Shown here: piece after piece, positions 1 to 64,000 of the stretch
Numbering within the stretch: the first letter of the stretch is position 1
Layout of the letters: every line of letters starts with the position of its first letter
Assembly: GCA_019746485.1 (NCBI GenBank)
Contig: JAIERW010000005.1
Location: 15,078 to 79,077, forward strand
Reading direction: 5' to 3'
Source of the DNA: Candidatus Babeliales bacterium
GTDB taxonomy: Bacteria > Babelota > Babeliae > Babelales > RVW-14
Length of the DNA: 64,000 nt
Program-made: the position numbers and the translations under genes
The notes under the pieces: generated by a model
Told to the model about the DNA's origin: nothing
Seen by the model: only the letters and a program-made list of their open reading frames with translations
The model's database searches: none

Positions 1-1
1 A

Positions 2-172
2 TACTGCGACAAACCACTGGTTTCATCAGATTTTATTGGCAACCCGCACTCAGCAATTTTTGACAGCCTTTTAACAAACAGCACCGGCAGCATGCATAAA
101 ATCTTTGCATGGTACGACAATGAATTTGGTTACTCATCACGATTGAAAGAGTTTTTACTTCACAACTCCTAA
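2..172 (+). CDS. gap: glyceraldehyde-3-phosphate dehydrogenase, C-terminal fragment (5' end outside window)
   Basis: Frame 2 reads ...SSDFIGNPHSAIFDSLLT...KIFAWYDNEFGYSSRLKEFLLHNS*. This matches the conserved GAPDH C-terminus (WYDNEwGYSxR). Stop TAA is at 170-172. Confidence 0.8.
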   Translation, partial: YCDKPLVSSDFIGNPHSAIFDSLLTNSTGSMHKIFAWYDNEFGYSSRLKEFLLHNS

Positions 173-216
173 AAGTTGATTTACACTGACCTCAATTATA
201 AATCATATGCATGTGG

Positions 217-293
217 GGGCCCATAGCTCAGTTGGTTAGAGCAATCGGCTCATAACCGAAAGGTCCCAGGTTCAAGTCCTGGTGGGCCCACCA
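217..293 (+). tRNA. tRNA with CAT anticodon (elongator Met or lysidine-modified Ile2), CCA encoded
   Basis: Cloverleaf read by eye: acceptor gggccca/tgggccc, D-arm agctcagttggttagagc, anticodon loop ctCATaa, T-arm ccaggttcaagtcctgg, 3' ACCA. G1-C72 pairs, so it is not an initiator. The T-loop resembles E. coli ileX from memory, but Met versus Ile2 cannot be resolved here. Confidence 0.85.
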
Positions 294-331
294 CCTTCTT
301 CATCACATCTTCCACCAAAAGAGAGGGCAGT

Positions 332-1069
332 ATGACGGGAAAAGCTCTTTGGCAAAATTTAAAAATTCTTGCTGAATGTGACCACAACATCCTTAGCCTG
401 GAAAAGCAGAAGCGAGAAGCTCAAAAAATTTTTACTACCGATCAAGAGCTTATTCAAAAGCTTGCCATCAGTATTGAAGAAAAAAAGAATCGTTTTCGCC
501 AAGAACAAAAAAATGTAGATCTTCAAGAACTTCAAGCACACGACCTTAAAATAAAAGAAGAAGCAAAAAGAACACAGCTGGCAAATGTTGGTAGCCAAAA
601 AGAATATCAGGCAGTGCGCAAAGAACTTGACCGCGTGAGCAGAGATCGCGATGAGCAAGAAGATGCTCTCTTAAAAGCATGGCATCAGCTAGAAACAGCA
701 CAAAAAAGCTATGAGCTTGAAGAAAAAAACAGTGTTGGTCGCACAGCAGATCTTACTGAAGACATACAAGCAAAAGCAGCAGCTGTGCAGACACTTGAGC
801 AACAACTTGTTGAATTGCATGCAAAAAGAGAAACGCTGGTGCAAACTATTCCGCCAGAATGGCTGGTGCGTTATGATCGTATGAAACATAATGTTCCCGA
901 CCCAATTGTACCGGTGATACGTTCAAGTTGCAGCTCGTGTTTTTACGCCGTGCTACATCAAGATCTTTATAAATTAAAAAAATCAGACATATTGCCATGC
1001 CGCAGCTGCTACCGCTTTTTGTACTACGATCAAGAAGAAGAAAAGGATGTAGCAAAAGCTGCTTATTAA
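332..1069 (+). CDS. coiled-coil protein with C-terminal C4 zinc ribbon (COG1579/DUF164-like)
   Basis: 245 aa with a long heptad-like E/K/Q-rich region. The C-terminus has CSSCFY...(17 aa)...CRSCYRFLY, a two-CxxC zinc ribbon typical of this family. Confidence 0.6.
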   Translation: MTGKALWQNLKILAECDHNILSLEKQKREAQKIFTTDQELIQKLAISIEEKKNRFRQEQKNVDLQELQAHDLKIKEEAKRTQLANVGSQKEYQAVRKELDRVSRDRDEQEDALLKAWHQLETAQKSYELEEKNSVGRTADLTEDIQAKAAAVQTLEQQLVELHAKRETLVQTIPPEWLVRYDRMKHNVPDPIVPVIRSSCSSCFYAVLHQDLYKLKKSDILPCRSCYRFLYYDQEEEKDVAKAAY

Positions 1070-1087
1070 ACTACCGTTAAGGCCATT

Positions 1088-1609
1088 ATGAAAGAACAAC
1101 AAAACTCATTTTTATCATCACAAGCTACCCAGCCGCAAAGCCTTACCTGGACCGTTTACATTGACGGTGCTGCTCGCGGCAATCCAGGACCAGCAGGAAC
1201 CGGCATTTACGCGGTTGATCATAATGGCAAAGCAATTATTAAACAGGGCTTTTATATCGGCCTGAAGACAAACAATCAGGCAGAATATTTGGCCCTCGTC
1301 TTCGCACTTTTTTTAATTAAAAAAGAAGCAGAAAAACAAGAAGTAAACGATCTTTCTGTTCTGGTAATTTCAGACTCAGAACTGTTAGTTAAGCAAATGC
1401 GTGGCGCTTATAAAATGAAAAATCCCATTTTATTGCAAATCAAAATGGTTATTGAAATACTCTTGCAAGATTTAACCTGCCACTTTAAACACGTTTTGCG
1501 CGAATACAACACCGTGGCAGACGAACTTGCCAACCTGGGCGTTGATCACAAAAAAAAGCTCCCTGCTGCTTTAGCTGCTTTGGCAAAAACTCATCAACTG
1601 CCGCTTTAA
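1088..1609 (+). CDS. RNase H-like protein (RNase HI / RVT_3 type)
   Basis: Motifs YIDGAARGNPGPAGTGIY, NNQAEYLALVFAL, SDSELLVKQMRGAYKMKN and NTVADELANLG follow the DEDD RNase H pattern (DG..RGNPG, NN.AEY.AL, DS.lv, N..AD.LA). Confidence 0.7.
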   Translation: MKEQQNSFLSSQATQPQSLTWTVYIDGAARGNPGPAGTGIYAVDHNGKAIIKQGFYIGLKTNNQAEYLALVFALFLIKKEAEKQEVNDLSVLVISDSELLVKQMRGAYKMKNPILLQIKMVIEILLQDLTCHFKHVLREYNTVADELANLGVDHKKKLPAALAALAKTHQLPL

Positions 1610-1624
1610 ATGGTGTAAAACTTC

Positions 1625-2953
1625 ATGAAAAAAAATAGTACTCCCGTTATTATTTTTTGCTGCACAATTATTTTTGGCGGCACGTTTGTGCAAACAATCT
1701 ATGCAAGCCCCACTAATGAGCTAGAAACAACCAGCCCAGAACAAGAAACTCTTGAAGCAACGCCAGCACCTGATCTGGCCGAACCGCTCAGCAAACCTAT
1801 TTTTATTCATGTTTTGCTCAATGAGCTTGATGCACAAACGCGGAGCTCCCACACTATTAGTTCCAGCAATGGCTTTGTACTAGAAAGCCCAATCGGTCTA
1901 AAAAAAGCACTCTGGAAAAAAAACACGAAGATTACGATTATTGTTAAAGAAAACACGCTCTACTTGCAATGCAAAGACGGCAAGTACCGCAATGTTATTA
2001 ACAACAACCTGGCAGTAACCCCGATAGACGGCATTTTACACTTTGACAACCGATCATACCAAGGAACGCTCAATATACGCGTGGACAAAGAAAACAAGGC
2101 CTTATTGCTCATCAATAAAATTTCGTTGGACGATTATATCTATTCGGTACTCCGCTTTGAAAGCCTTTCGTACTGGCCACTTGAAATGCAAAAAGTACAG
2201 GCGGTAGCCTCTCGCACGTATGCCGTGTACCAAATGCTTGAAGCGCGCACTAAGCGCGGCAAGAATGTTGGGTACGATATAAAAAACACTAATTTTCATC
2301 AAGTTTACCGTGGCGCACACGACTGCACGCATTTGCGCAAGGCTGTTGAAGAGACGCACAACATGATCCTTACCCACAACAAAGGCGTTGCTCTCACTAT
2401 GTTTGATATCTGTTGCGGTGGCGTAGTACCCAGCGATATGAAAAAAGCCGACCCCAAAAAACCCTACCTGTACCGAACCAATCAATGCACCTTCTGTGCA
2501 AAAAAATCGTTGTTCAAATGGCAAGAGCACTTGTGCCCGGTTGAAATGCTCAAGCAGCTCAAAGCAAACAAAAAAGTAGCCCACCACCTCAGGCCCATTA
2601 AAGAAATAACCCACATGGTTGTTCACGAGCGCGACAAGGCCGGCATTGCTCACAAAATTAGAATTGCCAATAATGAGAAAAGTGTTATTGTGCCAGCGGC
2701 CGACGTTAAAGCCAGTCTTGAAACAAAACTCAAAAGCCTGGCCTTGGACATTAAGCTGCGCAACGAAAAAGTAATGCTTACCGGTCGTGGCTTTGGCCAC
2801 AACTTAGGACTGTGCCAACTTGGCGCTCGCGAACTGGTAGCACAAGGATGGAATTTTAAAGACATTCTGGCTTTTTACTATCCTACCACCAATCTGGCCC
2901 GCTTGCGGCCAACCAGCAAAACTACGGTAAACGAAATTAAGATCAATACGTAG
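1625..2953 (+). CDS. SpoIID/LytB-domain protein (peptidoglycan lytic transglycosylase family), secreted
   Basis: N-terminal signal/TM (VIIFCCTIIFGGTFVQTIYA). SpoIID signature LDDYIYSVLRFESLSYWPLEMQKVQAVASRTYAVYQ, and C-terminal GRGFGHNLGLCQLGARELVAQGWNFKDILAFYYP. Confidence 0.75.
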   Translation: MKKNSTPVIIFCCTIIFGGTFVQTIYASPTNELETTSPEQETLEATPAPDLAEPLSKPIFIHVLLNELDAQTRSSHTISSSNGFVLESPIGLKKALWKKNTKITIIVKENTLYLQCKDGKYRNVINNNLAVTPIDGILHFDNRSYQGTLNIRVDKENKALLLINKISLDDYIYSVLRFESLSYWPLEMQKVQAVASRTYAVYQMLEARTKRGKNVGYDIKNTNFHQVYRGAHDCTHLRKAVEETHNMILTHNKGVALTMFDICCGGVVPSDMKKADPKKPYLYRTNQCTFCAKKSLFKWQEHLCPVEMLKQLKANKKVAHHLRPIKEITHMVVHERDKAGIAHKIRIANNEKSVIVPAADVKASLETKLKSLALDIKLRNEKVMLTGRGFGHNLGLCQLGARELVAQGWNFKDILAFYYPTTNLARLRPTSKTTVNEIKINT

Positions 2954-2977
2954 GCACGCAAAAAAAGGAGACAGCGC

Positions 2978-3454
2978 ATGCCTGGTTATAGAGTTCATTT
3001 GTCGGCAGGCCTGGTAACCTGGGTTATAATATGGCAAGTAACCGCACACTTCTTGTTTGCACCAACAACTGCCGACCTGCTCTTTGGACTGGCCTTAAGT
3101 CTTGTTGGCTCTATTTTCCCTGATATTGATGTTCGCAGTAAAATGCAGCGCCTTTTTTATCTCTCGGCAATAGTTATAGTGCCGGTAGCACTTTGGAGCC
3201 ATGCTTGGCAGTTTTTCTTTTGTTTTGCAGCAGCAGCCTTCTTGGTTGCTATCATTCGGCACCGAACTATTACCCACCAAACCTGGTTTTTGGTACTTAT
3301 GCCCGGTTTTTTCGTTTTGTACCTGGGCTATTTTAACCAAGAGTATTTCAACCATATTGTCTCTTTTTACCTCTTTTTTGTGGCCGGCGCACTGAGTCAC
3401 GTCTTACTTGATAAATCGATTACCAAAATGAAGAAGCTCACCAAGCGCTACTAA
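2978..3454 (+). CDS. membrane-bound metal-dependent hydrolase (DUF457/YdjM-like)
   Basis: 158 aa with about 4 TM segments. Motifs YRVHLSAG at the N-terminus, FPDIDVRS, and RHRTITHQ match the DUF457 His/Asp pattern. Confidence 0.55.
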   Translation: MPGYRVHLSAGLVTWVIIWQVTAHFLFAPTTADLLFGLALSLVGSIFPDIDVRSKMQRLFYLSAIVIVPVALWSHAWQFFFCFAAAAFLVAIIRHRTITHQTWFLVLMPGFFVLYLGYFNQEYFNHIVSFYLFFVAGALSHVLLDKSITKMKKLTKRY

Positions 3455-3683
3455 AAAACTTCAATTTCTAACTGAAATTTATAATAAAAAATAATCGTGC
3501 TTTTTTTAAGCAAAACATTCAAAAAGGCCCATTTCATAGGACTTTTTGCCCCTTTAGACCCCTACCCATTTGACGAATAAATCATAACTTCGTAAGCTAG
3601 TTTTATAGTGCCGAAAAGCCTATAAACCCTATCATCAATAATTAAGTATTTTTATTACTTAACTAAGCCAATACAGATTTTTC

Positions 3684-3750
3684 ACGGGGAACTGGAGGTT
3701 ATACCATTTTTCCTAACGGGGAAATGGAGGTTATTTTTTGAGGTTATACG
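3684..3750 (+). repeat. direct repeats acggggaa(c/a)tggaggttat x2 plus a third partial gaggttata, upstream of the MutS-like gene
   Basis: Copies at 3684-3703 and 3716-3735, with partial gaggttatacg at 3740-3750. The second copy contains the mini-ORF atg gag gtt att ttt tga (3724-3741). Confidence 0.6.
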
Positions 3751-3769
3751 TTAGCCGGGGGGCAACGAG

Positions 3770-6565
3770 ATGGTTATTTTTAATAAAAAATTCCTTTTAT
3801 CATCACTATTGGCATTGGGCCTGCTTGCACAGCCAATGCAAACTCATGCCGCTGCACAAAGTTTTGATCCCAGCCAAACAGCTTCATACATTATGGGCGA
3901 GGCGGTAACTAACGGATTGTCTTCAAGAAAGAAACTCTGCATAAAAATTATTACCATTTTAGAAGAAATCAAGACAGCTTTACAAGCAAATACTAATCCA
4001 TTTGGCGCCTTGACCAAACTAAGCAACACCCATCCAACATTGGCAGAAGAGTTACAAACAAAAACAACCAACGAAGAAAAAATAGCATTCATTAATACAG
4101 CATTAGAAAAATTCGGCATCGGTCAAAAACAAATGGAAAACAAACTCAGTGTTAGCGAACAAATTTATACGCTCTTTGCGCAGAATGATCGCGAAACACT
4201 ATCTCCCTTATTTGACTTTAATGCCTACAGCGAAGAATTAGAAATCATTTCAAAAAACGGCAAAAAGAGCCTTCTTACTATTTTAAACAAACACACCCGC
4301 CTAAGCTTGGGAGAGTTTAAACTGGCAAAGACGCTTGGCCAACCAACCGACAACGATACAGAGCTGAGAAGACGCCAAGCTGTTTTAAGAGAATTAGTTG
4401 AAAATAATGTATTGCGCCAACAAATTGTTACCTACCTTGATGAGGTAAAAAAGATTGAACTTGATATTTTATCATTTTGGAATGGCGCTCTTACCAGCCA
4501 CCTGCTTTCAAGCGGCCCTTTTATTGGAGGTTCTCATTCGTTAAGTTCAACAGTAAATGTATTAAAAAAAATACCAGGACTTAAAACATCTCTAAATAAT
4601 GCTGATAAACAGCCATGGACACTTGGCGTTTTTGGCGTATTACTAGCAAGAATACAGGTTGGATTTGTAACTTCTGGTGTTGATACCGTCTGGTCATTTG
4701 CAAAAAATGGCGTAGAAACACTGGCGCAAATTCCTGAATTAGTAAGCCAAGAGCTTGTTCCTTATGTTGGTAGCATTACCGTTTCAACAATACCATTAAT
4801 TATGCACAAACTTTTAACCACGGTAAAAGGAAACGCTTACCTGGAAAGAGAATTAAATGTATGGCTTGGTAAAAACCGCGACATTCGTTCAACAAATATT
4901 ACAACAGATTCCGTACTTGGCGTTTCAAAAAAAATAACTTTTAGCAATAAAACCATTGCACAGAATGCATTGAGCAGATTTGCCAACAACGAAAGATTGT
5001 TTAGCAAACCTGATGCAGACAATGAAAACAGTATTATCGTTTCATACAGACCTGAAGTTGCTGAAGAGGTTTGCAGCCTCATTAATCCTCGCTGGGACAA
5101 TGCATTAAAACTTACTGCTTTCATACTATTCTTGGGTTACTTTGCACCAATTGCCCCAGATTTATTTGGTTCTGTAGCTTTAGAAGCATTAGCGCTGCCT
5201 ACAAGCTGGACCACCATGATCGGCAGCTTTCTTTCTTCTGCGCCTATTGCCATTGCCTGGGCAAGTTCAGAAGTACTCAACAACTTGGCAAGTGGGCTCT
5301 ATGGTTTAGTCAAAAGCACCATTTTTGGAAAAATGTACCTCACCGATCCACTCCAAGAAGGCCTTGTTACCCAAGTTGATATGGTTGAAAAAGCTTATGA
5401 CTTAAACAAGAAATTAGCTTTCTTTGTAAAAAAAACTAAAGCACTCAAAGCAGTTCTTGAACACAACACCGTGTTGCATAACAACTTAACGTGCCTCAAG
5501 CACCTTGATGCACAACGATCAATTGTTACACCAACAACACCAGGCGATTTAAGCACATTACTAAAAACACTCAATACAGCAGATATTACCGGCGCTATTG
5601 AACCACTTGCAACACCTTCGTGGTACAGCCCACGGCGCTACAACCCTTGGCGCATTATTAAAGGCCGCACCGTTGGCGTTGCCGATGCTGCCAACTATAA
5701 AGTTATGACTGAACATAAAAACTCGTTCTCGCACCTGCTTGAAGCTGTTGGCGAACTTGATATGTGGGTTGGCTTGGCTGAATTATATAAAGAACATGAA
5801 ACAGACCAACGACATTGCTTCTGTTTTACTAGCTTTGTAAGCCCATCAACAGGCCCAACCGTCTATGATCCTGCAGCTTCTTTGGGAACTGCTCGTGGCT
5901 ACCTTCGTGCTCATAACTTGTGGTACCCATACCTGCTCAACAGAATGAAAAAACAAGAAATTTCGCCGTACGAATATCTTGAACTTGGTGGGCCAAATCA
6001 TCAAAAAACGGCACTTATGTACGGCGCCAACGCCAAAGGTAAGTCAACATTGTTGCGCGCTATTGCCAACGCAACAATACTTTCATTGTGTTTTGGTATA
6101 GCTCCGGCACAAAATTTTACTATCATGCCACCATCAAAGCTTTTGGTGAGTATTGTGTCAAAAGACAATCCAGCACAAGGACTTTCGGGCTTTACCTCAC
6201 ACTTGGACAAACTAAGAAACATTATTACTCAAGCGGCAACATTGAAAGCACAGAATAAGCATGCGTTGGTAATTATTGATGAGTTGTGCCAAGCCTCAAC
6301 AGCTCTTGCTGGTGAACTTGCTTCTAAAAAAATGTTGGAACAAAACTTTGCAAACCCAGACAATAACGCACTGAGTTTTATAACGGTACACAAAGAAAGT
6401 CCTGCTGAACTGATTAACACCATGCCAAACGACTTTAAATTTTATGGGTTTATGGAAAATCGCAGCATAAAAACATTAACAACTTTAGACCAGATTAGAG
6501 AGCTCTTACAGAGCGCAAACGTAGAATCTTTGGGAAAAGCATTTGCATACGGCCTTATTAAATAA
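3770..6565 (+). CDS. MutS-family ATPase (domain III/V-like) with N-terminal signal peptide and central hydrophobic segments
   Basis: 931 aa. Signal-like N-terminus MVIFNKKFLLSSLLALGLLAQPMQTHA/AAQ. Hydrophobic stretches occur around residues 280-520. The C-terminus has GPNHQKTALMYGANAKGKSTLLRAIANATILSLCFGIAPA (Walker A at 6023-6049), GLSGFTSHLDKL and ALVIIDELCQAST. These align with the MutS domain V pattern GPNMgGKST..rq.al..ilAq.G.fVPA ... STF..E ... lvllDElGrGTs. Confidence 0.6.
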   Translation: MVIFNKKFLLSSLLALGLLAQPMQTHAAAQSFDPSQTASYIMGEAVTNGLSSRKKLCIKIITILEEIKTALQANTNPFGALTKLSNTHPTLAEELQTKTTNEEKIAFINTALEKFGIGQKQMENKLSVSEQIYTLFAQNDRETLSPLFDFNAYSEELEIISKNGKKSLLTILNKHTRLSLGEFKLAKTLGQPTDNDTELRRRQAVLRELVENNVLRQQIVTYLDEVKKIELDILSFWNGALTSHLLSSGPFIGGSHSLSSTVNVLKKIPGLKTSLNNADKQPWTLGVFGVLLARIQVGFVTSGVDTVWSFAKNGVETLAQIPELVSQELVPYVGSITVSTIPLIMHKLLTTVKGNAYLERELNVWLGKNRDIRSTNITTDSVLGVSKKITFSNKTIAQNALSRFANNERLFSKPDADNENSIIVSYRPEVAEEVCSLINPRWDNALKLTAFILFLGYFAPIAPDLFGSVALEALALPTSWTTMIGSFLSSAPIAIAWASSEVLNNLASGLYGLVKSTIFGKMYLTDPLQEGLVTQVDMVEKAYDLNKKLAFFVKKTKALKAVLEHNTVLHNNLTCLKHLDAQRSIVTPTTPGDLSTLLKTLNTADITGAIEPLATPSWYSPRRYNPWRIIKGRTVGVADAANYKVMTEHKNSFSHLLEAVGELDMWVGLAELYKEHETDQRHCFCFTSFVSPSTGPTVYDPAASLGTARGYLRAHNLWYPYLLNRMKKQEISPYEYLELGGPNHQKTALMYGANAKGKSTLLRAIANATILSLCFGIAPAQNFTIMPPSKLLVSIVSKDNPAQGLSGFTSHLDKLRNIITQAATLKAQNKHALVIIDELCQASTALAGELASKKMLEQNFANPDNNALSFITVHKESPAELINTMPNDFKFYGFMENRSIKTLTTLDQIRELLQSANVESLGKAFAYGLIK

Positions 6566-6581
6566 TTTTTAGGGGAAGAAC

Positions 6582-7961
6582 ATGAAAAGAATATTTTTAG
6601 TACTTATCGCATTAAGTACCGCAACAAACGCGTTGCCTGCAACGCAAACATTTATAGATCCCGTTGAACAAACGGTTAAAGATCTTGAAAGCCGTGTTGG
6701 CATTGAAGAAGATCCGGCTTATACAGCGTGCTGGTTCTGGAACTGTGGCACACCAAAAGCAGTCATGGGCACCATTGACCAAACAATCAATGCTTTCAAA
6801 GGAAAAATAGGCGAACTTAATAAAAGTTTGCAAAATTATAAACAACACAATTTGCCAACTGCGCCAATTGAACAAAAAATACAAGAATACAACAAAGCGA
6901 TAGATTGCTTGCAGCAAAATAAGCCAGCAAGCATTGACGCACAAGACTTCTTACTAAAAAATAAAGCGGCACTTCAAACCATAGAACACAATGGACCAAA
7001 GTCTGAAAAAGACTTTGTGTTGTTGGACATAGCAAACAACCTTTTGTTACGCGGCAACCATGATCTTGAAAATTGTTTGAACACCATCAACTCAAAAATT
7101 ATGGACGCTACAAGCCTTCAAACGGCTCGTAATTTTGTTAATAACGTTGCAAAGCTTAAAAATCAACGCGATGCAATTTCACAAGCTCAAATGTCTTTTG
7201 ACAAAGAACAAGCGCGCATTAAGCAAGAAGCTCTCGATGCAAAGATTTTTGCAGAACAAGAAAAGGTTCTAGCACAAGCCCGTGCTATTGAAAACGCACG
7301 CAAACTTAAGCACGAGCAAGAAACCGCTGCAGAAAAAGCTAAACAAGATGAATTACTCAAAAAAGCTGAAGAAATTGAATACTTAAGAAAAATTGAACAA
7401 GAACAAGAAGAAGCCAAAAAGTTAGCAGAAGAACAAGAACTTCTTGAACGTGCAAAAGTATTAAAAACACAAGAAGAACGACAAAAAGAAGCTGCGAAAG
7501 CAAAACAAGAAAGCATTCTTAAAGAAGCTGAAAAAATTGAGCAAGATAGAAAAGCTCAATTGTCGCAAGAAAGTGTTGCTCAAAAAGCTACCAACGATGA
7601 CATTTTGCAAAAAGCAGAAGCAATCAAAGCCGAATTAGAAAAAGAACAACGCAAGCAAGAAGTCTTGAAAAAGATAGAAGAGCTTGAAAAAGAACTTGAA
7701 AACGAAGAAATCCAAAATAGCTTCTTTGCCAGTCTTGCTGACAAACTGCCGGCATGGGAATCTTACTCAAAATGGACACCAGCTGCCCTTTCAGTAGCTA
7801 TTGCTGCTGTTGGCTACGTGCTTTATACCAAAGTTAAAGCAGGCGTTACCAGCAAACTCAAAGAGAAAAAAGTCAAAAAGATCTTACTGCCAAAAAAGCC
7901 AGTTTTTGTTATTCATGAACCGGTTATAAAGCCAGAACATGAAGCGGCTGCTGCGGCATAA
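6582..7961 (+). CDS. secreted/membrane-anchored coiled-coil protein, E/K-rich repeats, C-terminal TM and poly-Ala end
   Basis: 459 aa. Signal peptide MKRIFLVLIALSTATNA. Three roughly 35-aa repeats ((L/I)L(K/Q)(K/E)AE(E/K/A)I...). TM PAALSVAIAAVGYVLYTKV. The basic tail ends EHEAAAAA*. Confidence 0.7.
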   Translation: MKRIFLVLIALSTATNALPATQTFIDPVEQTVKDLESRVGIEEDPAYTACWFWNCGTPKAVMGTIDQTINAFKGKIGELNKSLQNYKQHNLPTAPIEQKIQEYNKAIDCLQQNKPASIDAQDFLLKNKAALQTIEHNGPKSEKDFVLLDIANNLLLRGNHDLENCLNTINSKIMDATSLQTARNFVNNVAKLKNQRDAISQAQMSFDKEQARIKQEALDAKIFAEQEKVLAQARAIENARKLKHEQETAAEKAKQDELLKKAEEIEYLRKIEQEQEEAKKLAEEQELLERAKVLKTQEERQKEAAKAKQESILKEAEKIEQDRKAQLSQESVAQKATNDDILQKAEAIKAELEKEQRKQEVLKKIEELEKELENEEIQNSFFASLADKLPAWESYSKWTPAALSVAIAAVGYVLYTKVKAGVTSKLKEKKVKKILLPKKPVFVIHEPVIKPEHEAAAAA

Positions 7962-7991
7962 AAAGTAAAAACATAGAAAGAAGTTATCATC

Positions 7992-8609
7992 ATGAAAAAA
8001 GTACTTTTATTAGTCCTTGCTCTCATTGCTTTGGCAAAAAGGGCAGAATCGGCTAATGCTGCGCTGCTTTTGGATGGGATTGGCACGGTAGACGCCGGCC
8101 TATCACTTGTTGGCACGGCATATAAATACTTTAATCCTGAAACAGACCAAAAATGTCGTGAATCAATGATCACTTATGCCACCCAAGAGATTAGAGAGCG
8201 TATTGAGGATGCAACAACAGACCTTACTGAAAATATGGATGCGAAGTTTGAAGAGCTAAAAGACTTACTTGAGCACAAGTGCACCCGCCAACCTGACATT
8301 GATAACGCCAACCAAAAACTTAACGATATAGCGCAAAAAATCACTGATCTTGAAGCATTATTACAAGACAGCAAAGAAAATTCAGAATTAGCATATTTAG
8401 CAAAAAATGATGAAGAACTCAAAAAACTCGTCAAAACATCTGGGGCAATTATTGGAACACTAGCAGCTCTTCCCATTATTACCGGCATAGTTGTTTGGCA
8501 TAAAGTAATGCCACTTTATAAAGAAGCTCTCAAAGTAAAAAAGATGTTCGCCATAGACCCGCTTGATCCAACAGACAAACCTGGGTTTCAAACGGCTGCT
8601 GCAGCATAA
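7992..8609 (+). CDS. secreted/membrane-anchored protein, paralog of the next gene in its C-terminal TM module, poly-Ala end
   Basis: 205 aa. Signal peptide MKKVLLLVLALIALAKRAESANA. The C-terminal module ELKKLVKTSGAIIGTLAALPIITGIVVWHKVMPLYKEALKVKKMF ends FQTAAAA*. Confidence 0.7.
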   Translation: MKKVLLLVLALIALAKRAESANAALLLDGIGTVDAGLSLVGTAYKYFNPETDQKCRESMITYATQEIRERIEDATTDLTENMDAKFEELKDLLEHKCTRQPDIDNANQKLNDIAQKITDLEALLQDSKENSELAYLAKNDEELKKLVKTSGAIIGTLAALPIITGIVVWHKVMPLYKEALKVKKMFAIDPLDPTDKPGFQTAAAA

Positions 8610-8633
8610 CACGTTAAAAAGAAAGAAACGGCC

Positions 8634-8984
8634 ATGAAGAAAGTACTTTTATTAGCACTCGCGCTTGTTACAACAAGCACCTTGTTTTGTGGCCAAAAAG
8701 ACAACATACGGCAGCAAGAGCTCATTGCTGAGTTAGAAAGCGAAATCAACAATCCTGAATACTATTGCCCATGCCCAACAAATAACGATGCAGAACTTAA
8801 AAAACTCATCATACTTTCTGGCTCAATTACCGCAACCTTGTCGGCCATCCCACTGGTTGCTGCTGTAGTTCTTTACCACAAGTTAATACCACTTTACCAA
8901 GAAATGCTCGAAGCAAAAAAAGCTTTTACCGCAGCTCCGGTAGCAACTGCTTATGACCTGGTAAGAACCAATTTATTTGGATAA
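8634..8984 (+). CDS. small secreted/membrane-anchored protein, paralog of 7992..8609
   Basis: 116 aa. It has the same signal start (MKKVLLLALALV) and the same TM module as the previous gene: ELKKLIILSGSITATLSAIPLVAAVVLYHKLIPLYQEMLEAKKAF. Confidence 0.7.
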   Translation: MKKVLLLALALVTTSTLFCGQKDNIRQQELIAELESEINNPEYYCPCPTNNDAELKKLIILSGSITATLSAIPLVAAVVLYHKLIPLYQEMLEAKKAFTAAPVATAYDLVRTNLFG

Positions 8985-8985
8985 C

Positions 8986-9077
8986 CTCCATCCGGCTTCG
9001 CTCTACGAGCTACGGCGCGATTATGCCCTAAAAGGACGGGTGCCGCGGCGTAGTTGTTAACGTAGACGGGCCATTTC
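8986..9077. repeat. GC-rich intergenic imperfect-palindrome element (REP-like)
   Basis: A locally GC-rich island in AT-rich spacer. It contains ggcttcgctctacgagctacggcgcg ... ccgcggcgtagttgttaacgtagacggg. ctacggcgcg and cgcggcgtag form a 9/10 inverted repeat. It shares the cores ggcttcg and ggcgtagt with the elements flanking tRNA-Ser. Confidence 0.5.
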
Positions 9078-9144
9078 CAAAATATCTTTTAACCAAATAG
9101 ACGTTCGTTGAAAATAAACAGCCTAAAAGCTAAAAGATACGTTG

Positions 9145-9176
9145 GGGCCGGGACCTAAAAAGTCCCGGCCTTTTTT
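9145..9176 (+). terminator. rho-independent terminator (between convergent 8634 gene and tatD)
   Basis: Stem ggccgggac / gtcccggcc with loop ctaaaaa, followed by ttttttt. Confidence 0.8.
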
Positions 9177-9181
9177 TATGC

Positions 9182-9988
9182 CTACAAATCAAAAAGCTTA
9201 GTCGCGTTGACCGTTGTCTGACGCGCCAGCTCTTCCAAACTCACGCCTTTCAGATCAGCAATTGTTTGCGCAAAAAGTGGCAAATAGACCGGGCTGTTTT
9301 GCTTACCACGGTATTGCTGCGGCGGCAAAAACGGCGCATCAGTTTCTAAAATAATATGCTCAAGCGGCACAGCTTTTACAATTGCACGTAACTCATCATT
9401 TTTTGGATAGGTAATGGGCCCGTCAATGCCAATATAAAAACCCCAGCCCACAACAATGTCAGCAAAATCTTGTTTCTGACTAAAGCAATGGATAGTCGCT
9501 CCTTTTATTTCTTTAACATATTCTTCCAGCACTCTGAGCAATTCTTCACCAGCATCACGCACGTGAATAACCAACGGCAATTTATATTCAAGCGCCAATT
9601 CAATTTGCGCTTTAAAAGCATCAACTTGCCGTTGCGCATCAAACGGTTTATGATAAAAATCTAAACCAACTTCACCAATCGCTTTAATTTTATTTTCTTC
9701 TTTATTTTTTACCAACCGCACAATCTCTTCAAAATCTTTACGCCAGGTTGGCGTGCAGTCACACGGATGCAAACCAACTGTTGCATAAACATTATCAAAA
9801 CGCTGTGCCAGCGCTACTGAATTCATACTTTCTGGCACACTGGTACCAACGTTAATAATTTGAGTAACGCCAGCCCGCTTGGCTTGTTCTATAATATCGT
9901 GCACGAGCATAAAATGCTCTGGTTTAAGGAGCGTATCAAATTCTTTTTTTACCATCATGTTCAAATGGCAATGAGTGTCAACAAACAT
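9182..9988 (-). CDS. tatD: TatD-family metal-dependent hydrolase/DNase
   Basis: From the internal ATG at 9988 the protein starts MFVDTHCHLN. The family motifs GLHP, IGEVGLDFY, LPLVIHVRDA and LETDAPFLPP are present. The upstream 21 codons of the tracked ORF were discarded. Confidence 0.85.
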   Translation of the reverse strand: MFVDTHCHLNMMVKKEFDTLLKPEHFMLVHDIIEQAKRAGVTQIINVGTSVPESMNSVALAQRFDNVYATVGLHPCDCTPTWRKDFEEIVRLVKNKEENKIKAIGEVGLDFYHKPFDAQRQVDAFKAQIELALEYKLPLVIHVRDAGEELLRVLEEYVKEIKGATIHCFSQKQDFADIVVGWGFYIGIDGPITYPKNDELRAIVKAVPLEHIILETDAPFLPPQQYRGKQNSPVYLPLFAQTIADLKGVSLEELARQTTVNATKLFDL

Positions 9989-10197
9989 ATTTTTCCTTTT
10001 TGTGTACAAAAATGAATCAAAAAAATAAGTGTACCATGAGTAGCTTTTCAAAAAAATTAAAATTTTATTGATGCAAAAAACAACTTACATTCAGAAAAGA
10101 AAAATTAAACAATGGCCAAAACCCACATTTATTTTTCTTTAATAAATAATAATAATACAAAAAAGTAAGAAAAACATTTATGTCTTCGCTCTTTTTC

Positions 10198-10226
10198 TTG
10201 ACAAACCTGCAAACACAATCTAAATT
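10198..10226 (+). promoter_or_regulatory. candidate sigma-70 promoter for hup
   Basis: ttgaca (10198-10203), 17 nt spacer, taaatt (10221-10226), about 50 nt upstream of the hup ATG. Confidence 0.4.
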
Positions 10227-10277
10227 TCACACTGAAACGTAATGTTGATAAGTTACACTCTTTTTCGGGAGACCGTT

Positions 10278-10559
10278 ATGAACAAAAGCGAGTTGATCAA
10301 CGCGCTAAGCGAAGAAACCAACTTCAGCAAGAAAGATGTTGCAAAAGTACTTGCAGCATTCACACGCATCATTGAAAGAACACTTAAAAAAGGTGGTAAG
10401 GTTTCTTTGACAGGATTTGGTACGTACTGGACATCAAAGCGCCCAGCACGTGTTGGTATTAATCCAGCAACCAAAGAAAAAATCAACCTGCCTGCCATCA
10501 AGGTGCCTCGTTTCAAACCAGGCAAACATCTTAAAGAGCAAATCCGCTCAGGTTATTAA
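10278..10559 (+). CDS. hup: DNA-binding protein HU
   Basis: MNKSELINALSEE...KKDVAKVLAAFTRIIERTLKKGGKVSLTGFGTYWTSKRPARVGINPATKEKINLPAIKVPRFKPGKHLKE is canonical HU/IHF sequence. Start is taken at the ATG at 10278. Confidence 0.9.
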   Translation: MNKSELINALSEETNFSKKDVAKVLAAFTRIIERTLKKGGKVSLTGFGTYWTSKRPARVGINPATKEKINLPAIKVPRFKPGKHLKEQIRSGY

Positions 10560-10590
10560 TCGGCACATCAAGTCGTACACTAGCTACAAC

Positions 10591-11436
10591 ATGATACAGC
10601 ACAAAAAATGGAAAAGTTTAGGGCCGGTAGTTTTATCGGCCCTTTCTTTTGGAATCATCTTCGCCATGCTCGAGCCCTTGGCGCGCTTACTCGACCCATC
10701 GCTGACACTCTTTGCAAGCCGCGGCGCGGGCAAAATTGTTCAGACAATCTTGGCAATCAGCCACGTCTTGCTGCTACTCAGCTTGCAGCCGCTCAGTTTT
10801 TTAAGAACATGGTTTAAGCAAAACATTCGCTTTCTTGGTTCAACATCGTGGCTCAAAGATTTTTTTACTATGTTTATTATTTTCTTTACGCTGCACAGCG
10901 CCTTGCTTGGTGCTTTGTGGCTTGCTGGCTACACGCACATCAACCCTGCCTGGGGCAGCTTATCTCTTGGCTTGCTTGCAAGTATGGGCTTTGGTTTTTT
11001 GGCAACGTTCATGCTGGCATGGACCGAAGAGCTTATTTTTCGCGGCACGGTGCTACCGTTTCTTAAACAATTTTTGAGCCCGCTAGAAAGTATCTTTTGG
11101 TCGGCACTGGTATTTATGCTGTGCCACGACTTTTCAAATCCGCTCAACCTGCTCACAGTTGATTATAAACTTGGGCTGGGTCTCTTTTTGCTGGGCTTTA
11201 TGCTCGCACTCATTTTTCATATTTCCGGCAAGCTGTATGCCGGCATGGGCGCGCACGCGGGGCTAGTGTTTGTTAAAGTAATTATGCGCCGCGCGCCATT
11301 ACTGATTTACCTGCCCGCAAGCCAGCTGCCATGGTTTGTAAATGCAGATCTGCGACAATCATTTTTAGTACACGCACTCTTTGTACTCGTTATCATTTCT
11401 CTCATGATCGCGTACCGCGATCGCCTCAAAAACTAA
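10591..11436 (+). CDS. CPBP-family intramembrane glutamic endopeptidase (CAAX protease-like)
   Basis: Polytopic membrane protein with the motifs WTEELIFRG and FMLCHDF. Start is moved to the ATG at 10591 (MIQHKKWKSL), because the longer tracked ORF overlaps hup in another frame. Confidence 0.7.
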   Translation: MIQHKKWKSLGPVVLSALSFGIIFAMLEPLARLLDPSLTLFASRGAGKIVQTILAISHVLLLLSLQPLSFLRTWFKQNIRFLGSTSWLKDFFTMFIIFFTLHSALLGALWLAGYTHINPAWGSLSLGLLASMGFGFLATFMLAWTEELIFRGTVLPFLKQFLSPLESIFWSALVFMLCHDFSNPLNLLTVDYKLGLGLFLLGFMLALIFHISGKLYAGMGAHAGLVFVKVIMRRAPLLIYLPASQLPWFVNADLRQSFLVHALFVLVIISLMIAYRDRLKN

Positions 11437-12542
11437 GAAAAAAAGCGCCGCATGGCAATATTGTTTAACCAGCCAAGGCTTGCCAAGGTAATCCACAAGT
11501 TACTAATGCCATAACTCAGCAGTGGCAACGATTGACCAACAATAGGCAGCAGGCCCACCACCATGCCAATGTTTATGCAGACCGAAAGCAGAATGTGCAT
11601 GATCAAACCAAGCGAAATAATTTGATTGGCAAACGAGGGTATTTGAAAAATCAAATAAATCAGCCGTACGCACAACAGCGCAAAAAGAAAAATAAGAAAG
11701 CAGGCGCCCAGCAAGCCCCACTCTTCACAAATAACTGAAAAAATAAAATCGTTATGATCTTCAGGCAAAAAGCCCAGCTTGCTCTGCGTGCCTTGCAAAA
11801 AACCTTTTCCCAAAACACCGCCCGAGCCAATCGCAATTTTTGACTGCTCAATTTGATAACGTTCGCGCTTAACATCGCCATACCCAAACAGTACCAAAAT
11901 GCGGCGCTGCTGGTAAGGTTTAAGACAGGTCCACAACACCGGCGTTCCTAAAATTGAAACCAAAACAGCAATAACAAAAAACTTGCGCGGCATGCCAATA
12001 AACCAAAACAAAATGAGACCAGAAAACAAAACAATCAACGCGGTACCCAAGTCGGGCTGGCGCGAAATTAAAACAAAGCTCACGAGCAAAATAAAAAGCG
12101 GATACCAAAACTGCTGCATGGTGTACCGCTGGCCGTCGTCACGCGCCACATTATTAAATTCAGTAAAACAGTAGGCAACAAAAAGTGGGAATATTAGTTT
12201 GGTAAGCTCGGACGGCTGAAAGCGAAAGAGATACAGCGAGATCCAGCGCTGAGCGCCCATGCCTACCCAGCCGCCAACAACGGTATAAAGTAGCAGGGCC
12301 AAAATACCAAAGTAAGCCAAATAACCAGCCTGAAGTATTTTGCGCAAATCTACCAGGCACATAACCACATAAATTACCAGGCCAGAAATAACCCCGAACA
12401 GCTGTTTTTTAAAAAACATCGAACAGGGTTTTTCAACTTGATAGGTTGAGCTGAAAACAAACAATAAACCAATGCTCAACAAAATAAGCGTAACAATAAA
12501 ATTAACCCAATCGAAATGACGCATAATACGTTTATCAAACAT
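11433..12542 (-). CDS. rodA: SEDS-family peptidoglycan polymerase (RodA/FtsW)
   Basis: 369 aa with about 10 TM segments. Motifs FQPSELTKL, RQPDLGTALI, LPEDHNDFIFSVICEEWGLLG and GLLPIVGQSLPLLSYG. It does not lie in a dcw cluster, so RodA is favoured over FtsW, but only weakly. Confidence 0.65.
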   Translation of the reverse strand: MFDKRIMRHFDWVNFIVTLILLSIGLLFVFSSTYQVEKPCSMFFKKQLFGVISGLVIYVVMCLVDLRKILQAGYLAYFGILALLLYTVVGGWVGMGAQRWISLYLFRFQPSELTKLIFPLFVAYCFTEFNNVARDDGQRYTMQQFWYPLFILLVSFVLISRQPDLGTALIVLFSGLILFWFIGMPRKFFVIAVLVSILGTPVLWTCLKPYQQRRILVLFGYGDVKRERYQIEQSKIAIGSGGVLGKGFLQGTQSKLGFLPEDHNDFIFSVICEEWGLLGACFLIFLFALLCVRLIYLIFQIPSFANQIISLGLIMHILLSVCINIGMVVGLLPIVGQSLPLLSYGISNLWITLASLGWLNNIAMRRFFS

Positions 12543-12635
12543 ACTCTCTCACTACTACTTTTTACGGTACCAACACTTGTTCATCGCAAGTTCTTAGTAT
12601 ATCCTTGCGCTAGAACAATTTAAAGGACTCACCAC

Positions 12636-15356
12636 ATGATCCCTCGTAAGCTAACGCTAAAAAACTTTTTGTGCTACGGCGACACGGCACAAGAAATAGA
12701 TTTTAAAGATTATTCCCTGATCTGCCTTTCGGGAAAAAATGGTTATGGCAAATCTGCTTTGCTAGACGCCATGACCTGGGCGGTGTGGGGCCAAGCACGC
12801 AAAGTTACCGGCGCCATAAAAGCCGACGACGGGTTGCTGCGCCTGGGCCAGAGCCGCATGATGGTGAGTTTTGAATTTGAACTGGGCAACAAGCGCTACC
12901 ACGTACGCCGCGAATTTGCCAAAACATATGGCAAGCCGTACGCAGCACTGGACTTTGAAGTTTTTGAAGAGCAGGCACAGCGTTTTGTTTCGTTAACCGA
13001 CAAAACAATTAAACAAACGCAAGACAAAATTGACGCAACTATCGGTTTAGATTTTGATACGTTTCTCAACTCGGCGTTTTTACGCCAAAACCAATCTAAC
13101 GAGTTTTCCAAAAAAACACCCAAAGAGCGTAAACAAATTTTGGCCAACATTTTGGGCCTAAGTAAATACGATCTGTTGCAGCAAGCAGCACTAGATAAAG
13201 CAAAAAAATTTATTGACGACATCAAGTTTATTCAAAAACTGCAGGAACAGTACCTGCTCGAGCTTGAAAAAAAACCGGTTGTTGAACAAACTGCCAGTGA
13301 TACAAAAAAAAATCTTATCGCACTCAGCTCTGAGCTTGACCACCAACACAAGCAGTTAATTGCCTTGCAGCAGCAAGAGCAACAGCTGGTGGACCAGCAG
13401 CGCCAGTACGAGTTTTTGACGCAACAGAACGAAACGTTGGCCAAGAAAGCAACACTCAAAAAGGCAGAACTCTTAGAACTACGCGCCGCCTGGCAAACCG
13501 CACACCGCAACGCCCTGCATTTGCCTGATACCAAAAAGCTGGAAGCTAAAAAACAATACCTGCGCGAACAAGAAAAAATTTTTATTACGCAACAACAAGC
13601 TGGCTTGGCTCTGCACGAGCATATTTTACAAAAAAAAGAGAACTACCAAAAAGTAGCACTGGCCTGGCAGCAAGAACAGGAAAAAACGCTGCAGGAGCTG
13701 CGCCGTACACGCGAACGCGCCGAGCTTGAAACAAAGCACTTGGCAACACAGCTGACCAGCAAACAGCGCGAAGCTGGCGAGCGGCAAGCACTCTTAAAAC
13801 AAACAAGCAACTCAATAAAAGAGCTTGCCCAAAAACTGCAAGAAAAGCAGATATTTACACAACAATTTCAGGCACTCAAAAGCCAGTTTGATAAACGACG
13901 TACGTTTTATAACACGCTCGTTCAGCGCGGCAATTATGCCAAAAACACGATTGGCGAGCTTGATCACAAAAAAAAGGCAGTCGACGACCAAACAAGCCCT
14001 TCTTGCCCACTCTGCTTACAAATTTTAACAGCAAAGCGTAAGCAATTTTTGAGCGTGCAATTTAGCAAAGAAGATGATTTTTTAAAGCACCGGCTTACCC
14101 GCGTTACAAACATTATCAAAAAACTTAAGCAGCTGTTGCTCGCCCAACACGAGCAGGTACAGCAGCAAACAGCCAAAGCTGAACAGTTTGCACACCTGCA
14201 GGCACAGCACGAAGAACTAGTAAAAAAAGAAGCACAGCTGATGCAGGAATGTAGCCAACTTGAGCAAGCAAGCGCTCTCTTGCTGCAACAGCACGCACAA
14301 CGTGAGCTTGAATGCACGCAACTGACCAACGCGTATGCTGAACAAGAGAAAGCATTTAGCAAAGAAAGCCCTAAAGCTAAAGAGCTTGAAACTCTCGCCC
14401 AAGAAATTAAAAAATTGGTAACCGAAAAAGAGCAGACGGCTCTTGACCAAAAAGCATATGCTCAGCTGCAAGAAGCGATCAAAAAAATTGAAGCCGCTTG
14501 CCAGCAGGTTCAGGCAACGCAGCACGATCTTGGCAAGCAAGAAAGCCGCAAAGAGCGTGTTACTCAAATTTGTAGCGAACTCAAAGAAGATAAACAACAA
14601 GTAGCCGAGCTTGAACTGCGCATTAAACAACTTGCTTTTAACCCACAAACAGCACTAGCCATGAGCACGACCATTGCTAACTTGGCACAGCAAGCAAGCA
14701 AACTTTCACAAGAAAAAGAACAGCTCTTACAAACACTTGGCCGCTTAGAAAACGAATTGCAACGGCTTGAAAAAGTAAAAAAAGAGCAGATCGACAATAT
14801 TAACAAACTCAATAAGCTTGAAGAAGAACGCGATGAGTACCAAATTATTGCGCAAGCATTTAGCAAAAATGGTATTCAGGCACTGCTAATCGAAGAAGCT
14901 ATTCCTGAAGTTGAAGAAGAAGCAAACGCTATTCTTGGACAACTGACCAACAATCAATCCCAAATTTTTATAGAATCGTTGCATGATTTAAAAAGTGGTG
15001 GCGTTAAAGAAACCTTGGTAATAAAAATTTCTGATGCTGCCGGCATGCGGCCGTACGAGATGTTTTCTGGCGGCGAGGCATTTCGCATTGATTTTGCGTT
15101 ACGCATAGCCATTTCTAAATTGCTGGCACGCCGAGCCGGCACAGCACTACAAACACTCATTATCGACGAAGGCTTTGGCTCGCAAGACGAAGAAGGGCTA
15201 GCACGGCTTATGAATGCCATTCACGCAATTCAACATGATTTTTCGCGGATTATAATCGTTTCGCATCTGCCAGAATTTAAAGATAATTTTCCGGTCCACT
15301 TTATTGTGGAAAAAGGACCAAGCGGTTCTCAGGTTCACATTGAAGAACGCGGCTAG
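12636..15356 (+). CDS. sbcC: SbcC/Rad50-like SMC-type ATPase (exonuclease subunit C)
   Basis: N-terminal Walker A LSGKNGYGKSALLDAMTWAVWG. A long Q/E/K coiled coil has a central zinc hook CPLC (14004-14015). The C-terminus has the signature FSGGEAFRIDFALRIA and Walker B LIIDEGFGSQD. Confidence 0.8.
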   Translation: MIPRKLTLKNFLCYGDTAQEIDFKDYSLICLSGKNGYGKSALLDAMTWAVWGQARKVTGAIKADDGLLRLGQSRMMVSFEFELGNKRYHVRREFAKTYGKPYAALDFEVFEEQAQRFVSLTDKTIKQTQDKIDATIGLDFDTFLNSAFLRQNQSNEFSKKTPKERKQILANILGLSKYDLLQQAALDKAKKFIDDIKFIQKLQEQYLLELEKKPVVEQTASDTKKNLIALSSELDHQHKQLIALQQQEQQLVDQQRQYEFLTQQNETLAKKATLKKAELLELRAAWQTAHRNALHLPDTKKLEAKKQYLREQEKIFITQQQAGLALHEHILQKKENYQKVALAWQQEQEKTLQELRRTRERAELETKHLATQLTSKQREAGERQALLKQTSNSIKELAQKLQEKQIFTQQFQALKSQFDKRRTFYNTLVQRGNYAKNTIGELDHKKKAVDDQTSPSCPLCLQILTAKRKQFLSVQFSKEDDFLKHRLTRVTNIIKKLKQLLLAQHEQVQQQTAKAEQFAHLQAQHEELVKKEAQLMQECSQLEQASALLLQQHAQRELECTQLTNAYAEQEKAFSKESPKAKELETLAQEIKKLVTEKEQTALDQKAYAQLQEAIKKIEAACQQVQATQHDLGKQESRKERVTQICSELKEDKQQVAELELRIKQLAFNPQTALAMSTTIANLAQQASKLSQEKEQLLQTLGRLENELQRLEKVKKEQIDNINKLNKLEEERDEYQIIAQAFSKNGIQALLIEEAIPEVEEEANAILGQLTNNQSQIFIESLHDLKSGGVKETLVIKISDAAGMRPYEMFSGGEAFRIDFALRIAISKLLARRAGTALQTLIIDEGFGSQDEEGLARLMNAIHAIQHDFSRIIIVSHLPEFKDNFPVHFIVEKGPSGSQVHIEERG

Positions 15357-15452
15357 TAAGCTACCCAAATAATCTCTTTTTTTGAACAATTGATTTTGGC
15401 AACCAAGAGGCGCTACGATCATTTTTTCTAGGTCTAAAAAAAGGAGATTTCT

Positions 15453-15662
15453 ATGTTGTTGTCAATGCTCGAAAAACCAGTAGAAACCATTACACAAGAA
15501 ACACAAGGCGTTGTGAGTGGTGCTATCAATTCAATTTACAACATGATTTTGGGCGCTCTTATTCTTAAAATTGCCGTAGCCATTGCTATTGTTATTGGGG
15601 TTGGCGCCGTTATTTATTGGGTTTTAAAAACCTGTAACCATAAGAATAAGCGCAAACGATAG
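15453..15662 (+). CDS. small hydrophobic protein (hypothetical)
   Basis: 69 aa with RBS aaaggag upstream, one or two TM segments (ILGALILKIAVAIAIVIGVGAVIYWVL) and a basic C-terminus. There are no recognisable motifs. Confidence 0.45.
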   Translation: MLLSMLEKPVETITQETQGVVSGAINSIYNMILGALILKIAVAIAIVIGVGAVIYWVLKTCNHKNKRKR

Positions 15663-15811
15663 ACATAAAAAAAGAGGGGTCCGTATCTGACCGATACTTC
15701 CCCCCCCCAAAAGAAAATAGGAGTAATAAACCCAGCTTACCAAAGCCAACAACGCTGTCAAAAGCTGGGCTCAAAGTACCAAAATACCCTTATTTTTAAA
15801 GGATTTAGCTC

Positions 15812-16954
15812 GTGAAAAGGAACAACTACTCCCCCTTTTTTACCGCCTTACTGCTCTTAGCAGCTTTCTGGCCTTTTGTCTCTCTGGGCCAAGAAGTGCT
15901 CCCACAACCCTGGACAACCAGCACCAATGAAATTGTTTTTGGCCAATCAGGCTCTTTTTCTGGCTCATTGGGCCTGTACGGCACCATTATTAAAAACGCA
16001 ATACAGCTTTGTTTTGATGCAGCAAACGAGCAAGGCGGCGTTAACGGCTATAAGTTGCGCCTAGAAAGCATGGAAGACAACGGCGATCCAGCACAAGCGG
16101 CCAATAACATTGCCCAATTGCGTGCCAAGGGCATTGATATGTTTTTGGGCAATATGGGCAGCCGCAGCATCGTAAAACTCTTGCCACAAATTGAAGCACA
16201 CGATATTGCTTTATTCTTTCCGTGGGGCGGCGACGAACAGCTCAGAAGCCAAAAGCTTTCTAGCATGATTAACGGACCAGGGCTTTTGGAGCCACAAATA
16301 AAAACGTTAGTCGACCATATTGTTAATAACGTCAAACAAAAAAAGATCGCTGTTTTTTACGCAGATGATGATTTTTCAGTCGGCGCAAAAGATGATCTGG
16401 TAGCTCAATTGAGTAGGCACGGCATTACACCAGTAGCACTCACTTCGTACAACCGTTTTACCATGGACATTGTTGCGGCAGCAGATCCACTGATCCAAAC
16501 AGACCCCAAGCTGGTAATATGCATTGCAACCAGTATGCCAACGGTACGCTTAATCAAGCATTTTTTTGAGCGCGGACATTACGCAACAACATTTTTTGGC
16601 ATCGATTCAACGTTGTTTGTAGGCAATATTCTGCAATCAAAGGGCATTGATTTTTACTATACATCGGCCACGCCAGACCCAGTTGCAAGCCAACTTTCTA
16701 TTGCAAGGCAGTACCGCGAAGACTTGAAACAATATATGCCAACCGAAACGCCCAACATTCTTTCGTTTACGTATTACCTAAGTGCCGCAATTATTGTTGA
16801 TGCACTCAAAAAACTAGACGGTCAACTAACCAAAGAAAACATTATTAACCAGATCGAAAACATGCAAAATTATAACCTTGGCGGATTTATGGTTAACTTT
16901 GACGCATCAACACGGCACGCTTACGGAAATCAAATTACGTTGATAAAAGGATAA
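15812..16954 (+). CDS. periplasmic binding protein, type I (LivK / ANF-receptor family), secreted
   Basis: GTG start with RBS aaagga. Signal peptide FFTALLLLAAFWPFVSLG. IVFGQSGSFSGSLGLYGTIIKNAIQLCFDAANEQGGVNGYKLRLESMEDNGDPAQAANNIAQL is typical of Leu/Ile/Val-binding-protein-like PBPs. Confidence 0.7.
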   Translation: MKRNNYSPFFTALLLLAAFWPFVSLGQEVLPQPWTTSTNEIVFGQSGSFSGSLGLYGTIIKNAIQLCFDAANEQGGVNGYKLRLESMEDNGDPAQAANNIAQLRAKGIDMFLGNMGSRSIVKLLPQIEAHDIALFFPWGGDEQLRSQKLSSMINGPGLLEPQIKTLVDHIVNNVKQKKIAVFYADDDFSVGAKDDLVAQLSRHGITPVALTSYNRFTMDIVAAADPLIQTDPKLVICIATSMPTVRLIKHFFERGHYATTFFGIDSTLFVGNILQSKGIDFYYTSATPDPVASQLSIARQYREDLKQYMPTETPNILSFTYYLSAAIIVDALKKLDGQLTKENIINQIENMQNYNLGGFMVNFDASTRHAYGNQITLIKG

Positions 16955-16957
16955 GTA

Positions 16958-18043
16958 ATGTTTGACTCACTTTTTGAAAAAACGCGTTATGCCAAAGTAC
17001 AGCTCACGGTAACTACGTTGGCAGCTCTTTACATTTTTCTCATTATTTTGGTGCAATATCGTCAAGAGTTTTACCCAGAACCAATCCCCACCCTGCTTGA
17101 AGTCAGCGTAGAAGAAAAAAAACTTGCTTCACGGATAGAAACCGGCATACACATTAATCATTTCCAAGAGTTTTCTTTCACCAAAAACAAATTTATTCTT
17201 GATGCTATTGTTTGGTTTAAATTTGCAAAAACTACCGAATCGCTGGCAACACTGCAACGCTTTATCATAAAAAATGGCGAACTTCTTGAAACTGAACGGC
17301 TCATTATGCTTTCAGAACCTATTATCAAAATACTTGGCGATGACGTATTGGTCTGCTTTCATGTGTACACCAAATTTATGGCCAATATTCACTACAAGCG
17401 CTTTCCCATAAGCGATCATCGGCTCAATATTATACTTGAAAACCGCTCGGTAACGGCACGCGAAATGTATTTTGAGTCCTCACCTGAAAACATTGCGCTT
17501 TCTGATGATATTTTAGTAAAAAACTGGGAGCCAAAAGCAAAACATACCGTAACTGGCTTTACACAAGCAAATCTTAAAGAATCAGATCCCGCTATGGAAA
17601 TTAACTATCCTGCTGTTGTTTTTTCTATCGACTTTAAAAGCATTGGCGCTCGCGATGTTATTTCTTTGTACTTCCCGCTCTTTGTAATCTTTTTTATTGG
17701 CTTGCTTTCACTCACCGTTAACATTATTAACTCGGTACGCTTGGGCATTATTGCCTCTTCATTGCCCATCTTAGTACTTTTTAGAATGGTTATCGATAAT
17801 ACATCACCAGCAGTTGGCAACACCACCCATATTGATTTTATTTTTTACGCCATCGTCTTTCTGTCATTGCTTATTTTGTTTTTTCAAACGTACGTTATGC
17901 TCGAATTGCAACGCATTAAAGATGTTGAACCAGGCAACACCGCAGAAAAAGCCATGGACAGTCTGGAAAAGCTGAACAACAATATTTTCTTTGGTATTAT
18001 CTTCTTGCTTGTGTGCCTGGTCACCTATAACTACTTTAGATAG
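16958..18043 (+). CDS. pentameric ligand-gated ion channel (Cys-loop/pLGIC, GLIC/ELIC-like) homolog
   Basis: An N-terminal signal-anchor is followed by a beta-rich domain. Motifs are ETGIHINHFQEFSFTKNKFILDAIVWFKF (compare GLIC TGIYLIECYSLDDKAETFKVNAFLSLSW) and YKRFPISDHRLNIILENRS (compare YPFDSQTLHIYLIVRS). Four TM helices follow, with an M2-like segment VRLGIIASSLPILVLFRMVIDNTSP. The comparison to GLIC is from memory. Confidence 0.65.
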   Translation: MFDSLFEKTRYAKVQLTVTTLAALYIFLIILVQYRQEFYPEPIPTLLEVSVEEKKLASRIETGIHINHFQEFSFTKNKFILDAIVWFKFAKTTESLATLQRFIIKNGELLETERLIMLSEPIIKILGDDVLVCFHVYTKFMANIHYKRFPISDHRLNIILENRSVTAREMYFESSPENIALSDDILVKNWEPKAKHTVTGFTQANLKESDPAMEINYPAVVFSIDFKSIGARDVISLYFPLFVIFFIGLLSLTVNIINSVRLGIIASSLPILVLFRMVIDNTSPAVGNTTHIDFIFYAIVFLSLLILFFQTYVMLELQRIKDVEPGNTAEKAMDSLEKLNNNIFFGIIFLLVCLVTYNYFR

Positions 18044-18045
18044 TA

Positions 18046-19227
18046 TCAATACCACGAATCAACATGCTCTAAACTAACCAACCATCCGCCATATTCGGGC
18101 GCAAAATAGCGTCTTGATTGAACTTCAAGCGTACGAAAAAATGGATGCCACTGATCAACAGTCACTCCTTCAAAGGCTCCGTACGGCAATGTTGATTTAT
18201 AAACCATCTGCTTGTCGGCCGAATAGGTAATAATAAATGTGTCACGCGTAATATCGCCGCAATTTGCTTTGTGAATACCATTGGTATCAAAAAGAAATAT
18301 GTCACCAGCTTTACCAAGCGCCTTAAAAACAACCGGTTCTTTACCAAACTTCTTTTGGTAATAGTCCAAATCACCCGGTATTCCAACGTATGTTTCATAA
18401 TCATGCGAAACGGCATGAGAGCCAAGAACGTACGACAAATGACGCGACCGCTCTTCAACATCACCCAACAAGATCATCATTTTCACACGCTGGCCAGATC
18501 TGTCATGATGCCAGTTAAAGATACTTACCGCTTTCCCGCCCGGCATGTAATGCGTAGCCCACCCTTTTACAATATAACCAACTTTGCCAAGATAATTATT
18601 AATTACTGAGCAAACCATTTCATTGCAACAAAAATCAACCAACGTTTGCGATAATTTGAAAGGATTGTTGCAATGGTAAACATTGGTTTCAGGCTCATAA
18701 TAATCATCTCGCCTTTTTTCTACCTTAATACCTCGCGCTCGCTGATCATCAATTGAATCAACAAATTTTTGAAAGTCTTTCTGCAGTTGAGCCAACTCGA
18801 CATCACTAATCAAGCCAGAAATACGAACTATACCATTGGCATTAAGCTCTTCAAGGTAAGCAAGCCCTTTTTCATCAAGTCGATCATCACAAAAACCAGG
18901 CTCTGGCAACCGTTGATAATATTCACGCACGCCATGCACAAAAGCTCTGGGAGCATTTTCAAGAAGTTGCTTATCACACAAACCATGACGCATAAGCAAT
19001 GCCGCAATTCGGTGGTCTGGGTTCTTGCCCCTAACTGCCAACGTAAAAAGATACGGATCAAGTTCTTGATTCTCTTGTCGATTTTCAAGCAACATTTTTA
19101 CCTGATCATAGTCACCCCACTCTATCGCACTGCTCAAATCATGAGAATTCAATTTCGTCGAAAAAACACAGAGCACAAAAAAAATATTCCCAAAAAAATT
19201 CACCCAACGCTTGAACTTTTTATTCAT
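18046..19227 (-). CDS. phytanoyl-CoA dioxygenase (PhyH)-like Fe(II)/2-oxoglutarate oxygenase with N-terminal signal/anchor
   Basis: Hydrophobic N-terminus WVNFFGNIFFVLCVFSTKLNS. HxD motif in NWHHDRSGQRVKMMILLGDV and a distal His in GDIFLFDTNGIHKAN. The N-terminal roughly 80 aa is weakly ankyrin-like (AIEWGDYDQVKMLLEN, LAVRGKNPDHRIAALLMRHG). Confidence 0.6.
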   Translation of the reverse strand: MNKKFKRWVNFFGNIFFVLCVFSTKLNSHDLSSAIEWGDYDQVKMLLENRQENQELDPYLFTLAVRGKNPDHRIAALLMRHGLCDKQLLENAPRAFVHGVREYYQRLPEPGFCDDRLDEKGLAYLEELNANGIVRISGLISDVELAQLQKDFQKFVDSIDDQRARGIKVEKRRDDYYEPETNVYHCNNPFKLSQTLVDFCCNEMVCSVINNYLGKVGYIVKGWATHYMPGGKAVSIFNWHHDRSGQRVKMMILLGDVEERSRHLSYVLGSHAVSHDYETYVGIPGDLDYYQKKFGKEPVVFKALGKAGDIFLFDTNGIHKANCGDITRDTFIITYSADKQMVYKSTLPYGAFEGVTVDQWHPFFRTLEVQSRRYFAPEYGGWLVSLEHVDSWY

Positions 19228-19296
19228 AATTCCTCCTCACACAATCCTTTTTAAAAAAACCACCTACACGCCAAAAAACTTTTATTATCAAGTCCT

Positions 19297-19373
19297 TGAC
19301 AAAGCTTTGTCATTTTAATTAACTTTTCATAATGTTGTCATAATGTTGTCATAGATTTTTAAAATTGACAAAG
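19297..19373. promoter_or_regulatory. operator-like repeats upstream of the Cys-rich family
   Basis: Perfect 16-bp palindrome tgacaaagctttgtca (19297-19312). Tandem tcataatgttg x2 then tcatag (19327-19353). A second ttgacaaag lies at 19365-19373. Confidence 0.45.
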
Positions 19374-19463
19374 ATAGGGAGGAGAATACGCGGAGGACAA
19401 AAAAGTTTTCTGTTCAGTTATGGGTAAGCAAAGACTTTATAATTAAAAAGGGAGAAGATCGCC

Positions 19464-20426
19464 ATGAATATGAAGAAAATTTTAGCACTTGCACTCGCGT
19501 TTGCTGTTTCACAATCAGGCTTGAAAGCAGATGAAACAACGCGCTTAATTGCTAAAGACCGTCAATTAATTACCAAGCATCTTCAAGTTGGTCAAAATGA
19601 AGATGGAAAAAGAAGAAATTTTGAAGCAACCGACAAAGCATTCTTTAGAAGAGGCCTGGTAAACGGTTCTGGCGGCAACCTTGATGAACAAGGTGTTTTT
19701 AAGTGCGGAAAACGTGAAGAAATAATGAGCATGTCATTCAACCCATCAACACAATTGATCTGCGTTGAATTTTGCGATTCAGGAGAAGCTGCGGCAGGCG
19801 CACTTATTGATGGGCTTGTTTTCTGCGGTGCAGCCACAACAGAAGATAACGAATTTGACAGCTCAATCGCACAAGTTATAACCAACATTGAACGCATGTA
19901 CCTCAACAATGGTACTGATGTTGACAATTGCTACCAAGATGGCTTCTATGAAACAATCAACACATCAACAGGTTGCGAAGCACAAGATTGCGACAATTTT
20001 TATGGATCAAATCTGAACAACGTTAGCTTTACCGAACACCCAATTCCACACGTTAACGACAACAAGAAAGTCTACATTGGCCTTTATAACGATGATGCAA
20101 AACAATTTTATTGCCAACAATATCCATTCGTGTTCCAAGATGGTGGCTGCGTGTTCCTAAACGTTAAGAGCTGCAACCTTAAAAGCGTAACCGTCGTTGA
20201 TTTGCCAAATGAAAACTTCAGCTCATTCCAAACAGTTTTGCAAGACAAAATTAAAGTCCAACTTAGCGGCTATAACATTTTCCAAATCTGGGCAGTTGCT
20301 GATGCAATTGTAGCAAACAACTATGCTGCAACATTGACAAACTTATTAGTAACCAACACCGAAGAATCAGTTTTGGAAGCTTGTAACTACATCCAAAACC
20401 TTGCTTGCCAAATATTCGGCTGCTAA
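19464..20426 (+). CDS. secreted cysteine-rich protein, family member 1 (most divergent)
   Basis: 320 aa. Signal peptide MNMKKILALALAFAVSQSGLKA. It shares family blocks with the next three genes: DRQLITKHLQVGQNEDGKRRNFE, FNPSTQLICVEFCD, VFCG, KKVYIGLYNDD, GGCVFLNVKSCNLKSVTVVDLP, VLQDKI and FQIW. Confidence 0.75.
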   Translation: MNMKKILALALAFAVSQSGLKADETTRLIAKDRQLITKHLQVGQNEDGKRRNFEATDKAFFRRGLVNGSGGNLDEQGVFKCGKREEIMSMSFNPSTQLICVEFCDSGEAAAGALIDGLVFCGAATTEDNEFDSSIAQVITNIERMYLNNGTDVDNCYQDGFYETINTSTGCEAQDCDNFYGSNLNNVSFTEHPIPHVNDNKKVYIGLYNDDAKQFYCQQYPFVFQDGGCVFLNVKSCNLKSVTVVDLPNENFSSFQTVLQDKIKVQLSGYNIFQIWAVADAIVANNYAATLTNLLVTNTEESVLEACNYIQNLACQIFGC

Positions 20427-20470
20427 ACGATAAGCAACTTTTGACACACGCAGTATTTTTCAAATCTAAT

Positions 20471-20498
20471 CGGGGCAGGTACAACAGTGCCTGCCCCG
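20471..20498 (+). terminator. conserved ggcagg/cctgcc hairpin after family member 1 (no clear T-tract)
   Basis: cggggcagg, 10 nt loop, cctgccccg. The core is the same as the hairpins after members 2 and 3. Confidence 0.4.
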
Positions 20499-20543
20499 AT
20501 TGACATAAACAAGTTAGCTACAAAAAAAATAAGGATACAGACC

Positions 20544-21527
20544 ATGAAGAATTTATCAGCAAAGATTGTGCTCTTAAGCATAATCGCACTCTCATTGCCA
20601 ACAGCGCATTCAAAAGATATGCCAACCCGCTTGGCCACAACCGATCGTCAAATTATCAATAACAATCTTCAAATTGGTAAAAACGACACCGACAAGACCA
20701 GAAGAGATTTAGAAGTTACACGCGAAACGTTTTTGCGTAAAAACCTGGTAGTTGGCAGTGGCAGTAATTTGGACGAACAAGGCAACAGAAATTGTGGATG
20801 CAACCGAACCATTGGCACCTATGATTTTAATCCCAATACCCAGCTTTTGTGCATAGAATTTTGCAACAATGACTCAGATAGCAATGGCGCTTGGATGGAT
20901 CTAAATTTCTGTGGCAAAGCAGTACCAAGAGATCAACAAGAAGAACTTGAATCAATTATTCCTATTTCTTCTACCTACACCGGCCTCTTTGTGTCAAGCA
21001 GCGATCCTGAAGACAACAGTGGTCTCTGGGCAAACTCCACCGTTATTCGTGACGACCAAGGCAATGACAACGGCCCAAGTGGCACCAGCTTATACAATTT
21101 TCGTTTTATAGAAGACTTATATCCTTATAAAACAGGACCATGCGTAGATAGCACCAAGGTATACGTTGGCATTTACGACAATGATGAAAACGACAAGGCA
21201 TTTTATCTTCAAAATGAATATGACTACGTTTTTCAAGAAGGCTGTCTGTTTGCCGACGTTAAATCTTGTAATATTAAGCACGTAAGCGTTGTCGATATTC
21301 CACAAGAATTTTTTACATTTGATCAAATTCTTCAAGACAAAATCGCATACATTGTGTGCAGCGAACAAAATAATGTTTTCCAAGTTTTTGGCGTTGCACA
21401 TTACATAGCAATCACCGCAGGCCTTGAAGCCGCACTAACAGCACTTCTTAATGGCAATGAGTCAGAAGTAGAACAAGCTTGCACTCAAATTTACGGCATT
21501 TGGCTTAATTTGTATGTTTGTGATTAA
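20544..21527 (+). CDS. secreted cysteine-rich protein, family member 2
   Basis: Start at the ATG at 20544 (RBS aagga, MKNLSAKIVLLSIIALSLPTAHS). Blocks TRLATTDRQIINNNLQIGKND..RRDLEVTRETF, NCGCNRT, FNPNTQLLCIEFCNNDSDSNGAW, NFCGK, LWANSTVIRDDQGNDN and GCLFADVKSCNIKHVSVVDIPQ. Confidence 0.8.
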   Translation: MKNLSAKIVLLSIIALSLPTAHSKDMPTRLATTDRQIINNNLQIGKNDTDKTRRDLEVTRETFLRKNLVVGSGSNLDEQGNRNCGCNRTIGTYDFNPNTQLLCIEFCNNDSDSNGAWMDLNFCGKAVPRDQQEELESIIPISSTYTGLFVSSSDPEDNSGLWANSTVIRDDQGNDNGPSGTSLYNFRFIEDLYPYKTGPCVDSTKVYVGIYDNDENDKAFYLQNEYDYVFQEGCLFADVKSCNIKHVSVVDIPQEFFTFDQILQDKIAYIVCSEQNNVFQVFGVAHYIAITAGLEAALTALLNGNESEVEQACTQIYGIWLNLYVCD

Positions 21528-21569
21528 TTCGTTGCAACTAAAACATTGAAATACATAGAAAAAACAAAG

Positions 21570-21598
21570 CGAGGCAGGTGAACACAACACCTGCCTCG
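21570..21598 (+). terminator. hairpin after family member 2
   Basis: cgaggcaggtg, loop aacacaa, cacctgcctcg, then tttact. Confidence 0.5.
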
Positions 21599-21624
21599 TT
21601 TACTATCCACAAGGACACATGCTT

Positions 21625-22614
21625 ATGAAAACTCTCTATGCAAAGATTGTGCTTTTAAGCATAATCACCTTAACTTTCACCGTAGCCCACGCAGAAGAAA
21701 GTATTACACGTCTCTCCCCAACCAACCGTCAAATCATAGAAAAAAACGTTCAAATTGGCCAAAACGACAAAAATGCCAACCGAAGAGATTTAGAAGTTAC
21801 TCGCGAAACATTTTGTCGCAACAAAGTTGTTATTGGGAGCGGCGGTAATATCGGTGATGATAACACCAGAAATTGTGGTTGCTGCCGAACACTCAGCGAA
21901 TTTGATTTTAACCCAAATACCCAACTTTTGTGCATAGAATTTTGTGATACTGACGTAAATAGTAATGGTGCATGGCTTGACATTAACTTCTGTGGTAAGG
22001 CAATCCCACGCAAAAGTCAATGCTATTTAGACCCAACAATACCTATCTCTTCAACTTATACCCGTTTTTTTGTTTCCTGTAGCGATCCTGCAGATGACAG
22101 CTACCTCTGGGCAAATTCTACCGTTATTCGTGACGACCAAGGAAATGATAACTGCCCAGATGGAACCTGCTTGTACAGTTTTCGTGTCATCGCTGCTCAA
22201 TATCCCTACATTCCAACACCAAGTACGCAAAGCACCAAAGTATATATCGGTCTTTATGACAACGACAGCTCAGACATGGCATTTTATTTAAAGAACTGTT
22301 ATGACTACATCTTTCTTAAAGGTTGTCTTTTTGTAGATGCAGTATCTTGTCAAATAAAACACATGAGCATTGTTAACATCCCACAAAATATTTTTGCTTT
22401 TGAGCAAATACTCCAAAATAAGATTATCAGCACCGTTTGCAACCAAGAAGGCAACAACGTCTTTCAAACTTTTGGCGTTGCAAAAAAAATTGCAGAAACT
22501 CAAGGACTTGCAGAAACACTCACGGATCTTCTTAAAGGTTCGCAAACGCAAGTGCAAAACGCGTGTGACCAAATTTTGGCAATCTGGCAACAGCTGTATA
22601 TCGTCATAACATAA
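21625..22614 (+). CDS. secreted cysteine-rich protein, family member 3
   Basis: MKTLYAKIVLLSIITLTFTVAHA. It has the same blocks as member 2 (NCGCCRT, LLCIEFCDTDVNSNGAW, NFCGK, LWANSTVIRDDQGNDNCPDG, GCLFVDAVSCQIKHMSIVNIPQ). The ATG at 21619 is an alternative start. Confidence 0.8.
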   Translation: MKTLYAKIVLLSIITLTFTVAHAEESITRLSPTNRQIIEKNVQIGQNDKNANRRDLEVTRETFCRNKVVIGSGGNIGDDNTRNCGCCRTLSEFDFNPNTQLLCIEFCDTDVNSNGAWLDINFCGKAIPRKSQCYLDPTIPISSTYTRFFVSCSDPADDSYLWANSTVIRDDQGNDNCPDGTCLYSFRVIAAQYPYIPTPSTQSTKVYIGLYDNDSSDMAFYLKNCYDYIFLKGCLFVDAVSCQIKHMSIVNIPQNIFAFEQILQNKIISTVCNQEGNNVFQTFGVAKKIAETQGLAETLTDLLKGSQTQVQNACDQILAIWQQLYIVIT

Positions 22615-22621
22615 AAAAAAT

Positions 22622-22651
22622 TGAGGCAGGTTTTTTAAAAAACCTGCCTCA
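22622..22651. terminator. perfect 30-nt palindromic hairpin after family member 3
   Basis: tgaggcaggtttttt/aaaaaacctgcctca. Confidence 0.55.
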
Positions 22652-22676
22652 GTCAAAATAACAAGGACACATGATT

Positions 22677-23696
22677 ATGAAAACTTTCTATTCAAAGATT
22701 GTGCTTCTTAGCATAATCACGCTCACAGCACCAACCGCACATGCAAAAGATATGCCAACACGCTTGGCCACAACCGACCGTCAAATTATCAACAACAATC
22801 TTCAAATTGGTAAAAATGACAGCGATAAAACAAGAAGAGACTTAGAAGTTACACGCGAAGCATTTTTGCGTAGTAACCTTATTGTAGGCAGTGGCAGCAA
22901 CTTGGACGAACAAGGCAACAGAAACTGCGGATGCAATAGAACTCTTGGGACATTTCCCTTTAACCCAAACACTCAACTTCTTTGCATAGAATTTTGCAAC
23001 AATGACAGCGACAGCAATGGGGCTTGGCTCAACATGACTTTCTGCGGCAAAGTAGCTCCAAGACCCGAAGAAGCGGAAGAAGCGCAAGAGGAACAAGAAG
23101 AACTGGAAGCGCTTATTCCCATATCTTCTACCTACACACGCCTTTTTGTATCCAGTTCCGATGTTACTGACAGCTATCTTTGGGCAAACTCTACCGTTAT
23201 TCGCGATGACCAAGGCAATGATAACTGTCCAAACGGCGCTTGCATAAGTTCTTTTGACTTCATCAATGACCAATATCCCTACATAACAAATACACAAACA
23301 GAAAGCACAAAAATCTATGTTGGCATTTACGATAACAACCAAAACGATTTTGCTTTTTATCTTCAAAACACCTACGACTATCTCTTTACCCAAGGTTGTC
23401 TCTTTGTTGACCAAATATCGTGCAATATTAAAAATATCAAAGTCGTTGATATTCCACAGGATTTTTTCTCTCTTAGCCCAATTTTACGAGAAAAAATCGT
23501 TTCGGTTATTACTGGGCTGGAAGAAAACCACAATGTCTTTCAGATTTTTGGGGTAGCACAACTGATAGCAACGTACCCAGAACTTGCCAACTTACTCACT
23601 GAATTTCTTCTTTCTGAAGATGAAGAACTAATAGAAGAAGTTTGCTTCTTCATTGAGTTAATTTGGTACTATTTATATGTCGCAATGATAATATAA
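22677..23696 (+). CDS. secreted cysteine-rich protein, family member 4 (with acidic EEAEEAQEEQEELE insert)
   Basis: MKTFYSKIVLLSIITLTAPTAHA. The N-terminal roughly 115 aa is nearly identical to member 2 (KDMPTRLATTDRQIINNNLQIGKND..KTRRDLEVTRE). The ATG at 22671 is an alternative start. Confidence 0.8.
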   Translation: MKTFYSKIVLLSIITLTAPTAHAKDMPTRLATTDRQIINNNLQIGKNDSDKTRRDLEVTREAFLRSNLIVGSGSNLDEQGNRNCGCNRTLGTFPFNPNTQLLCIEFCNNDSDSNGAWLNMTFCGKVAPRPEEAEEAQEEQEELEALIPISSTYTRLFVSSSDVTDSYLWANSTVIRDDQGNDNCPNGACISSFDFINDQYPYITNTQTESTKIYVGIYDNNQNDFAFYLQNTYDYLFTQGCLFVDQISCNIKNIKVVDIPQDFFSLSPILREKIVSVITGLEENHNVFQIFGVAQLIATYPELANLLTEFLLSEDEELIEEVCFFIELIWYYLYVAMII

Positions 23697-23712
23697 ATAT
23701 CCAACGTTCATG

Positions 23713-23750
23713 AAAAAAGGGACTGTCATAACCGACAGTCCCTTTTTTTT
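23713..23750. terminator. bidirectional rho-independent terminator between family member 4 and lon
   Basis: aaaaaa-gggactgtc-ataacc-gacagtccc-tttttttt. Confidence 0.85.
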
Positions 23751-23761
23751 GTTTGCTTTGC

Positions 23762-26215
23762 TTATTTCTTTTTTGACGTTTTCTTAGTCACTGGTGACTT
23801 TTTAGTCGTCTTCTTTTTCTTCTTTTTTGGCGCTACTTTGCGCGTTCTAAACGGCGATTCAGTTAACGCGTGCTTTAATACATCGTCAATGGTAGTTGCG
23901 TAAACAACAGTCAGCTTTGCATCAAGCTCATTTTTGAACTCTTGCACATCTCGCTCATTAGCTTTAGGCACAATAACCGTCATTTTGTCAAAACGAATTG
24001 CTGCCAGCAGCTTTTCTTTAAGCCCACCAATAGCCAACACACGCCCATTTAACGTAGCTTCACCAGTCATGGCTACATCTGCCTTCACGGGAATCTTGGT
24101 CAAAGCTGAAATCAAACCGGTTGCCATGGTAACACCTGCCGAAGGGCCATCTTTTGGAATAGCGCCTTCAGGAATATGAATATGAATATCAACATCAGCA
24201 TAGAAATTGTCTTTAAGGCCAAAATCTTTAGCACGTGAACGAGTATAGCTCATGGCGGCCTGGGCCGACTCTTGCATAACTTCGCCAAGCTGACCGGTAA
24301 GCGTTAAAGCACCCTTGCCCGGCAAAATGGTTACTTCTATTTCTAGAACGTCTCCACCAACTTCTGTCCATGCCAACCCGGTAACTAAACCTATCGCATT
24401 TTCTGCCTTGGTGTCGGGGCGACGGAACGGCGGCGAGCCAAACCATTTTTCAATAAGCTCATCAGTAACTACAACAGATGTGCACTTTTTATTGCTCAGC
24501 ATTTCTTGAATACACTTACGTGCAACTTTTGCCAGGCCCCGCTCAAGCTGACGAACACCCGCTTCCTTGGTGTACTCATCAATAATCTTTACGAGTACCT
24601 TGTCTGACATATTTACATGCGAAGACTCAAGGGCATGCTCTTTAAATACTTTTGGCAACAAAAACTTTTTGGCTATAGCAATTTTTTCTTCAAGCGTATA
24701 ACCAGAAAGATTAATCATTTCCATACGATCAAGCAGCGGATATGGAATATTGTCTGCCACATTGGCGGTAGTAATAAACATAACTTTAGACAAATCGTAT
24801 CCAACTTCTAAAAAGTTGTCTGAAAAGTCTTTGTTTTGTTCCGGATCAAGCACTTCAAGTAACGCTGATGCTGGATCACCTCTAAAATCCATAGCCATTT
24901 TGTCAATTTCGTCGAGCAAAATGATCGGATTAATAACACCAGCTTTTTTCATAACTTGAATAATTTTTCCTGGCATAGCACCAATGTAGGTTCTACGATG
25001 TCCGCGAATTTCTGCTTCATCACGCATACCACCCAACGAAATACGAACCATTTTGCGACCAAGCGCGTCGGCAATTGATTGGGCAAGAGAAGTCTTACCA
25101 ACACCCGGAGGGCCCGCTAAACACAAAATTGGGGCACGCTTGAGCTGATCTTTGGCAAACTTGCGAGCAGCCAAAAATTCAATAACACGCTCTTTTGGTT
25201 TTTTCATGCTGGCATGAGACGAATCAAGCATCGCTTCAGCTTGTTTTAAGCTTACCGTATCTTTAGTTCCCTTGTGCCATGGCAACTCGATAAGCCAGTC
25301 AACATAATTTCTGCTCACCGAAGCTTCTGGCGAAGTTGGCTGCATTTGTTCAAGACGCTTAAGTTCTGCATCAACCTTTTCCATAGCTTCAGCAGGTAAC
25401 TTGCATTTATTAGCACGCTTACGCAAGTCAGCAATCTCAAGCTGATAATCTTCGCGACCAAGTTCGCGCTGAATAGCACGCATCTGTTCGGTAAGATAGT
25501 AATCACGCTGATGCTTTTCAACTTGGCTTTGTACACGCTTACGAATACTTTTTTCAGCCTTTAAAATCTCAAGTTCACTTCTCAGCAAAACCGCCAAGCG
25601 CAAAGCACGTTCTTTAATATCAATAGTTTCTAAAATTTGCTGACGTTCGTAAAAATCAAGGTGCATATGCACCGCAATTGTGTCAGCCAGATAGTCAAGA
25701 TCTTGTGGTCCTTTAAAAAGTCCCAAAACATCGGTAGACATTTTTTCGTTCAAATTGACGTACTCTTTGAATAGCTCATAAAGATTACGCCACAGGGCTG
25801 TGTTATCGGCAGAATCTTCTACCGGAACTGGAATTAAATCTTCAGCCAAAACACTCAAATAATCGTCTGAATTGGTAACTTCAACAATGCGTGAGCGCGC
25901 CAAACCTTCAATCAAAATTTTCAGCGTGCCATTGGCCATGCGAGCAACTTGCAAAATATGCGCACGCGTCCCATAGTCAAAAAGATCTTCCTTGCCAGGC
26001 TTATCAACATCTGAAGACCGCTGAGCAGTTACAAAAACTTGCTTATTGGCAGCCATGGCAGCATCAACCGCTTTAATTGAAAAGTCGCGACCAACAACAA
26101 CAGGGATTATACTCTTGGGTAATGCAACAAGATTACGCAGGGGCAAAACAGGCAAAACAACCTGACTACCCTTTTCATAGCCTTGTTCTATTCCGTGATT
26201 ATCAGGTTTCTTCAT
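23762..26215 (-). CDS. lon: ATP-dependent Lon protease (LonA) with lysine-rich C-terminal extension
   Basis: 817 aa. N-terminal LON domain (LPVLPLRNLVALP). Walker A GPPGVGKTSLAQSIA, Walker B ILLDEIDK, and protease active-site PKDGPSAGVTMATGLISAL. The C-terminal tail is RTRKVAPKKKKKKTTKKSPVTKKTSKKK. Confidence 0.95.
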   Translation of the reverse strand: MKKPDNHGIEQGYEKGSQVVLPVLPLRNLVALPKSIIPVVVGRDFSIKAVDAAMAANKQVFVTAQRSSDVDKPGKEDLFDYGTRAHILQVARMANGTLKILIEGLARSRIVEVTNSDDYLSVLAEDLIPVPVEDSADNTALWRNLYELFKEYVNLNEKMSTDVLGLFKGPQDLDYLADTIAVHMHLDFYERQQILETIDIKERALRLAVLLRSELEILKAEKSIRKRVQSQVEKHQRDYYLTEQMRAIQRELGREDYQLEIADLRKRANKCKLPAEAMEKVDAELKRLEQMQPTSPEASVSRNYVDWLIELPWHKGTKDTVSLKQAEAMLDSSHASMKKPKERVIEFLAARKFAKDQLKRAPILCLAGPPGVGKTSLAQSIADALGRKMVRISLGGMRDEAEIRGHRRTYIGAMPGKIIQVMKKAGVINPIILLDEIDKMAMDFRGDPASALLEVLDPEQNKDFSDNFLEVGYDLSKVMFITTANVADNIPYPLLDRMEMINLSGYTLEEKIAIAKKFLLPKVFKEHALESSHVNMSDKVLVKIIDEYTKEAGVRQLERGLAKVARKCIQEMLSNKKCTSVVVTDELIEKWFGSPPFRRPDTKAENAIGLVTGLAWTEVGGDVLEIEVTILPGKGALTLTGQLGEVMQESAQAAMSYTRSRAKDFGLKDNFYADVDIHIHIPEGAIPKDGPSAGVTMATGLISALTKIPVKADVAMTGEATLNGRVLAIGGLKEKLLAAIRFDKMTVIVPKANERDVQEFKNELDAKLTVVYATTIDDVLKHALTESPFRTRKVAPKKKKKKTTKKSPVTKKTSKKK

Positions 26216-26761
26216 GTTTTATTCTTAATTTTATTAGTTTTAGTAATCAACATACGTTTGAACCCTATGATTTTACAACAATAAAATAGGCTTGTAAATA
26301 CGAGAAAAAAACGACTAGATCGACAAAAAGTCACCCCATCTTACAAACAAGCCTGCACCAACAAAGCACAAATAGTATTCTACCTGAAACAAACACCCTT
26401 ATTTATACGAAAAATCAACAACAATCAACAAAATCCCCACTTTTTCCAATTGACTTTATACCCGAGCACTTTATACTGAAACTATCTAAAACATAGGACT
26501 TGTAGGCCCTTTTATTTAATTTCACCACCATAATGAAGTTTAATAAGTACGATACGTTTAATAAGTACACGGCCATAGCTCTCAGCGGGTGCTCTAATCC
26601 GCCATCACTTTGCACGCCATTATTTCTAGCACAAAAATTTTTTAAATTTCATTTTTCTTTTTTACGAAGTCGGGTATCTTGTTGTTCCCAGCTTTTCTTA
26701 ACAGATAGAAAAGACAGGCGTTACCAAATTATTACCAATAATCCTTTTTTATGGAGTGATC

Positions 26762-28192
26762 ATGCAAGAAAAGCTCTCCGGTAAGTTATATAAGTTATGG
26801 GGCATTAAGCGAGAGTTTCTTCTCAAAATATTGCTACTTTCAGCAACGTACTTCTTTTTAATGGCTTGCCATGTGATTTGGAAGCCACTTAAATACTCGC
26901 TCTTTGGGCAAATTGTTGGCACCAGCTCCGTCCCTTTCGCTAAAATTTCTTCTCTGCTTTTCTTAATTCCTCTGATCTTACTTTACTCCAAACTTGTCGA
27001 CTGGCTCAGACGCCACCATCTCCTCTATTTTTTTACTATATCTCACGCACTTGGCGGTCTATTTTTTTACTACTTCATCTCTCATCCCGTTTACGGCATT
27101 GCAAATACTGACACAGGACCAAGTCGTTATATTGGATGGCTCTTTTATTTCTTTATGGAAAGCTTCGACGCCTTTCTTTCAACAACATTCTGGTCATTTG
27201 CTGACTCAGTAAACAACGCTAATGACGCAAAATATTATTATGGCTTTTTTGTTTCAGGTTCAAAAATTGGTGGCATGCTTACCGCAGCAACATTATACTT
27301 TGTGCTCACGGGCGCAACAACAGAAAGCCAGTTAAGCATTATTCCTAACGCACTTCTGATTGGCAGCTGCATGCTCTTTGCCGCAGCAGCATGTATCTAC
27401 TTTCTCGTCAAAAAAGTTCCTGAAGGCATCATGCACGGCTATGAAAAAGTATATCAACTTGAAAAACATAAAGATGTCGAACACATCCCCACGCCAACGC
27501 GGCTTAAAAGCTTTTTACGCTCAATCACCAGCGCCTTTGATGGCTTAACCATCATGGTAAAGAGTTCTTATGTTATGGGTATTTTTTCACTCGTATTTTT
27601 TTATGAAATTATCATAGCAATTTTTGATTACCTGGTTATGATGCGTGCCGAAAGCGCACATCCTTCAATCGGCTCAATGACGGCTTTTTATGCACTATAT
27701 TTCTTCATCATGAATGGTATTGGCTTGTTGATCAGCTTGTTTGGTACAACCCCATTGTTGCGTATTTTGGGCATTAGAATGTCTCTCTTTGCCTTCCCGC
27801 TTATCTGCCTGATTATGCTCGTAACTACCTTTATATTTCCTCAAGGATGGATTTTGTTTGGTACCTTGATCGGTTTACGCGCCTTTAACTATGCACTCAA
27901 CCACCCAACACGAGAAGTCTTATATATTCCAACCACCAAAGATATCAAGTTTAAAGCAAAAACATGGACCGATGCCTTTGGGTCTCGTATTGCTAAAGGA
28001 TTTGGTTCCTTCTTCAACTTGGCGCTTCAAAGTGTTGCTCCGGCTATTGCCTTATTCTCAAGCATCACATTCAGCCTTGGCTTAACAGGCATCTGGCTGG
28101 TTATTACCTACTTTTTAGGTAAGACATTGCAAAGCGCAATCGATGAAAATCGCATTATCGGCGAAACAGAAGAGTCTAAAACCAATAGGTAG
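26762..28192 (+). CDS. ntt: nucleotide transporter, ATP/ADP translocase (TLC/NTT) family, copy 1
   Basis: About 12 TM segments. FWSFADSVNNANDAKYYYGFFVSGSKIGG resembles the chlamydial/rickettsial FWGFANEIT..EAKRFYALFG.GAN. REVLYIPTTKDIKFKAKTWTDAFGSRIAKGFGS resembles EMAYIPLD.E.K.KGKAAIDVV..R.GKSGGS. The comparison is from memory. Start is the ATG at 26762, with the GTG at 26756 as an alternative. Confidence 0.75.
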   Translation: MQEKLSGKLYKLWGIKREFLLKILLLSATYFFLMACHVIWKPLKYSLFGQIVGTSSVPFAKISSLLFLIPLILLYSKLVDWLRRHHLLYFFTISHALGGLFFYYFISHPVYGIANTDTGPSRYIGWLFYFFMESFDAFLSTTFWSFADSVNNANDAKYYYGFFVSGSKIGGMLTAATLYFVLTGATTESQLSIIPNALLIGSCMLFAAAACIYFLVKKVPEGIMHGYEKVYQLEKHKDVEHIPTPTRLKSFLRSITSAFDGLTIMVKSSYVMGIFSLVFFYEIIIAIFDYLVMMRAESAHPSIGSMTAFYALYFFIMNGIGLLISLFGTTPLLRILGIRMSLFAFPLICLIMLVTTFIFPQGWILFGTLIGLRAFNYALNHPTREVLYIPTTKDIKFKAKTWTDAFGSRIAKGFGSFFNLALQSVAPAIALFSSITFSLGLTGIWLVITYFLGKTLQSAIDENRIIGETEESKTNR

Positions 28193-28222
28193 TAATCAAC
28201 TAAGTACAACAAAAGGAAGAGT

Positions 28223-29617
28223 ATGATTTTTAGATTTGCCAGGCATATTTCACGAACAATGGAAGAAAAATTACAAATAGATTCAAATGAGATAAAAAAA
28301 TTATTTCTTTTGGCGTTTTCATTTTTCTTCATAATAGCGTCATACTCAATTCTTCGCTCACTTAAAACGTCCATCTTTTTAGGGCTTGTAGGCAAAGAAT
28401 ACCAACCAATGACACGCCTTATTGCTATTGTTATTATGTTTCCAGCAATGCTTGGCTACGCCAAACTGGTTGATAAATTTAAACGCGAACAAATTGTTTA
28501 TACCATCATTGGTATTTATGCTGTTGCAAGCCTTGTCTTTGCTGTACTTTTAGCCCATCCCACCATTGGCGTCCAAAACACTTTCACCAGCCCCTACCGC
28601 TTTATTGGCTGGGGTTTTGAAATTTTCATGGATCTTTACTCAGCCCTGGTGGTAAGCACCTTCTGGAGCTTTGTTAACTCAATCTGCACGCCAATGTTTG
28701 CGGAAAAAGGATACGGCACCATTGTAGCTATCTCTAAAATAGGAGGCATTGCTGCAGCTCTTATTGGCTTATTAATAACAAGATCTGGCCTTGAAACATC
28801 ATCATCAATTCCACTTCTTACCGCAAGCGCTGGCATTTTCTTATTCCTTTCAATTCTCTTGGTACGTTCTATTATCAAAACCATCCCAGATTCATATTTG
28901 CACGGTTATCAAGCAGCGTTTGTTGAAGAGAAGAAGGCTGAAAAGCAACTTAAAAAACCGGGTATCTTTGAAGGCTTACGCTTGATGCTTACCGAGCCGT
29001 ATGTTCTTGGAATTTTCGGCATTTTGTACAGCATGGAAATTATTTCAATCATTTTTGACTATCAAATGCAAGTATTAATGTCTGTTGAAATGAACAACCA
29101 CATTGGCTCTATGAGCTCATTTATGTTTATTTATACAGCAACATTTCAAGTCTGCACCTTCTTATTTGCATTTTTGGGCACCTCAACGTTGTTGAAAAAA
29201 ATTGGGGTTCGTGCTTGCTTAATTATCACTCCGCTTGTACTGGGTCTTCTTTCACTCATCATGCTTACCTGGCCATCGCTCTGGATAACCTTTTTCATTT
29301 TGGTTATTTTACGCGCTCTGAACTACGGCTTCAACCAGCCAGTACGCGAAATACTGTATATTCCAACAGTTAAAGATATCCAATTTAAATCAAAAGCTTG
29401 GATCGAGTCGTTTGGTAAAACCTTTTCCAAGGCCTCCGGTTCAGCCTTTAGTTGGATTTCTATAACCACCAACCCGCTCTTGTGCATCCGAACCAACGCT
29501 ATATTTTCCTTTGCCATTAGCGCTTTTTACCTGGTTGTGGTATTTTTCTTGGGCCGACGCTATGCAAAAACAGTTGAAAATAATGAAGTTATCGGCACAA
29601 AGAGATATAAATCTTGA
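28223..29617 (+). CDS. ntt: nucleotide transporter, ATP/ADP translocase (TLC/NTT) family, copy 2
   Basis: A paralog of the previous gene: FWSFVNSICTPMFAEKGYGTIVAISKIGG and REILYIPTVKDIQFKSKAWIESFGKTFSKASGS. About 12 TM segments. Confidence 0.75.
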   Translation: MIFRFARHISRTMEEKLQIDSNEIKKLFLLAFSFFFIIASYSILRSLKTSIFLGLVGKEYQPMTRLIAIVIMFPAMLGYAKLVDKFKREQIVYTIIGIYAVASLVFAVLLAHPTIGVQNTFTSPYRFIGWGFEIFMDLYSALVVSTFWSFVNSICTPMFAEKGYGTIVAISKIGGIAAALIGLLITRSGLETSSSIPLLTASAGIFLFLSILLVRSIIKTIPDSYLHGYQAAFVEEKKAEKQLKKPGIFEGLRLMLTEPYVLGIFGILYSMEIISIIFDYQMQVLMSVEMNNHIGSMSSFMFIYTATFQVCTFLFAFLGTSTLLKKIGVRACLIITPLVLGLLSLIMLTWPSLWITFFILVILRALNYGFNQPVREILYIPTVKDIQFKSKAWIESFGKTFSKASGSAFSWISITTNPLLCIRTNAIFSFAISAFYLVVVFFLGRRYAKTVENNEVIGTKRYKS

Positions 29618-29770
29618 TCTTCAACTCATTTCTGATAGAATTGAGAGCGTTATTGTAAGCATTTTATGCAGTTATTATAATTGGACCTTGTTTCTTATTG
29701 ACGGGTGGTTACCTTACAAAATACGTAAAAAACCAAAGAAACAATAGATATAACCCGAAGAAGGATTTTT

Positions 29771-30628
29771 ATGAACATCGATTTAAAAGATATGCTCAAA
29801 GCTGGCCTTCATTTTGGTCACAAGACTTCACGTTGGTCGCCAAACATGCGTCCCTACATCTGGGGCTCAAAAAATCACGTACATTTGATTGATATCTCCA
29901 AGACTGCCTTCTTGTTAGAAAAAACAGGCCTTGAGTTGAAAAAACTCGCAGCTGAAGGTGGCACATTCTTGTGGATTGGTACTAAAAAGCCTGCTCAAAA
30001 GATCGTTCAAGAAATTGCAACCAAGTTGAATATGCCTTGGGTTATTCATCGCTGGATCGGCGGCACCTTGAGCAACTTTGATCAAGTTAAAAAAGCTATT
30101 ACACGCCTTCTTCATTTGCGCGATGTTATGGCAAAACCTACTGCTCATTACACAAAAAAAGAACTTGTGATGATCCAAAAGGAAATCGAACGTCTTGAAA
30201 AGAATGTTGGCGGTATTATTGAATTGTCATACCCACCAGCAGGTTTGATTGTTGTTGACGCAGGCAGAGAACAATCTGCAATAAAAGAAGCTTCACGTTT
30301 GGGTATTCCAATCGTATCACTCGTCGACACCAACACAGATCCTTCAGGCGTTAACTTTGTTATTCCTGCAAACGATGACTCACCAAAATCGATTCGTTAT
30401 GTTCTTGAATACTTGCAAGCAAAAGTTGAAGAAGGTATGAAAGAATTTAAAGACAACAAAGGCGCAGAAAAAACTGCTAAAAAAGTAGTTGCTAAAGAAG
30501 TTGCCCCAGTTGTTGAACCGGTAATCATTGAAGCGTTGGCTCTTGAAGAAGGTGACGACATTGTTGGTAACACCGCAAAAGTAGAAGCTATTAAAAAGCC
30601 TCTTTCACGATCACCGATCAAGAAATAA
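29771..30628 (+). CDS. rpsB: 30S ribosomal protein S2
   Basis: LKDMLKAGLHFGHKTSRWSPNMRPYIWGSKNHVHLIDISKT..., VDAGREQSAIKEASRLGIPIVSLVDTNTDPSGVNFVIPANDDS. It has a charged C-terminal extension. Confidence 0.95.
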   Translation: MNIDLKDMLKAGLHFGHKTSRWSPNMRPYIWGSKNHVHLIDISKTAFLLEKTGLELKKLAAEGGTFLWIGTKKPAQKIVQEIATKLNMPWVIHRWIGGTLSNFDQVKKAITRLLHLRDVMAKPTAHYTKKELVMIQKEIERLEKNVGGIIELSYPPAGLIVVDAGREQSAIKEASRLGIPIVSLVDTNTDPSGVNFVIPANDDSPKSIRYVLEYLQAKVEEGMKEFKDNKGAEKTAKKVVAKEVAPVVEPVIIEALALEEGDDIVGNTAKVEAIKKPLSRSPIKK

Positions 30629-30653
30629 CGACCCTGTCTTTGACAAAATATCA

Positions 30654-30715
30654 TCCCGAGTGCCCGGCGTAGTCCTGAGCTTGTCGAAAGACGAAGACTG
30701 GGTGTATCGAGGGAA
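30654..30715. repeat. GC-rich intergenic repeat, long copy, abutting the 5' end of tRNA-Ser
   Basis: tcccgagtgcccg-[gcgtagtcctgagcttgtcgaaagacgaagact]-gggtgtatcgagggaa. Both arms recur without the insert at 40241-40271. Confidence 0.6.
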
Positions 30716-30807
30716 GGAGAGGTGGCTGAGTGGCCGAAAGCGCATGATTGGAAATCATGTATGCCCTGAAAGGGGCATCGAGGGTTCGAATCCCTCTCTC
30801 TCCACCA
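30716..30807 (+). tRNA. tRNA-Ser (GGA), class II with long variable arm, CCA encoded
   Basis: Acceptor ggagagg/tctctcc, anticodon stem-loop catga-ttGGAaa-tcatg, variable arm tatgccctgaaaggggcat, T-arm gagggttcgaatccctc, 3' ACCA. Confidence 0.9.
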
Positions 30808-30945
30808 TACTTCGCCAAGGCTTCGTATGGCACGGCCATTTTCTTTAAAAGTTTTAGAAACGGTAGAACAAAGCGAAGTATGTCCTTCGAAGCTCTGAAA
30901 GAGCGTAGTAGGACAGGCCGGATGGCAGGCCAGTTCTTTTAAATG
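30808..30945. repeat. GC-rich intergenic hairpin-forming elements downstream of tRNA-Ser
   Basis: Inverted repeat atacttcgc ... gcgaagtat (about 30808-30882), then gtcct-tcgaagctctgaaagagcgtag-taggac and ggccggatggcaggcc. It shares ggcttcg and gcgtagt cores with 8986-9077 and 30654-30715. Confidence 0.5.
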
Positions 30946-30991
30946 AAATATACCGCTTTTTGCGCGAATAACGCATAAAGCATAGAAAATT

Positions 30992-31074
30992 GGGACAAAA
31001 TAAGTAGTTTTTGTACACAATCTGTCAGATCCGGAAGGAAGCAGCAGGGGTATGAAAATTCTGTATTTTGTCCC
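30992..31074 (+). ncRNA. ffs: signal recognition particle RNA (small bacterial 4.5S type)
   Basis: Contains the universally conserved domain IV sequence tgtcagatccGGAAggaagcagca (E. coli: GUCAGGUCCGGAAGGAAGCAGC). The terminal arms gggacaaaata / tattttgtccc pair to close the hairpin, and a tttttt run follows. Confidence 0.8.
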
Positions 31075-31229
31075 TTTTTTAACCCATCTTGAAAAATACT
31101 TGACTATTATTAAATATAATCTACAATAAAACCATGGGTGATTCAATTTGAATTTATCATAAATAACTAAAAAATCGCCTTTTTGGAGATTTCTAACTCT
31201 TTTTAAAAAAATAACTGGGAGGTTATATC

Positions 31230-31805
31230 ATGAAAAAGTTACCTAATTTAATGTTAATTATAGGCCTGTTAGCAGGCTCATTGCACGGCGCAGCAACATC
31301 ACCATTTGAACACTACTGTCAGCTTGGAAAAAGCAAAAAAGAAAAATTGTTTCAACTCGCAATTGTAAACCAAGACTACATAGCCAGAAAAATAGTGGCG
31401 TTACAAAACGATACAACAAAAACAATAACAGAGCTCAACGAGGAATACCCAAAACTCAGAAAAGAACAAACGCAAGCAGAAGATATCATTGGATGCTACA
31501 GCAATTGTTCATTTGCTCAATTTATTATAGAAAAAACTCGGTTACAACTAAATTATGCTGATGAACAAAAAGAACCAATGATCCACCTCTTACAACAAAT
31601 CACATTAATAACGAACCATATAAACAAGATAAAATTAGAAATGGCTAAATTAGAATGGTGCGTAAAACCACGCAAGAAATTTGAACGGCCATGGAGAGAT
31701 TATCTTGGAAAAACTCCACGAAAAAGCTCACACCGCAAAGCAGCAATGATCAATCACCACAACAACGCACAGTTAAAAAAGAGGTTATACCATGAAAACA
31801 TTTAA
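31230..31805 (+). CDS. secreted coiled-coil protein, six-gene family member 1
   Basis: RBS gggaggttatatc-ATG. Signal peptide MKKLPNLMLIIGLLAGSLHGAATS. C-terminal basic block CVKPRKKFERPWRDYLGKTPRKSSHRK (31659-31739). Confidence 0.75.
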   Translation: MKKLPNLMLIIGLLAGSLHGAATSPFEHYCQLGKSKKEKLFQLAIVNQDYIARKIVALQNDTTKTITELNEEYPKLRKEQTQAEDIIGCYSNCSFAQFIIEKTRLQLNYADEQKEPMIHLLQQITLITNHINKIKLEMAKLEWCVKPRKKFERPWRDYLGKTPRKSSHRKAAMINHHNNAQLKKRLYHENI

Positions 31806-32688
31806 TTATTTATTGTTAATATTAGGCCTTGCTGCCAGCTCACTCTACGGCGCAGCATCATCATCTGGCCCAAGCACACAAGCTACGAAAAAAATTGAAC
31901 ACTACCAAAAACTTGCACAAGACAAAGATAACAGCTATTTGAAGCTGGCAATCATCGAAAGATTTATAGCTGAAAAAAATATAGTACAACTTTCCTCCCT
32001 CAGAGAAAAAGCAAGTAGCGCAGAAGAGATAACAGAGATCGACACACAATTGAAAAATCTCGAAATGCGAATAACCAAAGCACTAGAAATTATTGAACAC
32101 TATGCCACCTATCCATTTGCTGATCGTGTTTCTAAAACAACCAGATTGATAATACTAAGCACACAAGACCAAGCGAAACCAGAACAAGCCCTGCTTAAAC
32201 ATCATGCAGCAACGGAAGAACGCATAGACAAAATAGCATTGGAAATGGCCGAGTTAACCCGAAGCACAGGCTTGGGAATGATCCCGCGTCTAAAATTTGA
32301 AAGGCGCTGGAGAATCTATCTTGGAAAAGCTCCACGAGCTAGTTCAAAACGAAAACCGGTAAGTATCAATAATTGCCATAAAAACTATGAAGCCAACTAC
32401 TTGGCATACGTTCTTTTAAAGGTATTCGTTCTTGAACTAGATCATGAAATAATACGCCAAGATATTATGGATGATGCTGCAGAACAACAACTTAAGGCAA
32501 TATCAAAAGAAATAAAGCGCTTGGAACACTATGCAGAAAAAACAGAGGGCTACTCCTTTCATAAAGAAATAGAGCGCTACGTTGACGACATTATAGAAAA
32601 AAAATACGGACACCTTGAAGGCCAAGAATTAAGAGAAGTAATTCAAGTTGAAGTTGATGCAATCCGGAAAAGACTATCAGCTGATTAA
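31792..32688 (+). CDS. secreted coiled-coil protein, six-gene family member 2
   Basis: aagaggttatacc-ATG. Signal MKTFNYLLLILGLAASSLYGAASSS. Basic block GLGMIPRLKFERRWRIYLGKAPRASSKRK (from 32269) plus an extra roughly 110-aa C-terminal extension. It overlaps member 1 by 14 nt. Confidence 0.75.
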   Translation: MKTFNYLLLILGLAASSLYGAASSSGPSTQATKKIEHYQKLAQDKDNSYLKLAIIERFIAEKNIVQLSSLREKASSAEEITEIDTQLKNLEMRITKALEIIEHYATYPFADRVSKTTRLIILSTQDQAKPEQALLKHHAATEERIDKIALEMAELTRSTGLGMIPRLKFERRWRIYLGKAPRASSKRKPVSINNCHKNYEANYLAYVLLKVFVLELDHEIIRQDIMDDAAEQQLKAISKEIKRLEHYAEKTEGYSFHKEIERYVDDIIEKKYGHLEGQELREVIQVEVDAIRKRLSAD

Positions 32689-32704
32689 AAAAAGAGGTTA
32701 TATC

Positions 32705-33334
32705 ATGAAAAAATTAAATTATTTATTGTTAACATTAGGTCTGGCTGCCAGCTCTCTACGGGGCGCAGCATCATCGTCAAGTTCATCATCATCCTCAAGC
32801 TCGCACGAAGAAGAAAAGCTCAGCAAACAAGAGCTCGAGCAAAGAATGAATGAATATTATGTAACAAAGTTAATTTTCCAAGAAGCTTGGATAGAAAATG
32901 AAGTCCAATATCTTATGAATTTAAAAAAACAAACAAGTGATGCAACAGCACTCGCTAATTTAACCGCGAAAATTCGAGCATACAACACCCAGCGAATAGC
33001 AATAAACAATGCTATAGACAAACACAACAAAGCTTCATTTTTTAAGAAAACCGAAAAAGATATGGAAACAATGATTACTACAATCTTCACCTATGATTCT
33101 TGCCAATTAAAAAAAGCACTTGAACAAAACATACAAGAAGCTTCAGAAAAGCTTGAAGCTACAAAGTTAGCGCTAAAAAGCTTGACAGAACCAATCGAAA
33201 AAACACCAAAACAAAACACCGGATTAGGAATAACACCTCGACCAAAACCATCAAACAAGAAACAACCAGCCCCAAAACCAAAACTTTCTCTTCGTGCAAT
33301 CGCTATGCAAAATTCAGCAAAATTACAAAGCTAA
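32705..33334 (+). CDS. secreted coiled-coil protein, six-gene family member 3 (poly-Ser after signal peptide)
   Basis: aagaggttatatc-ATG at 32705. MKKLNYLLLTLGLAASSLRGAA followed by 11 Ser (32771-32803). Basic tail GLGITPRPKPSNKKQPAPKPK. Confidence 0.75.
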   Translation: MKKLNYLLLTLGLAASSLRGAASSSSSSSSSSSHEEEKLSKQELEQRMNEYYVTKLIFQEAWIENEVQYLMNLKKQTSDATALANLTAKIRAYNTQRIAINNAIDKHNKASFFKKTEKDMETMITTIFTYDSCQLKKALEQNIQEASEKLEATKLALKSLTEPIEKTPKQNTGLGITPRPKPSNKKQPAPKPKLSLRAIAMQNSAKLQS

Positions 33335-33360
33335 AAAAACTTAAAAACCAAGGACAAATC

Positions 33361-33978
33361 ATGAAAAAGTTAAATTATTTATTGTTAACACTAGGCCTGA
33401 TTGCAGGCTCATTACACGGTGCAGCAAGATCAGACTTAGAAAATATTGCAAAACAAACGCAAAGCCCAAGCAAGCAAACGCTCGAAAGCCAACTTCACGA
33501 GTGCAATTTACAGATTTTAATTTTCCAAGAATTCTTATTAGAACAAGAAGTTGCCATGTTCAAATCTTTGCAATCACCAACAACTCCTCCTGACGCACTA
33601 GAACGCATCAAACAAAACATTATACAAATTAACACGCAACGATTTACATTACAACAAGCAATAAAAACCTACAATTCGGCTCCATTTGCCAGCGATATTC
33701 ACACAAGCACAGATATAACAATTCGTGAGTGTAGTGAAGACGAAGATGGAGAAACCCTTGATTATGAAACAACAACAGAAGCAATAAACAAAGAAATCAA
33801 ACAACTCAAAAAAACGGTAGAAAACATACAACTAAGCATGCAGGCAAGCAAAGGGTTAAGCCGAACACCTCGTCAACAATTTGCAACAAATCCAGCACGA
33901 CGCAGACAGACACAAAAATCAGCAGCCGGACCAAAATGGCGTATTGAAGCCCTCAAACAAGATGCCCGCGAAGACTAA
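33361..33978 (+). CDS. secreted coiled-coil protein, six-gene family member 4
   Basis: MKKLNYLLLTLGLIAGSLHGAARS. The first roughly 70 nt are nearly identical to member 3. Basic tail KGLSRTPRQQFATNPARRRQTQKS. Confidence 0.75.
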   Translation: MKKLNYLLLTLGLIAGSLHGAARSDLENIAKQTQSPSKQTLESQLHECNLQILIFQEFLLEQEVAMFKSLQSPTTPPDALERIKQNIIQINTQRFTLQQAIKTYNSAPFASDIHTSTDITIRECSEDEDGETLDYETTTEAINKEIKQLKKTVENIQLSMQASKGLSRTPRQQFATNPARRRQTQKSAAGPKWRIEALKQDARED

Positions 33979-33992
33979 AACGAAAGCTCACC

Positions 33993-34592
33993 ATGAAAAA
34001 AATATACTACGCACTCATGCTTACTTTTATTACCAACAACGCTCACGGTGCTGCCAGCTCAACAGCTGATCGAAAAACTACGCTCGCTGTTACTGATAAA
34101 AAAATTAGCATTATTGGCAATGAAAAAAAGATCATTCTTTTGAGCCACCAGCTAAGTTTTTATGCCGAAGAGCTCCAAAGATATTGCACACAAAAAACAG
34201 CCTTAAACGCTGAGACACAAAAATTAAGTCAAGATGCCGACCAAATTGCTCTTGCACTGTCATTAAACCCGCATGATACAAGCTTAGAAACACAACTGCA
34301 AGAAGCTGAAAAAGCAATAAGCGAAAAAAGCGGTGTAACGATAGAATTAATGTTTGAAAATATGATCATTGAAGAAGAGTGCCAAACAACTGCAAAAAAA
34401 CTTAAAGAGCATCAAAAAAGACGTCCAACTTTGGGCACCATCGACAGCATAGTCAAAGCAACGAAACAAGCAAGAATGGAACTTGAAAGAGACAATATTA
34501 CTCATGAAAAATTAGAACAATTCTATCGCAAAAAATTAGACAAAATAAAGCAAGCACGTCTAGCAGAATTCGATGAAGAAGAGGACAACTAA
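33993..34592 (+). CDS. secreted coiled-coil protein, six-gene family member 5
   Basis: MKKIYYALMLTFITNNAHGAASS. Coiled-coil body with an acidic C-terminus FDEEEDN. Confidence 0.7.
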   Translation: MKKIYYALMLTFITNNAHGAASSTADRKTTLAVTDKKISIIGNEKKIILLSHQLSFYAEELQRYCTQKTALNAETQKLSQDADQIALALSLNPHDTSLETQLQEAEKAISEKSGVTIELMFENMIIEEECQTTAKKLKEHQKRRPTLGTIDSIVKATKQARMELERDNITHEKLEQFYRKKLDKIKQARLAEFDEEEDN

Positions 34593-34605
34593 AAAAGAGG
34601 TTATC

Positions 34606-35628
34606 ATGAAAAAAATATATTACGCACTACTCATGCTCAGCTTTATTGCTGGCAACGCTCACGCAGCCGCAGGCTCACCACAAGAAAACACAAGCTCAAA
34701 ACAAGATCGGCTCGAACGCAGAGAAGCAATTAAAGCAAGCCTGCACCATCCTAATCGTAAGCTGCGCCAAGACATAAACTTACGCGTTATTCTTGGGCAC
34801 AAAGCCGTAGAGCCAACCATAAAAATCGTAGACAACGAAAAAATGATCATTATATTAGGCCACAAACGTAAACTTTATCGCAGTCAAATTAGAGAATATC
34901 GTCACCAAGAAAAACAATTGGCTGACAAAATAGAAAAATTAAGACAAAAAATTTCCGAACTCAAAAAAGAAAAATCATCAAACAAATCGATCAAAAGACA
35001 AATAAAAAACCTGGTAGAGCGAATACGCATAAAAAACAACCAAGCATACAATGTATCCATTGATAAAATGACGCTAAAAAGTACGCTTACCTACATTAAT
35101 AATAAACTTGATGCCCTCATTGCTGAAAGAAGTAGTTACCATGCAAATCCCATGGCTCAACAAGCCAAAGACAAGGCACACCAAGAATTTGTAGAAAGCA
35201 GAATTATTGGTCACGAATTACGCTGCATTTACTTTGATAAATTAGCAAGAGCAAAGCGTGCAGAACTTGCAATGATAAATGATGAGAAAAGCCCATTTGC
35301 AATGGCAAGCTACGAGCCTCAAAGACAATCTCTTTTGGGAATTAACCAGCAGCTTTGCCAATTGTGTGTTTCGCGCCAAGAATATGCCCACTACCCAAAC
35401 CTGCAAGCACTCAAAGAAAAAGCATACACAATTGCACAAAAATTAGAACAAGACGCCAGAGCCAGGCACAACAGACTTGCAACGACAAGCATATTATTTT
35501 CTTGGGATGATAGCGATCAAAAAAATAGTGAACGAGAAGAGCGCATGAAAAAGAATAACGAACATCGAATAATGAAAGACTCCTTAAATCTTCTGGAAAG
35601 AGCAGTCAAAGAGTACATGTTCGAATAA
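34606..35628 (+). CDS. secreted coiled-coil protein, six-gene family member 6
   Basis: aagaggttatc-ATG at 34606. MKKIYYALLMLSFIAGNAHAAAGS. It shares IIGNEKKIILLSHQL / VDNEKMIIILGHKRKL with member 5. Confidence 0.7.
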   Translation: MKKIYYALLMLSFIAGNAHAAAGSPQENTSSKQDRLERREAIKASLHHPNRKLRQDINLRVILGHKAVEPTIKIVDNEKMIIILGHKRKLYRSQIREYRHQEKQLADKIEKLRQKISELKKEKSSNKSIKRQIKNLVERIRIKNNQAYNVSIDKMTLKSTLTYINNKLDALIAERSSYHANPMAQQAKDKAHQEFVESRIIGHELRCIYFDKLARAKRAELAMINDEKSPFAMASYEPQRQSLLGINQQLCQLCVSRQEYAHYPNLQALKEKAYTIAQKLEQDARARHNRLATTSILFSWDDSDQKNSEREERMKKNNEHRIMKDSLNLLERAVKEYMFE

Positions 35629-35660
35629 TAAATCTCATACAACCCCCCAGCTTCAAAAAG

Positions 35661-35686
35661 GGCTTTGCACACGCAAGGCCTTTTTT
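35661..35686 (+). terminator. rho-independent terminator after the six-gene family
   Basis: ggctttgc-acac-gcaaggcc followed by tttttt. Confidence 0.7.
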
Positions 35687-35813
35687 GTTGCCTAAAAAAA
35701 GCTCTTTTTGAACTGAATAATGTTGAAACTTGTAACCAATTTTAAATCAGTGTACATTCGTACAATCCCAAAGAAAGCTTCACATTTTAAAGAATCTATG
35801 GTGGTAATACGGT

Positions 35814-37640
35814 ATGGCTCACGCAACACAGCAAACACTTAACTTAGCACGCAAATGGCGTCCGCAAAACTTTTCGCAAGTAGTGGGACAAGATATTCCC
35901 ATTCGCATGCTCAAAAACAGCTTATACTTAAAAAAATACTTCCCCGTTTATTTGTTTGCTGGTCAACGCGGCTGTGGTAAAACATCAACCGCGCGCGTTT
36001 TTGCTGCAGCGCTCAATTGTCTTAAACTGCCTGCGTTTCAAGAACAGCCAACCAGCCAAGAGATTCCGTGCCTAGAATGTTCGTCATGCACGGCCATGAT
36101 GCGCGGCAACCACCCCGATTTTATTGAAATTGACGCAGCATCCAACACTGGTGTGGACAATGTCCGCCAAATTATTGAAACGGCTTCGTACGTTCCACTT
36201 TCTGGCCAAAAAAAAGTTTATCTGATTGACGAAGCACACATGCTCAGCAAAGCTGCATTTAACGCCTTTTTAAAAATTTTAGAAGAACCACCAGAAACGG
36301 TGCTCTTTATTTTAGCAACAACTGAATTACAAAAAATACCGGAAACGGTTTTGTCTCGTTGTTTTCAGCTTACCTTCCATCCAATCAACAGCATATTTTT
36401 AAAAGACCACCTGCGCACCATGTGCGAGCAAGAAAAAATTAGCATCGACGATGATGCACTACAACTTTTGGTTGAAGAAACAGGCGGCTGCGCGCGCGAT
36501 GCTATTAACCTGCTTGAGCAAGTACGCTTTTCTAGCGCGCACATTAACGCCGACCAGGTTTTACGCGTACTGGGCAAAGTAAGTAACACGGTTGGCCTAA
36601 CCCTTTTTGAACTGTTGCTAGACCGCAAGCCAGACCAAGTACTTACCTATTTGCACGAAATTTCATTTCAAAGTATTGCCCCGCTCACACTCTGGAATAT
36701 GCTTATTGCGCTGTGCCGCGCACTGCTGTGGGCAAAATACGGCGTTACCACCATCCCCAACTCATTCAGCAAAAATCTTGAAACCCTGCAAGCACTCGCA
36801 ACAAAATGTTCGCTCGGCAGACTTCATGGCATTATGCAGCTGATACTCAGCCAAGAAGCTTTGTTTCAGCAAACCAACCAAAAGCATACGTTTTTGGAAG
36901 TGGTCATGCTCCAAATTTGTGAGCAAACGGGTACGCCCAACGCGCCAGGCCAGCCCAAACAATACAACCCAAACAACGATAGCCCTGGTACCAGCACCCC
37001 GCCACCGGCCAAAATAACCAGCCCAACCCCTTCAGCCTTGCCAGCTCAAAGTGAGCAGCACATGCCAAAAGCAACCATTGAAAAAAGCGAAACCAAGCTG
37101 GTAGTAACCATTCCGGTTGACGATTCAGTAGAAAATAGCGAAAAATGGAAGGCCTTTGTAGAAAAGGTCTTGGCCAAAAGCGACGACCAGCTCCTCAACT
37201 CAATTTTAATGCAAACTCGCTTTTTGGGTAACGATAGTACCTCTGGCTCTATAACCATTAAATTGAGTAGCAACAGCAACTTTTTTAAAGAGAAAATTAA
37301 AGAAAGTGCGGCCATGTGGCAAGAGCACCTGAAGCAACATTTTGACCACTTTACCGGCTTCAACTTTGCCCATAATGCCGAGCCAGTAAGCCCAAAGCCT
37401 TCGCCGGCCGCTCAACCAACAATTGACCCGAGCAGCATTAAGCCGGCAGCCCCACGCCCAACCGCAAGTCAGGCCCCAAACACTCAGTACCGCACATTTA
37501 ATGCCCCGCCCAAAAAGCAAGGACCCGCTTTAGAGCCCTTTGACGTGCAGGACAAAGAGAAATGGCCCTTGGCAAACTTGCTTACTAGTCATTTTCCGGG
37601 TACAATAAAGAAGGCTGCAAAGCCTCTCATTAACTCTTAA
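35814..37640 (+). CDS. dnaX: DNA polymerase III subunit gamma/tau
   Basis: LARKWRPQNFSQVVGQD, Walker A GQRGCGKTSTARVFAAALNC, zinc module CLECSSC, Walker B YLIDEAHML, and SRC in ETVLSRCFQ. The C-terminal half is Pro-rich. Confidence 0.9.
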   Translation: MAHATQQTLNLARKWRPQNFSQVVGQDIPIRMLKNSLYLKKYFPVYLFAGQRGCGKTSTARVFAAALNCLKLPAFQEQPTSQEIPCLECSSCTAMMRGNHPDFIEIDAASNTGVDNVRQIIETASYVPLSGQKKVYLIDEAHMLSKAAFNAFLKILEEPPETVLFILATTELQKIPETVLSRCFQLTFHPINSIFLKDHLRTMCEQEKISIDDDALQLLVEETGGCARDAINLLEQVRFSSAHINADQVLRVLGKVSNTVGLTLFELLLDRKPDQVLTYLHEISFQSIAPLTLWNMLIALCRALLWAKYGVTTIPNSFSKNLETLQALATKCSLGRLHGIMQLILSQEALFQQTNQKHTFLEVVMLQICEQTGTPNAPGQPKQYNPNNDSPGTSTPPPAKITSPTPSALPAQSEQHMPKATIEKSETKLVVTIPVDDSVENSEKWKAFVEKVLAKSDDQLLNSILMQTRFLGNDSTSGSITIKLSSNSNFFKEKIKESAAMWQEHLKQHFDHFTGFNFAHNAEPVSPKPSPAAQPTIDPSSIKPAAPRPTASQAPNTQYRTFNAPPKKQGPALEPFDVQDKEKWPLANLLTSHFPGTIKKAAKPLINS

Positions 37641-37680
37641 ATTACATTCCGAACCAAAAGCAGTAAGGACCCGGTAAGCA

Positions 37681-39009
37681 ATGAATAAAAAGGTAAAGTA
37701 CCCAACGGTTGTATTAGTTGGTAGAACAAATGTTGGTAAATCAACATTATTTAACCGCCTTGCAAGCGAACAAAAAAGTATTGTATTTGAACGCGAAGGC
37801 GTAACCCGCGACTACATCGAAGAAAAAATTACGTGGGCCGACAAAACCTTTAAAATCATTGATACCGGTGGTTTTGAGTTTAAACGAAACATGACCGAGA
37901 TCGAAACACGCGTACAAGAAAAAGTATTGCGCTTGCTGGACAACGCGTCACTTCTTTTATTTGTGTGCGATGGTAAAAACGGTTTAACTCAGGGCGACCT
38001 GCACATTGCCAAAATTTTACACAGAACCAGAAAGCCGGTTATCGTTGTCGTTAACAAAGCAGACAACAAACGGGCACTTGAAGACAATGCCGCAGAATTT
38101 TACTCATTAAGCTTTGAAGAGATTCTTAACGTTTCCAGCATTCACGGAACCGGTATTGGCAGACTTCTTGAACGCATTACCGACATTGTGCCACAACCAA
38201 CAACTATTGAAGGCGAAGTACCTCAGTACAAAATGGTAATTGTTGGCAAGCCCAACGTTGGTAAATCGTCACTCATGAACCTACTACTTAACCAAGAACG
38301 CTCTATTGTTTCAGAAGTTGCCGGCACCACACGTGAACCGATTACTGAAATGTTGCAGCGCGCCGACGAGTTGATCCAACTTGTTGATACCGCGGGCGTT
38401 CGTAAAAAAAGCCGCGTTGACGATGAACTAGAACAGCTCATGGTTAAAAGCTCGCTGGAAGCAATTCGCGAAGCAGACGTGGTACTCTTGATGATCGATG
38501 CTTCACAAGGCAAAATATCTGACCAAGAACTGAAATTGCTCTTTTACGTTTACGAAGTCAACAAGCCAGTTTTAGTGCTCTACAACAAAACTGACTTAAT
38601 TAAAGAAGACGACTACACCAAAGCACAGCTTAAAAGTAGTTTGGACGAATATAACTTCGTCTTAAAAAAGACACCTCAAATTAATATCTCGTGTCTTTCA
38701 AGGAAAAACGTAAGCAAAGTTATTGACCAAGTTAACTCACTGGTCAAGCGCTGCGCACAAAGCTTTAACTCAAGCGAACTTGATGAATTGGTAAAACAAA
38801 CATTAACAACCAAGCCGATGTACCACAAACGCATCTTGCTACGCCTGTTCAAAATTCGTAACGTTCCTGCACAAATCCCAACCTTTGTTTTGCATGTAAA
38901 CTACCCAGAATTTTTTGGACCATCACAACTTGGCTTTATCGAAAATATTATTCGATCACATTACGATATTAAAGGCTGCCCAGTTCAGTTTAGTGTACGA
39001 AAAGTATAG
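37681..39009 (+). CDS. der: ribosome-associated GTPase Der (EngA), two G domains plus KH-like domain
   Basis: G1 motifs VVLVGRTNVGKSTLFNRL and IVGKPNVGKSSLMNLLL, DTGG and DTAG, and NKAD and NKTD. Confidence 0.9.
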   Translation: MNKKVKYPTVVLVGRTNVGKSTLFNRLASEQKSIVFEREGVTRDYIEEKITWADKTFKIIDTGGFEFKRNMTEIETRVQEKVLRLLDNASLLLFVCDGKNGLTQGDLHIAKILHRTRKPVIVVVNKADNKRALEDNAAEFYSLSFEEILNVSSIHGTGIGRLLERITDIVPQPTTIEGEVPQYKMVIVGKPNVGKSSLMNLLLNQERSIVSEVAGTTREPITEMLQRADELIQLVDTAGVRKKSRVDDELEQLMVKSSLEAIREADVVLLMIDASQGKISDQELKLLFYVYEVNKPVLVLYNKTDLIKEDDYTKAQLKSSLDEYNFVLKKTPQINISCLSRKNVSKVIDQVNSLVKRCAQSFNSSELDELVKQTLTTKPMYHKRILLRLFKIRNVPAQIPTFVLHVNYPEFFGPSQLGFIENIIRSHYDIKGCPVQFSVRKV

Positions 39010-39012
39010 TTT

Positions 39013-39792
39013 ATGAGCCTGGCTCTTTCGGTCGTTTGTTTAAGCCAAACGTTGAGTAAGAAACAGATTTTACAAAACATTTCGTTTGCTGCACAAAGTG
39101 GTTTAGTTACCGTGCTCTTGGGCCCCAACGGCGCAGGCAAAACAACATTGCTGACTACCATTATGGGCCTGAACCCGGCACCAGCAGCCGACCAAAAGAA
39201 TCAGAAAAATATCATCTCTCTCAATCATGAAATTATCAACGGTTGGCGCATAGATCAACGCGTCAACCGTGGTCTTATCTACCTGCCTCAAAGCAGCTCA
39301 CTGTTTCAAGACATGTCGGTGCACGATAATCTGCAACTCGTTTTTGAATATCATGCTTTTTGGCACAAAAAAACCAAACAAGTTTTTTTTGCCGAACGCA
39401 ACATGTGGCTTGAGCGTACCCAGCTCACGCACAGCCTACAGCAAAAAGCAGGGGTACTTTCGGGCGGGCAAAAGCGCAAGCTTGAAGTGGTTCGCGCACT
39501 ACTTATGCACCCTGAGCTCATTTTATTGGACGAACCATTTGCTGGCGTTGATCCAAAGTCGATCTACGAACTAAAAAAGATATTTACAGATATGGCTCAA
39601 TCTGGTATTGGTATAGTACTTTCAGATCACCATGTTGACCAACTTTTGTCGATAGCCGATTTGGTTTACGTTGTAATGCAAGGCCATGTGGTAACATCGG
39701 GCACCATCAAAGAAATTCTTGCCAACAAAGATACTCAAGAACGCTATCTCGGCGATCAATTTTATAGCGAAATTGCAGAACGATTTTTATAA
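39013..39792 (+). CDS. lptB: ABC transporter ATP-binding protein, LptB-like
   Basis: Walker A LLGPNGAGKTTLL, signature LSGGQKRKLEVVRAL, Walker B LILLDEPFAGVDP and H-loop SDHH. The C-terminal ERYLGDQF resembles the LptB-specific tail, and it sits immediately upstream of hpf, as in lptB-(rpoN)-hpf clusters. Confidence 0.6.
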   Translation: MSLALSVVCLSQTLSKKQILQNISFAAQSGLVTVLLGPNGAGKTTLLTTIMGLNPAPAADQKNQKNIISLNHEIINGWRIDQRVNRGLIYLPQSSSLFQDMSVHDNLQLVFEYHAFWHKKTKQVFFAERNMWLERTQLTHSLQQKAGVLSGGQKRKLEVVRALLMHPELILLDEPFAGVDPKSIYELKKIFTDMAQSGIGIVLSDHHVDQLLSIADLVYVVMQGHVVTSGTIKEILANKDTQERYLGDQFYSEIAERFL

Positions 39793-39816
39793 AAAAGGTA
39801 AAGGGAGAAGGCAGCA

Positions 39817-40173
39817 ATGAATATCAAAATTTCATTTCAAAATATGGATCATTCCAATCCACTCGAAACTCACGCTCGTGAAAAATTGGCCAAACTTAAC
39901 GACATTTTAGAAAATGCAGAAAATCTCAATCCATTCAACATTGAGCTTCATTTACGCGCCAACAAACTCCACCCGCACCATGCGGCACATTTGCACGTTA
40001 AAACACCACGATTTGACTTAAACACGCAGGAAGAAGGTACCGATTTGTACGTGGTTGTTGATGACACTATCGACAAAATGGTCGCACTACTCAAAAAAGA
40101 AAAAGACAAAAAAAACGACAAAGAACGCAAACACGAAAATGAGAAAAATAAGTTTGGATCAGACAAATATTAG
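39817..40173 (+). CDS. hpf: ribosome hibernation-promoting factor / RaiA family (short form)
   Basis: MNIKISFQNMDHSNPLETHAREKLAKL... and DLYVVVDDTIDKMVALLKKEKDK are typical of the sigma-54 modulation protein/S30EA family. 118 aa. Confidence 0.75.
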   Translation: MNIKISFQNMDHSNPLETHAREKLAKLNDILENAENLNPFNIELHLRANKLHPHHAAHLHVKTPRFDLNTQEEGTDLYVVVDDTIDKMVALLKKEKDKKNDKERKHENEKNKFGSDKY

Positions 40174-40240
40174 CCCTTCGATACATTTTTCCTACGGAAA
40201 AACACTCAGGGTGAGCGGGGAAAAATTTTTAGATCGCTCG

Positions 40241-40271
40241 TCCCGAGTGCCCGCAGGGTGTATCGAGGGAA
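40241..40271. repeat. short copy of the GC-rich repeat seen at 30654-30715
   Basis: tcccgagtgcccgcagggtgtatcgagggaa is identical to the two arms of the 30654 copy. It lies between convergent hpf and the 40272 gene. Confidence 0.6.
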
Positions 40272-41240
40272 CTAAAATCTACCATAAACCAACAAAGCCT
40301 TGACCAGCAACGGAAAAACACCCATTAGCAAGCATGCCCCAACGCCCGTGCGCACCGCAGACCACAACACAGGCAGTTTTGATGACGGCCGCAAAAAGAA
40401 TAAGCCTAACAACAAAAACGTTGTTGCTTCAAAAACAAAAAATAAGCTTCGCGGCGCAAACTTCATACTCAAAATGATGCAACAAACTAATGCAACCAGA
40501 CGTAGTTCGCGCAGCCAAAAGATTGAATACTGAGTGGTAGTGGCAAACCAAAGACCAAGCGAAATACCCACTACCACCAGCACCATTAAGCAATAAATGA
40601 CCCAAAACCAATAATCTTTCAAAAAATCCCCCAGCGCATAGCGCACCTGAGCCAAAACCCGAGCAAACGGGTCTAAAAAGAAGAGCTCTTCTTCCGGCAC
40701 TTCAGCCAGACCAACAGAATCTGCAGGTGGCCCGCCCCACTCATGCCGCTCAGCAGCCAAGCTTTGATTTTGGCTACCTGCTGGCAGCTGGCCTGCCAAC
40801 GGCAACACCAAATAATTAAACTTATGCCGCCCCTGCCTATCTAAAGACAAAAGGCTCACATACAACTTTGCTTTTTTAAACCCAGAACCTAACCGCTTGG
40901 TCGAGCTTGAAAAAGTAAACCGTAGCGTCACATTCAACGGCCCCTGCAACACCTTTTTGTCGGCCCGCAGGGCGGCAATGTGACGCACCACCGGCTCACT
41001 GGCTACCTTAAAACCTTTCAGCACTACCCCCTCATAATCGAGCGAAAAGGATAGAGAATCGTAATAAACCACCTGATCGGGCAAAGGCAGGTTGATGCAC
41101 ATCTTAATCCGTTGCGTTGCAACAATACGCTTAAAATCACTCAAAAGCTCGCCGGTTGCACTACGCAAAAACGGACAAAAGAAAGCAAATAATAAAAAAA
41201 TGGCGGCCGGATAACTTTTTTTTATCATAAACTTTACCAA
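40272..41240 (-). CDS. hypothetical membrane protein (N-terminal signal, soluble beta-rich domain, about 4 C-terminal TM)
   Basis: 322 aa with signal AAIFLLFAFFCPFLRSA and C-terminal hydrophobic helices. No motif was recognised. Confidence 0.6.
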   Translation of the reverse strand: MVKFMIKKSYPAAIFLLFAFFCPFLRSATGELLSDFKRIVATQRIKMCINLPLPDQVVYYDSLSFSLDYEGVVLKGFKVASEPVVRHIAALRADKKVLQGPLNVTLRFTFSSSTKRLGSGFKKAKLYVSLLSLDRQGRHKFNYLVLPLAGQLPAGSQNQSLAAERHEWGGPPADSVGLAEVPEEELFFLDPFARVLAQVRYALGDFLKDYWFWVIYCLMVLVVVGISLGLWFATTTQYSIFWLRELRLVALVCCIILSMKFAPRSLFFVFEATTFLLLGLFFLRPSSKLPVLWSAVRTGVGACLLMGVFPLLVKALLVYGRF

Positions 41241-41317
41241 AACTATTTATTTTCTATTTGAAAATACTATACACTAAGGGTGTAGAAATCTGATTGAACT
41301 AAAATAAAGGACGTACC

Positions 41318-43018
41318 ATGAGATTTATGCGCAAACGTAAAACACTTCTTACTACCTGGCTGCTGCTTGTTTGCAGCATAGCTAATCTTATGTCGCTCAA
41401 CCAAGACCTCGTCCAAAAAAGACCAAAACTAACCATTATCATGGTAGTTGACCAGTTTGCACACCACTACATCCAAAAGCTCAGACCCCACCTAAACCAC
41501 GGGATCAAGATGCTTCTTGAGCAAGGCGTTTGTTATGAAAATGCCTGCCACCCCCACGCCATTCCTGAAACCTGCCCAGGCCACAGCTCGTTGAGCACCG
41601 GAACCGTGCCTACCTACCACGGCGTTACCGGCAACCGCTGGTACAACCAAGACGGCAAACCAGTAGAATTTATTGAAGATGAAGGCAGAGCCTGCAGTGC
41701 CGAAGTTTTTAGAGATCAAGAAACAACGTATGATGACCATCAACGCTCTTCAAGCCACATCATGGTCGACGCTTTTGCCGATCAATTTGTACTTTCGTCG
41801 CCACAAGAAAAACGCAATATTGCTATCTCGCTTTCCATAAAATCAAAGGCTGCCATGGCTACCGCTAACCGCATGGGCAAAGCAATTTGGTTTGACGATA
41901 AAACCGGCCGCTTTACCTCAAGCAAACATTATTACAACAAACTGCCCAACTGGCTTGAAGAGTTTAACGAACAAAAGGCGCCCACCAAGCTTGAAAACGT
42001 TCGCTGGGAAACGCTTTACCCACGCACCAGCGCAGCGTATGATTTTCCGCACATTGATAACTATGATTATGCGGCATTAGATTTTCCATTAATTTCAGAA
42101 AAACCAATTCCTATCGATCGCGATAACGAATGCCCGTACGATCTTTACAACAAAACACCCCACTCAAACCAGCTTCTGTTTGATTTAGCAAAAAAATGTA
42201 TCGACAGCACCATCGCCCCCAACGCGCCCAACGATATGGTTATGTGGCTGTGCTTGAGCAGCCTTGATTTACTTGGCCATTATTATGGCCCAGACAGCTT
42301 GGAAGCGATAGACATGGTGTACCATTTAGACCAACAAATTAAAGAGTTTATGTTATATGCACAATACAAAATGGGTAAGTCGAACGTGCTCTTTGCACTA
42401 ACCGGCGACCACGGCATACAACCAATTCAAGAGCTTTCATACAAAAAAGGCATTACGCAGGCCCAGCGCGTTATGGTTCAGCCATTGATTGAAAAAATGA
42501 ATGAGTTTATTGAAGAAAAGTACGATCTTAAAAATGCAGTACAAACATTTGAATCAACCTACTTTGTAATGAACAAACAACAAATGGCAACCAAAAATAC
42601 TGAAGAACAAGCAGCTATCTTGACTGATCTTAAAGACATGTTACTTCAAGAAGCGTCAATCAAGCGCGTGTGGACGCGCGACGAGCTGCACAAAGCAACG
42701 TTTCGTACACAAGATGTTGAAAGCTATTACAAGAACCATTTGTACGACTCGCGCCTGGGCGAGCTGATTATCATGCCACAACCTTACTGCCTGCTCACAC
42801 GTTATCCAAAAGGCTGCTCGCACAATACGCCCTACGACTACGACACACACGTACCGCTTATTGTGTATCAGCACGGGCGCTTTGCGCCAAAAACAATCAC
42901 GCAAAAAGTTTTAATACCACAACTGCCCACCACGCTTTCGTATCTTTTGGGCGTTGTGCAACCATCTGCCGGCACCTTTCCTGTGCTGCCAGGCATTTTT
43001 GACGAGGAAAGCCCATGA
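41318..43018 (+). CDS. alkaline-phosphatase superfamily protein, nucleotide pyrophosphatase/phosphodiesterase (NPP)-like, secreted, copy 1
   Basis: Signal LLTTWLLLVCSIANLMS. VVDQFAHHY; metal/nucleophile region PETCPGHSSLSTGTVPTYHGVTGNRWY (T.P.H..l.TG..P..HG...N); LDLLGHYYGP; LTGDHG; HNTPYDYDTHVPLIVY. Confidence 0.7.
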   Translation: MRFMRKRKTLLTTWLLLVCSIANLMSLNQDLVQKRPKLTIIMVVDQFAHHYIQKLRPHLNHGIKMLLEQGVCYENACHPHAIPETCPGHSSLSTGTVPTYHGVTGNRWYNQDGKPVEFIEDEGRACSAEVFRDQETTYDDHQRSSSHIMVDAFADQFVLSSPQEKRNIAISLSIKSKAAMATANRMGKAIWFDDKTGRFTSSKHYYNKLPNWLEEFNEQKAPTKLENVRWETLYPRTSAAYDFPHIDNYDYAALDFPLISEKPIPIDRDNECPYDLYNKTPHSNQLLFDLAKKCIDSTIAPNAPNDMVMWLCLSSLDLLGHYYGPDSLEAIDMVYHLDQQIKEFMLYAQYKMGKSNVLFALTGDHGIQPIQELSYKKGITQAQRVMVQPLIEKMNEFIEEKYDLKNAVQTFESTYFVMNKQQMATKNTEEQAAILTDLKDMLLQEASIKRVWTRDELHKATFRTQDVESYYKNHLYDSRLGELIIMPQPYCLLTRYPKGCSHNTPYDYDTHVPLIVYQHGRFAPKTITQKVLIPQLPTTLSYLLGVVQPSAGTFPVLPGIFDEESP

Positions 43019-44727
43019 TTAAAAAAATAGCCAAAAGCCTGGCAGCAATTTTTGTGATTAGCATACTGCTGGCATACGTGCGCCCCTCGAGTGAGCTCGG
43101 GACTAAAGGCGAGGTTAAGGTAGCAAAACCAAAAATCGTTCTCGTTTTTGTAGTCGACCAATTTGCCCATCACTACCTGGCTATGCTCAGGCCTTACTTG
43201 AACTTTGGTTTAAAAAAGCTTGTTGAAGACGGCATAAATTTTGAGCGCGCCAACCATCCGCACGGCGCACCGGCAACCGCAACCGGCCACGCTACCTTGA
43301 GCACCGGCACCTGCGCCAAAGACCATGGCTACATTTTAAATGCCTGGGCCGACGGCAACGGTAAAAAGATTCGCGCAACGCAAGACGACGCCCAAACAGC
43401 AGCAGTGCTGGGCCGCAACGGACCTATGAACTATGGCGCTTCGCCAAAGCTTTTAATGGTAGACACACTTTCAGACCAACTGGTAGCACAATCTACACCC
43501 GAGCACAAAAATACCGTTTTCTCGCTCTCGTTTAAAACGCGCGCCGCCATTGCTATGGCAGGCAAGGGGGGGCATGCTATTTGGTTTAACGACGATGAAA
43601 ATATGTTTACCAGCAGCAAAGCATACTACCAAGAAATTCCTGAATGGGTGCAAGATTTTAATAAGCGCAACGACGTTGCAAAAATTAAAGAAATCGACTG
43701 GCAGTTATTCCATCCCGAAAATCATGAAATCTACGAGCAATTTGCCAACAAAGATTACCGCTTTGCCGGCACCACGCTCCGTCTGGCTGGCAATAAAACA
43801 GCCTTAAATTTTGGTCAACGCGAAAAGGCGGGAAAATATGATGATCAGCAATTATTTCAACGTACACCCATGGCCAACGGTATGCTCGCCGATTTAACCA
43901 AAGAATGTATTGATAAGCATTTTGAAAAAGACGGAAGTGAAACACTTTTTGTATGGGTTGGTTTTTCGGCACTGGACAAAATTGGCCACGTGTTTGGGCC
44001 CAACAGCTTAGAAATGATCGACACTATTTGTCATTTGGACAAACAAATTGAAGATTTAATGAACTACGCACAAAACAAAGCAGGCGCACACAATGCTCTT
44101 TTTGCTGTTTCAGGCGACCATGGCGTTTCACCAATTCCTGAGTTAATGCACGAGCGAGGCTTTGGGTTTGTCAGCCGCCTGCTCAATAAAGATTTAACCA
44201 ACGGTATGAACAACCTGATTGAAGAAAAGTATGGCATAAGCGGCATTGTAAAAACATTTAAAACGACCATGTTTTATCTCAACAAGCAAGCTCTGGCAAA
44301 AGTTGATCAAGAAAAACAGAACGCAATTATTGAAGATTTAAGAAATTATTTACAAGCGCAACCGGGCATGTGTAAAGTTTTTACAACAAAAGAATTAGTT
44401 GAGTCAACCTTTGACCCGACTTCGTTTGAATATTTGTATCAAAACCAAACGTATGTGGGCCGTACCGGCGACTTGATTTGCATGCCAAACATGTACTCAT
44501 TTATTGCCAAACGCGCCAACGGCACCTCGCACAAAACGCCGTACGACTACGACACACACGTGCCACTTATTTTGTATCAAGCAGGTTCACTTGAAAAGAA
44601 ACGGATTATTGAAAAGGTTTCTACAACACAACTAGCACCAACACTGGCCAAAATTTTGCAGATTAACAAGCCTTCGGCAGCAGCGCAGCAAGTACTACCA
44701 GGCATTTTTGAAGAAGAAGGAAATTAA
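43015..44727 (+). CDS. alkaline-phosphatase superfamily protein, NPP-like, secreted, copy 2
   Basis: A paralog of copy 1 with a 4-nt ATGA overlap. VVDQFAHHY, HGAPATATGHATLSTGTCAKDHGYILNAW, LDKIGHVFGP, VSGDHG, HKTPYDYDTHVPLILY. Confidence 0.7.
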   Translation: MIKKIAKSLAAIFVISILLAYVRPSSELGTKGEVKVAKPKIVLVFVVDQFAHHYLAMLRPYLNFGLKKLVEDGINFERANHPHGAPATATGHATLSTGTCAKDHGYILNAWADGNGKKIRATQDDAQTAAVLGRNGPMNYGASPKLLMVDTLSDQLVAQSTPEHKNTVFSLSFKTRAAIAMAGKGGHAIWFNDDENMFTSSKAYYQEIPEWVQDFNKRNDVAKIKEIDWQLFHPENHEIYEQFANKDYRFAGTTLRLAGNKTALNFGQREKAGKYDDQQLFQRTPMANGMLADLTKECIDKHFEKDGSETLFVWVGFSALDKIGHVFGPNSLEMIDTICHLDKQIEDLMNYAQNKAGAHNALFAVSGDHGVSPIPELMHERGFGFVSRLLNKDLTNGMNNLIEEKYGISGIVKTFKTTMFYLNKQALAKVDQEKQNAIIEDLRNYLQAQPGMCKVFTTKELVESTFDPTSFEYLYQNQTYVGRTGDLICMPNMYSFIAKRANGTSHKTPYDYDTHVPLILYQAGSLEKKRIIEKVSTTQLAPTLAKILQINKPSAAAQQVLPGIFEEEGN

Positions 44728-44751
44728 CCCTCGACCATAACAGGAGTTTAT

Positions 44752-46833
44752 GTGATGAAGTTTATAAAAAGTACGTTACTTTTTTTGATTACACTTGGTT
44801 TGCATAGCTCTTGCGGCGCAAGTGGCGCGCGAATGAGTGCGCAAAGCATGCGGGGAATGAGCACGCTAGAACAGTACGGCAAACCCTTGCCACCACCACA
44901 CGCAATACCAATGCCACCGCCAGGCGGGCCACCAGCTGTTTCTCAACCGCAAGCAAGACCCACTTCTGAACAAAGCTTTACTCAGCAATTGCAGGCAGTA
45001 AAACGAACTCCTGTAGAACAACCAGTGGGTCAGCCACACGGATTTTTAAGATATACCGACGGTCCTTTACCAGCAACGCCACCAGCCGGCAAACCAAAGG
45101 GATTTCTTGAATATTCAACTCCTAATCAACAAGGCGGCTTGTCCAGATTTGGTACACCGCAAGCTCCACCAGTGCACGCAACGCCAACATCACAGCCCGT
45201 TCAAGCAAAACAAAAAACAAGCATGTGGAGCAACACAAAAACTCAAGCAAAAAGTTTTGGTGCTACACTAAAAAAAGCTTTAGGACTCGGATCTAAAAAA
45301 TCAGCAAAAAAAACTGATCAAGTTTTAACTACGCTCGTTGAACAAAAAACGTCGCCACGCTCTAAGCTCAAAGATATGGCACCTGATTCCATTGCACAGC
45401 AACGCGCACTTACAACGCTACAAATCGTACAACACCCAGGTTCAGACCGACCACTAGATCCGCCAGGAAAACAACGCGATCCAAGTATCATTCGCACACC
45501 AGCAAGCCCGCCAACACCCGAACAGCAAACAAGAATACTCGAACAACAAGTAAGCCAAACGCAAAAAAGAAGTGGAGACCTACTCAAAGAAATGAAAGAA
45601 ATCCAGGCACAACAAAAAAATCCAGACTTAACACCAAAACAACAAGCTAAATTACAGGAGCAGCTTGAACAAAAAACACCAGCTTACGTGCGAGAAATGA
45701 TCAAGTTGGGAAGCTTAGAAAAAGCTCAAAAAACTCAGCAAGCAGAAAGAATTAGCAAAGAAATGGGTGCTTTTCCTTTGCCATCACAGAAACAAACAAC
45801 GCAAGCTCTATTGCCACGACCTGAACCCACAACAACGGTAGCACCTCCAAAACCACCAATGCTTCCAGAACTCTTGCAACCTCGCCCACGCTCACTGCCG
45901 CCAATACCAACTCAGACACCAACTGAGCAGCCAAAGCAACAACAATCAACGCCGCCTCCACCAGTGCCAAGAGATACCCCAAGCAGGCAACCAGAATCAG
46001 AAAAATTTATAGGACCACTACAACCAAAACCAACATTAACAAGATTAAGCGACTTACCAACACCAACGCCACTTGGTCCTAAACCAAGCTCAGTAACCCA
46101 ACAAGAACAACAACCTCCTGCATCACAGCCAACACAAACTCCTCTGCAAAAATTTGGCCCAGCACCACAACCAACACCCCTTCAAATGATGGGACAGGCA
46201 CCGCAACCACCTACATCACAAACACCACCGCCTCCTCCACCAGCACCGGTTGAAACCAAACAATCTGCAAACTTGCTAGAACAAATTCGAGCAGGAGCCC
46301 AGTTGCAAAAAGTTGACCGACCAACTCAGCAAGGGACTCAACCACAATCAACGCCTCCGGCACTAGACCCTGCATTGGTAGCAGGACTACAGGCTCGTAG
46401 AAAGAGCCAAAGATTGGATGTTCAAGATAACCAGGAAATAGCTTCTGCAACCAAAACGCCTCAACCAACAACTACCACACCACCAAGTACAGCAGCAAGC
46501 TTTGGTCAAACACCGCCACCACCAATAGCCGGCACATTTCCGCCAGCTCCACCACCGCCACCGGCACCAAGCCAAGAAAGATCACCACGGCCAGTTAGTT
46601 TAGATACCGGTTTGCAACAACAAATTCAAGCAGGTAATTTTAAACTGAGAACAACTGAACAAAAACCGCGCCCACTCTCAACACCGCCAACAACAGCACC
46701 AAATCTTCAAGGTACACTTGAAGGAGCGCTTGCAGACAGAGGGCTGATACCAGCTGCTCAAACACAAAAAAAACCACCAAAAACAGCAGAAGAAATAGCC
46801 GCAAAACGAGCCAGAAAAGAAGAGTGGCAGTAA
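44752..46833 (+). CDS. secreted Pro/Gln-rich protein with polyproline tracts and two WH2-like / WASP-central-like modules (cluster protein A)
   Basis: GTG at 44752 or ATG at 44755 after RBS aggag. Signal MKFIKSTLLFLITLGLHSSCGA. PPPPPPAP (46225-46248); SANLLEQIRAGAQLQKVD (46264-46317); ALVAGLQARRKSQRLDVQDNQE (46372-46437); PPAPPPPPAP (46540-46569); LQQQIQAGNFKLRTTEQK (46612-46665). It ends KEEWQ*. Confidence 0.8.
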   Translation: MMKFIKSTLLFLITLGLHSSCGASGARMSAQSMRGMSTLEQYGKPLPPPHAIPMPPPGGPPAVSQPQARPTSEQSFTQQLQAVKRTPVEQPVGQPHGFLRYTDGPLPATPPAGKPKGFLEYSTPNQQGGLSRFGTPQAPPVHATPTSQPVQAKQKTSMWSNTKTQAKSFGATLKKALGLGSKKSAKKTDQVLTTLVEQKTSPRSKLKDMAPDSIAQQRALTTLQIVQHPGSDRPLDPPGKQRDPSIIRTPASPPTPEQQTRILEQQVSQTQKRSGDLLKEMKEIQAQQKNPDLTPKQQAKLQEQLEQKTPAYVREMIKLGSLEKAQKTQQAERISKEMGAFPLPSQKQTTQALLPRPEPTTTVAPPKPPMLPELLQPRPRSLPPIPTQTPTEQPKQQQSTPPPPVPRDTPSRQPESEKFIGPLQPKPTLTRLSDLPTPTPLGPKPSSVTQQEQQPPASQPTQTPLQKFGPAPQPTPLQMMGQAPQPPTSQTPPPPPPAPVETKQSANLLEQIRAGAQLQKVDRPTQQGTQPQSTPPALDPALVAGLQARRKSQRLDVQDNQEIASATKTPQPTTTTPPSTAASFGQTPPPPIAGTFPPAPPPPPAPSQERSPRPVSLDTGLQQQIQAGNFKLRTTEQKPRPLSTPPTTAPNLQGTLEGALADRGLIPAAQTQKKPPKTAEEIAAKRARKEEWQ

Positions 46834-46865
46834 AACTAACGTAAACAAAGCAAAAAAAACTATGA

Positions 46866-46892
46866 GGGGATGCATATTGGCATCCCCTTTTT
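46866..46892 (+). terminator. rho-independent terminator after protein A
   Basis: ggggatgc-atattg-gcatcccc followed by ttttt. Confidence 0.85.
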
Positions 46893-46916
46893 CATTAAAG
46901 AAGTTTCCTCAAACCA

Positions 46917-46946
46917 TTGAGTTTGCTGAGTGCAAATTGCTATAAT
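46917..46946 (+). promoter_or_regulatory. candidate sigma-70 promoter for protein B
   Basis: ttgagt, 18 nt spacer, tataat. The same ttgagt-N18-ta(t/c)aat layout recurs at 49183. Confidence 0.5.
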
Positions 46947-47000
46947 TAAGCCATGAATAATGCTGCCAGGAATTTTTGAAAAAGAAAAAGGGAACTGCCC

Positions 47001-49073
47001 ATGAATAAAAGATATTCTTACGTGCTTGTTGTAGCGTTTTTAATGCTGTGCACTCAGCCTTGCCAGGCGTTACCAAACTGGCAAAGTATTCAATTTAAAG
47101 TTGCCGATTTTGCTACTGCTGCAAAACAAAAAATAAGTACTGTGTTTCAAAACGTACAAGATGCACGCAAAACCAAACAAGCAATTCAACAAGAAACAAC
47201 AAGCTTAAAAAAATGGACCCCACAAGACGCAACACCAGCAAGACTTCAGCAAATTGAAGCCGAAAAAAAAGCTGGCCTTGATATCCGTCGTGCAGAACGA
47301 ACCGCAGATTATAACCTGAACGCACAATACCGCCTTCAAACATTTGAGCAACGACAAGCACAAAAAAAAGGTGTTGAGTACTTCGTTCCTTCGCCAACAC
47401 TTCAAAAACGTACAGCACTTACTGAACAAAGTTTAAGTAATATTACCGCAAAGCTACCTGTTTCGTATGGTTCGCCAAATCTTGGCGTCATTACCAGCCC
47501 AACTGTTCGTAACGCATTAAGCAGACAACAAGAAGAAGCAGCCTTGCAACAAAAGCGTCAAGCATTAGGAGCTCCTGCACCAAGTCAAACGGCACCATGG
47601 CGACCAGCATATGAAGCTTCATTTGAACTTGGAGAAAGACCCAATTTTCCTCAAAAGATTGGTATTCAATCACCACAGCAACAAGAGCGGCTTGAACAAA
47701 ACAAACAGTTGCGTGAACAGCGGCTTGCGCAACCAACTAGTCCAACACCAACCTCAATAACAACGGCAATACAGCCGCAACCAGTAGTTACACCACCGGA
47801 ACCACAACCAAGTCAACGCTGGATTAGTGTACGACCTACTGAATTACAAATACCACCAACACCAACGCCTCGCCCTTCCGTTGTTAGTTCAACTCAGGGA
47901 AGAATACAAACGATGCAAGAGTTTCAACGTCTTGTCCCTCAACCTGTCACCACCAAACCAAGTGCTCCAGACATAAAACAACCGGCAACAGAAACAACAC
48001 AGCCATTACAAACCGGTCGCATTTCGCAAGAAGCACAAGCACGGATTAGACCAATACAGCATTTTCAAGAACTCGCAGCAACACAACCAGTAGCCACCGA
48101 ACAACAAAGAACCATGATGCAAAAAGCGCAAGAAGCAGCCAAAACCGCTGGCAAAATGACGCTGAAAGGCCTTGAAAAATTGGCTGATATTTCACAGGCG
48201 CCCTCTCGAGGTATAGCAACCGTTCGCGATGCCGCTTTAGAAAAGGCATGGCAAGGAACCAAAGTTGTTGGCAAAAAAGTTGCCAGCGAAGCTCAAGTTG
48301 CTGGTCAGTGGGTTAAAGAACAAGTAAAACCAACACCAACTTCACAACTCTCACCAACTATGCAAAGAATTGATGCATCAATGAAAAGTACTGGTGCAGA
48401 ATTGGACAAACTCCAACGTAGCTATGAAAAAGAAAAAGACCCCGCAAAACAAGCCGAACTTGCAACTCAAATAAAAGCAAAAACCACAGAATTGAGTCAA
48501 CTGTCTGCAAGTTACACACGACGAGAAATCGAAGAAGCGTCTGCCGTACGGCCAACAACGCCCCTTGAAGGAAGAGCGCAACAACAAAAAACACTTGCTG
48601 AATGGCAAGCTGGTCAAACGCAAAGAAAGCTTCAAGAACAAAGAATAGCCGAGGCTGCTTGGGAAGGCACAAAAGCGCCAGCAACTCCAGCACCTCAAAA
48701 ACCACTATCAACCACGCTAACATCTGAATACAACGCACCTCTTCCTCCACGACCAACAATAACAACAACACCGATGCTCTCAAAACAACCATCAACTCAA
48801 GCTTCTCCACTCACGGGGCTGAGTGAAACACAACCTTTGCCTAAACTTACGCAAGGTCGCGCCGCAATACCAGCTGGCACGCGCAGACCGCCAACGCCTA
48901 GAGCCACAATAGAAACAACACTCGCAGCCCCAGATGCAGCTGGGCCAAGACAAGCCCCAGCGGGACAGACACAGGCACCGGCTCCAGCAGCAACCATGGC
49001 ACCCGGTAGGCCCGGTTTTGGCAACATCGATCTTGGTAGCGTTACTTTGAGAAGAACCGAACCAACGCCATAA
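47001..49073 (+). CDS. secreted Pro/Gln/Thr-rich protein (cluster protein B), C-terminal WH2/thymosin-like motif
   Basis: Signal MNKRYSYVLVVAFLMLCTQPCQA. It shares MMQKAQEAAKTAG (48114-48152) and GQWVKEQVKP with protein C. It ends GNIDLGSVTLRRTEPTP* (motif at 49026-49061). Confidence 0.8.
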   Translation: MNKRYSYVLVVAFLMLCTQPCQALPNWQSIQFKVADFATAAKQKISTVFQNVQDARKTKQAIQQETTSLKKWTPQDATPARLQQIEAEKKAGLDIRRAERTADYNLNAQYRLQTFEQRQAQKKGVEYFVPSPTLQKRTALTEQSLSNITAKLPVSYGSPNLGVITSPTVRNALSRQQEEAALQQKRQALGAPAPSQTAPWRPAYEASFELGERPNFPQKIGIQSPQQQERLEQNKQLREQRLAQPTSPTPTSITTAIQPQPVVTPPEPQPSQRWISVRPTELQIPPTPTPRPSVVSSTQGRIQTMQEFQRLVPQPVTTKPSAPDIKQPATETTQPLQTGRISQEAQARIRPIQHFQELAATQPVATEQQRTMMQKAQEAAKTAGKMTLKGLEKLADISQAPSRGIATVRDAALEKAWQGTKVVGKKVASEAQVAGQWVKEQVKPTPTSQLSPTMQRIDASMKSTGAELDKLQRSYEKEKDPAKQAELATQIKAKTTELSQLSASYTRREIEEASAVRPTTPLEGRAQQQKTLAEWQAGQTQRKLQEQRIAEAAWEGTKAPATPAPQKPLSTTLTSEYNAPLPPRPTITTTPMLSKQPSTQASPLTGLSETQPLPKLTQGRAAIPAGTRRPPTPRATIETTLAAPDAAGPRQAPAGQTQAPAPAATMAPGRPGFGNIDLGSVTLRRTEPTP

Positions 49074-49112
49074 CTCACACCAGCATGAAGCCCACGTAAA
49101 CTGAATAGAATT

Positions 49113-49150
49113 AAAACCAAGAGGGGTGCGCGCGCACCCCTCTTGGTTTT
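49113..49150. terminator. long palindromic terminator after protein B
   Basis: aaaaccaagaggggtgcg/cgcgcacccctcttggtttt. Confidence 0.85.
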
Positions 49151-49182
49151 AATTAAAAATATTTCTTTTATAAATAAATTTA

Positions 49183-49212
49183 TTGAGTTTTATCAACCAC
49201 AACTGCTACAAT
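49183..49212 (+). promoter_or_regulatory. candidate sigma-70 promoter for protein C
   Basis: ttgagt, 18 nt spacer, tacaat. Confidence 0.5.
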
Positions 49213-49280
49213 CAAAGTAGTGAATATGAACAAATACACACATTGGTACTTTTTAAATAGTATTTTAAAGGAGATAAACC

Positions 49281-50714
49281 ATGAAGATTATGCGTAGATT
49301 TATGCTGGCACTTGTTGCTTGCTTGTTTGCAAGCGTAACAGTGCAGGCGGCAGGAAGAAGACCGTCAGGCCCACCAGCAGGGTCTCCTTTCCAACCAGGC
49401 GCCGAAGCATTTCGACAAGCCGCACAACTAAAAACCGTACAAGGACCTCAACAAAGTACTTGGCAAAAAATTAAGGCCGCTGTCGCAAACCCAGTTCAAA
49501 CAGCAAAAAATATCTGGTCAGGCACAACAACTCAACCAAAACAAGTACATAGCGGCGAGTTAAGCTCAGCTCCTGCTGGCGGCATGGTTCGCAGCATGCA
49601 ACAACAAGTAAGAGGGCAAATGACGCAACCGGCAGCACCTGTCACCACCAAAGGCCTTGGTTACTACGTCCAACAACCCTTTCAAGCTGCAAAAACAGCT
49701 GCACAATCAGCTTATCAAAAAGTAACAACGCCAAGCGGACCAGCACGATACACGCCAGCAGTTGGCGAACAACCACAAAAACCACAATACAGCACCGTAC
49801 AAAAGGTTTTAAGTCCTGTTCGCTATTACCAAGATAGCAAAGCTTATAGCGCCGACAAAAAAACAGCACAACAGCAAACTGCCAACTTGCAAGGAGAAAT
49901 GAAAGCCAAAGGGCAATTGCTAACACCGGAAGAAACCGCAAAAAGAACCCTCATGCAAAAAGCTCAAGAAGCTGCAACAGCCGCTGGCAGCAAAGTTGCC
50001 TCCGGAGCACAATTTGTTGGCGGACAAGTTCGTCAGGCAGCAACAGCTACTGGCCAAGCCGTAGGGCAAGCTGGCCAATGGGTTCAACAACAAGTACGAC
50101 CTGCTCGTCGTGAAAATGTTGCAGCACCAACGCCGCTTGTACCCGGAGCTCCAGGCACAGTTACTGGCAGAATGCAAACACCAACTGGTCAGTATGTTGA
50201 TGTAACAAGACGCCAAACACCCGCAGTTGGACCAGTACAACCAGCTTCACCACCACAACCTGAACCAATAACACAAAAAAGTCTTGAAGCACGAGAAAAA
50301 GATGTACAAAAATTAATGGCACAATCAAACCAAACTAACAAAGAAGCTCTTAAAGATCCTTATAATCAAGAAAAACAAGCAGCAGCTCAAGCTGCACAAG
50401 ACACGGCATTTGCAGCACGCACACAGCTAACACAGGACAAAAAGGCCTTTGCAGCCCAAACAGGAGCTACGCCAACGCGACCAGCTGCACAAATACCCGC
50501 TCCATCGCCAGAACAGCAAAGAATCACTGAACAAAATCGCGGCATACTACAAGAGGCTTTAAGCAACCCACTTGGCCGCTATGCAACCCAGCCAGCTCCA
50601 AGCCAACAGCGACAACCTCTGCCTATCCCGCCAGTAGGGCCAGGAAAACCGTCAACCTTTATTCCTCAATCTCGCCCAGTCCAACAAGATGTAGCGCATG
50701 CTACCAACTTCTAA
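49281..50714 (+). CDS. secreted Gln/Pro/Ala-rich protein (cluster protein C), paralog of B
   Basis: Signal MKIMRRFMLALVACLFASVTVQA. LMQKAQEAATAAG (49950-49988) and AGQWVQQQVRP match B. Confidence 0.8.
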   Translation: MKIMRRFMLALVACLFASVTVQAAGRRPSGPPAGSPFQPGAEAFRQAAQLKTVQGPQQSTWQKIKAAVANPVQTAKNIWSGTTTQPKQVHSGELSSAPAGGMVRSMQQQVRGQMTQPAAPVTTKGLGYYVQQPFQAAKTAAQSAYQKVTTPSGPARYTPAVGEQPQKPQYSTVQKVLSPVRYYQDSKAYSADKKTAQQQTANLQGEMKAKGQLLTPEETAKRTLMQKAQEAATAAGSKVASGAQFVGGQVRQAATATGQAVGQAGQWVQQQVRPARRENVAAPTPLVPGAPGTVTGRMQTPTGQYVDVTRRQTPAVGPVQPASPPQPEPITQKSLEAREKDVQKLMAQSNQTNKEALKDPYNQEKQAAAQAAQDTAFAARTQLTQDKKAFAAQTGATPTRPAAQIPAPSPEQQRITEQNRGILQEALSNPLGRYATQPAPSQQRQPLPIPPVGPGKPSTFIPQSRPVQQDVAHATNF

Positions 50715-50734
50715 AAACTTTAAAAACTACTACG

Positions 50735-50772
50735 ACGGGGGATGCATTTGCGCATCCCCCGTTTTCTTTTTT
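50735..50772 (+). terminator. rho-independent terminator after protein C
   Basis: acgggggatgc-atttgc-gcatcccccgt followed by tttctttttt. The stem is related to the terminator after protein A. Confidence 0.85.
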
Positions 50773-50778
50773 AAACCG

Positions 50779-50808
50779 TTGCTTCCGCCCTCTCAACCAT
50801 GCTACAAT
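50779..50808 (+). promoter_or_regulatory. candidate sigma-70 promoter for the small gene and protein D
   Basis: ttgctt, 18 nt spacer, tacaat. The caacca..gctacaat context resembles the 49183 promoter. Confidence 0.4.
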
Positions 50809-50861
50809 TATTACAGATAGAAAGACAAAAACCACATAAAAAATTAAAAAAAGGTACCTAC

Positions 50862-51242
50862 ATGGATGTTGGCATGAAAATAAAACTCTTCGTGGCCGCA
50901 ATAACACTCACGGCATCATATGCCATTACCACTTTTAGCCCGGGGCCTGAAGAACTCCCACAACAAAGCCTTTTTTCTTACGCCGGCAAGACAGTAAAAA
51001 AAACTGCTAAAGACATTATTTTTGTGGTCAGCGGCAACTACACACGCGGCAGCACGCAACCGGTACGCCAACAACGCCAACAAGCAAAGCTAAGCGCTCT
51101 CTACCAACAGATTATTGCAGGACAAGTACACGAAAATGTTGGCAGCAAAATTGCAAAACTTGAGGCTAAAATAAAAATGAATTACGGCAAAAGCACCTTA
51201 CAGGCTCTACAACAAAAATGTGGCATTGCTCTTACCGACTAA
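50862..51242 (+). CDS. small secreted protein (hypothetical) within the Pro-rich cluster
   Basis: Start at MDVGMKIKLFVAAITLTASYA (ATG at 50862 or 50874). About 125 aa. It contains LYQQIIAGQVHENV, which is only weakly WH2-like. Confidence 0.55.
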   Translation: MDVGMKIKLFVAAITLTASYAITTFSPGPEELPQQSLFSYAGKTVKKTAKDIIFVVSGNYTRGSTQPVRQQRQQAKLSALYQQIIAGQVHENVGSKIAKLEAKIKMNYGKSTLQALQQKCGIALTD

Positions 51243-51256
51243 TCAAAAGGAAAAAA

Positions 51257-53548
51257 ATGGTACGTCAACAGCACCTTTTTTTATTCGCACTCATTACCGC
51301 GCTAGGCATAGCGCACACGCCCGTGCAGCCGGCAGCGCTTTTGAGACAGATGTTTAAACCTTTCCAGGCAAAAAGCACCGCTAGCCAAAAAGAAAAAAGT
51401 GATACGAGTGCAGCAGGCGTTTTTGACAAAAGCCCAACAGCGAAAAAACCAAAGACTCTAACCCCCGATGAAGAGCTTGCTCAAAGATTAGGAACACCCC
51501 GCCCAGCGCCAACCCCTGGCGCTCCACAACCATTTATGCCCGTACCTCCCGGCCTTGGGCACCCACCAGCACCCACGGCCGGCATTGGCGCTCCAGCACC
51601 AGTAGCAACGGCAAAGCCACCGACAAGCGGCATGACTAACCAAGGAAAACCCGGTGTGTTTGGCAAAACTAAAGATGCCTATTCTGATATTACAACACGC
51701 CTTGAAACGGCACAAAAAACAGCACGTGATGCAATTGCCACCGGCACTCCTGGCCTTTTTCAACTACAAAAACAAACAACGCAACAACTTCAAACTGGTC
51801 AACAAGTAAACTCTTACAGTGCAGACCCCAAAACAAGTTCTTATGCTGCAACGGGCACTAAAAGTCCTTACGAAGGTGGACAAAGCCGCTACGCAGGTAC
51901 TGGCACTCCAAGCGTTTATACAACAGCACCTGGTTCAAGCGCCTACGCACCAACACCACCACCACTGGTACAACGACCTTCTGCACCAACTCTGCCTCAG
52001 GGCATTCGACCAACGCCAGCGCAACTGGCGCGACGACCACAAGCTTTTGAACCAAGTCCAACAACACCAACCCGTCCGACACTACCACCAAAACCTATGT
52101 ATATGCAGCGCCCAGCAACTCCGCCAGCAACACTACCAAAACCTGCCGGCTCGCCTGCTGCATGGGCAGAAGTTGTGACTAAACGACCAACGCAAACCCC
52201 GCCAACAACTACTCACCCACAAACACCAGCACCAACACTGAGCAAAGCACAAGAAGCAGAACTCAATAAACAAATAAAAGCTCATGCAGCACAGCAAAAA
52301 GCGCAAGCTGCCGCTGACGCACAACAACAAAAAGAACAAGCAGTGATGCAACAACGACTTAAAGAAATCGAAACAGCAATAGCAAAAGGCGACCCCAAAA
52401 CATTAAAAATATATGATGATCGAGCCAAAGCTATGGGCCTTACACGTGACGAATACATACTTGGTCTGCAATCAGGAGCACTTACTCAAGCACAACGCCG
52501 ACAAATGCGCAGCGAACAGGATGCAAGCCGCGGCATGCTTTACAACATGACAATGGGAGATATGCGTCGAGACATTCAACAAGCAAAAGACGCTCTTACA
52601 TCGCCAATCCAAACTATGAAAAAAGAATGGGCACAGTCAATGAGCCAATTCAAAAGCCCGCTACGAGAGTTCCAGCAAGCCACTCAACAATTTCGGACAG
52701 ACAAAGCAACACTACGAACTGATATAACCAGTGCTATAGAAAAAATTAAACAATCAAGTGCTGCCAAAACGATCTTAAGTGCAAAAGATCAAGCCGATAT
52801 CAAAGCAAAAGAAGTTGCACTTAAAGCTCGTTATTATGGCCAACCAGATGCCGCTAAAAAAGTTAAAGCAGAACTTGATGTTTACAAAAAAGGTGTAAGC
52901 GACAAGCGCGCTTTGACAACAATAGAAAATCAATCAATTGTCACCAAACGCCAAGAAATTAAACAAGACTTAATGCAACAGGCACAAGATCATTACCAAG
53001 CAGCTGAAGCACGTGTTACACAAAAACAAGAATCATTAGCTGCTCTTGGCGAACCAAAGCAGGGAGAAGCACCAGATCTCATTGCACGCCGCAAAGCACT
53101 TACAACTTCTCTTGCTGCTGACCAAAAACAACTTGCTAACCTCCATCCAGAATCACCGCAGGTAATGCAGCAGATAGCAAAACTTGAGCAAAAGGCTATG
53201 ACTGACTTTACCAAGCAATTACCGCAAGGACGCGCTGAAGCTCGTCAGATCAGCGAAGAGATAAAGGGCCTTCTTTCAGAACAAACTCGTGCAAATCCTG
53301 CAAGAAAAACAGAGATTACACAACTGATCAACGAAAAAGCGGCACGCTATAACGACGTAACAAGCCCTCCGGTAACAGCAGTACTGCCAACACCAACGCT
53401 CGCACTGCCACTTGGCACAAATCCTGCAACGCGTATTCAACAACAACCAGCACCAACAGCCACTATCACTGGGCAAAGCCCGCCAATCACTCAACAGTCT
53501 GGTATTCAACGTAGTCAGACTACAACGACTGTTACGGTTTATGAATAG
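51257..53548 (+). CDS. secreted Pro/Thr/Gln-rich and coiled-coil protein (cluster protein D)
   Basis: ATG at 51257 after aaagga. Signal MVRQQHLFLFALITALGIAHT. The N-terminal half is P/T/A-rich and the C-terminal half is Q/K/A coiled coil. DEELAQRLGTPRPAP resembles the C-terminus of protein E. Confidence 0.8.
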   Translation: MVRQQHLFLFALITALGIAHTPVQPAALLRQMFKPFQAKSTASQKEKSDTSAAGVFDKSPTAKKPKTLTPDEELAQRLGTPRPAPTPGAPQPFMPVPPGLGHPPAPTAGIGAPAPVATAKPPTSGMTNQGKPGVFGKTKDAYSDITTRLETAQKTARDAIATGTPGLFQLQKQTTQQLQTGQQVNSYSADPKTSSYAATGTKSPYEGGQSRYAGTGTPSVYTTAPGSSAYAPTPPPLVQRPSAPTLPQGIRPTPAQLARRPQAFEPSPTTPTRPTLPPKPMYMQRPATPPATLPKPAGSPAAWAEVVTKRPTQTPPTTTHPQTPAPTLSKAQEAELNKQIKAHAAQQKAQAAADAQQQKEQAVMQQRLKEIETAIAKGDPKTLKIYDDRAKAMGLTRDEYILGLQSGALTQAQRRQMRSEQDASRGMLYNMTMGDMRRDIQQAKDALTSPIQTMKKEWAQSMSQFKSPLREFQQATQQFRTDKATLRTDITSAIEKIKQSSAAKTILSAKDQADIKAKEVALKARYYGQPDAAKKVKAELDVYKKGVSDKRALTTIENQSIVTKRQEIKQDLMQQAQDHYQAAEARVTQKQESLAALGEPKQGEAPDLIARRKALTTSLAADQKQLANLHPESPQVMQQIAKLEQKAMTDFTKQLPQGRAEARQISEEIKGLLSEQTRANPARKTEITQLINEKAARYNDVTSPPVTAVLPTPTLALPLGTNPATRIQQQPAPTATITGQSPPITQQSGIQRSQTTTTVTVYE

Positions 53549-53651
53549 CCCTTCAACACGGTGCCAGCAAATTTTGTTGGATTATTGTTTTATGACAAGC
53601 GTTTGTGCTATTTTAAATAAAAGGAAATCTGTTTTTTGGGGAGAATAGAAA

Positions 53652-62361: not shown

Positions 62362-63349
62362 AGAATTTTGGTCCGAAAAAATCACTATTGGCAACTTGGT
62401 TATTCCCCGTTTTATGGCAGCGCCACTTGATGGCGTTACCGATTCTCCATTGCGTCAGTTGATCCGCGATTTCTGCAAAGAAGAATTGCTGATGACTGAA
62501 ATGCGCCACGTTTCTCACGTTGCCAACGATAAGTTAAAACGCACACTCAAATACAAAGAAGTTGAGCAACCACTTGCGTTTCAATTTTCGGCCAATCGCT
62601 TGGAATGGATTGAACAAAGCGTTGAAAAAGTTATTGAAAACGGCTTTAAACTGATCAACCTCAACAGTGGCTGCCCTTCGCGCACGGTTACCGGCTCAGG
62701 TTCCGGCTCGGCGCTCATGGCAAATATTCCGTTGCTTGAAAAACTATTGAAAGAATTTAATAGAATTATTGGTGACCGCGTTCCTATGACCATTAAAATT
62801 CGAGCCGGTTATAAAGAACGCAACGCGGTAGACGTTGCAAAAGCAGCAGAAGCAGCAGGCGTAAGCTGCATCATGATTCATCCGCGTACCCAACCAGAAG
62901 GCTTTGTTTCACGCTTAGATTTTGAACTAACCAAACAAGTCAAAGAAGCGGTTAAAGTGCCCGTAATTTTTTCTGGCAACGTTAACAACTTTTCACGCGC
63001 TGAAAAAACCTATGAACTGACTGGCGTTGATGGCTTTATGATTGGCCGCGCGCTCTGGGGCGCTCCGTGGAAAATGCGTGAGATTGTTGAAAACTCGCAA
63101 GGCAAAGAATTTTCGGTTGATACCACAACAGCACTCGACTATGCCCGCCGCCATTTTTATTTGAACAAAGATTTTTATGGCAACTCGGGTTTTAGTATTT
63201 TCAAAAAACAATTGCCACAATACATTCGCAGCGTTGAAAATGCTGCTATGTGGCGCAAAACACTTCTTACCACGCAAACCGAAGAAGAGATGCGCCTCAA
63301 GCTTGACCAGCTGTGCCATGAATACAAAGTTGATTCAAACGCTTTATAA
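62354..63349 (+). CDS. dus: tRNA-dihydrouridine synthase
   Basis: Start at MNKEFWSEK (ATG at 62354, 8-nt overlap with gatA). Motifs APLDGVTDSPLRQLIR, INLNSGCPSRTV, MTIKIRAGY and IMIHPRTQPEGF. Confidence 0.85.
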   Translation: MNKEFWSEKITIGNLVIPRFMAAPLDGVTDSPLRQLIRDFCKEELLMTEMRHVSHVANDKLKRTLKYKEVEQPLAFQFSANRLEWIEQSVEKVIENGFKLINLNSGCPSRTVTGSGSGSALMANIPLLEKLLKEFNRIIGDRVPMTIKIRAGYKERNAVDVAKAAEAAGVSCIMIHPRTQPEGFVSRLDFELTKQVKEAVKVPVIFSGNVNNFSRAEKTYELTGVDGFMIGRALWGAPWKMREIVENSQGKEFSVDTTTALDYARRHFYLNKDFYGNSGFSIFKKQLPQYIRSVENAAMWRKTLLTTQTEEEMRLKLDQLCHEYKVDSNAL

Positions 63350-63361
63350 AAGGAACTTGAT

Positions 63362-64000
63362 ATGTTTTTTTTAGATCCAATGAGCGATATTGCATTTAAA
63401 AAACTCTTTGGTGATCAGGCAAAACAAGAGATTGTTATAAGCTTTTTGAACAGCATTTTGGCATGCAAAGAGGGAGAAAAAATTGTTAGTGTGGTAATTA
63501 CTGACCCCTACAATACGCCAGACACAAAATGGCTAAAAACGAGCATTGTTGATGTTCGATGTATTGATCAAAGCGGGAGACATTACATTATCGAGCTACA
63601 AGTTGAATGCCAAAACGATTACCCAGAACGAAGTCAATATTACGCCGCTCTGGCCATGGCTCGACAACTTAAAATTGGTGGTCAATATGGCGAGGTCATG
63701 CCGGTAATTTTTGTTGGCGTTCTTGATTTTAATCTTTTTGAAGATCAAGATTATGTCACTCATCATAAAATTCTCAACACCAAAACATATACACATTCAT
63801 TGCGACATCTAGAATTCCATTTCATTGAACTACAAAAATTTAATAAAACACTTGAAGAACTTGATAACGTGATAGACAAATGGATCTATCTTTTAAAAAA
63901 TGCGGCAACGTTAAACACCATTCCAAAGCAACTCAAAACGCCTGCTGCCCTGGAAGAAGCTATGGAAGTGCTTGAAGAAGGCAATATGTCACCAGCAGAA
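63362..64000 (+). CDS. Rpn/YhgA-like PD-(D/E)XK nuclease family protein (putative transposase family), 3' end outside window
   Basis: This ORF runs off the window and is not in the ORF track. MFFLDPMSDIAFKKLFGDQ...SIVDVRCIDQSGRHYIIELQV...FHFIELQKFNK matches the conserved D...D(x)nE.Q core and N-terminal D..FK.lF of this family. Confidence 0.7.
   Translation, partial: MFFLDPMSDIAFKKLFGDQAKQEIVISFLNSILACKEGEKIVSVVITDPYNTPDTKWLKTSIVDVRCIDQSGRHYIIELQVECQNDYPERSQYYAALAMARQLKIGGQYGEVMPVIFVGVLDFNLFEDQDYVTHHKILNTKTYTHSLRHLEFHFIELQKFNKTLEELDNVIDKWIYLLKNAATLNTIPKQLKTPAALEEAMEVLEEGNMSPAE

Follow-up and report, generated by a model that had tools for sequence, protein, structure and literature searches.

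[quoted passage not shown]

Organization of the gene pair

The window, a 64-kb stretch of DNA from a Candidatus Babeliales bacterium, contains two adjoining genes, of which the first (ORF1) encodes a secreted periplasmic binding protein (PBP) and the second (ORF2) a divergent membrane protein of the pentameric ligand-gated ion channel (pLGIC) superfamily (Table 1). The original prediction had the binding protein ending 3 nt before a 361-aa protein, and both ORFs lie exactly where it had put them.

Table 1. Features of the PBP-channel locus (positions in the window)
Feature	Position	Strand	Extent	Description
Leader upstream of the PBP gene	15663-15811	+		Presumed promoter/5′UTR region of a two-gene operon (predicted)
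ORF1	15812-16954	+	GTG start, 380 aa	Secreted type I periplasmic binding protein (LivK/ANF-receptor type, HAAT-like)
Signal peptide of ORF1	15812-15889	+	Residues 1-26	Predicted cleavage between ...VSLG and QE
Translational-coupling junction	16946-16960	+		SD-like AAAGGA, TAA stop, 3-nt spacer, ATG
ORF2	16958-18043	+	ATG start, 361 aa	Divergent pLGIC-superfamily membrane protein (TM0 + β-sandwich + M1-M4)
TM0	16991-17062	+	Residues 12-35	Extra N-terminal transmembrane helix; pLDDT >90, hydropathy peak 14-32
Periplasmic β-sandwich domain	17129-17641	+	Residues 58-228	Model secondary structure
Pro-loop	17402-17416	+	F149-P150-I-S-D153	Inside the β-sandwich domain
Four-helix channel domain	17651-18037	+		M1 232-250, M2 260-282, M3 291-321, M4 327-360
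M2	17735-17803	+	Residues 260-282

The junction between the genes reads ...AAAGGA TAA GTA ATG, with the Shine-Dalgarno-like AAAGGA (16946-16951) lying within the final codons of ORF1 and the ORF1 stop codon (16952-16954) followed by the 3-nt spacer. Within the window the two ORFs share one reading frame, with the stop codon between them. A read-through fusion of ORF1 and ORF2 was considered and rejected, because no more than 12 of 20 loci have the two genes in a common frame and the spacer was variable; given the extra N-terminal helix TM0, read-through would also place the outer domain of the channel on the wrong side of the membrane, which makes it topologically implausible. The PBP gene is frameshifted in an independent assembly of the same strain.

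The leader contains a hairpin at about 15731-15771 (RNA fold z-score -2.3). It had no match in Rfam at E ≤ 1 and therefore offers no riboswitch clue to the ligand. When the region 15300-18400 was scanned for sigma-70 promoter and terminator consensus sequences, the hits were no better than shuffles or chance. A 69-aa ORF at 15453-15662 was rejected as a part of the system, since it is not conserved in related loci.

ORF1 is a type I periplasmic binding protein

In Pfam, ORF1 matched Peripla_BP_6 with an E-value of 3.6e-39 (135.8 bits against a gathering cutoff of 31.7) and, more weakly, Peripla_BP_5 and ANF_receptor. The AlphaFold model has two lobes (pLDDT 92.7, pTM 0.88), and the nearest structures found by Foldseek were 4kv7, 3lop, 4m88, and 4n0q, with TM scores of 0.76-0.85; for the first three of these, TM was 0.78-0.85 and the rmsd about 2.8 Å. 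The N-terminus, MKRNNYSPFFTALLLLAAFWPFVSLG followed by QE at a cleavage site read by eye, combines a positively charged n-region with a hydrophobic stretch at residues 8-30, and residues 1-40 have a pLDDT of 53-67 in the model; it would thus fit a Sec signal peptide. As this N-terminus has no Cys, there is no lipobox, indicating that the protein is not a lipoprotein. Fold, HMM match, and export signal all place ORF1 among the type I periplasmic binding proteins (Peripla_BP_6/HAAT), and the Pfam match and hydrophobic N-terminus bear out the LivK/ANF-receptor-type protein with a signal peptide that had been predicted.

All 116 orthologs of ORF1 are from Dependentiae, and every one is publicly annotated as "ABC transporter substrate-binding protein". 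The LivJ/K profile matched ORF1 with an E-value of about 1e-17. Aligned by eye, ORF1 has FPWGG, with an invariant W138, where LivJ has its ligand-contact motif TPAAT, indicating that the pocket differs from that of LivJ. The structures nearest to ORF1 bind Leu, aromatic acids, urea, amides or GABA. By eye, the LivJ-type contact motif is not conserved, and a ligand assignment for ORF1 was dropped.

ORF2 is a divergent pLGIC homolog with an additional transmembrane helix

Searches of ORF2 against Pfam and NCBIfam returned only noise, with neither Neur_chan_LBD (PF02931) nor Neur_chan_memb (PF02932) at E ≤ 1, and there were no precomputed Pfam domains among 98 close homologs. The Pfam check proposed with the original prediction thus succeeded for the binding protein and came back blank for the channel homolog, which is too divergent, so that the pLGIC assignment rests on PDB sequence and profile searches together with a fold search. 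Among PDB sequences, phmmer matched ORF2 to GLIC (E 1e-4), and the ORF2 family profile matched a GLIC-GlyR chimera (E 3e-6). The AlphaFold monomer (pLDDT 92.1, pTM 0.83) gave 1106 Foldseek matches in the PDB at E ≤ 1e-3, the best with an E-value of 5.6e-17; the best 50 of these were all pLGICs (GLIC, GABA-A or GlyR), and the superpositions had TM scores of 0.6-0.72 across about 330 columns. These searches agree with the predicted pLGIC homology and confirm that ORF2 has the pLGIC fold. The GLIC/ELIC-like motifs quoted in the original prediction are present at residues 62-86 (TGIHINHF..F..D...W) and 146-164 (YKRFPISDHRLNIILENRS).

TM0 carries conserved residues (Q15, Y25 in 80/94 sequences, W32, and Q33). 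Alignments to almost every distant relative extend over it, and in P0247, P0115, and P0112 it is preceded by further transmembrane helices; TM0 is therefore not a cleaved signal peptide. In the model, the M3-M4 loop is short, at about 6 residues, and a cytoplasmic output domain is absent.

Using the superfamily hallmarks of Jaiteh 2016 (Table 1 of that paper) and column counts from 94 aligned ORF2-family sequences, we found that ORF2 shows 6 of the 9 hallmarks. The tip of the β6-β7 loop in pLGICs carries an absolutely conserved Pro preceded by F/Y (Jaiteh 2016); in the ORF2 family, P150 (94/94) falls in the column of GLIC P120, and F149 (91 F and 3 Y of 94) in that of GLIC Y119. The β9 W190 (≥90%, HMMER alignments) aligns with GLIC W160, the M1 kink P240 (93/94) with GLIC P204, and P284 of the M2-M3 loop (94/94) with GLIC P247. 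In M2, the 0′ position, basic in 79% of pLGICs (Jaiteh 2016), is an invariant R261; HMM alignments place F275 at 14′, D280 at 19′, and D293 at the Asp of the GlyR "AID" motif, and an Arg at 15′ is nearly invariant. The most conserved residues of the family lie at the gating interface and in the pore (P150, P240, R261, P270, L272, L274, F275, R276, P284, and D293), and the β-sandwich is also highly conserved, with many invariant aromatics. The pore lining is small or polar at 2′ and 6′ and hydrophobic at 13′ and 16′, a pattern that, as read from the alignment, looks ordinary for an ion channel.

Besides TM0, ORF2 departs from the canon in its Pro-loop and at the 9′ gate. In 93% of pLGICs, the Pro-loop has an Asp (F/YPxD) that forms a salt bridge with a pre-M1 Arg (94%; Jaiteh 2016). 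In the ORF2 family, the P+2 position is G/S/A (S152 in ORF2 itself), and the Asp stands at P+3 (D153, 66/94), giving FPxxD; GLIC R192 aligns to S223, and a conserved R232 (80/94) is part of an insertion of 5 residues where M1 begins. D153 and R232 may be a shifted equivalent of the Pro-loop Asp/pre-M1 Arg pair. Neither -1′ nor -2′ is a Glu. The 9′ residue, Leu in 75% and Phe in 13% of pLGICs (Jaiteh 2016), is P270 in ORF2; this Pro is invariant across the Dependentiae clade, and P0156 and P0142 have Thr instead. Given the 9′ Pro/Thr, the displaced Asp, and the unaligned Arg, the protein may be non-conducting or differently gated.

Compared with GLIC, ELIC, DeCLIC, and sTeLIC, ORF2 has the same β-sandwich, M1-M4, and short M3-M4 loop, and shares the Pro-loop Pro, β9 Trp, M1 Pro, 14′ Phe, 19′ acidic residue, and M2-M3 Pro. 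However, its identity to them is about 13-14%, and it has TM0, which is absent from characterised pLGICs, FPxxD instead of F/YPxD, the 5-residue pre-M1 insertion, and 9′ Pro instead of Leu/Ile, together with a 0′ Arg as in anionic Cys-loop receptors and the 15′ Arg. In the four characterised channels, gating is by protons, amines or Ca2+, and no partner protein takes part. [quoted passage not shown]

The gene pair is conserved in Dependentiae without nearby ABC transporter partners

Conservation of the pair in relatives, which the original prediction had proposed as a check, was evident: of 21 informative Dependentiae loci (35-57% identity), 18 have a co-oriented PBP gene directly upstream of the channel gene. 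The gap between PBP and channel is -23 to +21 nt in the 20 paired loci, all of which keep the motif "...AAAGGA/AAGGGA TAA" at the 3′ end of the PBP gene. In 8 loci the surroundings on both sides have changed altogether, yet the pair is unbroken. The channel is retained in the same synteny with no adjoining PBP in three loci of Dependentiae (L016, L019, and L021), and tblastn at E ≤ 10 detected no PBP remnants in them, indicating that the channel may work alone there, or that the PBP is encoded elsewhere. In a mirror-tree comparison, PBP and channel correlated with r 0.74-0.81, no higher than the channel and the syntenic control genes SbcC, RodA, Lon, and KdtA (r 0.66-0.83), and co-evolution measured in this way was uninformative for PBP-channel coupling.

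The absence of livHMGF beside the PBP gene, noted at the outset, extends over the entire 64-kb window, which contains no ABC permease and no BPD_transp_2 domain. Its only ABC-type ATPases are SbcC and one encoded at 39013-39792, 21 kb away, beside der and dnaX. No ABC permease or ATPase genes were found within 8-10 kb of the pair in annotated relatives, and none near about 30 inspected loci besides SbcC and unrelated ATPases. The gene set of a LIV-I importer, two BPD_transp_2 permeases plus two ABC ATPases (livHMGF), is therefore lacking in the window and in related loci. Neither finding that would have spoken against the original prediction, an ORF2 unlike pLGICs or relatives with the PBP beside ABC permeases, was encountered. 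Compared with the LIV-I ABC importer (LivJ/LivK + LivHMGF), the window PBP has a fold of the same family (HAAT-type), but its pocket differs, permease and ATPase genes are absent alongside, and its partner is a channel homolog.

Relatives outside Dependentiae include channel-PBP fusions

A profile search identified about 1600 relatives of ORF2 (cluster representatives), and a homolog search from P0132 found only 4 proteins. The carriers outside Dependentiae are unrelated low-GC lineages in which the gene order differs or the genes are fused, and channel and PBP were linked in 6 of 7 informative sampled loci. In L030, L032, L036, and L037, the channel homolog is followed by 1-3 secreted genes with Metallophos and Peripla_BP_6 domains, and in L034 it is flanked by such genes; L029 has no PBP neighbour. 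L032 carries several tandem PBP paralogs with one channel, and the Metallophos domain of L032_g2 has intact PPP motifs (GDLHG/GDVINR/GNHE).

Three proteins (P0156, P0163, and P0194) combine channel, Metallophos, and Peripla_BP_6 in one chain. The N-terminus of P0156 is 31% identical to the window channel (E 2e-45), and its C-terminus is 26% identical to the window PBP over the full length (E 3e-31). Since the extension directly follows M4, the fused PBP should lie on the periplasmic side. The functional coupling of PBP and channel is well supported, most strongly by these fusions. Four findings go beyond the original prediction: TM0, the unusual Pro at 9′, the much larger set of relatives outside Dependentiae, and the channel-Metallophos-PBP fusions.

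Discussion

The coupling of PBPs to bacterial pLGICs is already known. Tasneem, Iyer, Jakobsson & Aravind (2004) described N-terminal PBP-I fusions to bacterial pLGICs in Magnetospirillum and Bradyrhizobium, as well as predicted operons in which a bacterial pLGIC gene is accompanied by a separate PBP-II or Cache gene, and suggested that the fused or operonic PBPs concentrate or buffer ligand near the channel (PMC549065). The idea of a split PBP plus channel in the original prediction is thus supported as to the pair and its coupling, but as a concept it is not new. The window pair shares with those systems a PBP fold genetically coupled to a Cys-less pLGIC and the same inference of small-solute sensing. 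It differs in being two separate ORFs rather than a PBP-I::pLGIC fusion, in having a stand-alone PBP-I rather than PBP-II, and in a channel from a divergent branch that Pfam misses and that has an extra transmembrane helix; in its fused relatives the PBP is C-terminal, after M4, with a Metallophos domain ahead, whereas in the fusions of Tasneem et al. it is N-terminal. Dependentiae and the other low-GC lineages lie outside the coverage of Tasneem 2004 and Jaiteh 2016.

In ionotropic glutamate receptors, class C GPCRs, and ANF receptors, a clamshell of the LivK/ANF-receptor type likewise senses ligand for a membrane module, but there it is fused to a module of an unrelated family, a tetrameric P-loop channel, a GPCR or a guanylyl cyclase, whereas here the module is a pLGIC and the clamshell a separate subunit. 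In MBP-Tar, LuxP-LuxQ, TorT-TorS, and ChvE-VirA, a soluble PBP, once it carries its ligand, binds to the periplasmic part of a non-transporter membrane receptor, with kinases or methyl-accepting domains as outputs. In contrast to these sensors, the window pair has no cytoplasmic domain, and its presumed output is ion flux.

We consider it somewhat probable that the conserved two-gene operon encodes a binding-protein-dependent receptor channel. The recurrence of the same pairing in other bacteria, sometimes in fused form, suggests that the PBP works for the channel and not for an ABC pump. The first gene would supply a soluble type I solute-binding protein exported to the periplasm, and the second, translationally coupled, would supply a 5-TM inner-membrane protein with a cytoplasmic N-terminus, TM0, a periplasmic β-sandwich, and pore helices M1-M4. 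The PBP would capture a small host-derived solute, perhaps amino-acid-, amide- or organic-acid-like, close around it, and dock on the periplasmic domain of a presumed homopentamer. We infer that the docked PBP would then gate the pore allosterically or hand the ligand to a site on the channel itself. The resulting ion flux might alter membrane potential or ion content and could let this energy-parasitic bacterium sense the state of its host quickly and without spending ATP. A bolder form of this reading is tentative at best: the ligand-loaded secreted PBP would be the true agonist of an obligate two-subunit channel, the window pair would be the simplest member of a large unannotated 5-TM pLGIC branch, and the partner would elsewhere add a periplasmic PPP-type phosphoesterase; alternatively, the pentamer would be an ATP-independent uptake pore that depends on the PBP.

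It is unlikely that the pair is a means of uptake, with the pentamer as an ATP-independent importer through which an amino acid, amine or organic acid delivered by the PBP permeates down its gradient from the host cytosol, by a logic that may be likened to that of TRAP/TTT or ABC systems on a pLGIC scaffold. We know of no pLGIC that acts as a nutrient importer; the pore lining is that of an ordinary ion channel, facilitated diffusion cannot accumulate solute, and signalling would fit all the genomic evidence just as well. Import would nevertheless suit Dependentiae, which are unable to synthesize amino acids and depend on few transporters (PMC4776705), and the window genome encodes TLC ATP/ADP translocases. 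The tandem paralogs in L032 resemble the multiple SBPs of one ABC permease, the intact phosphoesterase motifs of L032_g2 could release a transportable product, and a polar or kinked 9′ (Pro/Thr) speaks against a tight hydrophobic gate. Gating by free ligand, pH or Ca2+ at the channel's own sites, as in GLIC, ELIC, and DeCLIC, with a PBP that concentrates or buffers ligand or is only loosely related, is what Tasneem et al. proposed for fused and operonic PBPs (PMC549065), and both the three Dependentiae lineages that keep a channel with no adjoining PBP and the conserved, aromatic-rich β-sandwich agree with it. We nevertheless regard it as quite unlikely, since translational coupling suggests a roughly 1:1 ratio of PBP to channel and the covalent fusions suggest that the two modules act together in direct contact, which goes beyond the buffering of a ligand.

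The invariant 9′ Pro where 75% of pLGICs have Leu, the displaced Pro-loop Asp and pre-M1 Arg, the missing Glu at -1′/-2′, and the failure of the Pfam models on ORF2 could also mean that conduction has been lost and that the protein anchors the PBP, and elsewhere the periplasmic phosphoesterase, in the membrane or acts as their transmembrane transducer. This is very unlikely: gating-interface and pore residues are the most conserved of all, as expected under selection for pore and gating, and there are only about 6 residues between M3 and M4 and no cytoplasmic output domain. Highly improbable, finally, is a binding protein that serves a LIV-type ABC importer encoded elsewhere and adjoins the channel through inherited synteny. 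Such a role would match the public label of all orthologs and the nearest solved structures, which are ABC-associated HAAT binding proteins, and the inspected portion of the genome is 64 kb. However, the pair outlives rearrangement of both flanks in 8 loci, the SD-like motif at the junction is conserved, both families adjoin in the other order or are fused in unrelated low-GC lineages, and the roughly 30 inspected loci have no ABC genes nearby apart from SbcC and unrelated ATPases.

Channels tied genetically to a soluble PBP, whether in operons, tandem arrays or fusions, form a widespread family, which offers a tractable system for studying how an external clamshell sensor drives a pentameric channel, that is, the logic of iGluRs and class C GPCRs on a Cys-loop scaffold. 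It also provides a way into the question of how intracellular parasites with reduced genomes detect or exploit the metabolites of their hosts. For annotation, more than 100 Dependentiae proteins labelled "ABC transporter substrate-binding protein" have no nearby ABC partner, and the channels paired with them carry the label "hypothetical protein". TM0, the 9′ Pro/Thr, and the shifted Pro-loop Asp widen the known sequence limits of the pLGIC fold.

A conserved pair of genes for a binding protein and a channel homolog

[quoted passage not shown] Both ORFs are present and the junction sequence agrees (...AAAGGA-TAA-GTA-ATG), with the ORF2 start 3 nt beyond the ORF1 stop and a Shine-Dalgarno-like AAAGGA inside the final ORF1 codons. 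The NCBI protein K2X40_01610, from a Candidatus Babeliales (Dependentiae/TM6) genome, is identical to ORF2.

Positions of the gene pair, neighbouring window features and related loci
Feature	Position	Strand	Details
Leader hairpin, CCCAGCUU...AAGCUGGG	15731-15771		stable; between 69-aa ORF and PBP gene
ORF1, PBP gene	15812-16954	+	GTG start, 380 aa
1-nt deletion in L024 assembly	about 16046		L024:3383-4524
ORF2, channel homolog gene	16958-18043	+	ATG start, 361 aa
P270 codon (9')	17765-17767
R276 codon (15')	17783-17785
PhyH-type Fe(II)/2-oxoglutarate dioxygenase homolog	18046-19227	-	E 1.2e-7; N-terminal hydrophobic segment
Four tandem paralogs	19464-23696		320-346 aa; Cys-rich, signal peptides, no Pfam match
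TLC ATP/ADP translocase genes, tandem pair	26756-29617
Two tandem type-I phosphodiesterase/nucleotide pyrophosphatase genes	41318-44727
Stretches of large ORFs (690-965 aa), and five consecutive 190-350-aa ORFs	44752-58972 and 31230-35628		Pfam-negative
Single-chain fusion	L028:8001-11312
L030/L031	L030:6001-10012		one 774-aa Peripla_BP_6 partner after channel gene
L032/L033	L032:6001-13080		three tandem ~740-aa Metallophos+Peripla_BP_6 partners
L036, L037			truncated homologs of Metallophos+Peripla_BP_6/PBP partners
L034			PBP upstream of channel, Metallophos-like protein downstream

Pattern scanning, with each species represented by one genome, yielded 23 Dependentiae loci, 21 of which include upstream sequence. 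In this conservation check, suggested with the original prediction, a PBP ortholog (41-57% identity) lies directly upstream on the same strand in 18 of these 21. The gap ranges from -23 to +21 nt, most commonly 2-4 nt, and the junction repeatedly reads '...A(A)AGGA/AAGGGA TAA'. Clustering of neighbour genes gave the ancestral order RodA-SbcC-PBP-channel-KdtA-Lon-TLC-TLC. Three loci (L016, L019 and L021) retain the channel in the same synteny without a PBP gene or detectable remnant; in a neighbour-joining tree (calculated without support values) they fall in two separate positions within the PBP-linked clade, which suggests secondary loss or relocation of the PBP. The two genes, whose junction occupies 16952-16960 in the window, lie in one frame at 12 of 20 loci (spacers: 0, 3, 9, 15 and 21 nt), against one-third expected. 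Persistence of the TAA-NNN-ATG junction by phylogenetic inertia probably accounts for the excess. The N-terminal helix TM0 of the channel homolog makes a read-through fusion topologically implausible.

The leader 5' of the PBP gene gave no Rfam match, and a promoter scan was uninformative. Its hairpin (leader fold z-score -2.3) could be an upstream-gene terminator or a regulatory element. In L024, a Logan assembly made independently for the same strain, the channel protein is 100% identical to ORF2 and a deletion splits the PBP gene into calls of 83 and 294 aa. At 100% identity, the only entry in the protein database is the truncated 294-aa PBP (P0250); an intact 380-aa entry is lacking. The frameshift could be an error of assembly, a difference between strains or the onset of pseudogenisation.

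ORF1 is a type-I binding protein with an export signal

As predicted for a secreted LivK/ANF-receptor-type protein, ORF1 matched Pfam Peripla_BP_6 (135.8 bits, E 3.6e-39) and, more weakly, Peripla_BP_5 and ANF_receptor, and its N-terminus is typical Sec-type without a lipobox Cys. The model is a canonical type-I clamshell (pLDDT 92.7), nearest to 4kv7, 3lop, 4m88 and Leu-bound 4n0q (TM 0.76-0.85) and nearer to closed forms than to open apo LivK (TM 0.53-0.57). The ligands of nearby structures are amino acids, GABA, aromatic acids, and urea or amides. LivJ and LivK are clearly related but at a greater distance (profile E about 1e-17). Aligned by eye, FPWGG takes the place of the LivJ contact motif TPAAT in the window PBP, with an invariant W138.

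ORF2 is a divergent pLGIC homolog with a fifth transmembrane helix

The Pfam search originally suggested for ORF2 returned no match to Neur_chan_LBD or Neur_chan_memb even at E<=1, and NCBIfam was likewise empty. The predicted pLGIC homology was supported by sequence searches of the PDB and by a modelled structure. In phmmer searches, ORF2 matched GLIC entries only (E about 1e-4) from the beta6-beta7 loop to M3, while a 94-member family profile matched a GLIC-GlyR chimera (E 3e-6), GlyR alpha2, GABA rho1 and a pH-gated chloride channel. The AlphaFold model built from the 94-member alignment (pLDDT 92.1, pTM 0.83) consists of a beta-sandwich (58-228) and helices at 232-250, 260-282, 291-321 and 327-360, with a very short M3-M4 loop. 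Foldseek returned 1106 PDB matches at E<=1e-3, and the best 50 of the 1106 were all pLGICs (best E 5.6e-17; TM 0.6-0.72 across about 330 columns).

Hallmarks listed in the superfamily table of Jaiteh et al. 2016 were scored via HMMER alignments and column statistics. ORF2 keeps F149-P150 of the Pro-loop (P invariant), W190 (beta9 Trp), P240 (M1 kink), R261 (M2 0', invariant) and P284 (M2-M3 loop, invariant), and also has F275 at 14', D280 at 19' and D293, equivalent to the 'AID' Asp of GlyR M3. Three positions deviate: the Pro-loop Asp stands at P+3 (D153, 66/94) rather than P+2; S223 aligns with the pre-M1 Arg (GLIC R192), a conserved R232 (80/94) lying within a 5-residue insertion at the M1 start; and the 9' gate, Leu in 75% of pLGICs (Jaiteh et al. 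2016), is an invariant Pro (P270), with Thr in the relatives P0156 and P0142. An Arg at 15' is nearly invariant (R276, 92/94); like the 9' Pro, it is unusual among pLGIC pores. Column statistics showed no Glu at -1' or -2', and -3' is Asp in most members and Asn in the window protein.

An extra N-terminal helix, TM0 (residues 12-35; pLDDT above 90; Q15, Y25, W32 and Q33 conserved), lies inside the matched region for nearly all distant relatives. Longer family members have additional TM helices ahead of TM0, which rules out a cleaved signal peptide and makes TM0 a genuine fifth TM segment. To our knowledge, no characterised pLGIC possesses such a helix. The predicted topology places the N-terminus inside, the beta-sandwich in the periplasm and the C-terminus outside.

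Fusions and partner genes in the wider family

Searching 1.84 billion cluster representatives exhaustively with a profile gave 1616 channel relatives (E<=1e-3), of which 348 reached E<=1e-30; the Dependentiae set is far smaller. Among these, P0156, P0163 and P0194 combine an N-terminal channel module (TM0, beta-sandwich and M1-M4) with Metallophos (a PPP-type phosphoesterase) and a C-terminal Peripla_BP_6 domain in single chains of about 970-1110 aa; P0203, P0230 and P0233 were placed with these fusions by length. The N-terminus of P0156 shares 31% identity with the window channel over 288 aa (E 2e-45), and its C-terminal domain aligns with the window PBP over the full length of the latter (26%, E 3e-31). 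Its PPP metal-binding motifs are partly degenerate (GDLQG/GNVVDR/GNHE), and its JGI label reads only 'branched-chain amino acid transport system substrate-binding protein'. Since the extension directly follows M4, the fused Metallophos and PBP domains would be periplasmic, beside the beta-sandwich.

In other, non-Dependentiae low-GC (27-30%) lineages, partner genes encoding proteins with signal-peptide-like N-termini begin 9-30 nt after the channel gene. Partner gene L032_g2 retains intact GDLHG/GDVINR/GNHE motifs and so, judging by sequence, may encode an active periplasmic phosphoesterase. Channel and PBP are linked or fused in six of seven informative non-Dependentiae samples (unlinked in L029). 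The same two families are thus associated in three ways: with the PBP upstream, with Metallophos-PBP downstream, or covalently fused. Gene-neighbourhood and Rosetta-stone evidence combined in this way is the classical mark of proteins that interact directly in function and probably also physically.

Long extensions precede TM0 in P0112 (816 aa), P0115 (604 aa), P0124 (664 aa), P0117/P0246 (1562/1656 aa), P0119, P0125 and P0247 (551 aa). They are Lys-rich or multi-TM without Pfam matches (some in Babeliales); another type is a ~200-aa 6-TM DUF5985-like module (P0142/P0247).

Proposed mechanism and alternatives

How the pair may function is inferred from the sequences, the modelled structures and the genomic context, and a binding-protein-dependent receptor channel is the best-supported reading. 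The exported PBP would bind a small host-derived solute and open a presumed homopentameric pore through effects on its periplasmic domain, whether by docking allosterically or by handing over the ligand. The data establish the two folds, the export signal, the conserved coupling, the lack of ABC partners nearby, and the independent arrangements and fusions; pentamer formation, conduction, physical contact, ligand and physiological output belong to the proposal.

The same components could instead form an ATP-independent, binding-protein-dependent uptake pore, which we consider unlikely, or a channel gated by free ligand that the PBP merely concentrates, the original idea of Tasneem et al. and in our view slightly less likely still. 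That the channel homolog is a non-conducting anchor or transducer seems quite improbable. A mirror-tree test did not discriminate among the receptor-channel reading and its rivals. Public databases label all 116 close PBP homologs, every one from Dependentiae, 'ABC transporter substrate-binding protein' (the channel is a 'hypothetical protein' everywhere), and the PBP could be an orphan ABC binding protein kept through synteny alone; we hold this to be very improbable. The PBP-channel unit is intact in eight loci despite entirely different genes on both flanks. As originally claimed, ABC partners are absent nearby: no BPD_transp_2 permease turned up when essentially all ORFs >=100 aa across the 64-kb window were analysed with Pfam, the sole ABC ATPase is unrelated and 21 kb away, and annotated neighbourhoods of relatives are free of ABC permeases and ATPases out to 10 kb.

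Relation to published work

Tasneem et al. 2004 (PMC549065) described alpha-proteobacterial pLGICs that carry a PBP-I domain as an N-terminal fusion, as well as other bacterial pLGICs in predicted operons with stand-alone PBP-II or Cache genes, and proposed that such partners help the channel sense small molecules. The PBP-pLGIC concept is therefore not new. The gene pair of the original prediction is as described and its two-component interpretation is supported, with corrections: the Pfam search that it suggested for ORF2 found nothing, and its concept had been published. New here are the stand-alone PBP-I partner, the C-terminal Metallophos-PBP fusions (whereas PBP-I is N-terminal in the Tasneem fusions, the PBP here follows Metallophos), the tandem partner arrays, a large divergent 5-TM branch that escapes family models, the non-canonical Pro-loop, pre-M1 and 9' positions, and the presence in Dependentiae and other reduced genomes. 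Full-text literature searches found nothing tying Dependentiae to ligand-gated channels or pLGICs to solute-binding proteins, and Jaiteh 2016 mentions neither TM6 nor periplasmic domains. The channel family, above all its fusions, is noteworthy for pLGIC or PBP specialists and makes the role of prokaryotic pLGICs approachable by experiment.

Other genes in the window

The PhyH-like gene is convergent with the channel gene, their stop codons just 2 nt apart; other loci carry KdtA at this position, so it lies outside the conserved unit. Directly after it, the Cys-rich paralogs look like a lineage-specific secreted family, possibly of effectors. The two TLC translocases fit the energy-parasitic lifestyle described for the phylum Dependentiae (PMC4776705) and, together with the phosphodiesterase/pyrophosphatase pair, are consistent with nucleotide scavenging from the host. 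GC content is raised (45-48%) in the 40-58 kb region relative to the remainder of the window, and AT skew there is strong (about 0.3).

Follow-up and report, generated by a model that had tools for sequence, protein, structure and literature searches.

A small orphan family of predicted exported proteins arrayed in tandem beside lon in a Babeliales genome

Four intact + strand genes lie head-to-tail at 19464-23696 of the window (the whole 64-kb stretch of DNA that was analysed) and encode paralogs of 320, 327, 329 and 339 aa. They belong to a very small orphan family that is confined in public data to one Babeliales (Dependentiae) sub-lineage. The source genome is a Candidatus Babeliales (Dependentiae/TM6) MAG from an uncultured, amoeba-associated bacterium. 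Taken as a whole, the explanation that we prefer, and to which we would give slightly less than an even chance, is that this orphan family was duplicated and partly converted, is held under purifying selection and has a non-enzymatic binding or structural role in the envelope or outside the cell.

The sequence-only reading had described four genes in tandem as paralogs of one unrecognised family of secreted proteins, and the ORFs, identities and signal peptides all agree with it. Member 1 (m1; 19464-20426, + strand, 320 aa) represents subfamily A (m1-type), with a signal peptide, a predicted beta-sandwich and a C-terminal helical bundle. Subfamily B consists of m2 (20544-21527, +, 327 aa), m3 (21619/21625-22614, +; 331 aa when counted from its first ATG and 329 aa in the NCBI call) and m4 (22671/22677-23696, +; 341/339 aa). 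K2X40_01630 is a 100% match to m3. The start of every member is preceded by a Shine-Dalgarno (SD) motif, GGGAG before the ATG of m1 and AAGGA before that of m2 at 20544, which agrees with the NCBI call. A GTG start for m2 at 20487, proposed by the ORF lister, was discarded: it lies inside the first of the hairpins described below, lacks an SD motif and conflicts with the orthologs. Amino acid identity was 62% for m2/m3, 69% for m2/m4 and 58% for m3/m4. It was 31-38% between m1 and the others, so m1 is indeed the more divergent member. Members 2 and 4, described as near-identical at the N-terminus and divergent later, are 87% identical at residues 1-115 and 48% identical beyond residue 231, and the acidic insertion of m4, a EEAEEAQEEQEELE loop, is present. 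Several of the sequence blocks reported as common to all four members, among them NCGC.RT and LWANSTVIRDDQGNDN, are limited to m2-m4 and absent from m1. No extra family copies were found elsewhere in the 64-kb window.

An exhaustive profile search among 1.84 billion representative proteins returned seven clusters at E<=1e-3. No relatives from Chromulinavorax or Babela surfaced in this search, in which most Dependentiae lacked the family. A scan of genome contigs gave no additional locus and a metagenome scan gave one. The earlier impression that no known domain is present was borne out. A Pfam scan of the window members and 8-16 relatives reached a best E of 0.04-0.16, far under gathering scores; NCBIfam, scanned with members and relatives, and a PDB sequence-profile search gave no match; and nothing significant was found among PHROGs (best E 0.0097, in one of 16 members). 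With the related genomes also surveyed, the known loci are few and hold 4, 4, 3, 1 and at least 2 copies, and most of these copies share a single syntenic position next to lon. The long loci have the family between a PhyH-like gene and lon. The divergent neighbour, a PhyH-like Fe(II)/2-oxoglutarate dioxygenase (18046-19227, - strand; Pfam PF05721, E 1.2e-7) with an N-terminal hydrophobic segment, is syntenic in L001, L003 and L005, and its L005 ortholog bears ankyrin repeats. The convergent neighbour, Lon protease (23762-26215, - strand), is conserved across loci. This synteny reflects the general collinearity of close genomes, not functional linkage. L005 holds a single-copy member; the small ORFs after it were tested as decayed copies and are not family members. 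Among orthologs, m1 is 76% identical to S_m1 and 57% to T_m2, and J_m1 (L007, 235-1224), also m1-type, groups with T_m2 at 100% bootstrap. The corresponding identities are 78% for m2/P0004, 80% for m3/P0002 and 68% for m4/P0006.

Members 1-3 were said to be followed by the same ggcagg/cctgcc hairpin. The pattern GGCAGG-N(10-12)-CCTGCC does occur three times in the 64-kb window against 0.02 expected, only after m1, m2 and m3, with z of -8 to -10. Hairpin 1 (20467-20502, +) has a 16-bp stem that includes the GGGGCAGG/CCTGCCCC core (dG -30.7 kcal/mol, z -9.7); its counterparts in L001 and behind T_m2 in L003 keep the stem but have another loop. Hairpin 2 (21567-21601, +; 14-bp stem, GAGGCAGG/CCTGCCTC core, dG -25 kcal/mol, z -8.3) is conserved in L001 and has only UUU on its 3' side. 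Hairpin 3 (22620-22653, +; 15-bp stem, again with the GAGGCAGG/CCTGCCTC core, dG -22.5 kcal/mol, z -8.9) has an A-run on the 5' side and no 3' U-tract on the + strand, and the sister genome carries a different hairpin, ATCGATGC/GCATCGAT, at its position. A U-tract is likewise missing from hairpin 1 on the + strand; the + strand tails of the three are GAUUGACA, GUUUACUA and AGUCAAAA. For hairpins 2 and 3 the terminator scan made calls on the - strand alone, and an Rfam search of the region gave no match. Measured against an intrinsic terminator, the intercistronic hairpins thus have the GC-rich stem-loop and lack the immediate 3' U-tract. A canonical, bidirectional intrinsic terminator at 23712-23749 (16-bp stem, A/T-run flanks, dG -24 kcal/mol), carrying T8 after m4, is shared by m4 (+) and lon (-). 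The intercistronic hairpins differ from this terminator in lacking U-tracts; their most likely role is partial termination or stabilisation of 3' ends, which would set the expression level of each gene.

Upstream of the array, m1 (+) is separated from the PhyH-like gene (-) by a divergent intergenic or promoter region at 19228-19463. This region contains a perfect 16-bp palindrome, TGACAAAGCTTTGTCA, at 19297-19312, two copies of the direct repeat ATAATGTTGTC, and three of the four TGACAAAG copies of the window, the third at 19366. We infer a putative regulatory role for these elements. The region is near-identical in the sister locus L001; in L003 it can be recognised ahead of T_m1 and again, as a duplicate, ahead of T_m2.

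The proposal that gene and hairpin were duplicated together was supported, with the 3' flank also included: the duplication unit comprises gene, 3' flank and hairpin. Tandem duplication of this unit raised the copy number from one to three or four. The first split separated m1-type (subfamily A) from m2-type (subfamily B) genes, and subfamily B tripled later, in the ancestor of the window genome and its sister. The two- to four-copy genomes keep both subfamilies in the same order.

Different parts of m2 and m4 gave different histories. N-terminal nucleotide identity was 74-92% for W_m2/W_m4 and 84-94% for S_m2/S_m4 versus 65-80% for orthologs, and C-terminal identity was 77-93% for orthologs versus 51-58% for paralogs. 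The indel TQNNPEV was found only in S_m2 and S_m4. In the N-terminal tree m2 and m4 grouped by genome (bootstrap 77.5% and 100%), whereas the C-terminal tree grouped them by ortholog (bootstrap 85, 99.5 and 100%). The segment trees disagree in this way because m2 and m4 are kept alike over their N-terminal third by gene conversion within each genome, whereas their C-terminal portions follow separate orthologous lines of descent.

Gene-wide dN/dS against sister-genome orthologs was 0.10-0.17 and no 40-codon block exceeded 0.27; since dS between these orthologs is about 1, near saturation, these omega values are approximate and apply at the gene and block level only. By the gene-wide values, selection is purifying. 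Diversifying selection, which the tandem amplification and mosaic conservation had been taken to suggest, was discarded on the same values; the mosaic between m2 and m4 stands, and gene conversion explains it. The family is also the fastest-evolving gene of its own syntenic block. One might ask of any orphan family without functional data if its members are non-functional, decaying duplicates or annotation noise of a MAG. Here, however, every copy is intact in at least four genomes, omega for orthologs and paralogs together is 0.10-0.27, each start has its SD motif and gene order is conserved. We consider decay exceedingly improbable, and the selection and conservation data effectively refute it.

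A signal peptide had been assigned to each of the four proteins, and this assignment was confirmed. In all N-termini two K/R fall within the first eight positions, the hydrophobic core is 12 residues long (mean Kyte-Doolittle 2.2-2.6), and there is a cleavage site of the AxA type (AHS↓K, AHA↓E, AHA↓K and LKA↓D). Judged by sequence inspection and hydropathy alone, the array proteins have the n/h/c signal peptide and AxA site expected for Sec export and no lipobox. An export signal beyond Sec is absent, and the proteins may remain periplasmic. Cysteine makes up 3.2-5.2% of mature m1-m4, and across the family Cys counts span 4 (in T_m1) to 27, with no invariant Cys column in the cysteine table. 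The conserved Cys positions noted earlier are therefore a property of the m1-m4 clade and not of the whole family, the term cysteine-rich would fit that clade only, and we discarded a reading of the cysteines as family-defining. Cys pairs such as C177/C182 were gained and lost together across the family, and because of this joint behaviour we propose that the proteins work outside the cytoplasm, where conditions would be oxidising; the predicted pairs are 177-182 and 234-242.

These data also bear on a different role, that of periplasmic or outer-envelope structural proteins, disulfide cross-linked like chlamydial OmcA/OmcB and having no direct role in host contact. The absence of an export signal beyond the signal peptide, the 3-5% Cys with co-varying pairs, the purifying selection and the stable chromosomal position amid housekeeping genes are all consistent with such a role. 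We nevertheless regard it as unlikely: Cys conservation is not family-wide, lipobox and predicted membrane segment are lacking, Pfam similarity to chlamydial OMC proteins is absent, the family outpaces all its neighbours in evolutionary rate, and most Dependentiae do without it, which would be odd for a core envelope component.

An AlphaFold model of mature m2, obtained with a 14-sequence alignment (pLDDT 75.4, pTM 0.73), replaced an earlier model from seven sequences (pLDDT 61). The model has three parts: an unstructured N-terminal segment of ~45 aa (pLDDT below 50 at residues 1-42), a ~185-aa beta-sandwich whose strands are spread over residues 45-228, and a C-terminal helical bundle of ~70 residues (helices at 232-301). 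The N-terminal segment is highly conserved (TRL..DRQI..N.QIG.N...RRDLEVTRETF..NLV.GSG.N) and does not fold alone in the model. Every PDB match that Foldseek gave for the two models had E >=0.028, TM <=0.22 and rmsd 8-27 A; the AlphaFold/Foldseek check yielded a sandwich plus helical bundle and no significant PDB fold match. The non-significant PDB lists consisted largely of GH12/GH16 glucanases, legume lectins and CBMs, and the modelled strands are long and curved. Both features would suit secreted proteins that bind carbohydrates or degrade glycans of the host or prey by means of a concanavalin-A-like lectin/glucanase sandwich. This we consider improbable, as the PDB scores do not rise above noise, the domain searches revealed nothing of Pfam or CAZy type, and invariant acidic catalytic pairs are absent, the sole Glu noted being ~90% conserved across the family. 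Gly, Phe, Pro and Leu account for nearly all of the residues that are invariant family-wide, with one Ser (S241) besides, and because these residues include no catalytic-looking set we suggest that the array proteins are non-enzymatic.

Matches in BFVD were weak and partial, with E between 3e-4 and 1e-2 and a probability of at most 0.97. They comprised ORFans of giant viruses, YadA-like proteins of Clandestinovirus, and tail fibres and spikes of phages. The distant members P0010-P0012 carry xLxVxGxxxLxGxTxIG-type repeats ahead of the sandwich, G-rich strand repeats that we take to be fibre-like and that occupy the same position as the N-terminal segment. Together with the conserved yet unstructured N-terminus, these observations could indicate trimeric fibre or knob adhesins akin to phage or giant-virus fibre heads, with a short trimeric stalk formed by the N-terminal segment and the sandwich as receptor-binding head. 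We hold this to be quite improbable: no match exceeded a TM of 0.28 on the query or reached 0.5 on its target, rmsd was 7-13 A for the top matches, and no relative was found in PHROG, phage-record or IMG/VR searches.

Returning to the role that we favour, these would be envelope or extracellular binding or structural proteins tied to an obligately host-associated lifestyle. The conserved and homogenised N-terminal segment would probably serve as a shared assembly or anchoring module and might allow paralogs to co-assemble, while the diverging sandwich and helical parts would carry paralog-specific specificity. Oligomerisation is possibly indicated by the combination of high conservation and low pLDDT at the N-terminus with the fibre-like repeats of P0010-P0012. 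A far bolder proposal, which we regard as a long shot, is a new fold class of modular surface assembly in which conversion would keep a short N-terminal segment identical between paralogs, an m1-type and several m2-type proteins would join in hetero-oligomeric fibres or knobs, divergent sandwich and helical heads would recognise different structures of protist hosts, and copy number at the locus would tune host range in Babeliales.

Protists harbour the Dependentiae as obligate intracellular parasites or symbionts; to our knowledge, almost nothing is known of the means by which these bacteria attach to their hosts or manipulate them. A surface or host-interaction role would be reasonable for the array proteins. 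Because the family is lineage-specific, multi-copy, exported, faster-evolving than its neighbours and shaped by duplication and conversion, it would be a reasonable choice for studies of host interaction. Concerted evolution restricted to one protein segment is also seen here in a clean small example. The feature is real but ordinary, an addition to the many orphan exported families of the phylum, and the array does not bear on any long-standing open question.

The same secreted-ORFan pattern is seen within the phylum in Chromulinavorax destructans, in which 44% of CDS have signal peptides and the predicted secretome is ORFan-enriched; the array family is not described in that report (PMC6561590). 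Concanavalin-A-like lectins/glucanases and CBMs, the commonest non-significant PDB neighbours, share the all-beta sandwich and a similar size. They differ in that the scores are at noise level, catalytic residues are missing and the Babeliales model adds a C-terminal helical bundle. Chlamydial OmcA/OmcB are cysteine-rich outer membrane complex proteins. Like them, the array proteins are exported, Cys-containing proteins of an intracellular bacterium in which disulfide bonding is likely; unlike them, they have no lipobox and no family-wide cysteines, and Pfam revealed no homology. Ehrlichia OMP-1/P28 and Anaplasma Msp2/P44 form tandem arrays of surface-protein paralogs and are beta-barrel porins of Pfam Surface_Ag_2. 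The Babeliales array resembles them in its head-to-tail paralogs of ~30 kDa with signal peptides at a fixed locus of a host-dependent bacterium, in segmental gene conversion between copies and in the alternation of conserved and variable segments. In contrast, there are only 1-4 copies, no relation in sequence or predicted fold is seen (the array proteins had no Pfam match to Surface_Ag_2), and the model is a soluble-looking sandwich plus helical bundle. We know of no adaptive immune system in protist hosts that could drive variation. In the Babeliales array omega is low gene-wide and in 40-codon blocks, with neither diversifying selection nor hypervariable segments at that level, and, unlike in Msp2/P28-type systems, conversion makes a conserved N-terminus uniform and does not generate antigenic variants.

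The region 19464–23696 comprises four consecutive ORFs, all on the plus strand: m1 (19464–20426, 320 aa), m2 (20544–21527, 327 aa), m3 (21619–22614, 331 aa, or 329 aa if started at 21625) and m4 (22671–23696, 341 aa, or 339 aa if started at 22677). The m3 product and K2X40_01630, from a Candidatus Babeliales MAG, are 100% identical. The m2 start at ATG 20544 is preceded by an AAGGA Shine–Dalgarno motif and agrees with the database call; a longer ORF-lister call from GTG 20487 was rejected, since it falls within the upstream hairpin. Every product starts with a basic n-region, followed by a hydrophobic core of 12 residues and a site of AxA type; none of the four has a lipobox. Full-length alignment gave identities of 62% (m2/m3), 69% (m2/m4) and 58% (m3/m4), and 31–38% between m1 and the others. 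Thus, the four tandem exported paralogs proposed by a sequence-only reading are real. Of the motif blocks that it assigned to all four, some are confined to m2–m4.

The 64 kb window has three instances of the motif GGCAGG-N(2-14)-CCTGCC (0.02 expected), one each just 3′ of m1, m2 and m3, as had been noted. The hairpins are very stable (ΔG −22.5 to −30.7 kcal/mol, z −8 to −10) and match no Rfam family. Across three genomes their stems are retained while the loops differ, and hairpin 3 is replaced by a different hairpin in the sister genome (locus L001). This suggests that the structure itself is a maintained feature. The element 3′ of m4 is a canonical bidirectional terminator common to m4 and lon; unlike it, all three intercistronic hairpins lack a U-tract on the plus strand. 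We therefore infer that they may act in partial termination or 3′-end stabilisation rather than in classic intrinsic termination. On the other side of the array, m1 is divergent from a PhyH-like gene across a 236 bp spacer, which holds three of the four copies of TGACAAAG in the window: the palindrome TGACAAAGCTTTGTCA, perfect over 16 bp, together with a third copy 54 nt downstream. The same divergent promoter region (19297–19373) carries the direct repeat ATAATGTTGTC twice and is a candidate operator for a putative regulator. The spacer is near-identical in L001 and recognisable in L003 (the 1.45-Mb genome CP064957.1), where it is duplicated ahead of the m1-type gene.

The family is small. 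Of 5.8 billion proteins searched by word index, only six matched, all from the source MAG and one sister MAG. A HMMER profile run exhaustively against 1.84 billion cluster representatives found seven at E ≤ 1e-3; iterated searches added one further cluster and a metagenome scan one additional locus (L007), with one complete copy and part of a second. No member was found in the GTDB species representatives, IMG/VR or phage records, nor were further copies found elsewhere in the window. The genomes that carry it are MAGs with the label Babeliales or just "bacterium". On long contigs the family lies in one syntenic block: FtsW, SbcC-like, Peripla_BP_6, a 361-aa membrane protein, PhyH-like (minus strand), the family, Lon (minus strand), TLC, TLC and rpsB. 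There are four copies in the window and in L001, three in L003 and one in L005 and L006; two short contigs show only a family gene adjoining lon, and the distant member P0011 has a different gene context.

A Peripla_BP_6/ANF_receptor periplasmic binding protein (PBP; 15812–16954, plus strand) is followed 4 nt later by the 361-aa membrane protein (pair, 15812–18043), which has no Pfam match but over residues 138–322 matches in the PDB the Gloeobacter proton-gated pentameric ligand-gated ion channel GLIC (E ~1e-4). The pair is kept in L001, L003 and L005 and could give an intracellular bacterium a channel system for sensing ligands. The PhyH-like Fe(II)/2-oxoglutarate dioxygenase (18046–19227, minus strand) has an N-terminal hydrophobic, signal-like segment; because its L005 ortholog has ankyrin repeats, the protein may serve as an exported hydroxylase effector. 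Lon ends in a lysine-rich tail, KKKKKKTTKKSPVTKKTSKKK (23762–23830, minus strand), unusual among bacterial Lon proteins. Two tandem TLC-family ATP/ADP translocase paralogs (26756–29617, plus strand), a hallmark of energy parasitism, are present in all related loci. In L005, three short ORFs (131, 85 and 63 aa; 11403–12454) occupy the gap between the single family gene and lon; they were tested as family remnants and are not, and on visual inspection they look like pieces of an SH3/NlpC-P60-type protein. Further along the window, two tandem Phosphodiest (PF01663) paralogs (41318–44727, plus strand) precede seven ORFs of 309–965 aa without a Pfam match at 1e-4, extending to 58972 on the same strand; 41318–58972 has a higher GC content (45–48%) and a strong A-over-T skew (~0.3), and may be another orphan-gene cluster.

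The family tree has three groups: subfamily A (m1 of the window and of L001, T_m2 of L003, the first L007 gene and, more distantly, T_m1 of L003), subfamily B (m2–m4 of both genomes, T_m3 of L003, P0008 and P0015) and a deep group (P0010, P0011 and P0012). P0012 is a single copy at the site, and no second copy is visible on the P0010 and P0011 contigs, which are short. The order A then B is kept in all genomes with two to four copies. Accordingly, a single ancestral gene gave rise by duplication to A and B, and B then tripled, ahead of the divergence between the lineages of the window and L001. Intergenic alignment showed that the 3′ flank (TTGACAYACGYAG through the hairpin) was copied together with the gene, bearing out the earlier proposal that gene plus hairpin was the duplication unit.

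The m2/m4 pair is a mosaic, as first observed: 87% identical over residues 1–115 and 48% beyond residue 231. In alignment columns 31–120, nucleotide identity is 74–92% for m2/m4 of the window and 84–94% for m2/m4 of L001, versus 65–80% for orthologous pairs; in columns 331–390, orthologs share 77–93% and paralogs 51–58%. The indel TQNNPEV occurs only in m2 and m4 of L001. In neighbour-joining trees, N-terminal segments cluster by genome, with bootstrap values of 77.5% and 100%, and C-terminal segments cluster by ortholog, with values of 85, 99.5 and 100%. Judged by these identities, the indel and the conflicting trees, the mosaic is gene conversion. The diversifying selection originally put forward does not fit gene-wide: Nei–Gojobori dN/dS between window and L001 orthologs, approximate because dS is ~1, was 0.15, 0.14, 0.10 and 0.17 for m1–m4, with no 40-codon block above 0.27. 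On the same comparison, Lon gave 0.03, the channel-like membrane protein 0.04, SbcC-like 0.06, PhyH-like 0.11 and the PBP 0.15. By identity, the family is the fastest-changing protein of the block (76–78% against 80–100% for neighbours in L001, 51–57% against 67–94% in L003, and 24–31% against 39–67% in L005). These values fit relaxed yet clearly purifying constraint, and duplicates without function are highly improbable.

No member matched a family in Pfam, NCBIfam or PHROG, and no PDB sequence matched the family profile, in keeping with the lack of a recognisable domain reported at the outset. A second AlphaFold model, of mature m2 from 14 sequences (mean pLDDT 75.4, pTM 0.73), has residues 1–42 below pLDDT 50, about ten strands, several of 12–14 residues, at 45–228, and helices at 232–301 (pLDDT 80–96). 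In Foldseek searches of the PDB, generic beta-sandwiches dominate the lists with nothing better than E 0.028 and TM ≤ 0.22, and a lectin- or glucanase-type carbohydrate binder seems unlikely. For a fibre- or knob-type adhesin with kinship to viral fibres, which seems unlikelier still, BFVD offers weak partial matches to ORFans of giant viruses and to the fibres or spikes of phages (E 3e-4 to 1e-2, TM ≤ 0.28). Since invariant positions are nearly all Gly, Phe, Pro and Leu, with one Ser (S241), and only a single Glu and a single Gln reach ~90% conservation, the family's make-up argues against an enzyme.

The supposed conserved-cysteine character did not hold: no Cys column is invariant, and counts range from 4 (T_m1) to 27 (P0012). 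Certain Cys residues are gained or lost together (177/182, and 126/158/207 in the deep group), which fits disulfides in an oxidising compartment, with weight limited by phylogenetic non-independence. A structural, disulfide-linked envelope component and nothing else is conceivable but doubtful. The most conserved stretch, RRDLEVTRETF...GSGxN, is also homogenised by conversion and not folded by the model, and distant members have Gly-rich strand repeats at its position; for these reasons it might be an assembly or anchoring module.

We tentatively favour, as a plausible reading, a family of envelope or extracellular proteins that is specific to the lineage, exported by Sec, non-enzymatic and tied to a host-dependent lifestyle, in which conversion would keep a shared N-terminal module while the distal domains are paralog-specific. 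In Chromulinavorax, 44% of CDS are reported to carry signal peptides, with ORFans over-represented in the resulting predicted secretome (PMC6561590), so an orphan exported family is expected in this phylum. Tandemly duplicated exported orphan proteins are a familiar kind of feature in a host-dependent bacterium.

Follow-up and report, generated by a model that had tools for sequence, protein, structure and literature searches.

A six-gene array of predicted Sec-exported orphan proteins with recombining 5' ends in a Candidatus Babeliales genome

Six consecutive genes in a MAG of Candidatus Babeliales (Dependentiae/TM6), an obligate intracellular parasite of protists, begin with near-identical leader peptides and are all (6/6) annotated by NCBI as "hypothetical protein", which raises the question of what these proteins do and how their 5' ends came to be so alike. 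The Dependentiae are widespread, almost uncultured protist parasites, and their host-manipulation proteins are essentially uncharacterised. The six consecutive plus-strand ORFs reported in an earlier note on this DNA were all found at 31230-35628 of the window (the whole 64,000-nucleotide stretch analysed) and are genuine genes; they are listed here with the elements bordering them.

30989-31080, SRP RNA gene (ffs)
31100..31127, + strand, promoter-like site (TTGACT-16 nt-TACAAT; consensus match, 10/12 hexamer positions)
31230-31805, + strand, m1 (191 aa; K2X40_01670, MBX9830639.1): leader, helical domain, basic motif
31792-32688, + strand, m2 (298 aa; K2X40_01675): leader, helical bundle, basic linker, second helical domain
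32705-33334, + strand, m3 (209 aa; K2X40_01680): leader, 11-Ser run, helical domain, degenerate basic tail
33361-33978, + strand, m4 (205 aa; K2X40_01685): leader, helical domain, degenerate basic tail
33993-34592, + strand, m5 (199 aa; K2X40_01690): second family; acidic, all-helical
34606-35628, + strand, m6 (340 aa; K2X40_01695): second family; long helices
35654..35688, + strand, predicted intrinsic terminator (hairpin, GC-rich core, ACAC loop, U6 tail)

The claimed spacing was borne out, with a 14-nt overlap between m1 and m2 and later gaps of 16, 26, 14 and 13 nt, and so was the single terminator: a strong hairpin with a U-run lies at 35654-35688 (dG -25.1 kcal/mol, z -5.65; 0/200 shuffles fold equally well), and no plus-strand terminator-like sites were found inside the six-gene array. 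The promoter-like site stands 100 nt upstream of m1, directly past the SRP RNA gene, and identical hexamers with identical spacing occur at the syntenic position in a sister MAG (L001). The array has rpsB, tRNA-Ser, ffs and dnaX as neighbours, and two TLC ATP/ADP translocase genes adjoin the operon. A foreign origin by composition was rejected (array GC 0.35-0.39, slightly lower than the 0.37-0.43 of the neighbours), and the strong A>T skew of the array reflects its K/E/Q/N-rich coding.

The leader peptides read as the earlier note wrote them. The "gaggttat...ATG" start context that it gave to all six genes was found at m1, m2, m3 and m6 and is absent from m4 (ccaaggacaaatcATG), where the ribosome-binding site deviates (AAGGA), and from m5 (cgaaagctcaccATG), where it is weak. 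By inspection and a simple hydropathy filter, all six leaders have the n-, h- and c-regions of Sec / signal peptidase I substrates, with a basic n-region (MK in m2, MKK in the other five), a core of ~12-15 hydrophobic residues and then a small-residue c-region, (L/A)(H/Y/R)(G/A)AA (e.g. HGAA/YGAA), and this leader type is unique to the cluster among ~30 signal-like N-termini in the window. Cleavage by signal peptidase I would be expected from these features; processing as lipoproteins by signal peptidase II was rejected, as no Cys occurs before residue 30 in any of the proteins and there is no lipobox.

The description of the genes as six paralogs holds within m1-m4 and within m5-m6, and is overstated as one family across the two groups. 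Members m1-m4 are all related to one another (E 1e-11 to 1e-30; m1 vs m2, 36% identity, E 1e-30; m3 vs m4, 34%, E 2e-25), with the pair m1-m3 aligning over the leader only (E 8e-5), and m5 is related to m6 (27% identity, E 2e-17), while alignment of m1-m4 with m5-m6 is limited to the leader (hhalign columns 1-49). The earlier note recognised no known family and called for Foldseek and profile searches; these were run, and agree with it. Pfam, NCBIfam and PHROGs gave nothing at or near curated cut-offs for the six proteins, PDB sequence-profile searches with both families and the motif peptide gave just designed helical proteins or chance matches, and no Foldseek match in the PDB reached E <0.1 (TM <=0.23). 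When 1.84 billion representative proteins were searched exhaustively with a HMMER profile, five m1-m4 family members appeared, in two genomes only, the present MAG and one sister MAG; word-based protein searches, for which m2, m6 and the family profile served as queries, recovered only the queries themselves and the sister genome. Nothing was confirmed in a genome-contig scan seeded on the family alignment, the pattern of which covered the leader alone, and there was no match in a metagenome scan for the m5/m6 family or in an exact look-up of the window's rpsB for further strains. On the sequences searched, m1-m4 and m5-m6 are thus two lineage-restricted orphan families.

As had been claimed, the 5' ends of m1-m4 are much more conserved than the gene bodies, nucleotide identities among the four being 71-85% in the leader-coding parts and 41-55% in the mature parts. 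A 91-nt direct repeat (73-87% identity) spans all four of these 5' ends.

31213..31303, + strand, 91-nt 5' repeat copy 1 (ribosome-binding site and leader-peptide coding)
31775-31865, 32688-32778 and 33344-33434, the other copies of the 91-nt repeat

As a control, secreted paralogs of another tandem family nearby (19464-23696) were compared, and these lack the leader excess.

The syntenic locus of the sister genome carries four genes (A, B, C and D) against the six here. Two of the four, A and B, are leader/body chimeras with junctions within the leader-coding segment, in keeping with the recombination at the 5' ends that the earlier note had proposed. In gene A the upstream region and leader are those of m1 and the body is that of m2, with a breakpoint (alignment columns 187-193) that maps to the 3' end of the 91-nt repeat, at GCAGCA(A/T)CATC; a maximum chi-square test on this gene, answering the note's call for a recombination test, was significant (36.7, permutation p 0.0005). 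Gene B consists of the m3 upstream region plus ~35 nt, followed by m4-like sequence, and because the mature part of B is only 45% identical to that of m4 the history must be more complex than two simple deletions. Independent Logan assemblies contain both the six-gene and the four-gene arrangement at 100% identity; the m1/m2 junction was found at 100% identity in L009, the m3 junctions were reproduced in L007 and m4 was found in three assemblies. Comparison of the two loci indicates that homologous recombination in the shared 5' segment altered the array between the two genomes. With the family present in just two genomes, it can be said only tentatively which way the copy number changed, whether by deletion in the sister or by duplication here.

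The array resembles the vsp/vpma genes of Mycoplasma, a tandem family with conserved 5' UTR and signal-peptide coding sequences, recombination at the 5' end and mature parts unrelated to one another, although the vsp/vpma products, unlike those of the array, are lipoproteins (AAKC lipobox) with internal repeats, and a Xer-type recombinase moves their single promoter (PMC2268961). Could the array be a surface-antigen or adhesin variation system of this type, in which the conserved 5' UTR and leader permit swapping or switching of alternative mature parts? The conserved ribosome-binding site and leader, the divergent mature parts and the junctions in the leader do match that layout (PMC2268961). 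We consider it highly improbable, however, as the six proteins have neither a lipobox nor a Cys at +1, no site-specific recombinase adjoins the array, no internal tandem repeats scoring >47 were found in it, and in place of an inverting promoter there are co-oriented genes with their own starts, one promoter-like site and one terminator. A parasite of protists, moreover, meets no adaptive immunity.

Alternatively, some members, notably m1, may be functionless decaying duplicates whose conserved 5' ends reflect recent duplication. In agreement with this, m1 is truncated (it has no C-terminal domain, and its final 11 codons run through the m2 ribosome-binding site and start), the sister genome lacks an ortholog of m1, and the dN/dS of m1 against A, 0.62, is the cluster maximum. 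We nevertheless regard decay as very unlikely. Every ORF is intact, and the independent assemblies, which cover m1, m4 and m6 along with portions of m2, m3 and m5, show the same or almost the same sequence there, while the basic motif of m1, described below, shows 65-67% identity compared to 25-45% elsewhere in the protein. Synonymous sites have also reached saturation in the mature parts of the paralogs (pS 0.56-0.68) but not in the leaders, a pattern that a single recent duplication is insufficient to explain.

Evolutionary rates set the cluster apart from its surroundings, with dN/dS of 0.30-0.62 compared to 0.02-0.17 in 11 flanking genes, 3-20 times the neighbouring values. The orthologous pairs gave 0.35 for m2 and A (74% identity), 0.32 for m5 and C (71%) and 0.33 for m6 and D (79%). 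Positive selection was rejected, windowed dN/dS exceeding 1 only in a few small, non-significant windows, and these substitution patterns indicate that the six genes are under purifying but relaxed selection. Since dN/dS is below 1 in every gene, relaxed constraint and host-driven diversification account for the rates equally well.

AlphaFold2 predicted all-alpha helical bundles with long helices of 45-54 residues. In m2 (helical bundle 29-159, basic linker ~158-196, second helical domain 195-297) pLDDT was ~90 over residues 40-150, ~40 over 160-196 and 70-80 in the C-terminal domain; the m6 model is confident for residues 70-190 only. The coiled coils proposed for the mature parts are only partly supported: the models are all-helical, but a crude ad hoc heptad filter gave just one or two segments of 28-36 residues per protein in 5/6 proteins and none in m3, and these exceeded shuffles (5%) only in m4, m5 and m6. 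Signal peptide, length of ~170-200 aa, helical arms and, in m1, m3 and m6 (pI 9.8 in m6), a basic pI recall Skp/OmpH, from which the acidic m4 and m5 differ. Skp/OmpH itself (PF03938) was rejected, with no Pfam match at E <=1, none in NCBIfam and no Skp among the Foldseek PDB matches.

It is possible, though we rather doubt it, that m1-m6 are resident periplasmic or cell-envelope proteins (helical chaperone-like or tethering) of a small-population endosymbiont, evolving fast from weak constraint, and that the basic motif binds peptidoglycan, LPS or the inner leaflet of the outer membrane. In favour of this, no targeting signal other than the Sec leader was seen, the operon keeps its syntenic place among housekeeping genes in the two genomes, m5 and m6 are kept one-to-one at 71-79% identity, dN/dS stays below 1 throughout, and basic, helical, signal-bearing periplasmic proteins such as Skp do exist. 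Restriction to two genomes would, however, be unusual for envelope housekeeping proteins, copy number varies between close relatives, dN/dS is far above that of the neighbouring genes, and no OmpH/Skp or other envelope family, nor any fold, was matched.

The basic motifs, like the 11-Ser run of m3 (encoded by mixed codons: TCA, TCG, AGT, TCC, AGC), read exactly as the earlier note quoted them.

31659..31739, + strand, m1 basic motif CVKPRKKFERPWRDYLGKTPRKSSHRK (residues 144-170; net charge +9 over 25 aa)
32263..32358, + strand, m2 basic motif STGLGMIPRLKFERRWRIYLGKAPRASSKRKP (residues 158-189)

The segment encoding the motif is a 78-nt repeat common to m1 and m2 (76% identity), the module having the consensus GLGxxPRxKFERxWRxYLGKxPRxSSxRK, in which the KFERxWRxYLGK block is the best-conserved segment of m1/m2; the degenerate basic tails are TGLGITPRPKPSNKK in m3 and KGLSRTPRQQF..ARRRQTQK in m4. 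Between m2 and its ortholog A the motif is the most conserved segment (pN 0.06, lowest in the gene), and 20/20 residues are kept across RRWRIYLGKAPRASSKRKPV; the earlier note had said that lack of conservation in orthologs would count against its reading, and this objection therefore falls away. AlphaFold2 gave a disordered basic linker in m2 with a short helix at 168-177. A loose bipartite NLS consensus ((K/R)(K/R)-x10-12-(>=3 K/R in 5)) matches within the motif in m1, m2, A and B, but not in m3 or m4, and matches 6/38 unrelated window ORFs too, so that the nuclear-localisation or nucleic-acid-binding reading suggested for this block is weakly supported by its sequence. Scanning genome and metagenome contig collections with a degenerate DNA pattern encoding KFERxWRxYLGK yielded 0 matches in each, zeros that are weak evidence since the collections evidently lack both MAGs, which were themselves unmatched. 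A KFERQ-like (Hsc70 / chaperone-mediated autophagy) motif was rejected, as the window copies (KKFERP, LKFERR) have no flanking Q; QKFER occurs in sister gene A only.

A Sec leader alone brings a protein no further than the periplasm. The reading that we favour, with slightly better than even confidence, is that m1-m6 are Sec-exported host-interface (effector-like) proteins encoded in a recombination-prone array. The non-lipoprotein, all-alpha proteins would enter the periplasm through Sec, and the mature proteins might leave it by routes described for Dependentiae, namely the type II secretion machinery or outer-membrane vesicles; in TM6, type II secretion components are conserved, with two gspD copies (PMC4776705). 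At the host interface they could act as effector-like binding proteins, with the elongated helical bundle as scaffold and, in m1/m2, the conserved, predicted disordered Arg/Lys/aromatic module contacting an anionic or karyopherin-like host partner, candidates being nucleic acid, acidic lipid or importin. The position of the operon among the housekeeping genes rpsB, ffs and dnaX counts against a host-interface role.

The closest parallel is with the secreted ORFans of the Dependentiae member Chromulinavorax destructans, in which signal peptides occur on 44% of CDS and ORFans are over-represented among the secreted proteins (PMC6561590). Phylum, lifestyle, Sec signal peptide, lack of recognisable domains and a presumed host-manipulation role are common to both, while the m1-m4 family differs in having no sequence relatives beyond two MAGs, and we found no description of the array structure, leader homogenisation or basic motif in the literature on these ORFans. 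A helical scaffold, a short basic linear motif (loosely fitting the bipartite NLS pattern in m1 and m2) and an intracellular lifestyle also recall the alpha-helical or coiled-coil effectors and nucleomodulins of Legionella, Chlamydia and Coxiella, for which a review is available (PMC7819608). Those effectors carry type III/IV secretion signals in contrast to the Sec leaders here, with no homology, and the NLS pattern is unspecific. A bolder proposal, which we judge unlikely, is that m1/m2 are a new class of Sec/T2SS-delivered Dependentiae effectors with the motif as a eukaryote-directed import/RNA-binding SLiM and the leader as a recombination cassette; the motif would then serve nuclear or nucleolar import, or RNA binding, and through the cassette the parasite could shuffle, duplicate or delete its effector bodies while remaining able to export them.

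Fast-evolving tandem arrays of secreted orphans with recombining leaders are already familiar from other host-associated bacteria, and therefore the advance is incremental unless a host target is demonstrated. The locus exemplifies a conserved export leader as a recombination substrate for secreted-gene gain and loss, and it offers a compact set of effector candidates with a sharply conserved linear motif and both arrangements independently assembled. Many other signal-bearing ORFs without Pfam families are present in the same window.

Genes m1 to m6, which encode predicted secreted proteins, form a compact array flanked upstream by rpsB, a tRNA-Ser gene (30716-30807) and an SRP RNA gene (30989-31080) and downstream by dnaX (from 35814); m1 and m2 overlap by 14 nt and the following gaps are 16, 26, 14 and 13 nt. 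The sole related genome was the Babeliales MAG GCA_019749895.1 (the sister genome, locus L001), in which the flanks are syntenic on both sides at ~87% nucleotide identity. The features of the array are as follows.

31100-31127, sigma-70-like site TTGACT-16-TACAAT, present in the sister genome too
31230-31805, + strand, m1, ORF of 191 aa
31792-32688, + strand, m2, ORF of 298 aa
32705-33334, + strand, m3, ORF of 209 aa
33361-33978, + strand, m4, ORF of 205 aa
33993-34592, + strand, m5, ORF of 199 aa
34606-35628, + strand, m6, ORF of 340 aa
35654-35688, strong hairpin with U-run, 3' of m6 (dG -25.1 kcal/mol, z -5.65)

No terminator-like sites were found within the array on the + strand, which agrees with the single terminator after six genes proposed in the earlier note, and one operon would be the simplest reading. 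The proteins are deposited as MBX9830639.1 to MBX9830644.1, with m2 and m6 identical to K2X40_01675 and K2X40_01695 (“hypothetical protein”, Candidatus Babeliales MAG). Babeliales are placed in Candidatus Babelota (Dependentiae/TM6), whose members parasitise protists as obligate intracellular bacteria. Just upstream of the array (26756-29617) are two tandem TLC-family ATP/ADP translocases (478 and 464 aa, 93.5% and 97.8% identical to their sister-genome counterparts); such translocases are a hallmark of energy parasitism and the pair fits with a parasitic intracellular lifestyle.

The locus encodes two orphan protein families that are new. Comparison of m1-m6 with Pfam, NCBIfam and PHROG gave nothing near a family threshold, word-indexed queries (m2, m6 and the family profile) against 5.8 billion clusters returned only themselves and the sister genome, and cluster look-ups among 15 billion sequences gave no third variant. 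When 1.84 billion representative proteins were searched exhaustively with an HMMER profile, exactly five matched (m1, m3, m4 and the sister genes A and B), in keeping with the first reading of the proteins as belonging to no recognised family. For the m5/m6 family, a word-indexed search and a pattern scan confined to JGI metagenomes found nothing beyond the ortholog. The six genes had been described as paralogs, and this holds within m1-m4 (m1-m2 36% identity, E 1e-30; m3-m4 34%, E 2e-25; m2-m3 and m2-m4 ~26%, E 1e-15 to 1e-18; m1-m4 23%, E 1e-11) and within m5-m6 (27%, E 2e-17), but m1-m3, alone among the pairs of the first family, can be aligned only over the leader, the N-terminal signal-peptide-like segment (E 8e-5), and profile-profile comparison of the two families aligned only columns 1-49, essentially the leader. 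A common start context was likewise only partly upheld, as GAGGTTAT(N3)ATG precedes m1, m2 and m3 (3 matches, with 0.01 expected) and m6 has GAGGTTATC-ATG, but m4 (ccaaggacaaatcATG) and m5 (cgaaagctcaccATG) do not share it. The leader pattern MKK(L/I)xYxLL...(H/Y)GAA(S/T)S is specific to the cluster within the window, where ~30 other signal-like N-termini differ from it, and is of the Sec type, not that of a lipoprotein.

The 5' ends of m1-m4 are, as had been claimed, far better conserved than the gene bodies. Codon alignments gave 71-85% nucleotide identity for leaders compared to 41-55% for mature parts, with synonymous differences of 0.20-0.50 and 0.56-0.68 (saturated) respectively, and a repeat finder returned a 91-nt direct repeat (the ribosome-binding site and 24 leader codons, 73-87% identity) at all four 5' ends, together with a 78-nt repeat (76% identity) spanning the basic motif of m1 and m2. 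This leader excess is not general to secreted paralogs of this genome, because three close members of a control tandem family at 19464-23696 showed none (leaders 0.69-0.75, mature parts 0.63-0.72). That second array comprises four secreted orphan paralogs (318-339 aa, without a Pfam family) with leaders of the form MK(T/N)xYAKIVLLSIITLT..AHA followed by TRLxxTDRQII; compared with L001 their dN/dS is 0.10-0.17, leader and mature part being about equally conserved.

The sister array has four genes (A-D) compared to six in the window, and its first two are chimeric, which supports the recombination at 5' ends suggested earlier. The upstream region and leader of gene A are m1-like (90-92% nucleotide identity) while its body is m2-like (82% nucleotide, 75% amino acid identity), with the switch located in GCAGCA(A/T)CATC at the leader end (informative sites 40/44 m1-like, then 11/11 m2-like; maximum chi-square 36.7, permutation p 0.0005). 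Gene B has the m3 upstream region and first ~35 nt of the m3 coding sequence and is then m4-like through the m4 C-terminus, but its centre is strongly diverged from both (45% amino acid identity to m4, 35% to m3), so its history was not one clean event. The other two sister genes, C and D, correspond one-to-one to m5 and m6 as orthologs. An assembly artefact as the source of the four- and six-gene arrangements was ruled out by Logan assemblies of other sequencing runs, one of which (L002) matched L001 at 100% over the entire four-gene array while three matched the window at 99.9-100% (L009, upstream-m1-m2; L007, m2 end-m3-m4-m5; L006, m3-m4-m5-m6-dnaX). The locus is real, well delimited and independently assembled, and its evolutionary mechanism is clear: leader-mediated recombination alters gene number and yields chimeras. 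As pS is higher between m1 and m2 (0.56) than between m2 and A (0.33), the m1/m2 duplication is probably older than the divergence of the two genomes, and deletion between leaders probably produced the sister array, a polarity inferred from two genomes only. Nearby, rpsB (29771-30628) is 99.1% identical in nucleotides to its sister copy (dS 0.038; neighbours 0.35-1.3), suggesting that the two lineages recently underwent homologous exchange here or that the codons are under extreme constraint, and the stretches on both sides of tRNA-Ser (30628-30716 and 30815-30918) do not align with the otherwise syntenic sister locus, indicating small indels or replacements there.

Nei-Gojobori dN/dS between the two genomes was 0.62 for m1/A, 0.35 for m2/A, 0.45 for m3/B, 0.30 for m4/B, 0.32 for m5/C and 0.33 for m6/D, values which mark the genes as real coding sequences, and 0.02-0.17 for 11 flanking genes. 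Constraint on m1-m6 is thus 3-20 times weaker than on their neighbours. Windowed analysis found no significant dN>dS in the cluster; pressure to diversify at a host interface and simple relaxation of constraint would both fit these rates.

The core (S/T)GLGxxPRxKF of the m1-m4 family is lengthened in m1, m2 and A to the basic motif KFERxWRxYLGKxPRxSSxRK (net charge +9 over 25 residues). The motif is kept in ortholog A, where it is the best-conserved segment relative to m2 (20/20 residues, pN 0.06) and the best-conserved part relative to m1 (65-67% amino acid identity, against 25-45% elsewhere), suggesting that it is the functional core of this subfamily. A loose bipartite NLS consensus fits m1, m2, A and B and does not fit m3 or m4, but this is a weak hint of an NLS because 6 of 38 unrelated window ORFs, including Lon, fit it too. 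The motif has an unremarkable hydrophobic moment of 0.47 in m2 and a higher one, 0.66-0.82, in m1. Resemblance to a KFERQ motif was rejected for the window copies, as they have no flanking Q; gene A (L001 10001-10882) has a formally canonical KFERQ-like pentapeptide, QKFER, at residues 162-166, but m1 (KKFER) and m2 (LKFER) do not keep the Q and so the match is probably coincidental.

An AlphaFold2 model of m2 built on a 6-sequence family alignment (mean pLDDT 73) predicts a confident helical bundle at residues 29-159 (pLDDT blocks 85-94; helices 29-73, 77-104, 110-125 and 130-159), with the family-invariant I..Y...PFA at the helix 2/3 kink, then the basic module (160-196, pLDDT about 40, short helix at 168-177) and a second helical domain (195-297, pLDDT 70-80) present only in m2 and A. 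The m6 model was confident only for two long helices within residues 70-190. A Foldseek comparison with PDB structures and viral models gave nothing but helical bundles of a generic or designed kind (E >=0.04, TM <=0.25). The canonical coiled coils predicted earlier find support from a crude heptad test in short segments only; the models support an all-alpha bundle.

The m1-m6 proteins have helical mature parts and elevated rates, with a constrained basic linker in m1 and m2, and their function is inferential. In Chromulinavorax 44% of CDS have signal peptides, the secreted set being enriched both for ORFans and for presumed host-manipulating proteins (PMC6561590), and type II secretion components are conserved across TM6, with gspD in two copies (PMC4776705). 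From this literature we infer that m1-m6 are probably exported effectors with a binding or scaffolding role at the host interface, the basic module perhaps contacting an anionic or karyopherin-like partner; the main rival is a resident periplasmic or envelope role. In gene layout the nearest formal analogue is Mycoplasma vsp/vpma, with conserved 5' UTRs and signal-peptide regions and unrelated mature parts (PMC2268961), but the lipobox, internal repeats and site-specific recombinase which define that system are all absent here. The array is a further case of an established category, secreted orphans of an obligate intracellular bacterium that are arranged in tandem and evolve fast, and its basic motif is amenable to experimental test.

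Elsewhere in the window, GAGGTTAT, the octamer of the ribosome-binding context of the cluster, occurs three times within 53 nt (3695-3747) just upstream of a 931-aa ORF (3770-6565) with MutS domain III/V matches and a signal-like N-terminus. Seven large ORFs in a row (44752-58972, 309-965 aa) lack a Pfam family and have N-termini that look signal-like, and this genome seems rich in secreted orphans, as has been reported for other Dependentiae. A 245-aa protein (332-1069) has a match (E 4e-6) to PF24481, the CT398-like coiled-coil hairpin domain, whose family was originally described from Chlamydia.

Follow-up and report, generated by a model that had tools for sequence, protein, structure and literature searches.

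The window analysed here, a 64-kb stretch of DNA taken as a whole, is part of a MAG contig entered at NCBI as 'Candidatus Babeliales bacterium', of the phylum Dependentiae. On the strength of the name in that record and of two TLC ATP/ADP translocases encoded in the same window, the lineage is an obligate intracellular parasite of the amoeba type. Eight co-oriented genes, every one labelled 'hypothetical' in the NCBI record and preceded by an SD-type ribosome-binding site, form a row in this window (Table 1). The positions and lengths given in a preliminary description of the row were confirmed for A, B, C, E, F and G; the small gene s, described as encoding about 125 aa, encodes 122 to 147 aa depending on the start, and D encodes 763 aa from its second ATG, a start that is backed by its orthologs. 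Gene s, which specifies a signal peptide and is not rich in proline, ends 14 nt upstream of D.

Most of the genes were said to have strong hairpin terminators of their own, and this is so for A, C, E, F and G; D is followed by a weak hairpin, and B and s by none. Beyond the terminator of G, the next gene is MatE, as it is in the other genomes. Sequences resembling TTGAGT...TGCTAYAAT precede C and s, and the region has no more promoter-like sites than shuffled sequence. Gene A starts 24 nt past an upstream phosphodiesterase gene, with no terminator between the two. The eight proteins are made from at least six transcription units. The locus was compared between the window and two other Babeliales genomes or lineages; the relatives named below are L004 (the K2W90 genome), L001 and CP064957.

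Table 1. Genes, signals and protein features of the eight-gene row, in window coordinates
Feature	Position	Strand	Description
Gene A	44752..46833	+	693 aa, GTG start; signal peptide, P-rich disorder-like protein with WH2 motifs
Poly-proline tract PPPPPPAP	46225..46248	+	A residues 492-499, 8 residues upstream of WH2 motif 1; regex scan
WH2 motif 1, LLEQIRAGAQLQKV	46273..46314	+	A residues 508-521
Helix-like segment LDPALVAGLQARRKSQRLD	46363..46419	+	A residues 538-556, where WASP has its 'C' (connector) region
WH2/beta-thymosin-like motif 2, LQQQIQAGNFKLRTT	46612..46656	+	A residues 621-635
A C-terminal 44 residues	46699..46830	+	Weakly Ciboulot/beta-thymosin-repeat-like; ends KEEWQ
Terminator hairpin after A	46864..46889	+	10-bp stem, 6 GC pairs, T run
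Promoter-like site for B	46917..46946	+	TTGAGT-18-TATAAT, TG upstream; 10/12 match
Gene B	47001..49073	+	690 aa; signal peptide, then P/Q/T/A-rich sequence
B/C module	48105..48332	+	B residues 369-444, MQKAQEAA...GQWVKEQVKP; blastp B vs C
Promoter-like site for C	49183..49212	+	
Gene C	49281..50714	+	477 aa; N-terminal 216 residues conserved, rest unalignable between genomes
C module	50136..50351	+	C residues 286-357, GTVTGRMQTPTGQYVDVTRRQTP...
Terminator hairpin after C	50734..50763	+	12-bp stem, 8 GC pairs, T run
Small gene s	50874..51242	+	122 aa from NCBI start, ORF up to 147
Gene D	51257..53548	+	763 aa; signal peptide, P-rich N-terminal third, helical middle domain, P/T-rich tail
D helical/coiled-coil-like domain	52271..53380	+	Conserved; 46-52% identity in two other genomes
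Weak hairpin after D	53564..53580	+	7-bp stem
E leader/signal-peptide repeat	53611..53715	+	105-nt direct repeat; copy at 54956-55060 before F
Gene E	53652..54839	+	395 aa; richest in Pro (17.7%); C-terminus PPLPPR
Terminator hairpin after E	54869..54894	+	11-bp stem
Gene F	54997..55926	+	309 aa; P-rich N-terminal part, conserved C-terminal half
Terminator hairpin after F	55947..55978	+	12-bp stem, 8 GC pairs
Gene G	56075..58972	+	965 aa
G Gly/Met-rich hydrophobic segment	57167..57349	+	Residues 365-425; KD 19-mer peak 1.77
G tandem duplication	57515..58687	+	Helical module of ~190 aa; residues 481-666 and 691-871
Terminator hairpin after G	58994..59021	+	12-bp stem, 7 GC pairs; marks the cluster end

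Composition, export signals and homology searches

Inspection bore out the signal peptides ascribed to all eight proteins: each has a basic n-region, a hydrophobic core of at least 11 residues (KD 2.0-2.9) and small residues at -3 and -1, and the same features are kept in the orthologs. Protein C has a conserved VAC that would match a lipobox, although the distance from the start is only 13 residues and the hydrophobic core around it is longer. As judged by eye, a signal peptide is also present in about half of the window's other ORFs, and approximately 44% of the genes of one sequenced member of the Dependentiae carry one (PMC6561590). Because signal peptides are so common in the phylum, eight of them in a row are weak evidence of secretion beyond the periplasm. 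A Sec signal by itself shows export to the periplasm only.

Proline, glutamine, threonine and alanine dominate as described, together making up 43-50% of A to G (31% of the small protein) compared to 23% in 19 other ORFs of the window, and order-promoting residues account for 17-24% of the cluster proteins, while the median for the window's other proteins is 37%; this composition is disorder-like. The statement that these four amino acids are encoded almost only by cca, caa, aca and gca was too strong, as the real shares are 62, 85, 45 and 51%, against a background of 50, 78, 30 and 41%. Long spurious antisense ORFs are present at the cluster, and its sequence is therefore stop-poor.

Searched against Pfam and NCBIfam, the eight proteins and 10 ortholog sequences gave a single domain that passed the threshold, WH2, and this only in two of the orthologs. 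TonB, OmpA and autotransporter domains, which the preliminary description had not recognized, were absent from the same set at E values up to 0.5-1: neither TonB_C or TolA domain III, nor a beta-barrel translocator, nor an OmpA-like peptidoglycan-binding domain was found, and the C-termini of the cluster proteins are P/Q-rich or helical. Fusion to a TonB or peptidoglycan-binding domain in relatives, which that description named as evidence against its proposal, was looked for in the two other lineages and is absent from them. No collagen-like run of at least four GXY triplets occurs in any member of the cluster. Pattern scans of GTDB species genomes with the D alignment and MatE, and of JGI metagenomes with the G and A alignments, found no relatives, and PDB profile searches with the D and G domains returned only coiled-coil-type or chance matches. 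With the structured domain of G, HMMER found four matches in 1.84 billion representative proteins, all of them orthologs or fragments of orthologs. The cluster genes are shown to be real, to encode Sec-type signal peptides and, in these searches, to be without relatives outside one narrow clade.

Sequence turnover and shared modules

The position of the cluster and the order of its genes are the same in three lineages, the window and two other Babeliales genomes. The term 'island' proved unsuitable for it: the three genomes contain no mobility signature except for one PDDEXK_2 gene inserted in one of them, and neither a tRNA nor an integrase is found at the cluster borders. The G+C content of the cluster is higher (0.44-0.49) because of Pro and Ala codons; at third codon positions it is lower than in the neighbours (0.25-0.33 versus 0.39). 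Judged by its position, borders and composition, the cluster is not a mobile or horizontally acquired genomic island.

The flanking housekeeping proteins are 92-99% identical to those of the nearest relative, with dN/dS of 0.02-0.09, whereas the cluster proteins are 30-73% identical, with dN/dS of 0.23-0.54 and many in-frame indels, and non-synonymous change is 5 to 20 times faster in the cluster than in its neighbours. Reading frames are intact despite 9-34% gap columns in the ortholog alignments. Synonymous divergence (dS) is raised to 1.0-1.7 in B to E and in the C-terminal part of G; in A, with dN/dS of 0.41, it equals that of the flanks. As dN/dS is below 1 everywhere, an arms race is no better an explanation of these rates than relaxed constraint on low-complexity sequence.

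At the level of single genes, A is 70% identical to its ortholog P0017 at the same position in L004. B is 35% identical to its positional ortholog in L004 (18% gap columns, frame intact), its best-conserved part being the module that it has in common with C. C is 52% identical to its L001 ortholog over 216 aa and 35% identical overall to that of L004; the orthologs of the small gene are 73% and 55% identical, and that of F 60%, and the gene at the position of E in L004 encodes a protein only 30% identical to E. An AF2 model of the small protein was unusable (pLDDT 43). The only PDB profile match of the conserved D domain is a myosin-rod chimera (E = 3e-4), which reflects coiled-coil character only.

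The preliminary description took short islands of similarity as signs of common ancestry. For B and C (76 aa, E = 5e-5) and for the signal peptides of E and F (44% identity, E = 2e-4) this view stood; for all other pairs in the window it did not. Addition of the other genomes brought in a third pairing, C with D, since residues 689-758 of D in L004 match residues 286-357 of C in the window (53% identity, E = 6e-14 by blastp), so that the C module sits at the C-terminus of D in that relative; furthermore, E and F of L004 have a central module in common (E = 1e-5). A and G are left without a partner. Exact k-mers common to cluster proteins exceed those in local shuffles (three 7-mers versus 0.22). 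As described, E and G contain KPEYIQQ (54000-54020 and 56237-56257), D and E contain D[EP]ELA[QR][RK]L, and B and C contain both GQWV..QV.P and MQKAQEAA; C reads MQKAQEAATAAG, at odds with the stated pattern. The leaders of E and F, called near-identical, are only 71% identical over 105 nt, and the W[QS]xx[KQ] motif, placed near the N-terminus of most members, was found in four only (A, B, C and E), its position in A being residue 159. KPEYIQQ was rejected as a functional motif: its two copies are identical at 19 of 21 nt, with dissimilar flanks, and it is absent from orthologs. Nor do A to G make up an 'expanded family', as they reach E values of 1e-4 at best, compared to 1e-40 to 1e-150 for true paralog arrays in the same window. 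As far as comparison of sequences can tell, the cluster is not one paralogous family, and a few modules have been shuffled between its genes.

Two TARA/Logan contigs, L002 and L003, were considered as a third strain, in which G would be recombinant and E disrupted by a 47-kb inversion, and were dropped. L002 matches the window at 99.8-100% identity in its left part, and in its right part, which starts within G, it matches at 100% contig L005, on which the N-terminal sequence of G matches that of L004; L002 is therefore a composite of two lineages and was not counted as independent evidence.

Motifs and domains of proteins A and G

WH2 motifs had been proposed for A and B. In A, phmmer against the PDB matched the first motif to the WH2 of N-WASP (3m3n and 2vcp, with E values of 1.4e-5 and 7e-5). 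The A protein of the window scores 16.7 bits against Pfam WH2 (PF02205; E = 0.006), under the gathering score of 23.1 bits; the same motif passes this cut-off in the L004 ortholog (27.4 bits) and in the CP064957 relative (34.1 bits). The poly-proline tract is kept in L004. Within the 2vcp match, the connector-like segment aligns with IVGALMEVMQKRSK of N-WASP; it is identical at 19 of 19 residues in L004, and a similar segment follows the WH2 motif in the L001 relative. The second motif of A is conserved in L004 and is not significant alone against the PDB, and the C-terminal 44 residues, mostly conserved in L004, are not significantly similar to Ciboulot (3u9z; phmmer E = 0.28). The two motifs of A are the only matches to a WH2 pattern in the six frames of the 64-kb window. 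An acidic Arp2/3-binding stretch, expected of a WASP-type VCA region, is absent from A, the end of which (...AAKRARKEEWQ) is net basic. The WH2 motif of B could not be upheld: no Pfam WH2 match was found in B of the window or of L004, and the C-terminal 57 residues of B have no PDB match at E values up to 10, only an LRRTEP-type resemblance by eye. Among the members of the cluster, only A bears a recognizable eukaryote-like motif.

Protein G begins with a strongly conserved signal peptide. About 330 aa of disordered linker come next, then the Gly/Met-rich hydrophobic segment, the pair of helical repeats and a Q/A/P-rich tail. The linker is P/T/A-rich in the window, S/T-rich in the K2W90 lineage and K/P/T-rich in CP064957, at a length of about 280-330 aa. 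The Gly/Met-rich segment is conserved in all three lineages and is possibly membrane-inserting. The two halves of the duplicated region are 32% identical by blastp (E = 5e-25), and an AF2 model of the C-terminal domain consists entirely of long helices, at low confidence (pLDDT 46). Amino acid identity in the structured helical domain is 47-56%, compared to 96-99% for neighbouring genes. The conserved N-terminal hydrophobic region and the internal hydrophobic segments would fit a membrane protein of the bacterium itself.

Possible roles of the exported proteins

The reading favoured here, to which we give about an even chance, is that this is a hypervariable chromosomal locus at a fixed position in Babeliales, the eight proteins of which, seven of them largely disordered and rich in proline, are exported through Sec and a type II secretion system (T2SS) and directed at the host, with A binding actin. 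A copies an actin-binding motif of N-WASP, and a role in the host cell is therefore held probable for the row, as a candidate function. A T2SS belongs to the core of TM6 and is the sole secretion system found in Babela and reported for the phylum, and ankyrin proteins with signal peptides are assumed to reach the host by secretion (PMC4776705, PMC4378268); no T2SS genes lie within the 64-kb window. After Sec export, the cluster proteins would leave the cell through this system or stay exposed on its surface, and would so meet the host cytosol or a host membrane. There, A may bind G-actin, and profilin-actin through its poly-proline tract, and thereby change actin assembly locally; other members may be flexible carriers of short proline docking motifs, such as the C-terminal PPLPPR of E and the KPLPPLPP of G; the coiled-coil or hydrophobic modules of D and G may serve oligomerization or membrane attachment; and pressure from the host would drive the fast turnover. 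A more elaborate form of this proposal, in which the row is a battery of disordered effectors with shuffled modules, delivered by Sec and T2SS, that rewires the actin of a protist host, with A as a WASP-mimicking assembly factor and the fast-evolving members as determinants of host range, is conceivable and on the whole doubtful.

The proteins might instead be structural components of the envelope or surface, such as spacers that span the periplasm or project from the cell, a coat or a fibril, kept on the cell rather than delivered to the host; their fast evolution would then reflect low constraint on spacers or exposure at the cell surface. The linker of G changes its composition between lineages at nearly constant length, as expected of a spacer, its very conserved N-terminal hydrophobic region is accompanied by two further hydrophobic segments, D and G have long helical, coiled-coil-like domains, and Sec signals, so frequent in this phylum, lead no further than the periplasm. 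However, no member or ortholog was found to have a TonB_C, OmpA, LysM, beta-barrel, lipobox-type or other anchor, the combination of WH2 motif and poly-proline tract that three lineages conserve has no known role in a bacterial envelope, and the helical domain of G also evolves fast, which is unusual for a housekeeping scaffold. On this evidence an envelope role is unlikely, if worth keeping in view. Rather improbable is that the row is no functional unit at all, A (perhaps with B) being an actin-binding effector and the other six being unrelated exported orphans, specific to the lineage, that happen to lie nearby in a genome rich in genes for exported proteins. That A alone has a eukaryote-like motif, that it is the best conserved member (70%) with dS as in the flanks, that it may share a transcript with the phosphodiesterase genes before it (24-nt gap, no terminator), that A and G have no significant similarity to other members, and that further arrays of exported proteins, unrelated to these, are encoded in the window would all agree with such a juxtaposition, but the unusual composition and preference for A-ending codons are common to the members, modules are common to B, C, D, E and F along with an excess of shared k-mers, and gene order is conserved in three lineages. 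Composition, modules, k-mers and gene order together indicate that at least B to F have a common history.

It is very improbable that most of these ORFs are decaying or functionless low-complexity sequence, open by chance through A-rich, stop-poor codons. The long antisense ORFs would suit decay, as would the abundant indels and very low identity seen when close genomes are compared, and the apparent interruption of E by a rearrangement in one relative, but that scaffold is the composite of two lineages described above. Against decay, two lineages keep every one of the eight frames intact and a third keeps most of them despite heavy indel turnover, dN/dS is 0.23-0.54 rather than about 1, and conservation extends to signal peptides, ribosome-binding sites, terminators and several internal domains.

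If the more elaborate proposal above holds, A would be the first cytoskeletal effector in Dependentiae, and an unusual one, since a protein both long and disordered would be using the general secretory route. As parasites of protists the Dependentiae are widespread, and the only candidate effectors named in the searchable literature on them are ankyrin-repeat proteins and secreted hydrolases. A conserved locus with a clear copy of an N-WASP motif, its products changing faster than the rest of the genome by an order of magnitude, is a concrete entry point for work on actin, localization and host range. T2SS usually export folded proteins, not long disordered ones, and the cluster poses the question by what means such disordered proteins, with ordinary Sec signals, could cross the outer membrane. 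Even if the proteins are envelope spacers, the locus is striking for extreme sequence turnover at a fixed chromosomal position.

Bacterial actin effectors with WH2 or proline-rich regions include TarP of Chlamydia, VopL and VopF of Vibrio, RickA of Rickettsia, BimA of Burkholderia and ActA of Listeria. Another is RavH of Legionella (PMC13481308). Like these proteins, A is largely disordered, belongs to an intracellular bacterium and combines proline-rich tracts with a clear WH2 motif, to which one or two weaker motifs of the WH2/thymosin type are added. Unlike them, it has no homology beyond a motif of about 20 residues, a classical Sec signal in place of a T3SS or T4SS signal, autotransporter domain or Gram-positive anchor, and no acidic Arp2/3-binding region. 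No actin effector is reported for Dependentiae in the searchable literature. The likeness to the VCA region of N-WASP is closest in the WH2 core, where LLEQIRAGAQLQKV equals LLDQIREGAQLKKV at 11 of 14 positions and the differences are conservative (E/D, A/E, Q/K), and extends to the poly-proline tract upstream and to a conserved amphipathic, RRK-bearing segment at the position of the C region; in contrast to N-WASP, A lacks an acidic tail (its C-terminus is basic, though ending in EEWQ), GBD, WH1 or any other WASP domain, and its remainder is unrelated.

G and D resemble TonB/TolA spacers in that a hydrophobic segment at the N-terminus leads into a long spacer, either Pro-rich or helical, but neither TonB_C nor TolA_III occurs in any member or ortholog, and the cluster contains neither exbBD nor tolQR genes. 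The putative ankyrin-repeat effectors of the Dependentiae Babela and Chromulinavorax, from the same phylum and with a presumed Sec-then-T2SS route, are lineage-specific and clustered like the cluster proteins (PMC4378268, PMC6561590). They are folded repeats in large, recognizable paralog families, whereas the cluster proteins are mostly disordered, proline-rich orphans without a Pfam domain. EspF and EspFU/TccP of EPEC and EHEC are disordered proline-rich repeat effectors that dock on SH3 and GBD domains of the host. The cluster proteins are likewise disordered, proline-rich and of exported type, with short linear motifs (PxxPxR and PPLP in E and G), but they have no tandem repeat units or homology to these effectors and a different secretion route. 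PxxPxR-type motifs are expected by chance in such compositions, and the PxxPxR and PPLP counts in E and G are not above the level predicted from composition. The counterpart of E in L001, a protein of 314 aa, likewise ends in PPLPPR.

Gene structure, composition and conserved position

The eight genes of the cluster (A, B, C, a small gene, D, E, F and G) are annotated by NCBI as 'hypothetical protein' on a MAG contig named 'Candidatus Babeliales bacterium', and ORF calls bore out the lengths given in the preliminary description. Each has an SD-like ribosome-binding site in front of it and, as described, opens with a Sec-type tripartite signal peptide (8/8: 1-4 Lys/Arg, a core 11-mer of KD 2.0-2.9, small -3/-1 residues), features that were judged by inspection and are also present, by inspection, in orthologs. 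A signal peptide alone says little, because ~44% of Chromulinavorax genes have one (PMC6561590). Strong terminator hairpins 3' of A, C, E, F and G and a weak one 3' of D agree with the claim that most of the genes end at such hairpins; the small gene and D are 14 nt apart. Extended -10-type promoter-like sites lie upstream of B, C and the small gene, with no excess of such sites in total over shuffles. Gene A may be co-transcribed with the two Phosphodiest-family genes upstream, because the 24-nt gap before it contains no terminator; the GCA_019749895.1 locus (L004, K2W90 lineage) is arranged alike.

Proteins A-G are indeed rich in Pro, Gln, Thr and Ala (43-50% versus 23% in 19 other ORFs), with 17-24% order-promoting residues versus a median of 37% elsewhere, and the disorder ascribed to them fits the 64-96% of 50-residue windows of A-F on the disordered side of the charge-hydropathy boundary, both measures being crude proxies. 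The statement that these residues are encoded almost only by cca, caa, aca and gca was too strong (CCA 62%, CAA 85%, ACA 45%, GCA 51%), although A-ending codons are enriched and GC3 is 0.25-0.33 versus 0.39 in neighbours. The context W[QS]xx[KQ], which may be a short amphipathic motif, holds 6 of the 19 tryptophans of A-F (A 159; B 27, 417 and 535; C 61; E 44), against a rough composition estimate of ~0.6; several are kept in orthologs.

Gene content and order are unchanged in L004, as are the neighbours (upstream, two Phosphodiest-family genes; downstream, MatE, gatC, gatA, dus and mreC), and the closed genome CP064957.1 has a more diverged version, so the cluster is not the island that it had been called. 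Protein identity to L004 is 92-99% in the flanks, 73% in the small protein, 70% in A, 60% in F, 50% in D, 35% in B and C and 30% in E; the cluster alignments have 3-34% gap columns, with every frame intact. By the Nei-Gojobori method against L004, dN/dS is 0.23-0.54 in the cluster and 0.02-0.09 in the flanks, where dS is 0.29-0.61. Values of dS are flank-like in A, the small gene and F, and 1.0-1.7 in B-E and in G past residue 270, the comparison for G using a TARA/Logan contig in which the window lineage and a K2W90-like one are combined, and which does not count as a third lineage. Conservation across genomes covers the signal peptides, residues 1-216 of C, the central helical part of D, the C-terminal half of F and, in G, a hydrophobic segment and duplicated helical module. 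The proline-rich stretches are not alignable between genomes, and the linker of G is P/T/A-rich in the window, S/T-rich in the K2W90 lineage and K/P/T-rich in CP064957. In the latter, a long-read genome, G and MatE are each split in two ORFs, possibly by frameshift errors.

Shared modules and searches for relatives

All-against-all BLASTP within the window gave two significant results among cluster proteins, a 76-residue module common to B and C (E 5e-5) and the signal peptides of E and F (E 2e-4). The latter belong to a leader and signal repeat of 105 nt, which is 71% identical rather than near-identical. Module exchange between genes became visible when two other genomes were added: the C-terminus of L004 D aligns with window C at residues 286-357 (53%, E 6e-14), a central module is common to E and F of L004 (E 1e-5), and the C-terminus of window D reappears, by eye, at the end of L004 E. 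Exact 7-mers shared between cluster proteins exceed local shuffles (3 versus 0.22). KPEYIQQ does occur in both E and G, but the match is isolated and not kept in orthologs. A and G found no partner even with the added genomes, and true paralog arrays elsewhere in the window reach 1e-40 to 1e-150. On these alignments the cluster is a mosaic in which a small number of mobile modules are shared, and not the single expanded family proposed earlier.

A HMMER search with the structured part of G against 1.84 billion representative proteins found, besides G itself, only its two orthologs and one split fragment. Word-indexed searches turned up one relative for G and one for A, and pattern scans of genomes and metagenomes found none. 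Pfam and NCBIfam gave no domain above threshold in the eight window proteins, and WH2 as the sole domain above threshold in 10 ortholog sequences; TonB and peptidoglycan-binding domains, whose presence in relatives the preliminary description had named as a refutation, are thus absent from the relatives as far as these exist. PDB profile searches returned coiled-coil-type noise only, and the AlphaFold models were of too low quality for use.

The WH2 motif of protein A and possible roles of the cluster

Protein A contains PPPPPPAP followed after 8 residues by LLEQIRAGAQLQKV, which phmmer matched to the actin-monomer-binding WH2 motif of N-WASP in the PDB (3m3n and 2vcp, E 1.4e-5 and 7e-5), the alignment extending into the connector region. 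At 27.4 bits in the L004 ortholog and 34.1 bits in the CP064957 relative, the aligned motif clears the Pfam gathering score for WH2; the window copy, with only 16.7 bits, does not. L004 keeps, at least for the most part, the WH2, the LDPALVAGLQARRKSQRLD segment after it, a second motif LQQQIQAGNFKLRTTEQKP and the C-terminal ~17 residues (…KTAEEIAAK…). There is a weak likeness, not significant at E 0.28, between the final 44 residues and a Ciboulot/thymosin repeat. A is not a full VCA module, because it has no acidic Arp2/3-binding tail. A WH2-pattern scan of all six frames of the window matched the first and second motifs of A and nothing else, and the WH2 reported in B was not confirmed.

Disordered proline-rich and WH2-bearing effectors are already known from other intracellular bacteria, among them TarP, VopL/F, RickA and BimA. 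RavH is of the same kind (PMC13481308). The best-supported reading among those weighed, judged about evenly balanced, is a position-conserved and hypervariable locus whose disordered exported products would face the host. They would pass by Sec and then, beyond the inner membrane, presumably by the T2SS; A would be a mimic that binds actin monomers, and B-G would have roles too. The T2SS is reported as core in the phylum and as the sole secretion system of Babela, and secretion into the host has been assumed for ankyrin proteins with signal peptides (PMC4776705, PMC4378268).

The main rival, in which most members, D and G above all, serve the bacterium as spacers in its envelope or at its surface, is possible but improbable: the linker of G, roughly conserved in length and free in composition, and its hydrophobic segments fit spacers, whereas the conserved WH2 of A and the fast evolution of the structured domain of G do not. 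That A is the sole effector among unrelated orphans is considered doubtful. Functionless ORFs are very unlikely because the frames are intact, dN/dS stays far under 1 and the signals are conserved. A literature search found no cytoskeletal effector or comparable locus reported for Dependentiae, and two TM6 genome papers make no mention of WH2 (PMC4776705, PMC4378268). The cluster is of interest mainly because it makes host manipulation open to testing in a phylum that has hardly been studied.

Genomic context and other arrays

Tandem TLC ATP/ADP translocases are a hallmark of energy parasites, and their presence alongside Lon, DnaX, Der and gatCAB-type genes identifies the window as core chromosome of an energy-parasitic member of the Dependentiae. 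It contains several further arrays of exported orphan proteins.

Coordinates of the cluster and of other features (window positions unless stated)
Position	Feature	Details
3770-6565	931-aa protein	MutS domain III and V matches; signal-peptide-like start (MVIFNKKFLLSSLLALGLLAQPMQTHA), odd for MutS-type
6582-8609	Adjacent pair of exported coiled-coil-like proteins	C-terminal hydrophobic segment in each; same AAAA C-terminus (...EHEAAAAA, ...FQTAAAA)
19464-23696	Tandem four-paralog array of exported orphans	~320-346 aa, 31-67% identical; no Pfam domain in the one member tested
26756-29617	Tandem pair of TLC ATP/ADP translocase paralogs	33% identical
31230-35628	Six small exported proteins in tandem	Signal peptides near-identical (MKKLNYLLLTLGLAASSL.GAA), mature parts diverged; run of nine Ser in one member
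41318-44727	Tandem pair of exported paralogs, Phosphodiest/alkaline-phosphatase family	Immediately upstream of cluster; 41% identical
44752-58972	Cluster, eight ORFs	+ strand; K2X40_01735-01770
45030-45120	Internal duplicated motif, PHGFLRYTD ... PKGFLEYST	A residues 93-123; block almost invariant between lineages
7337|54586 and about 56880	Junctions in the TARA/Logan contigs	
5159-5995 (CP064957.1 locus)	PDDEXK_2 gene (Rpn-type nuclease or transposase-like)	Inserted mid-cluster, opposite strand

In the marine assemblies TARA ERZ28668165 scaffold_8 and Logan ERR599231 the window lineage, 99.8-100% identical, runs into sequence 100% identical with a K2W90-like contig. One of the junctions falls within E and would amount to an inversion of 47 kb. 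Either assembly merged two co-occurring strains into a chimera, or the join is a natural recombinant.
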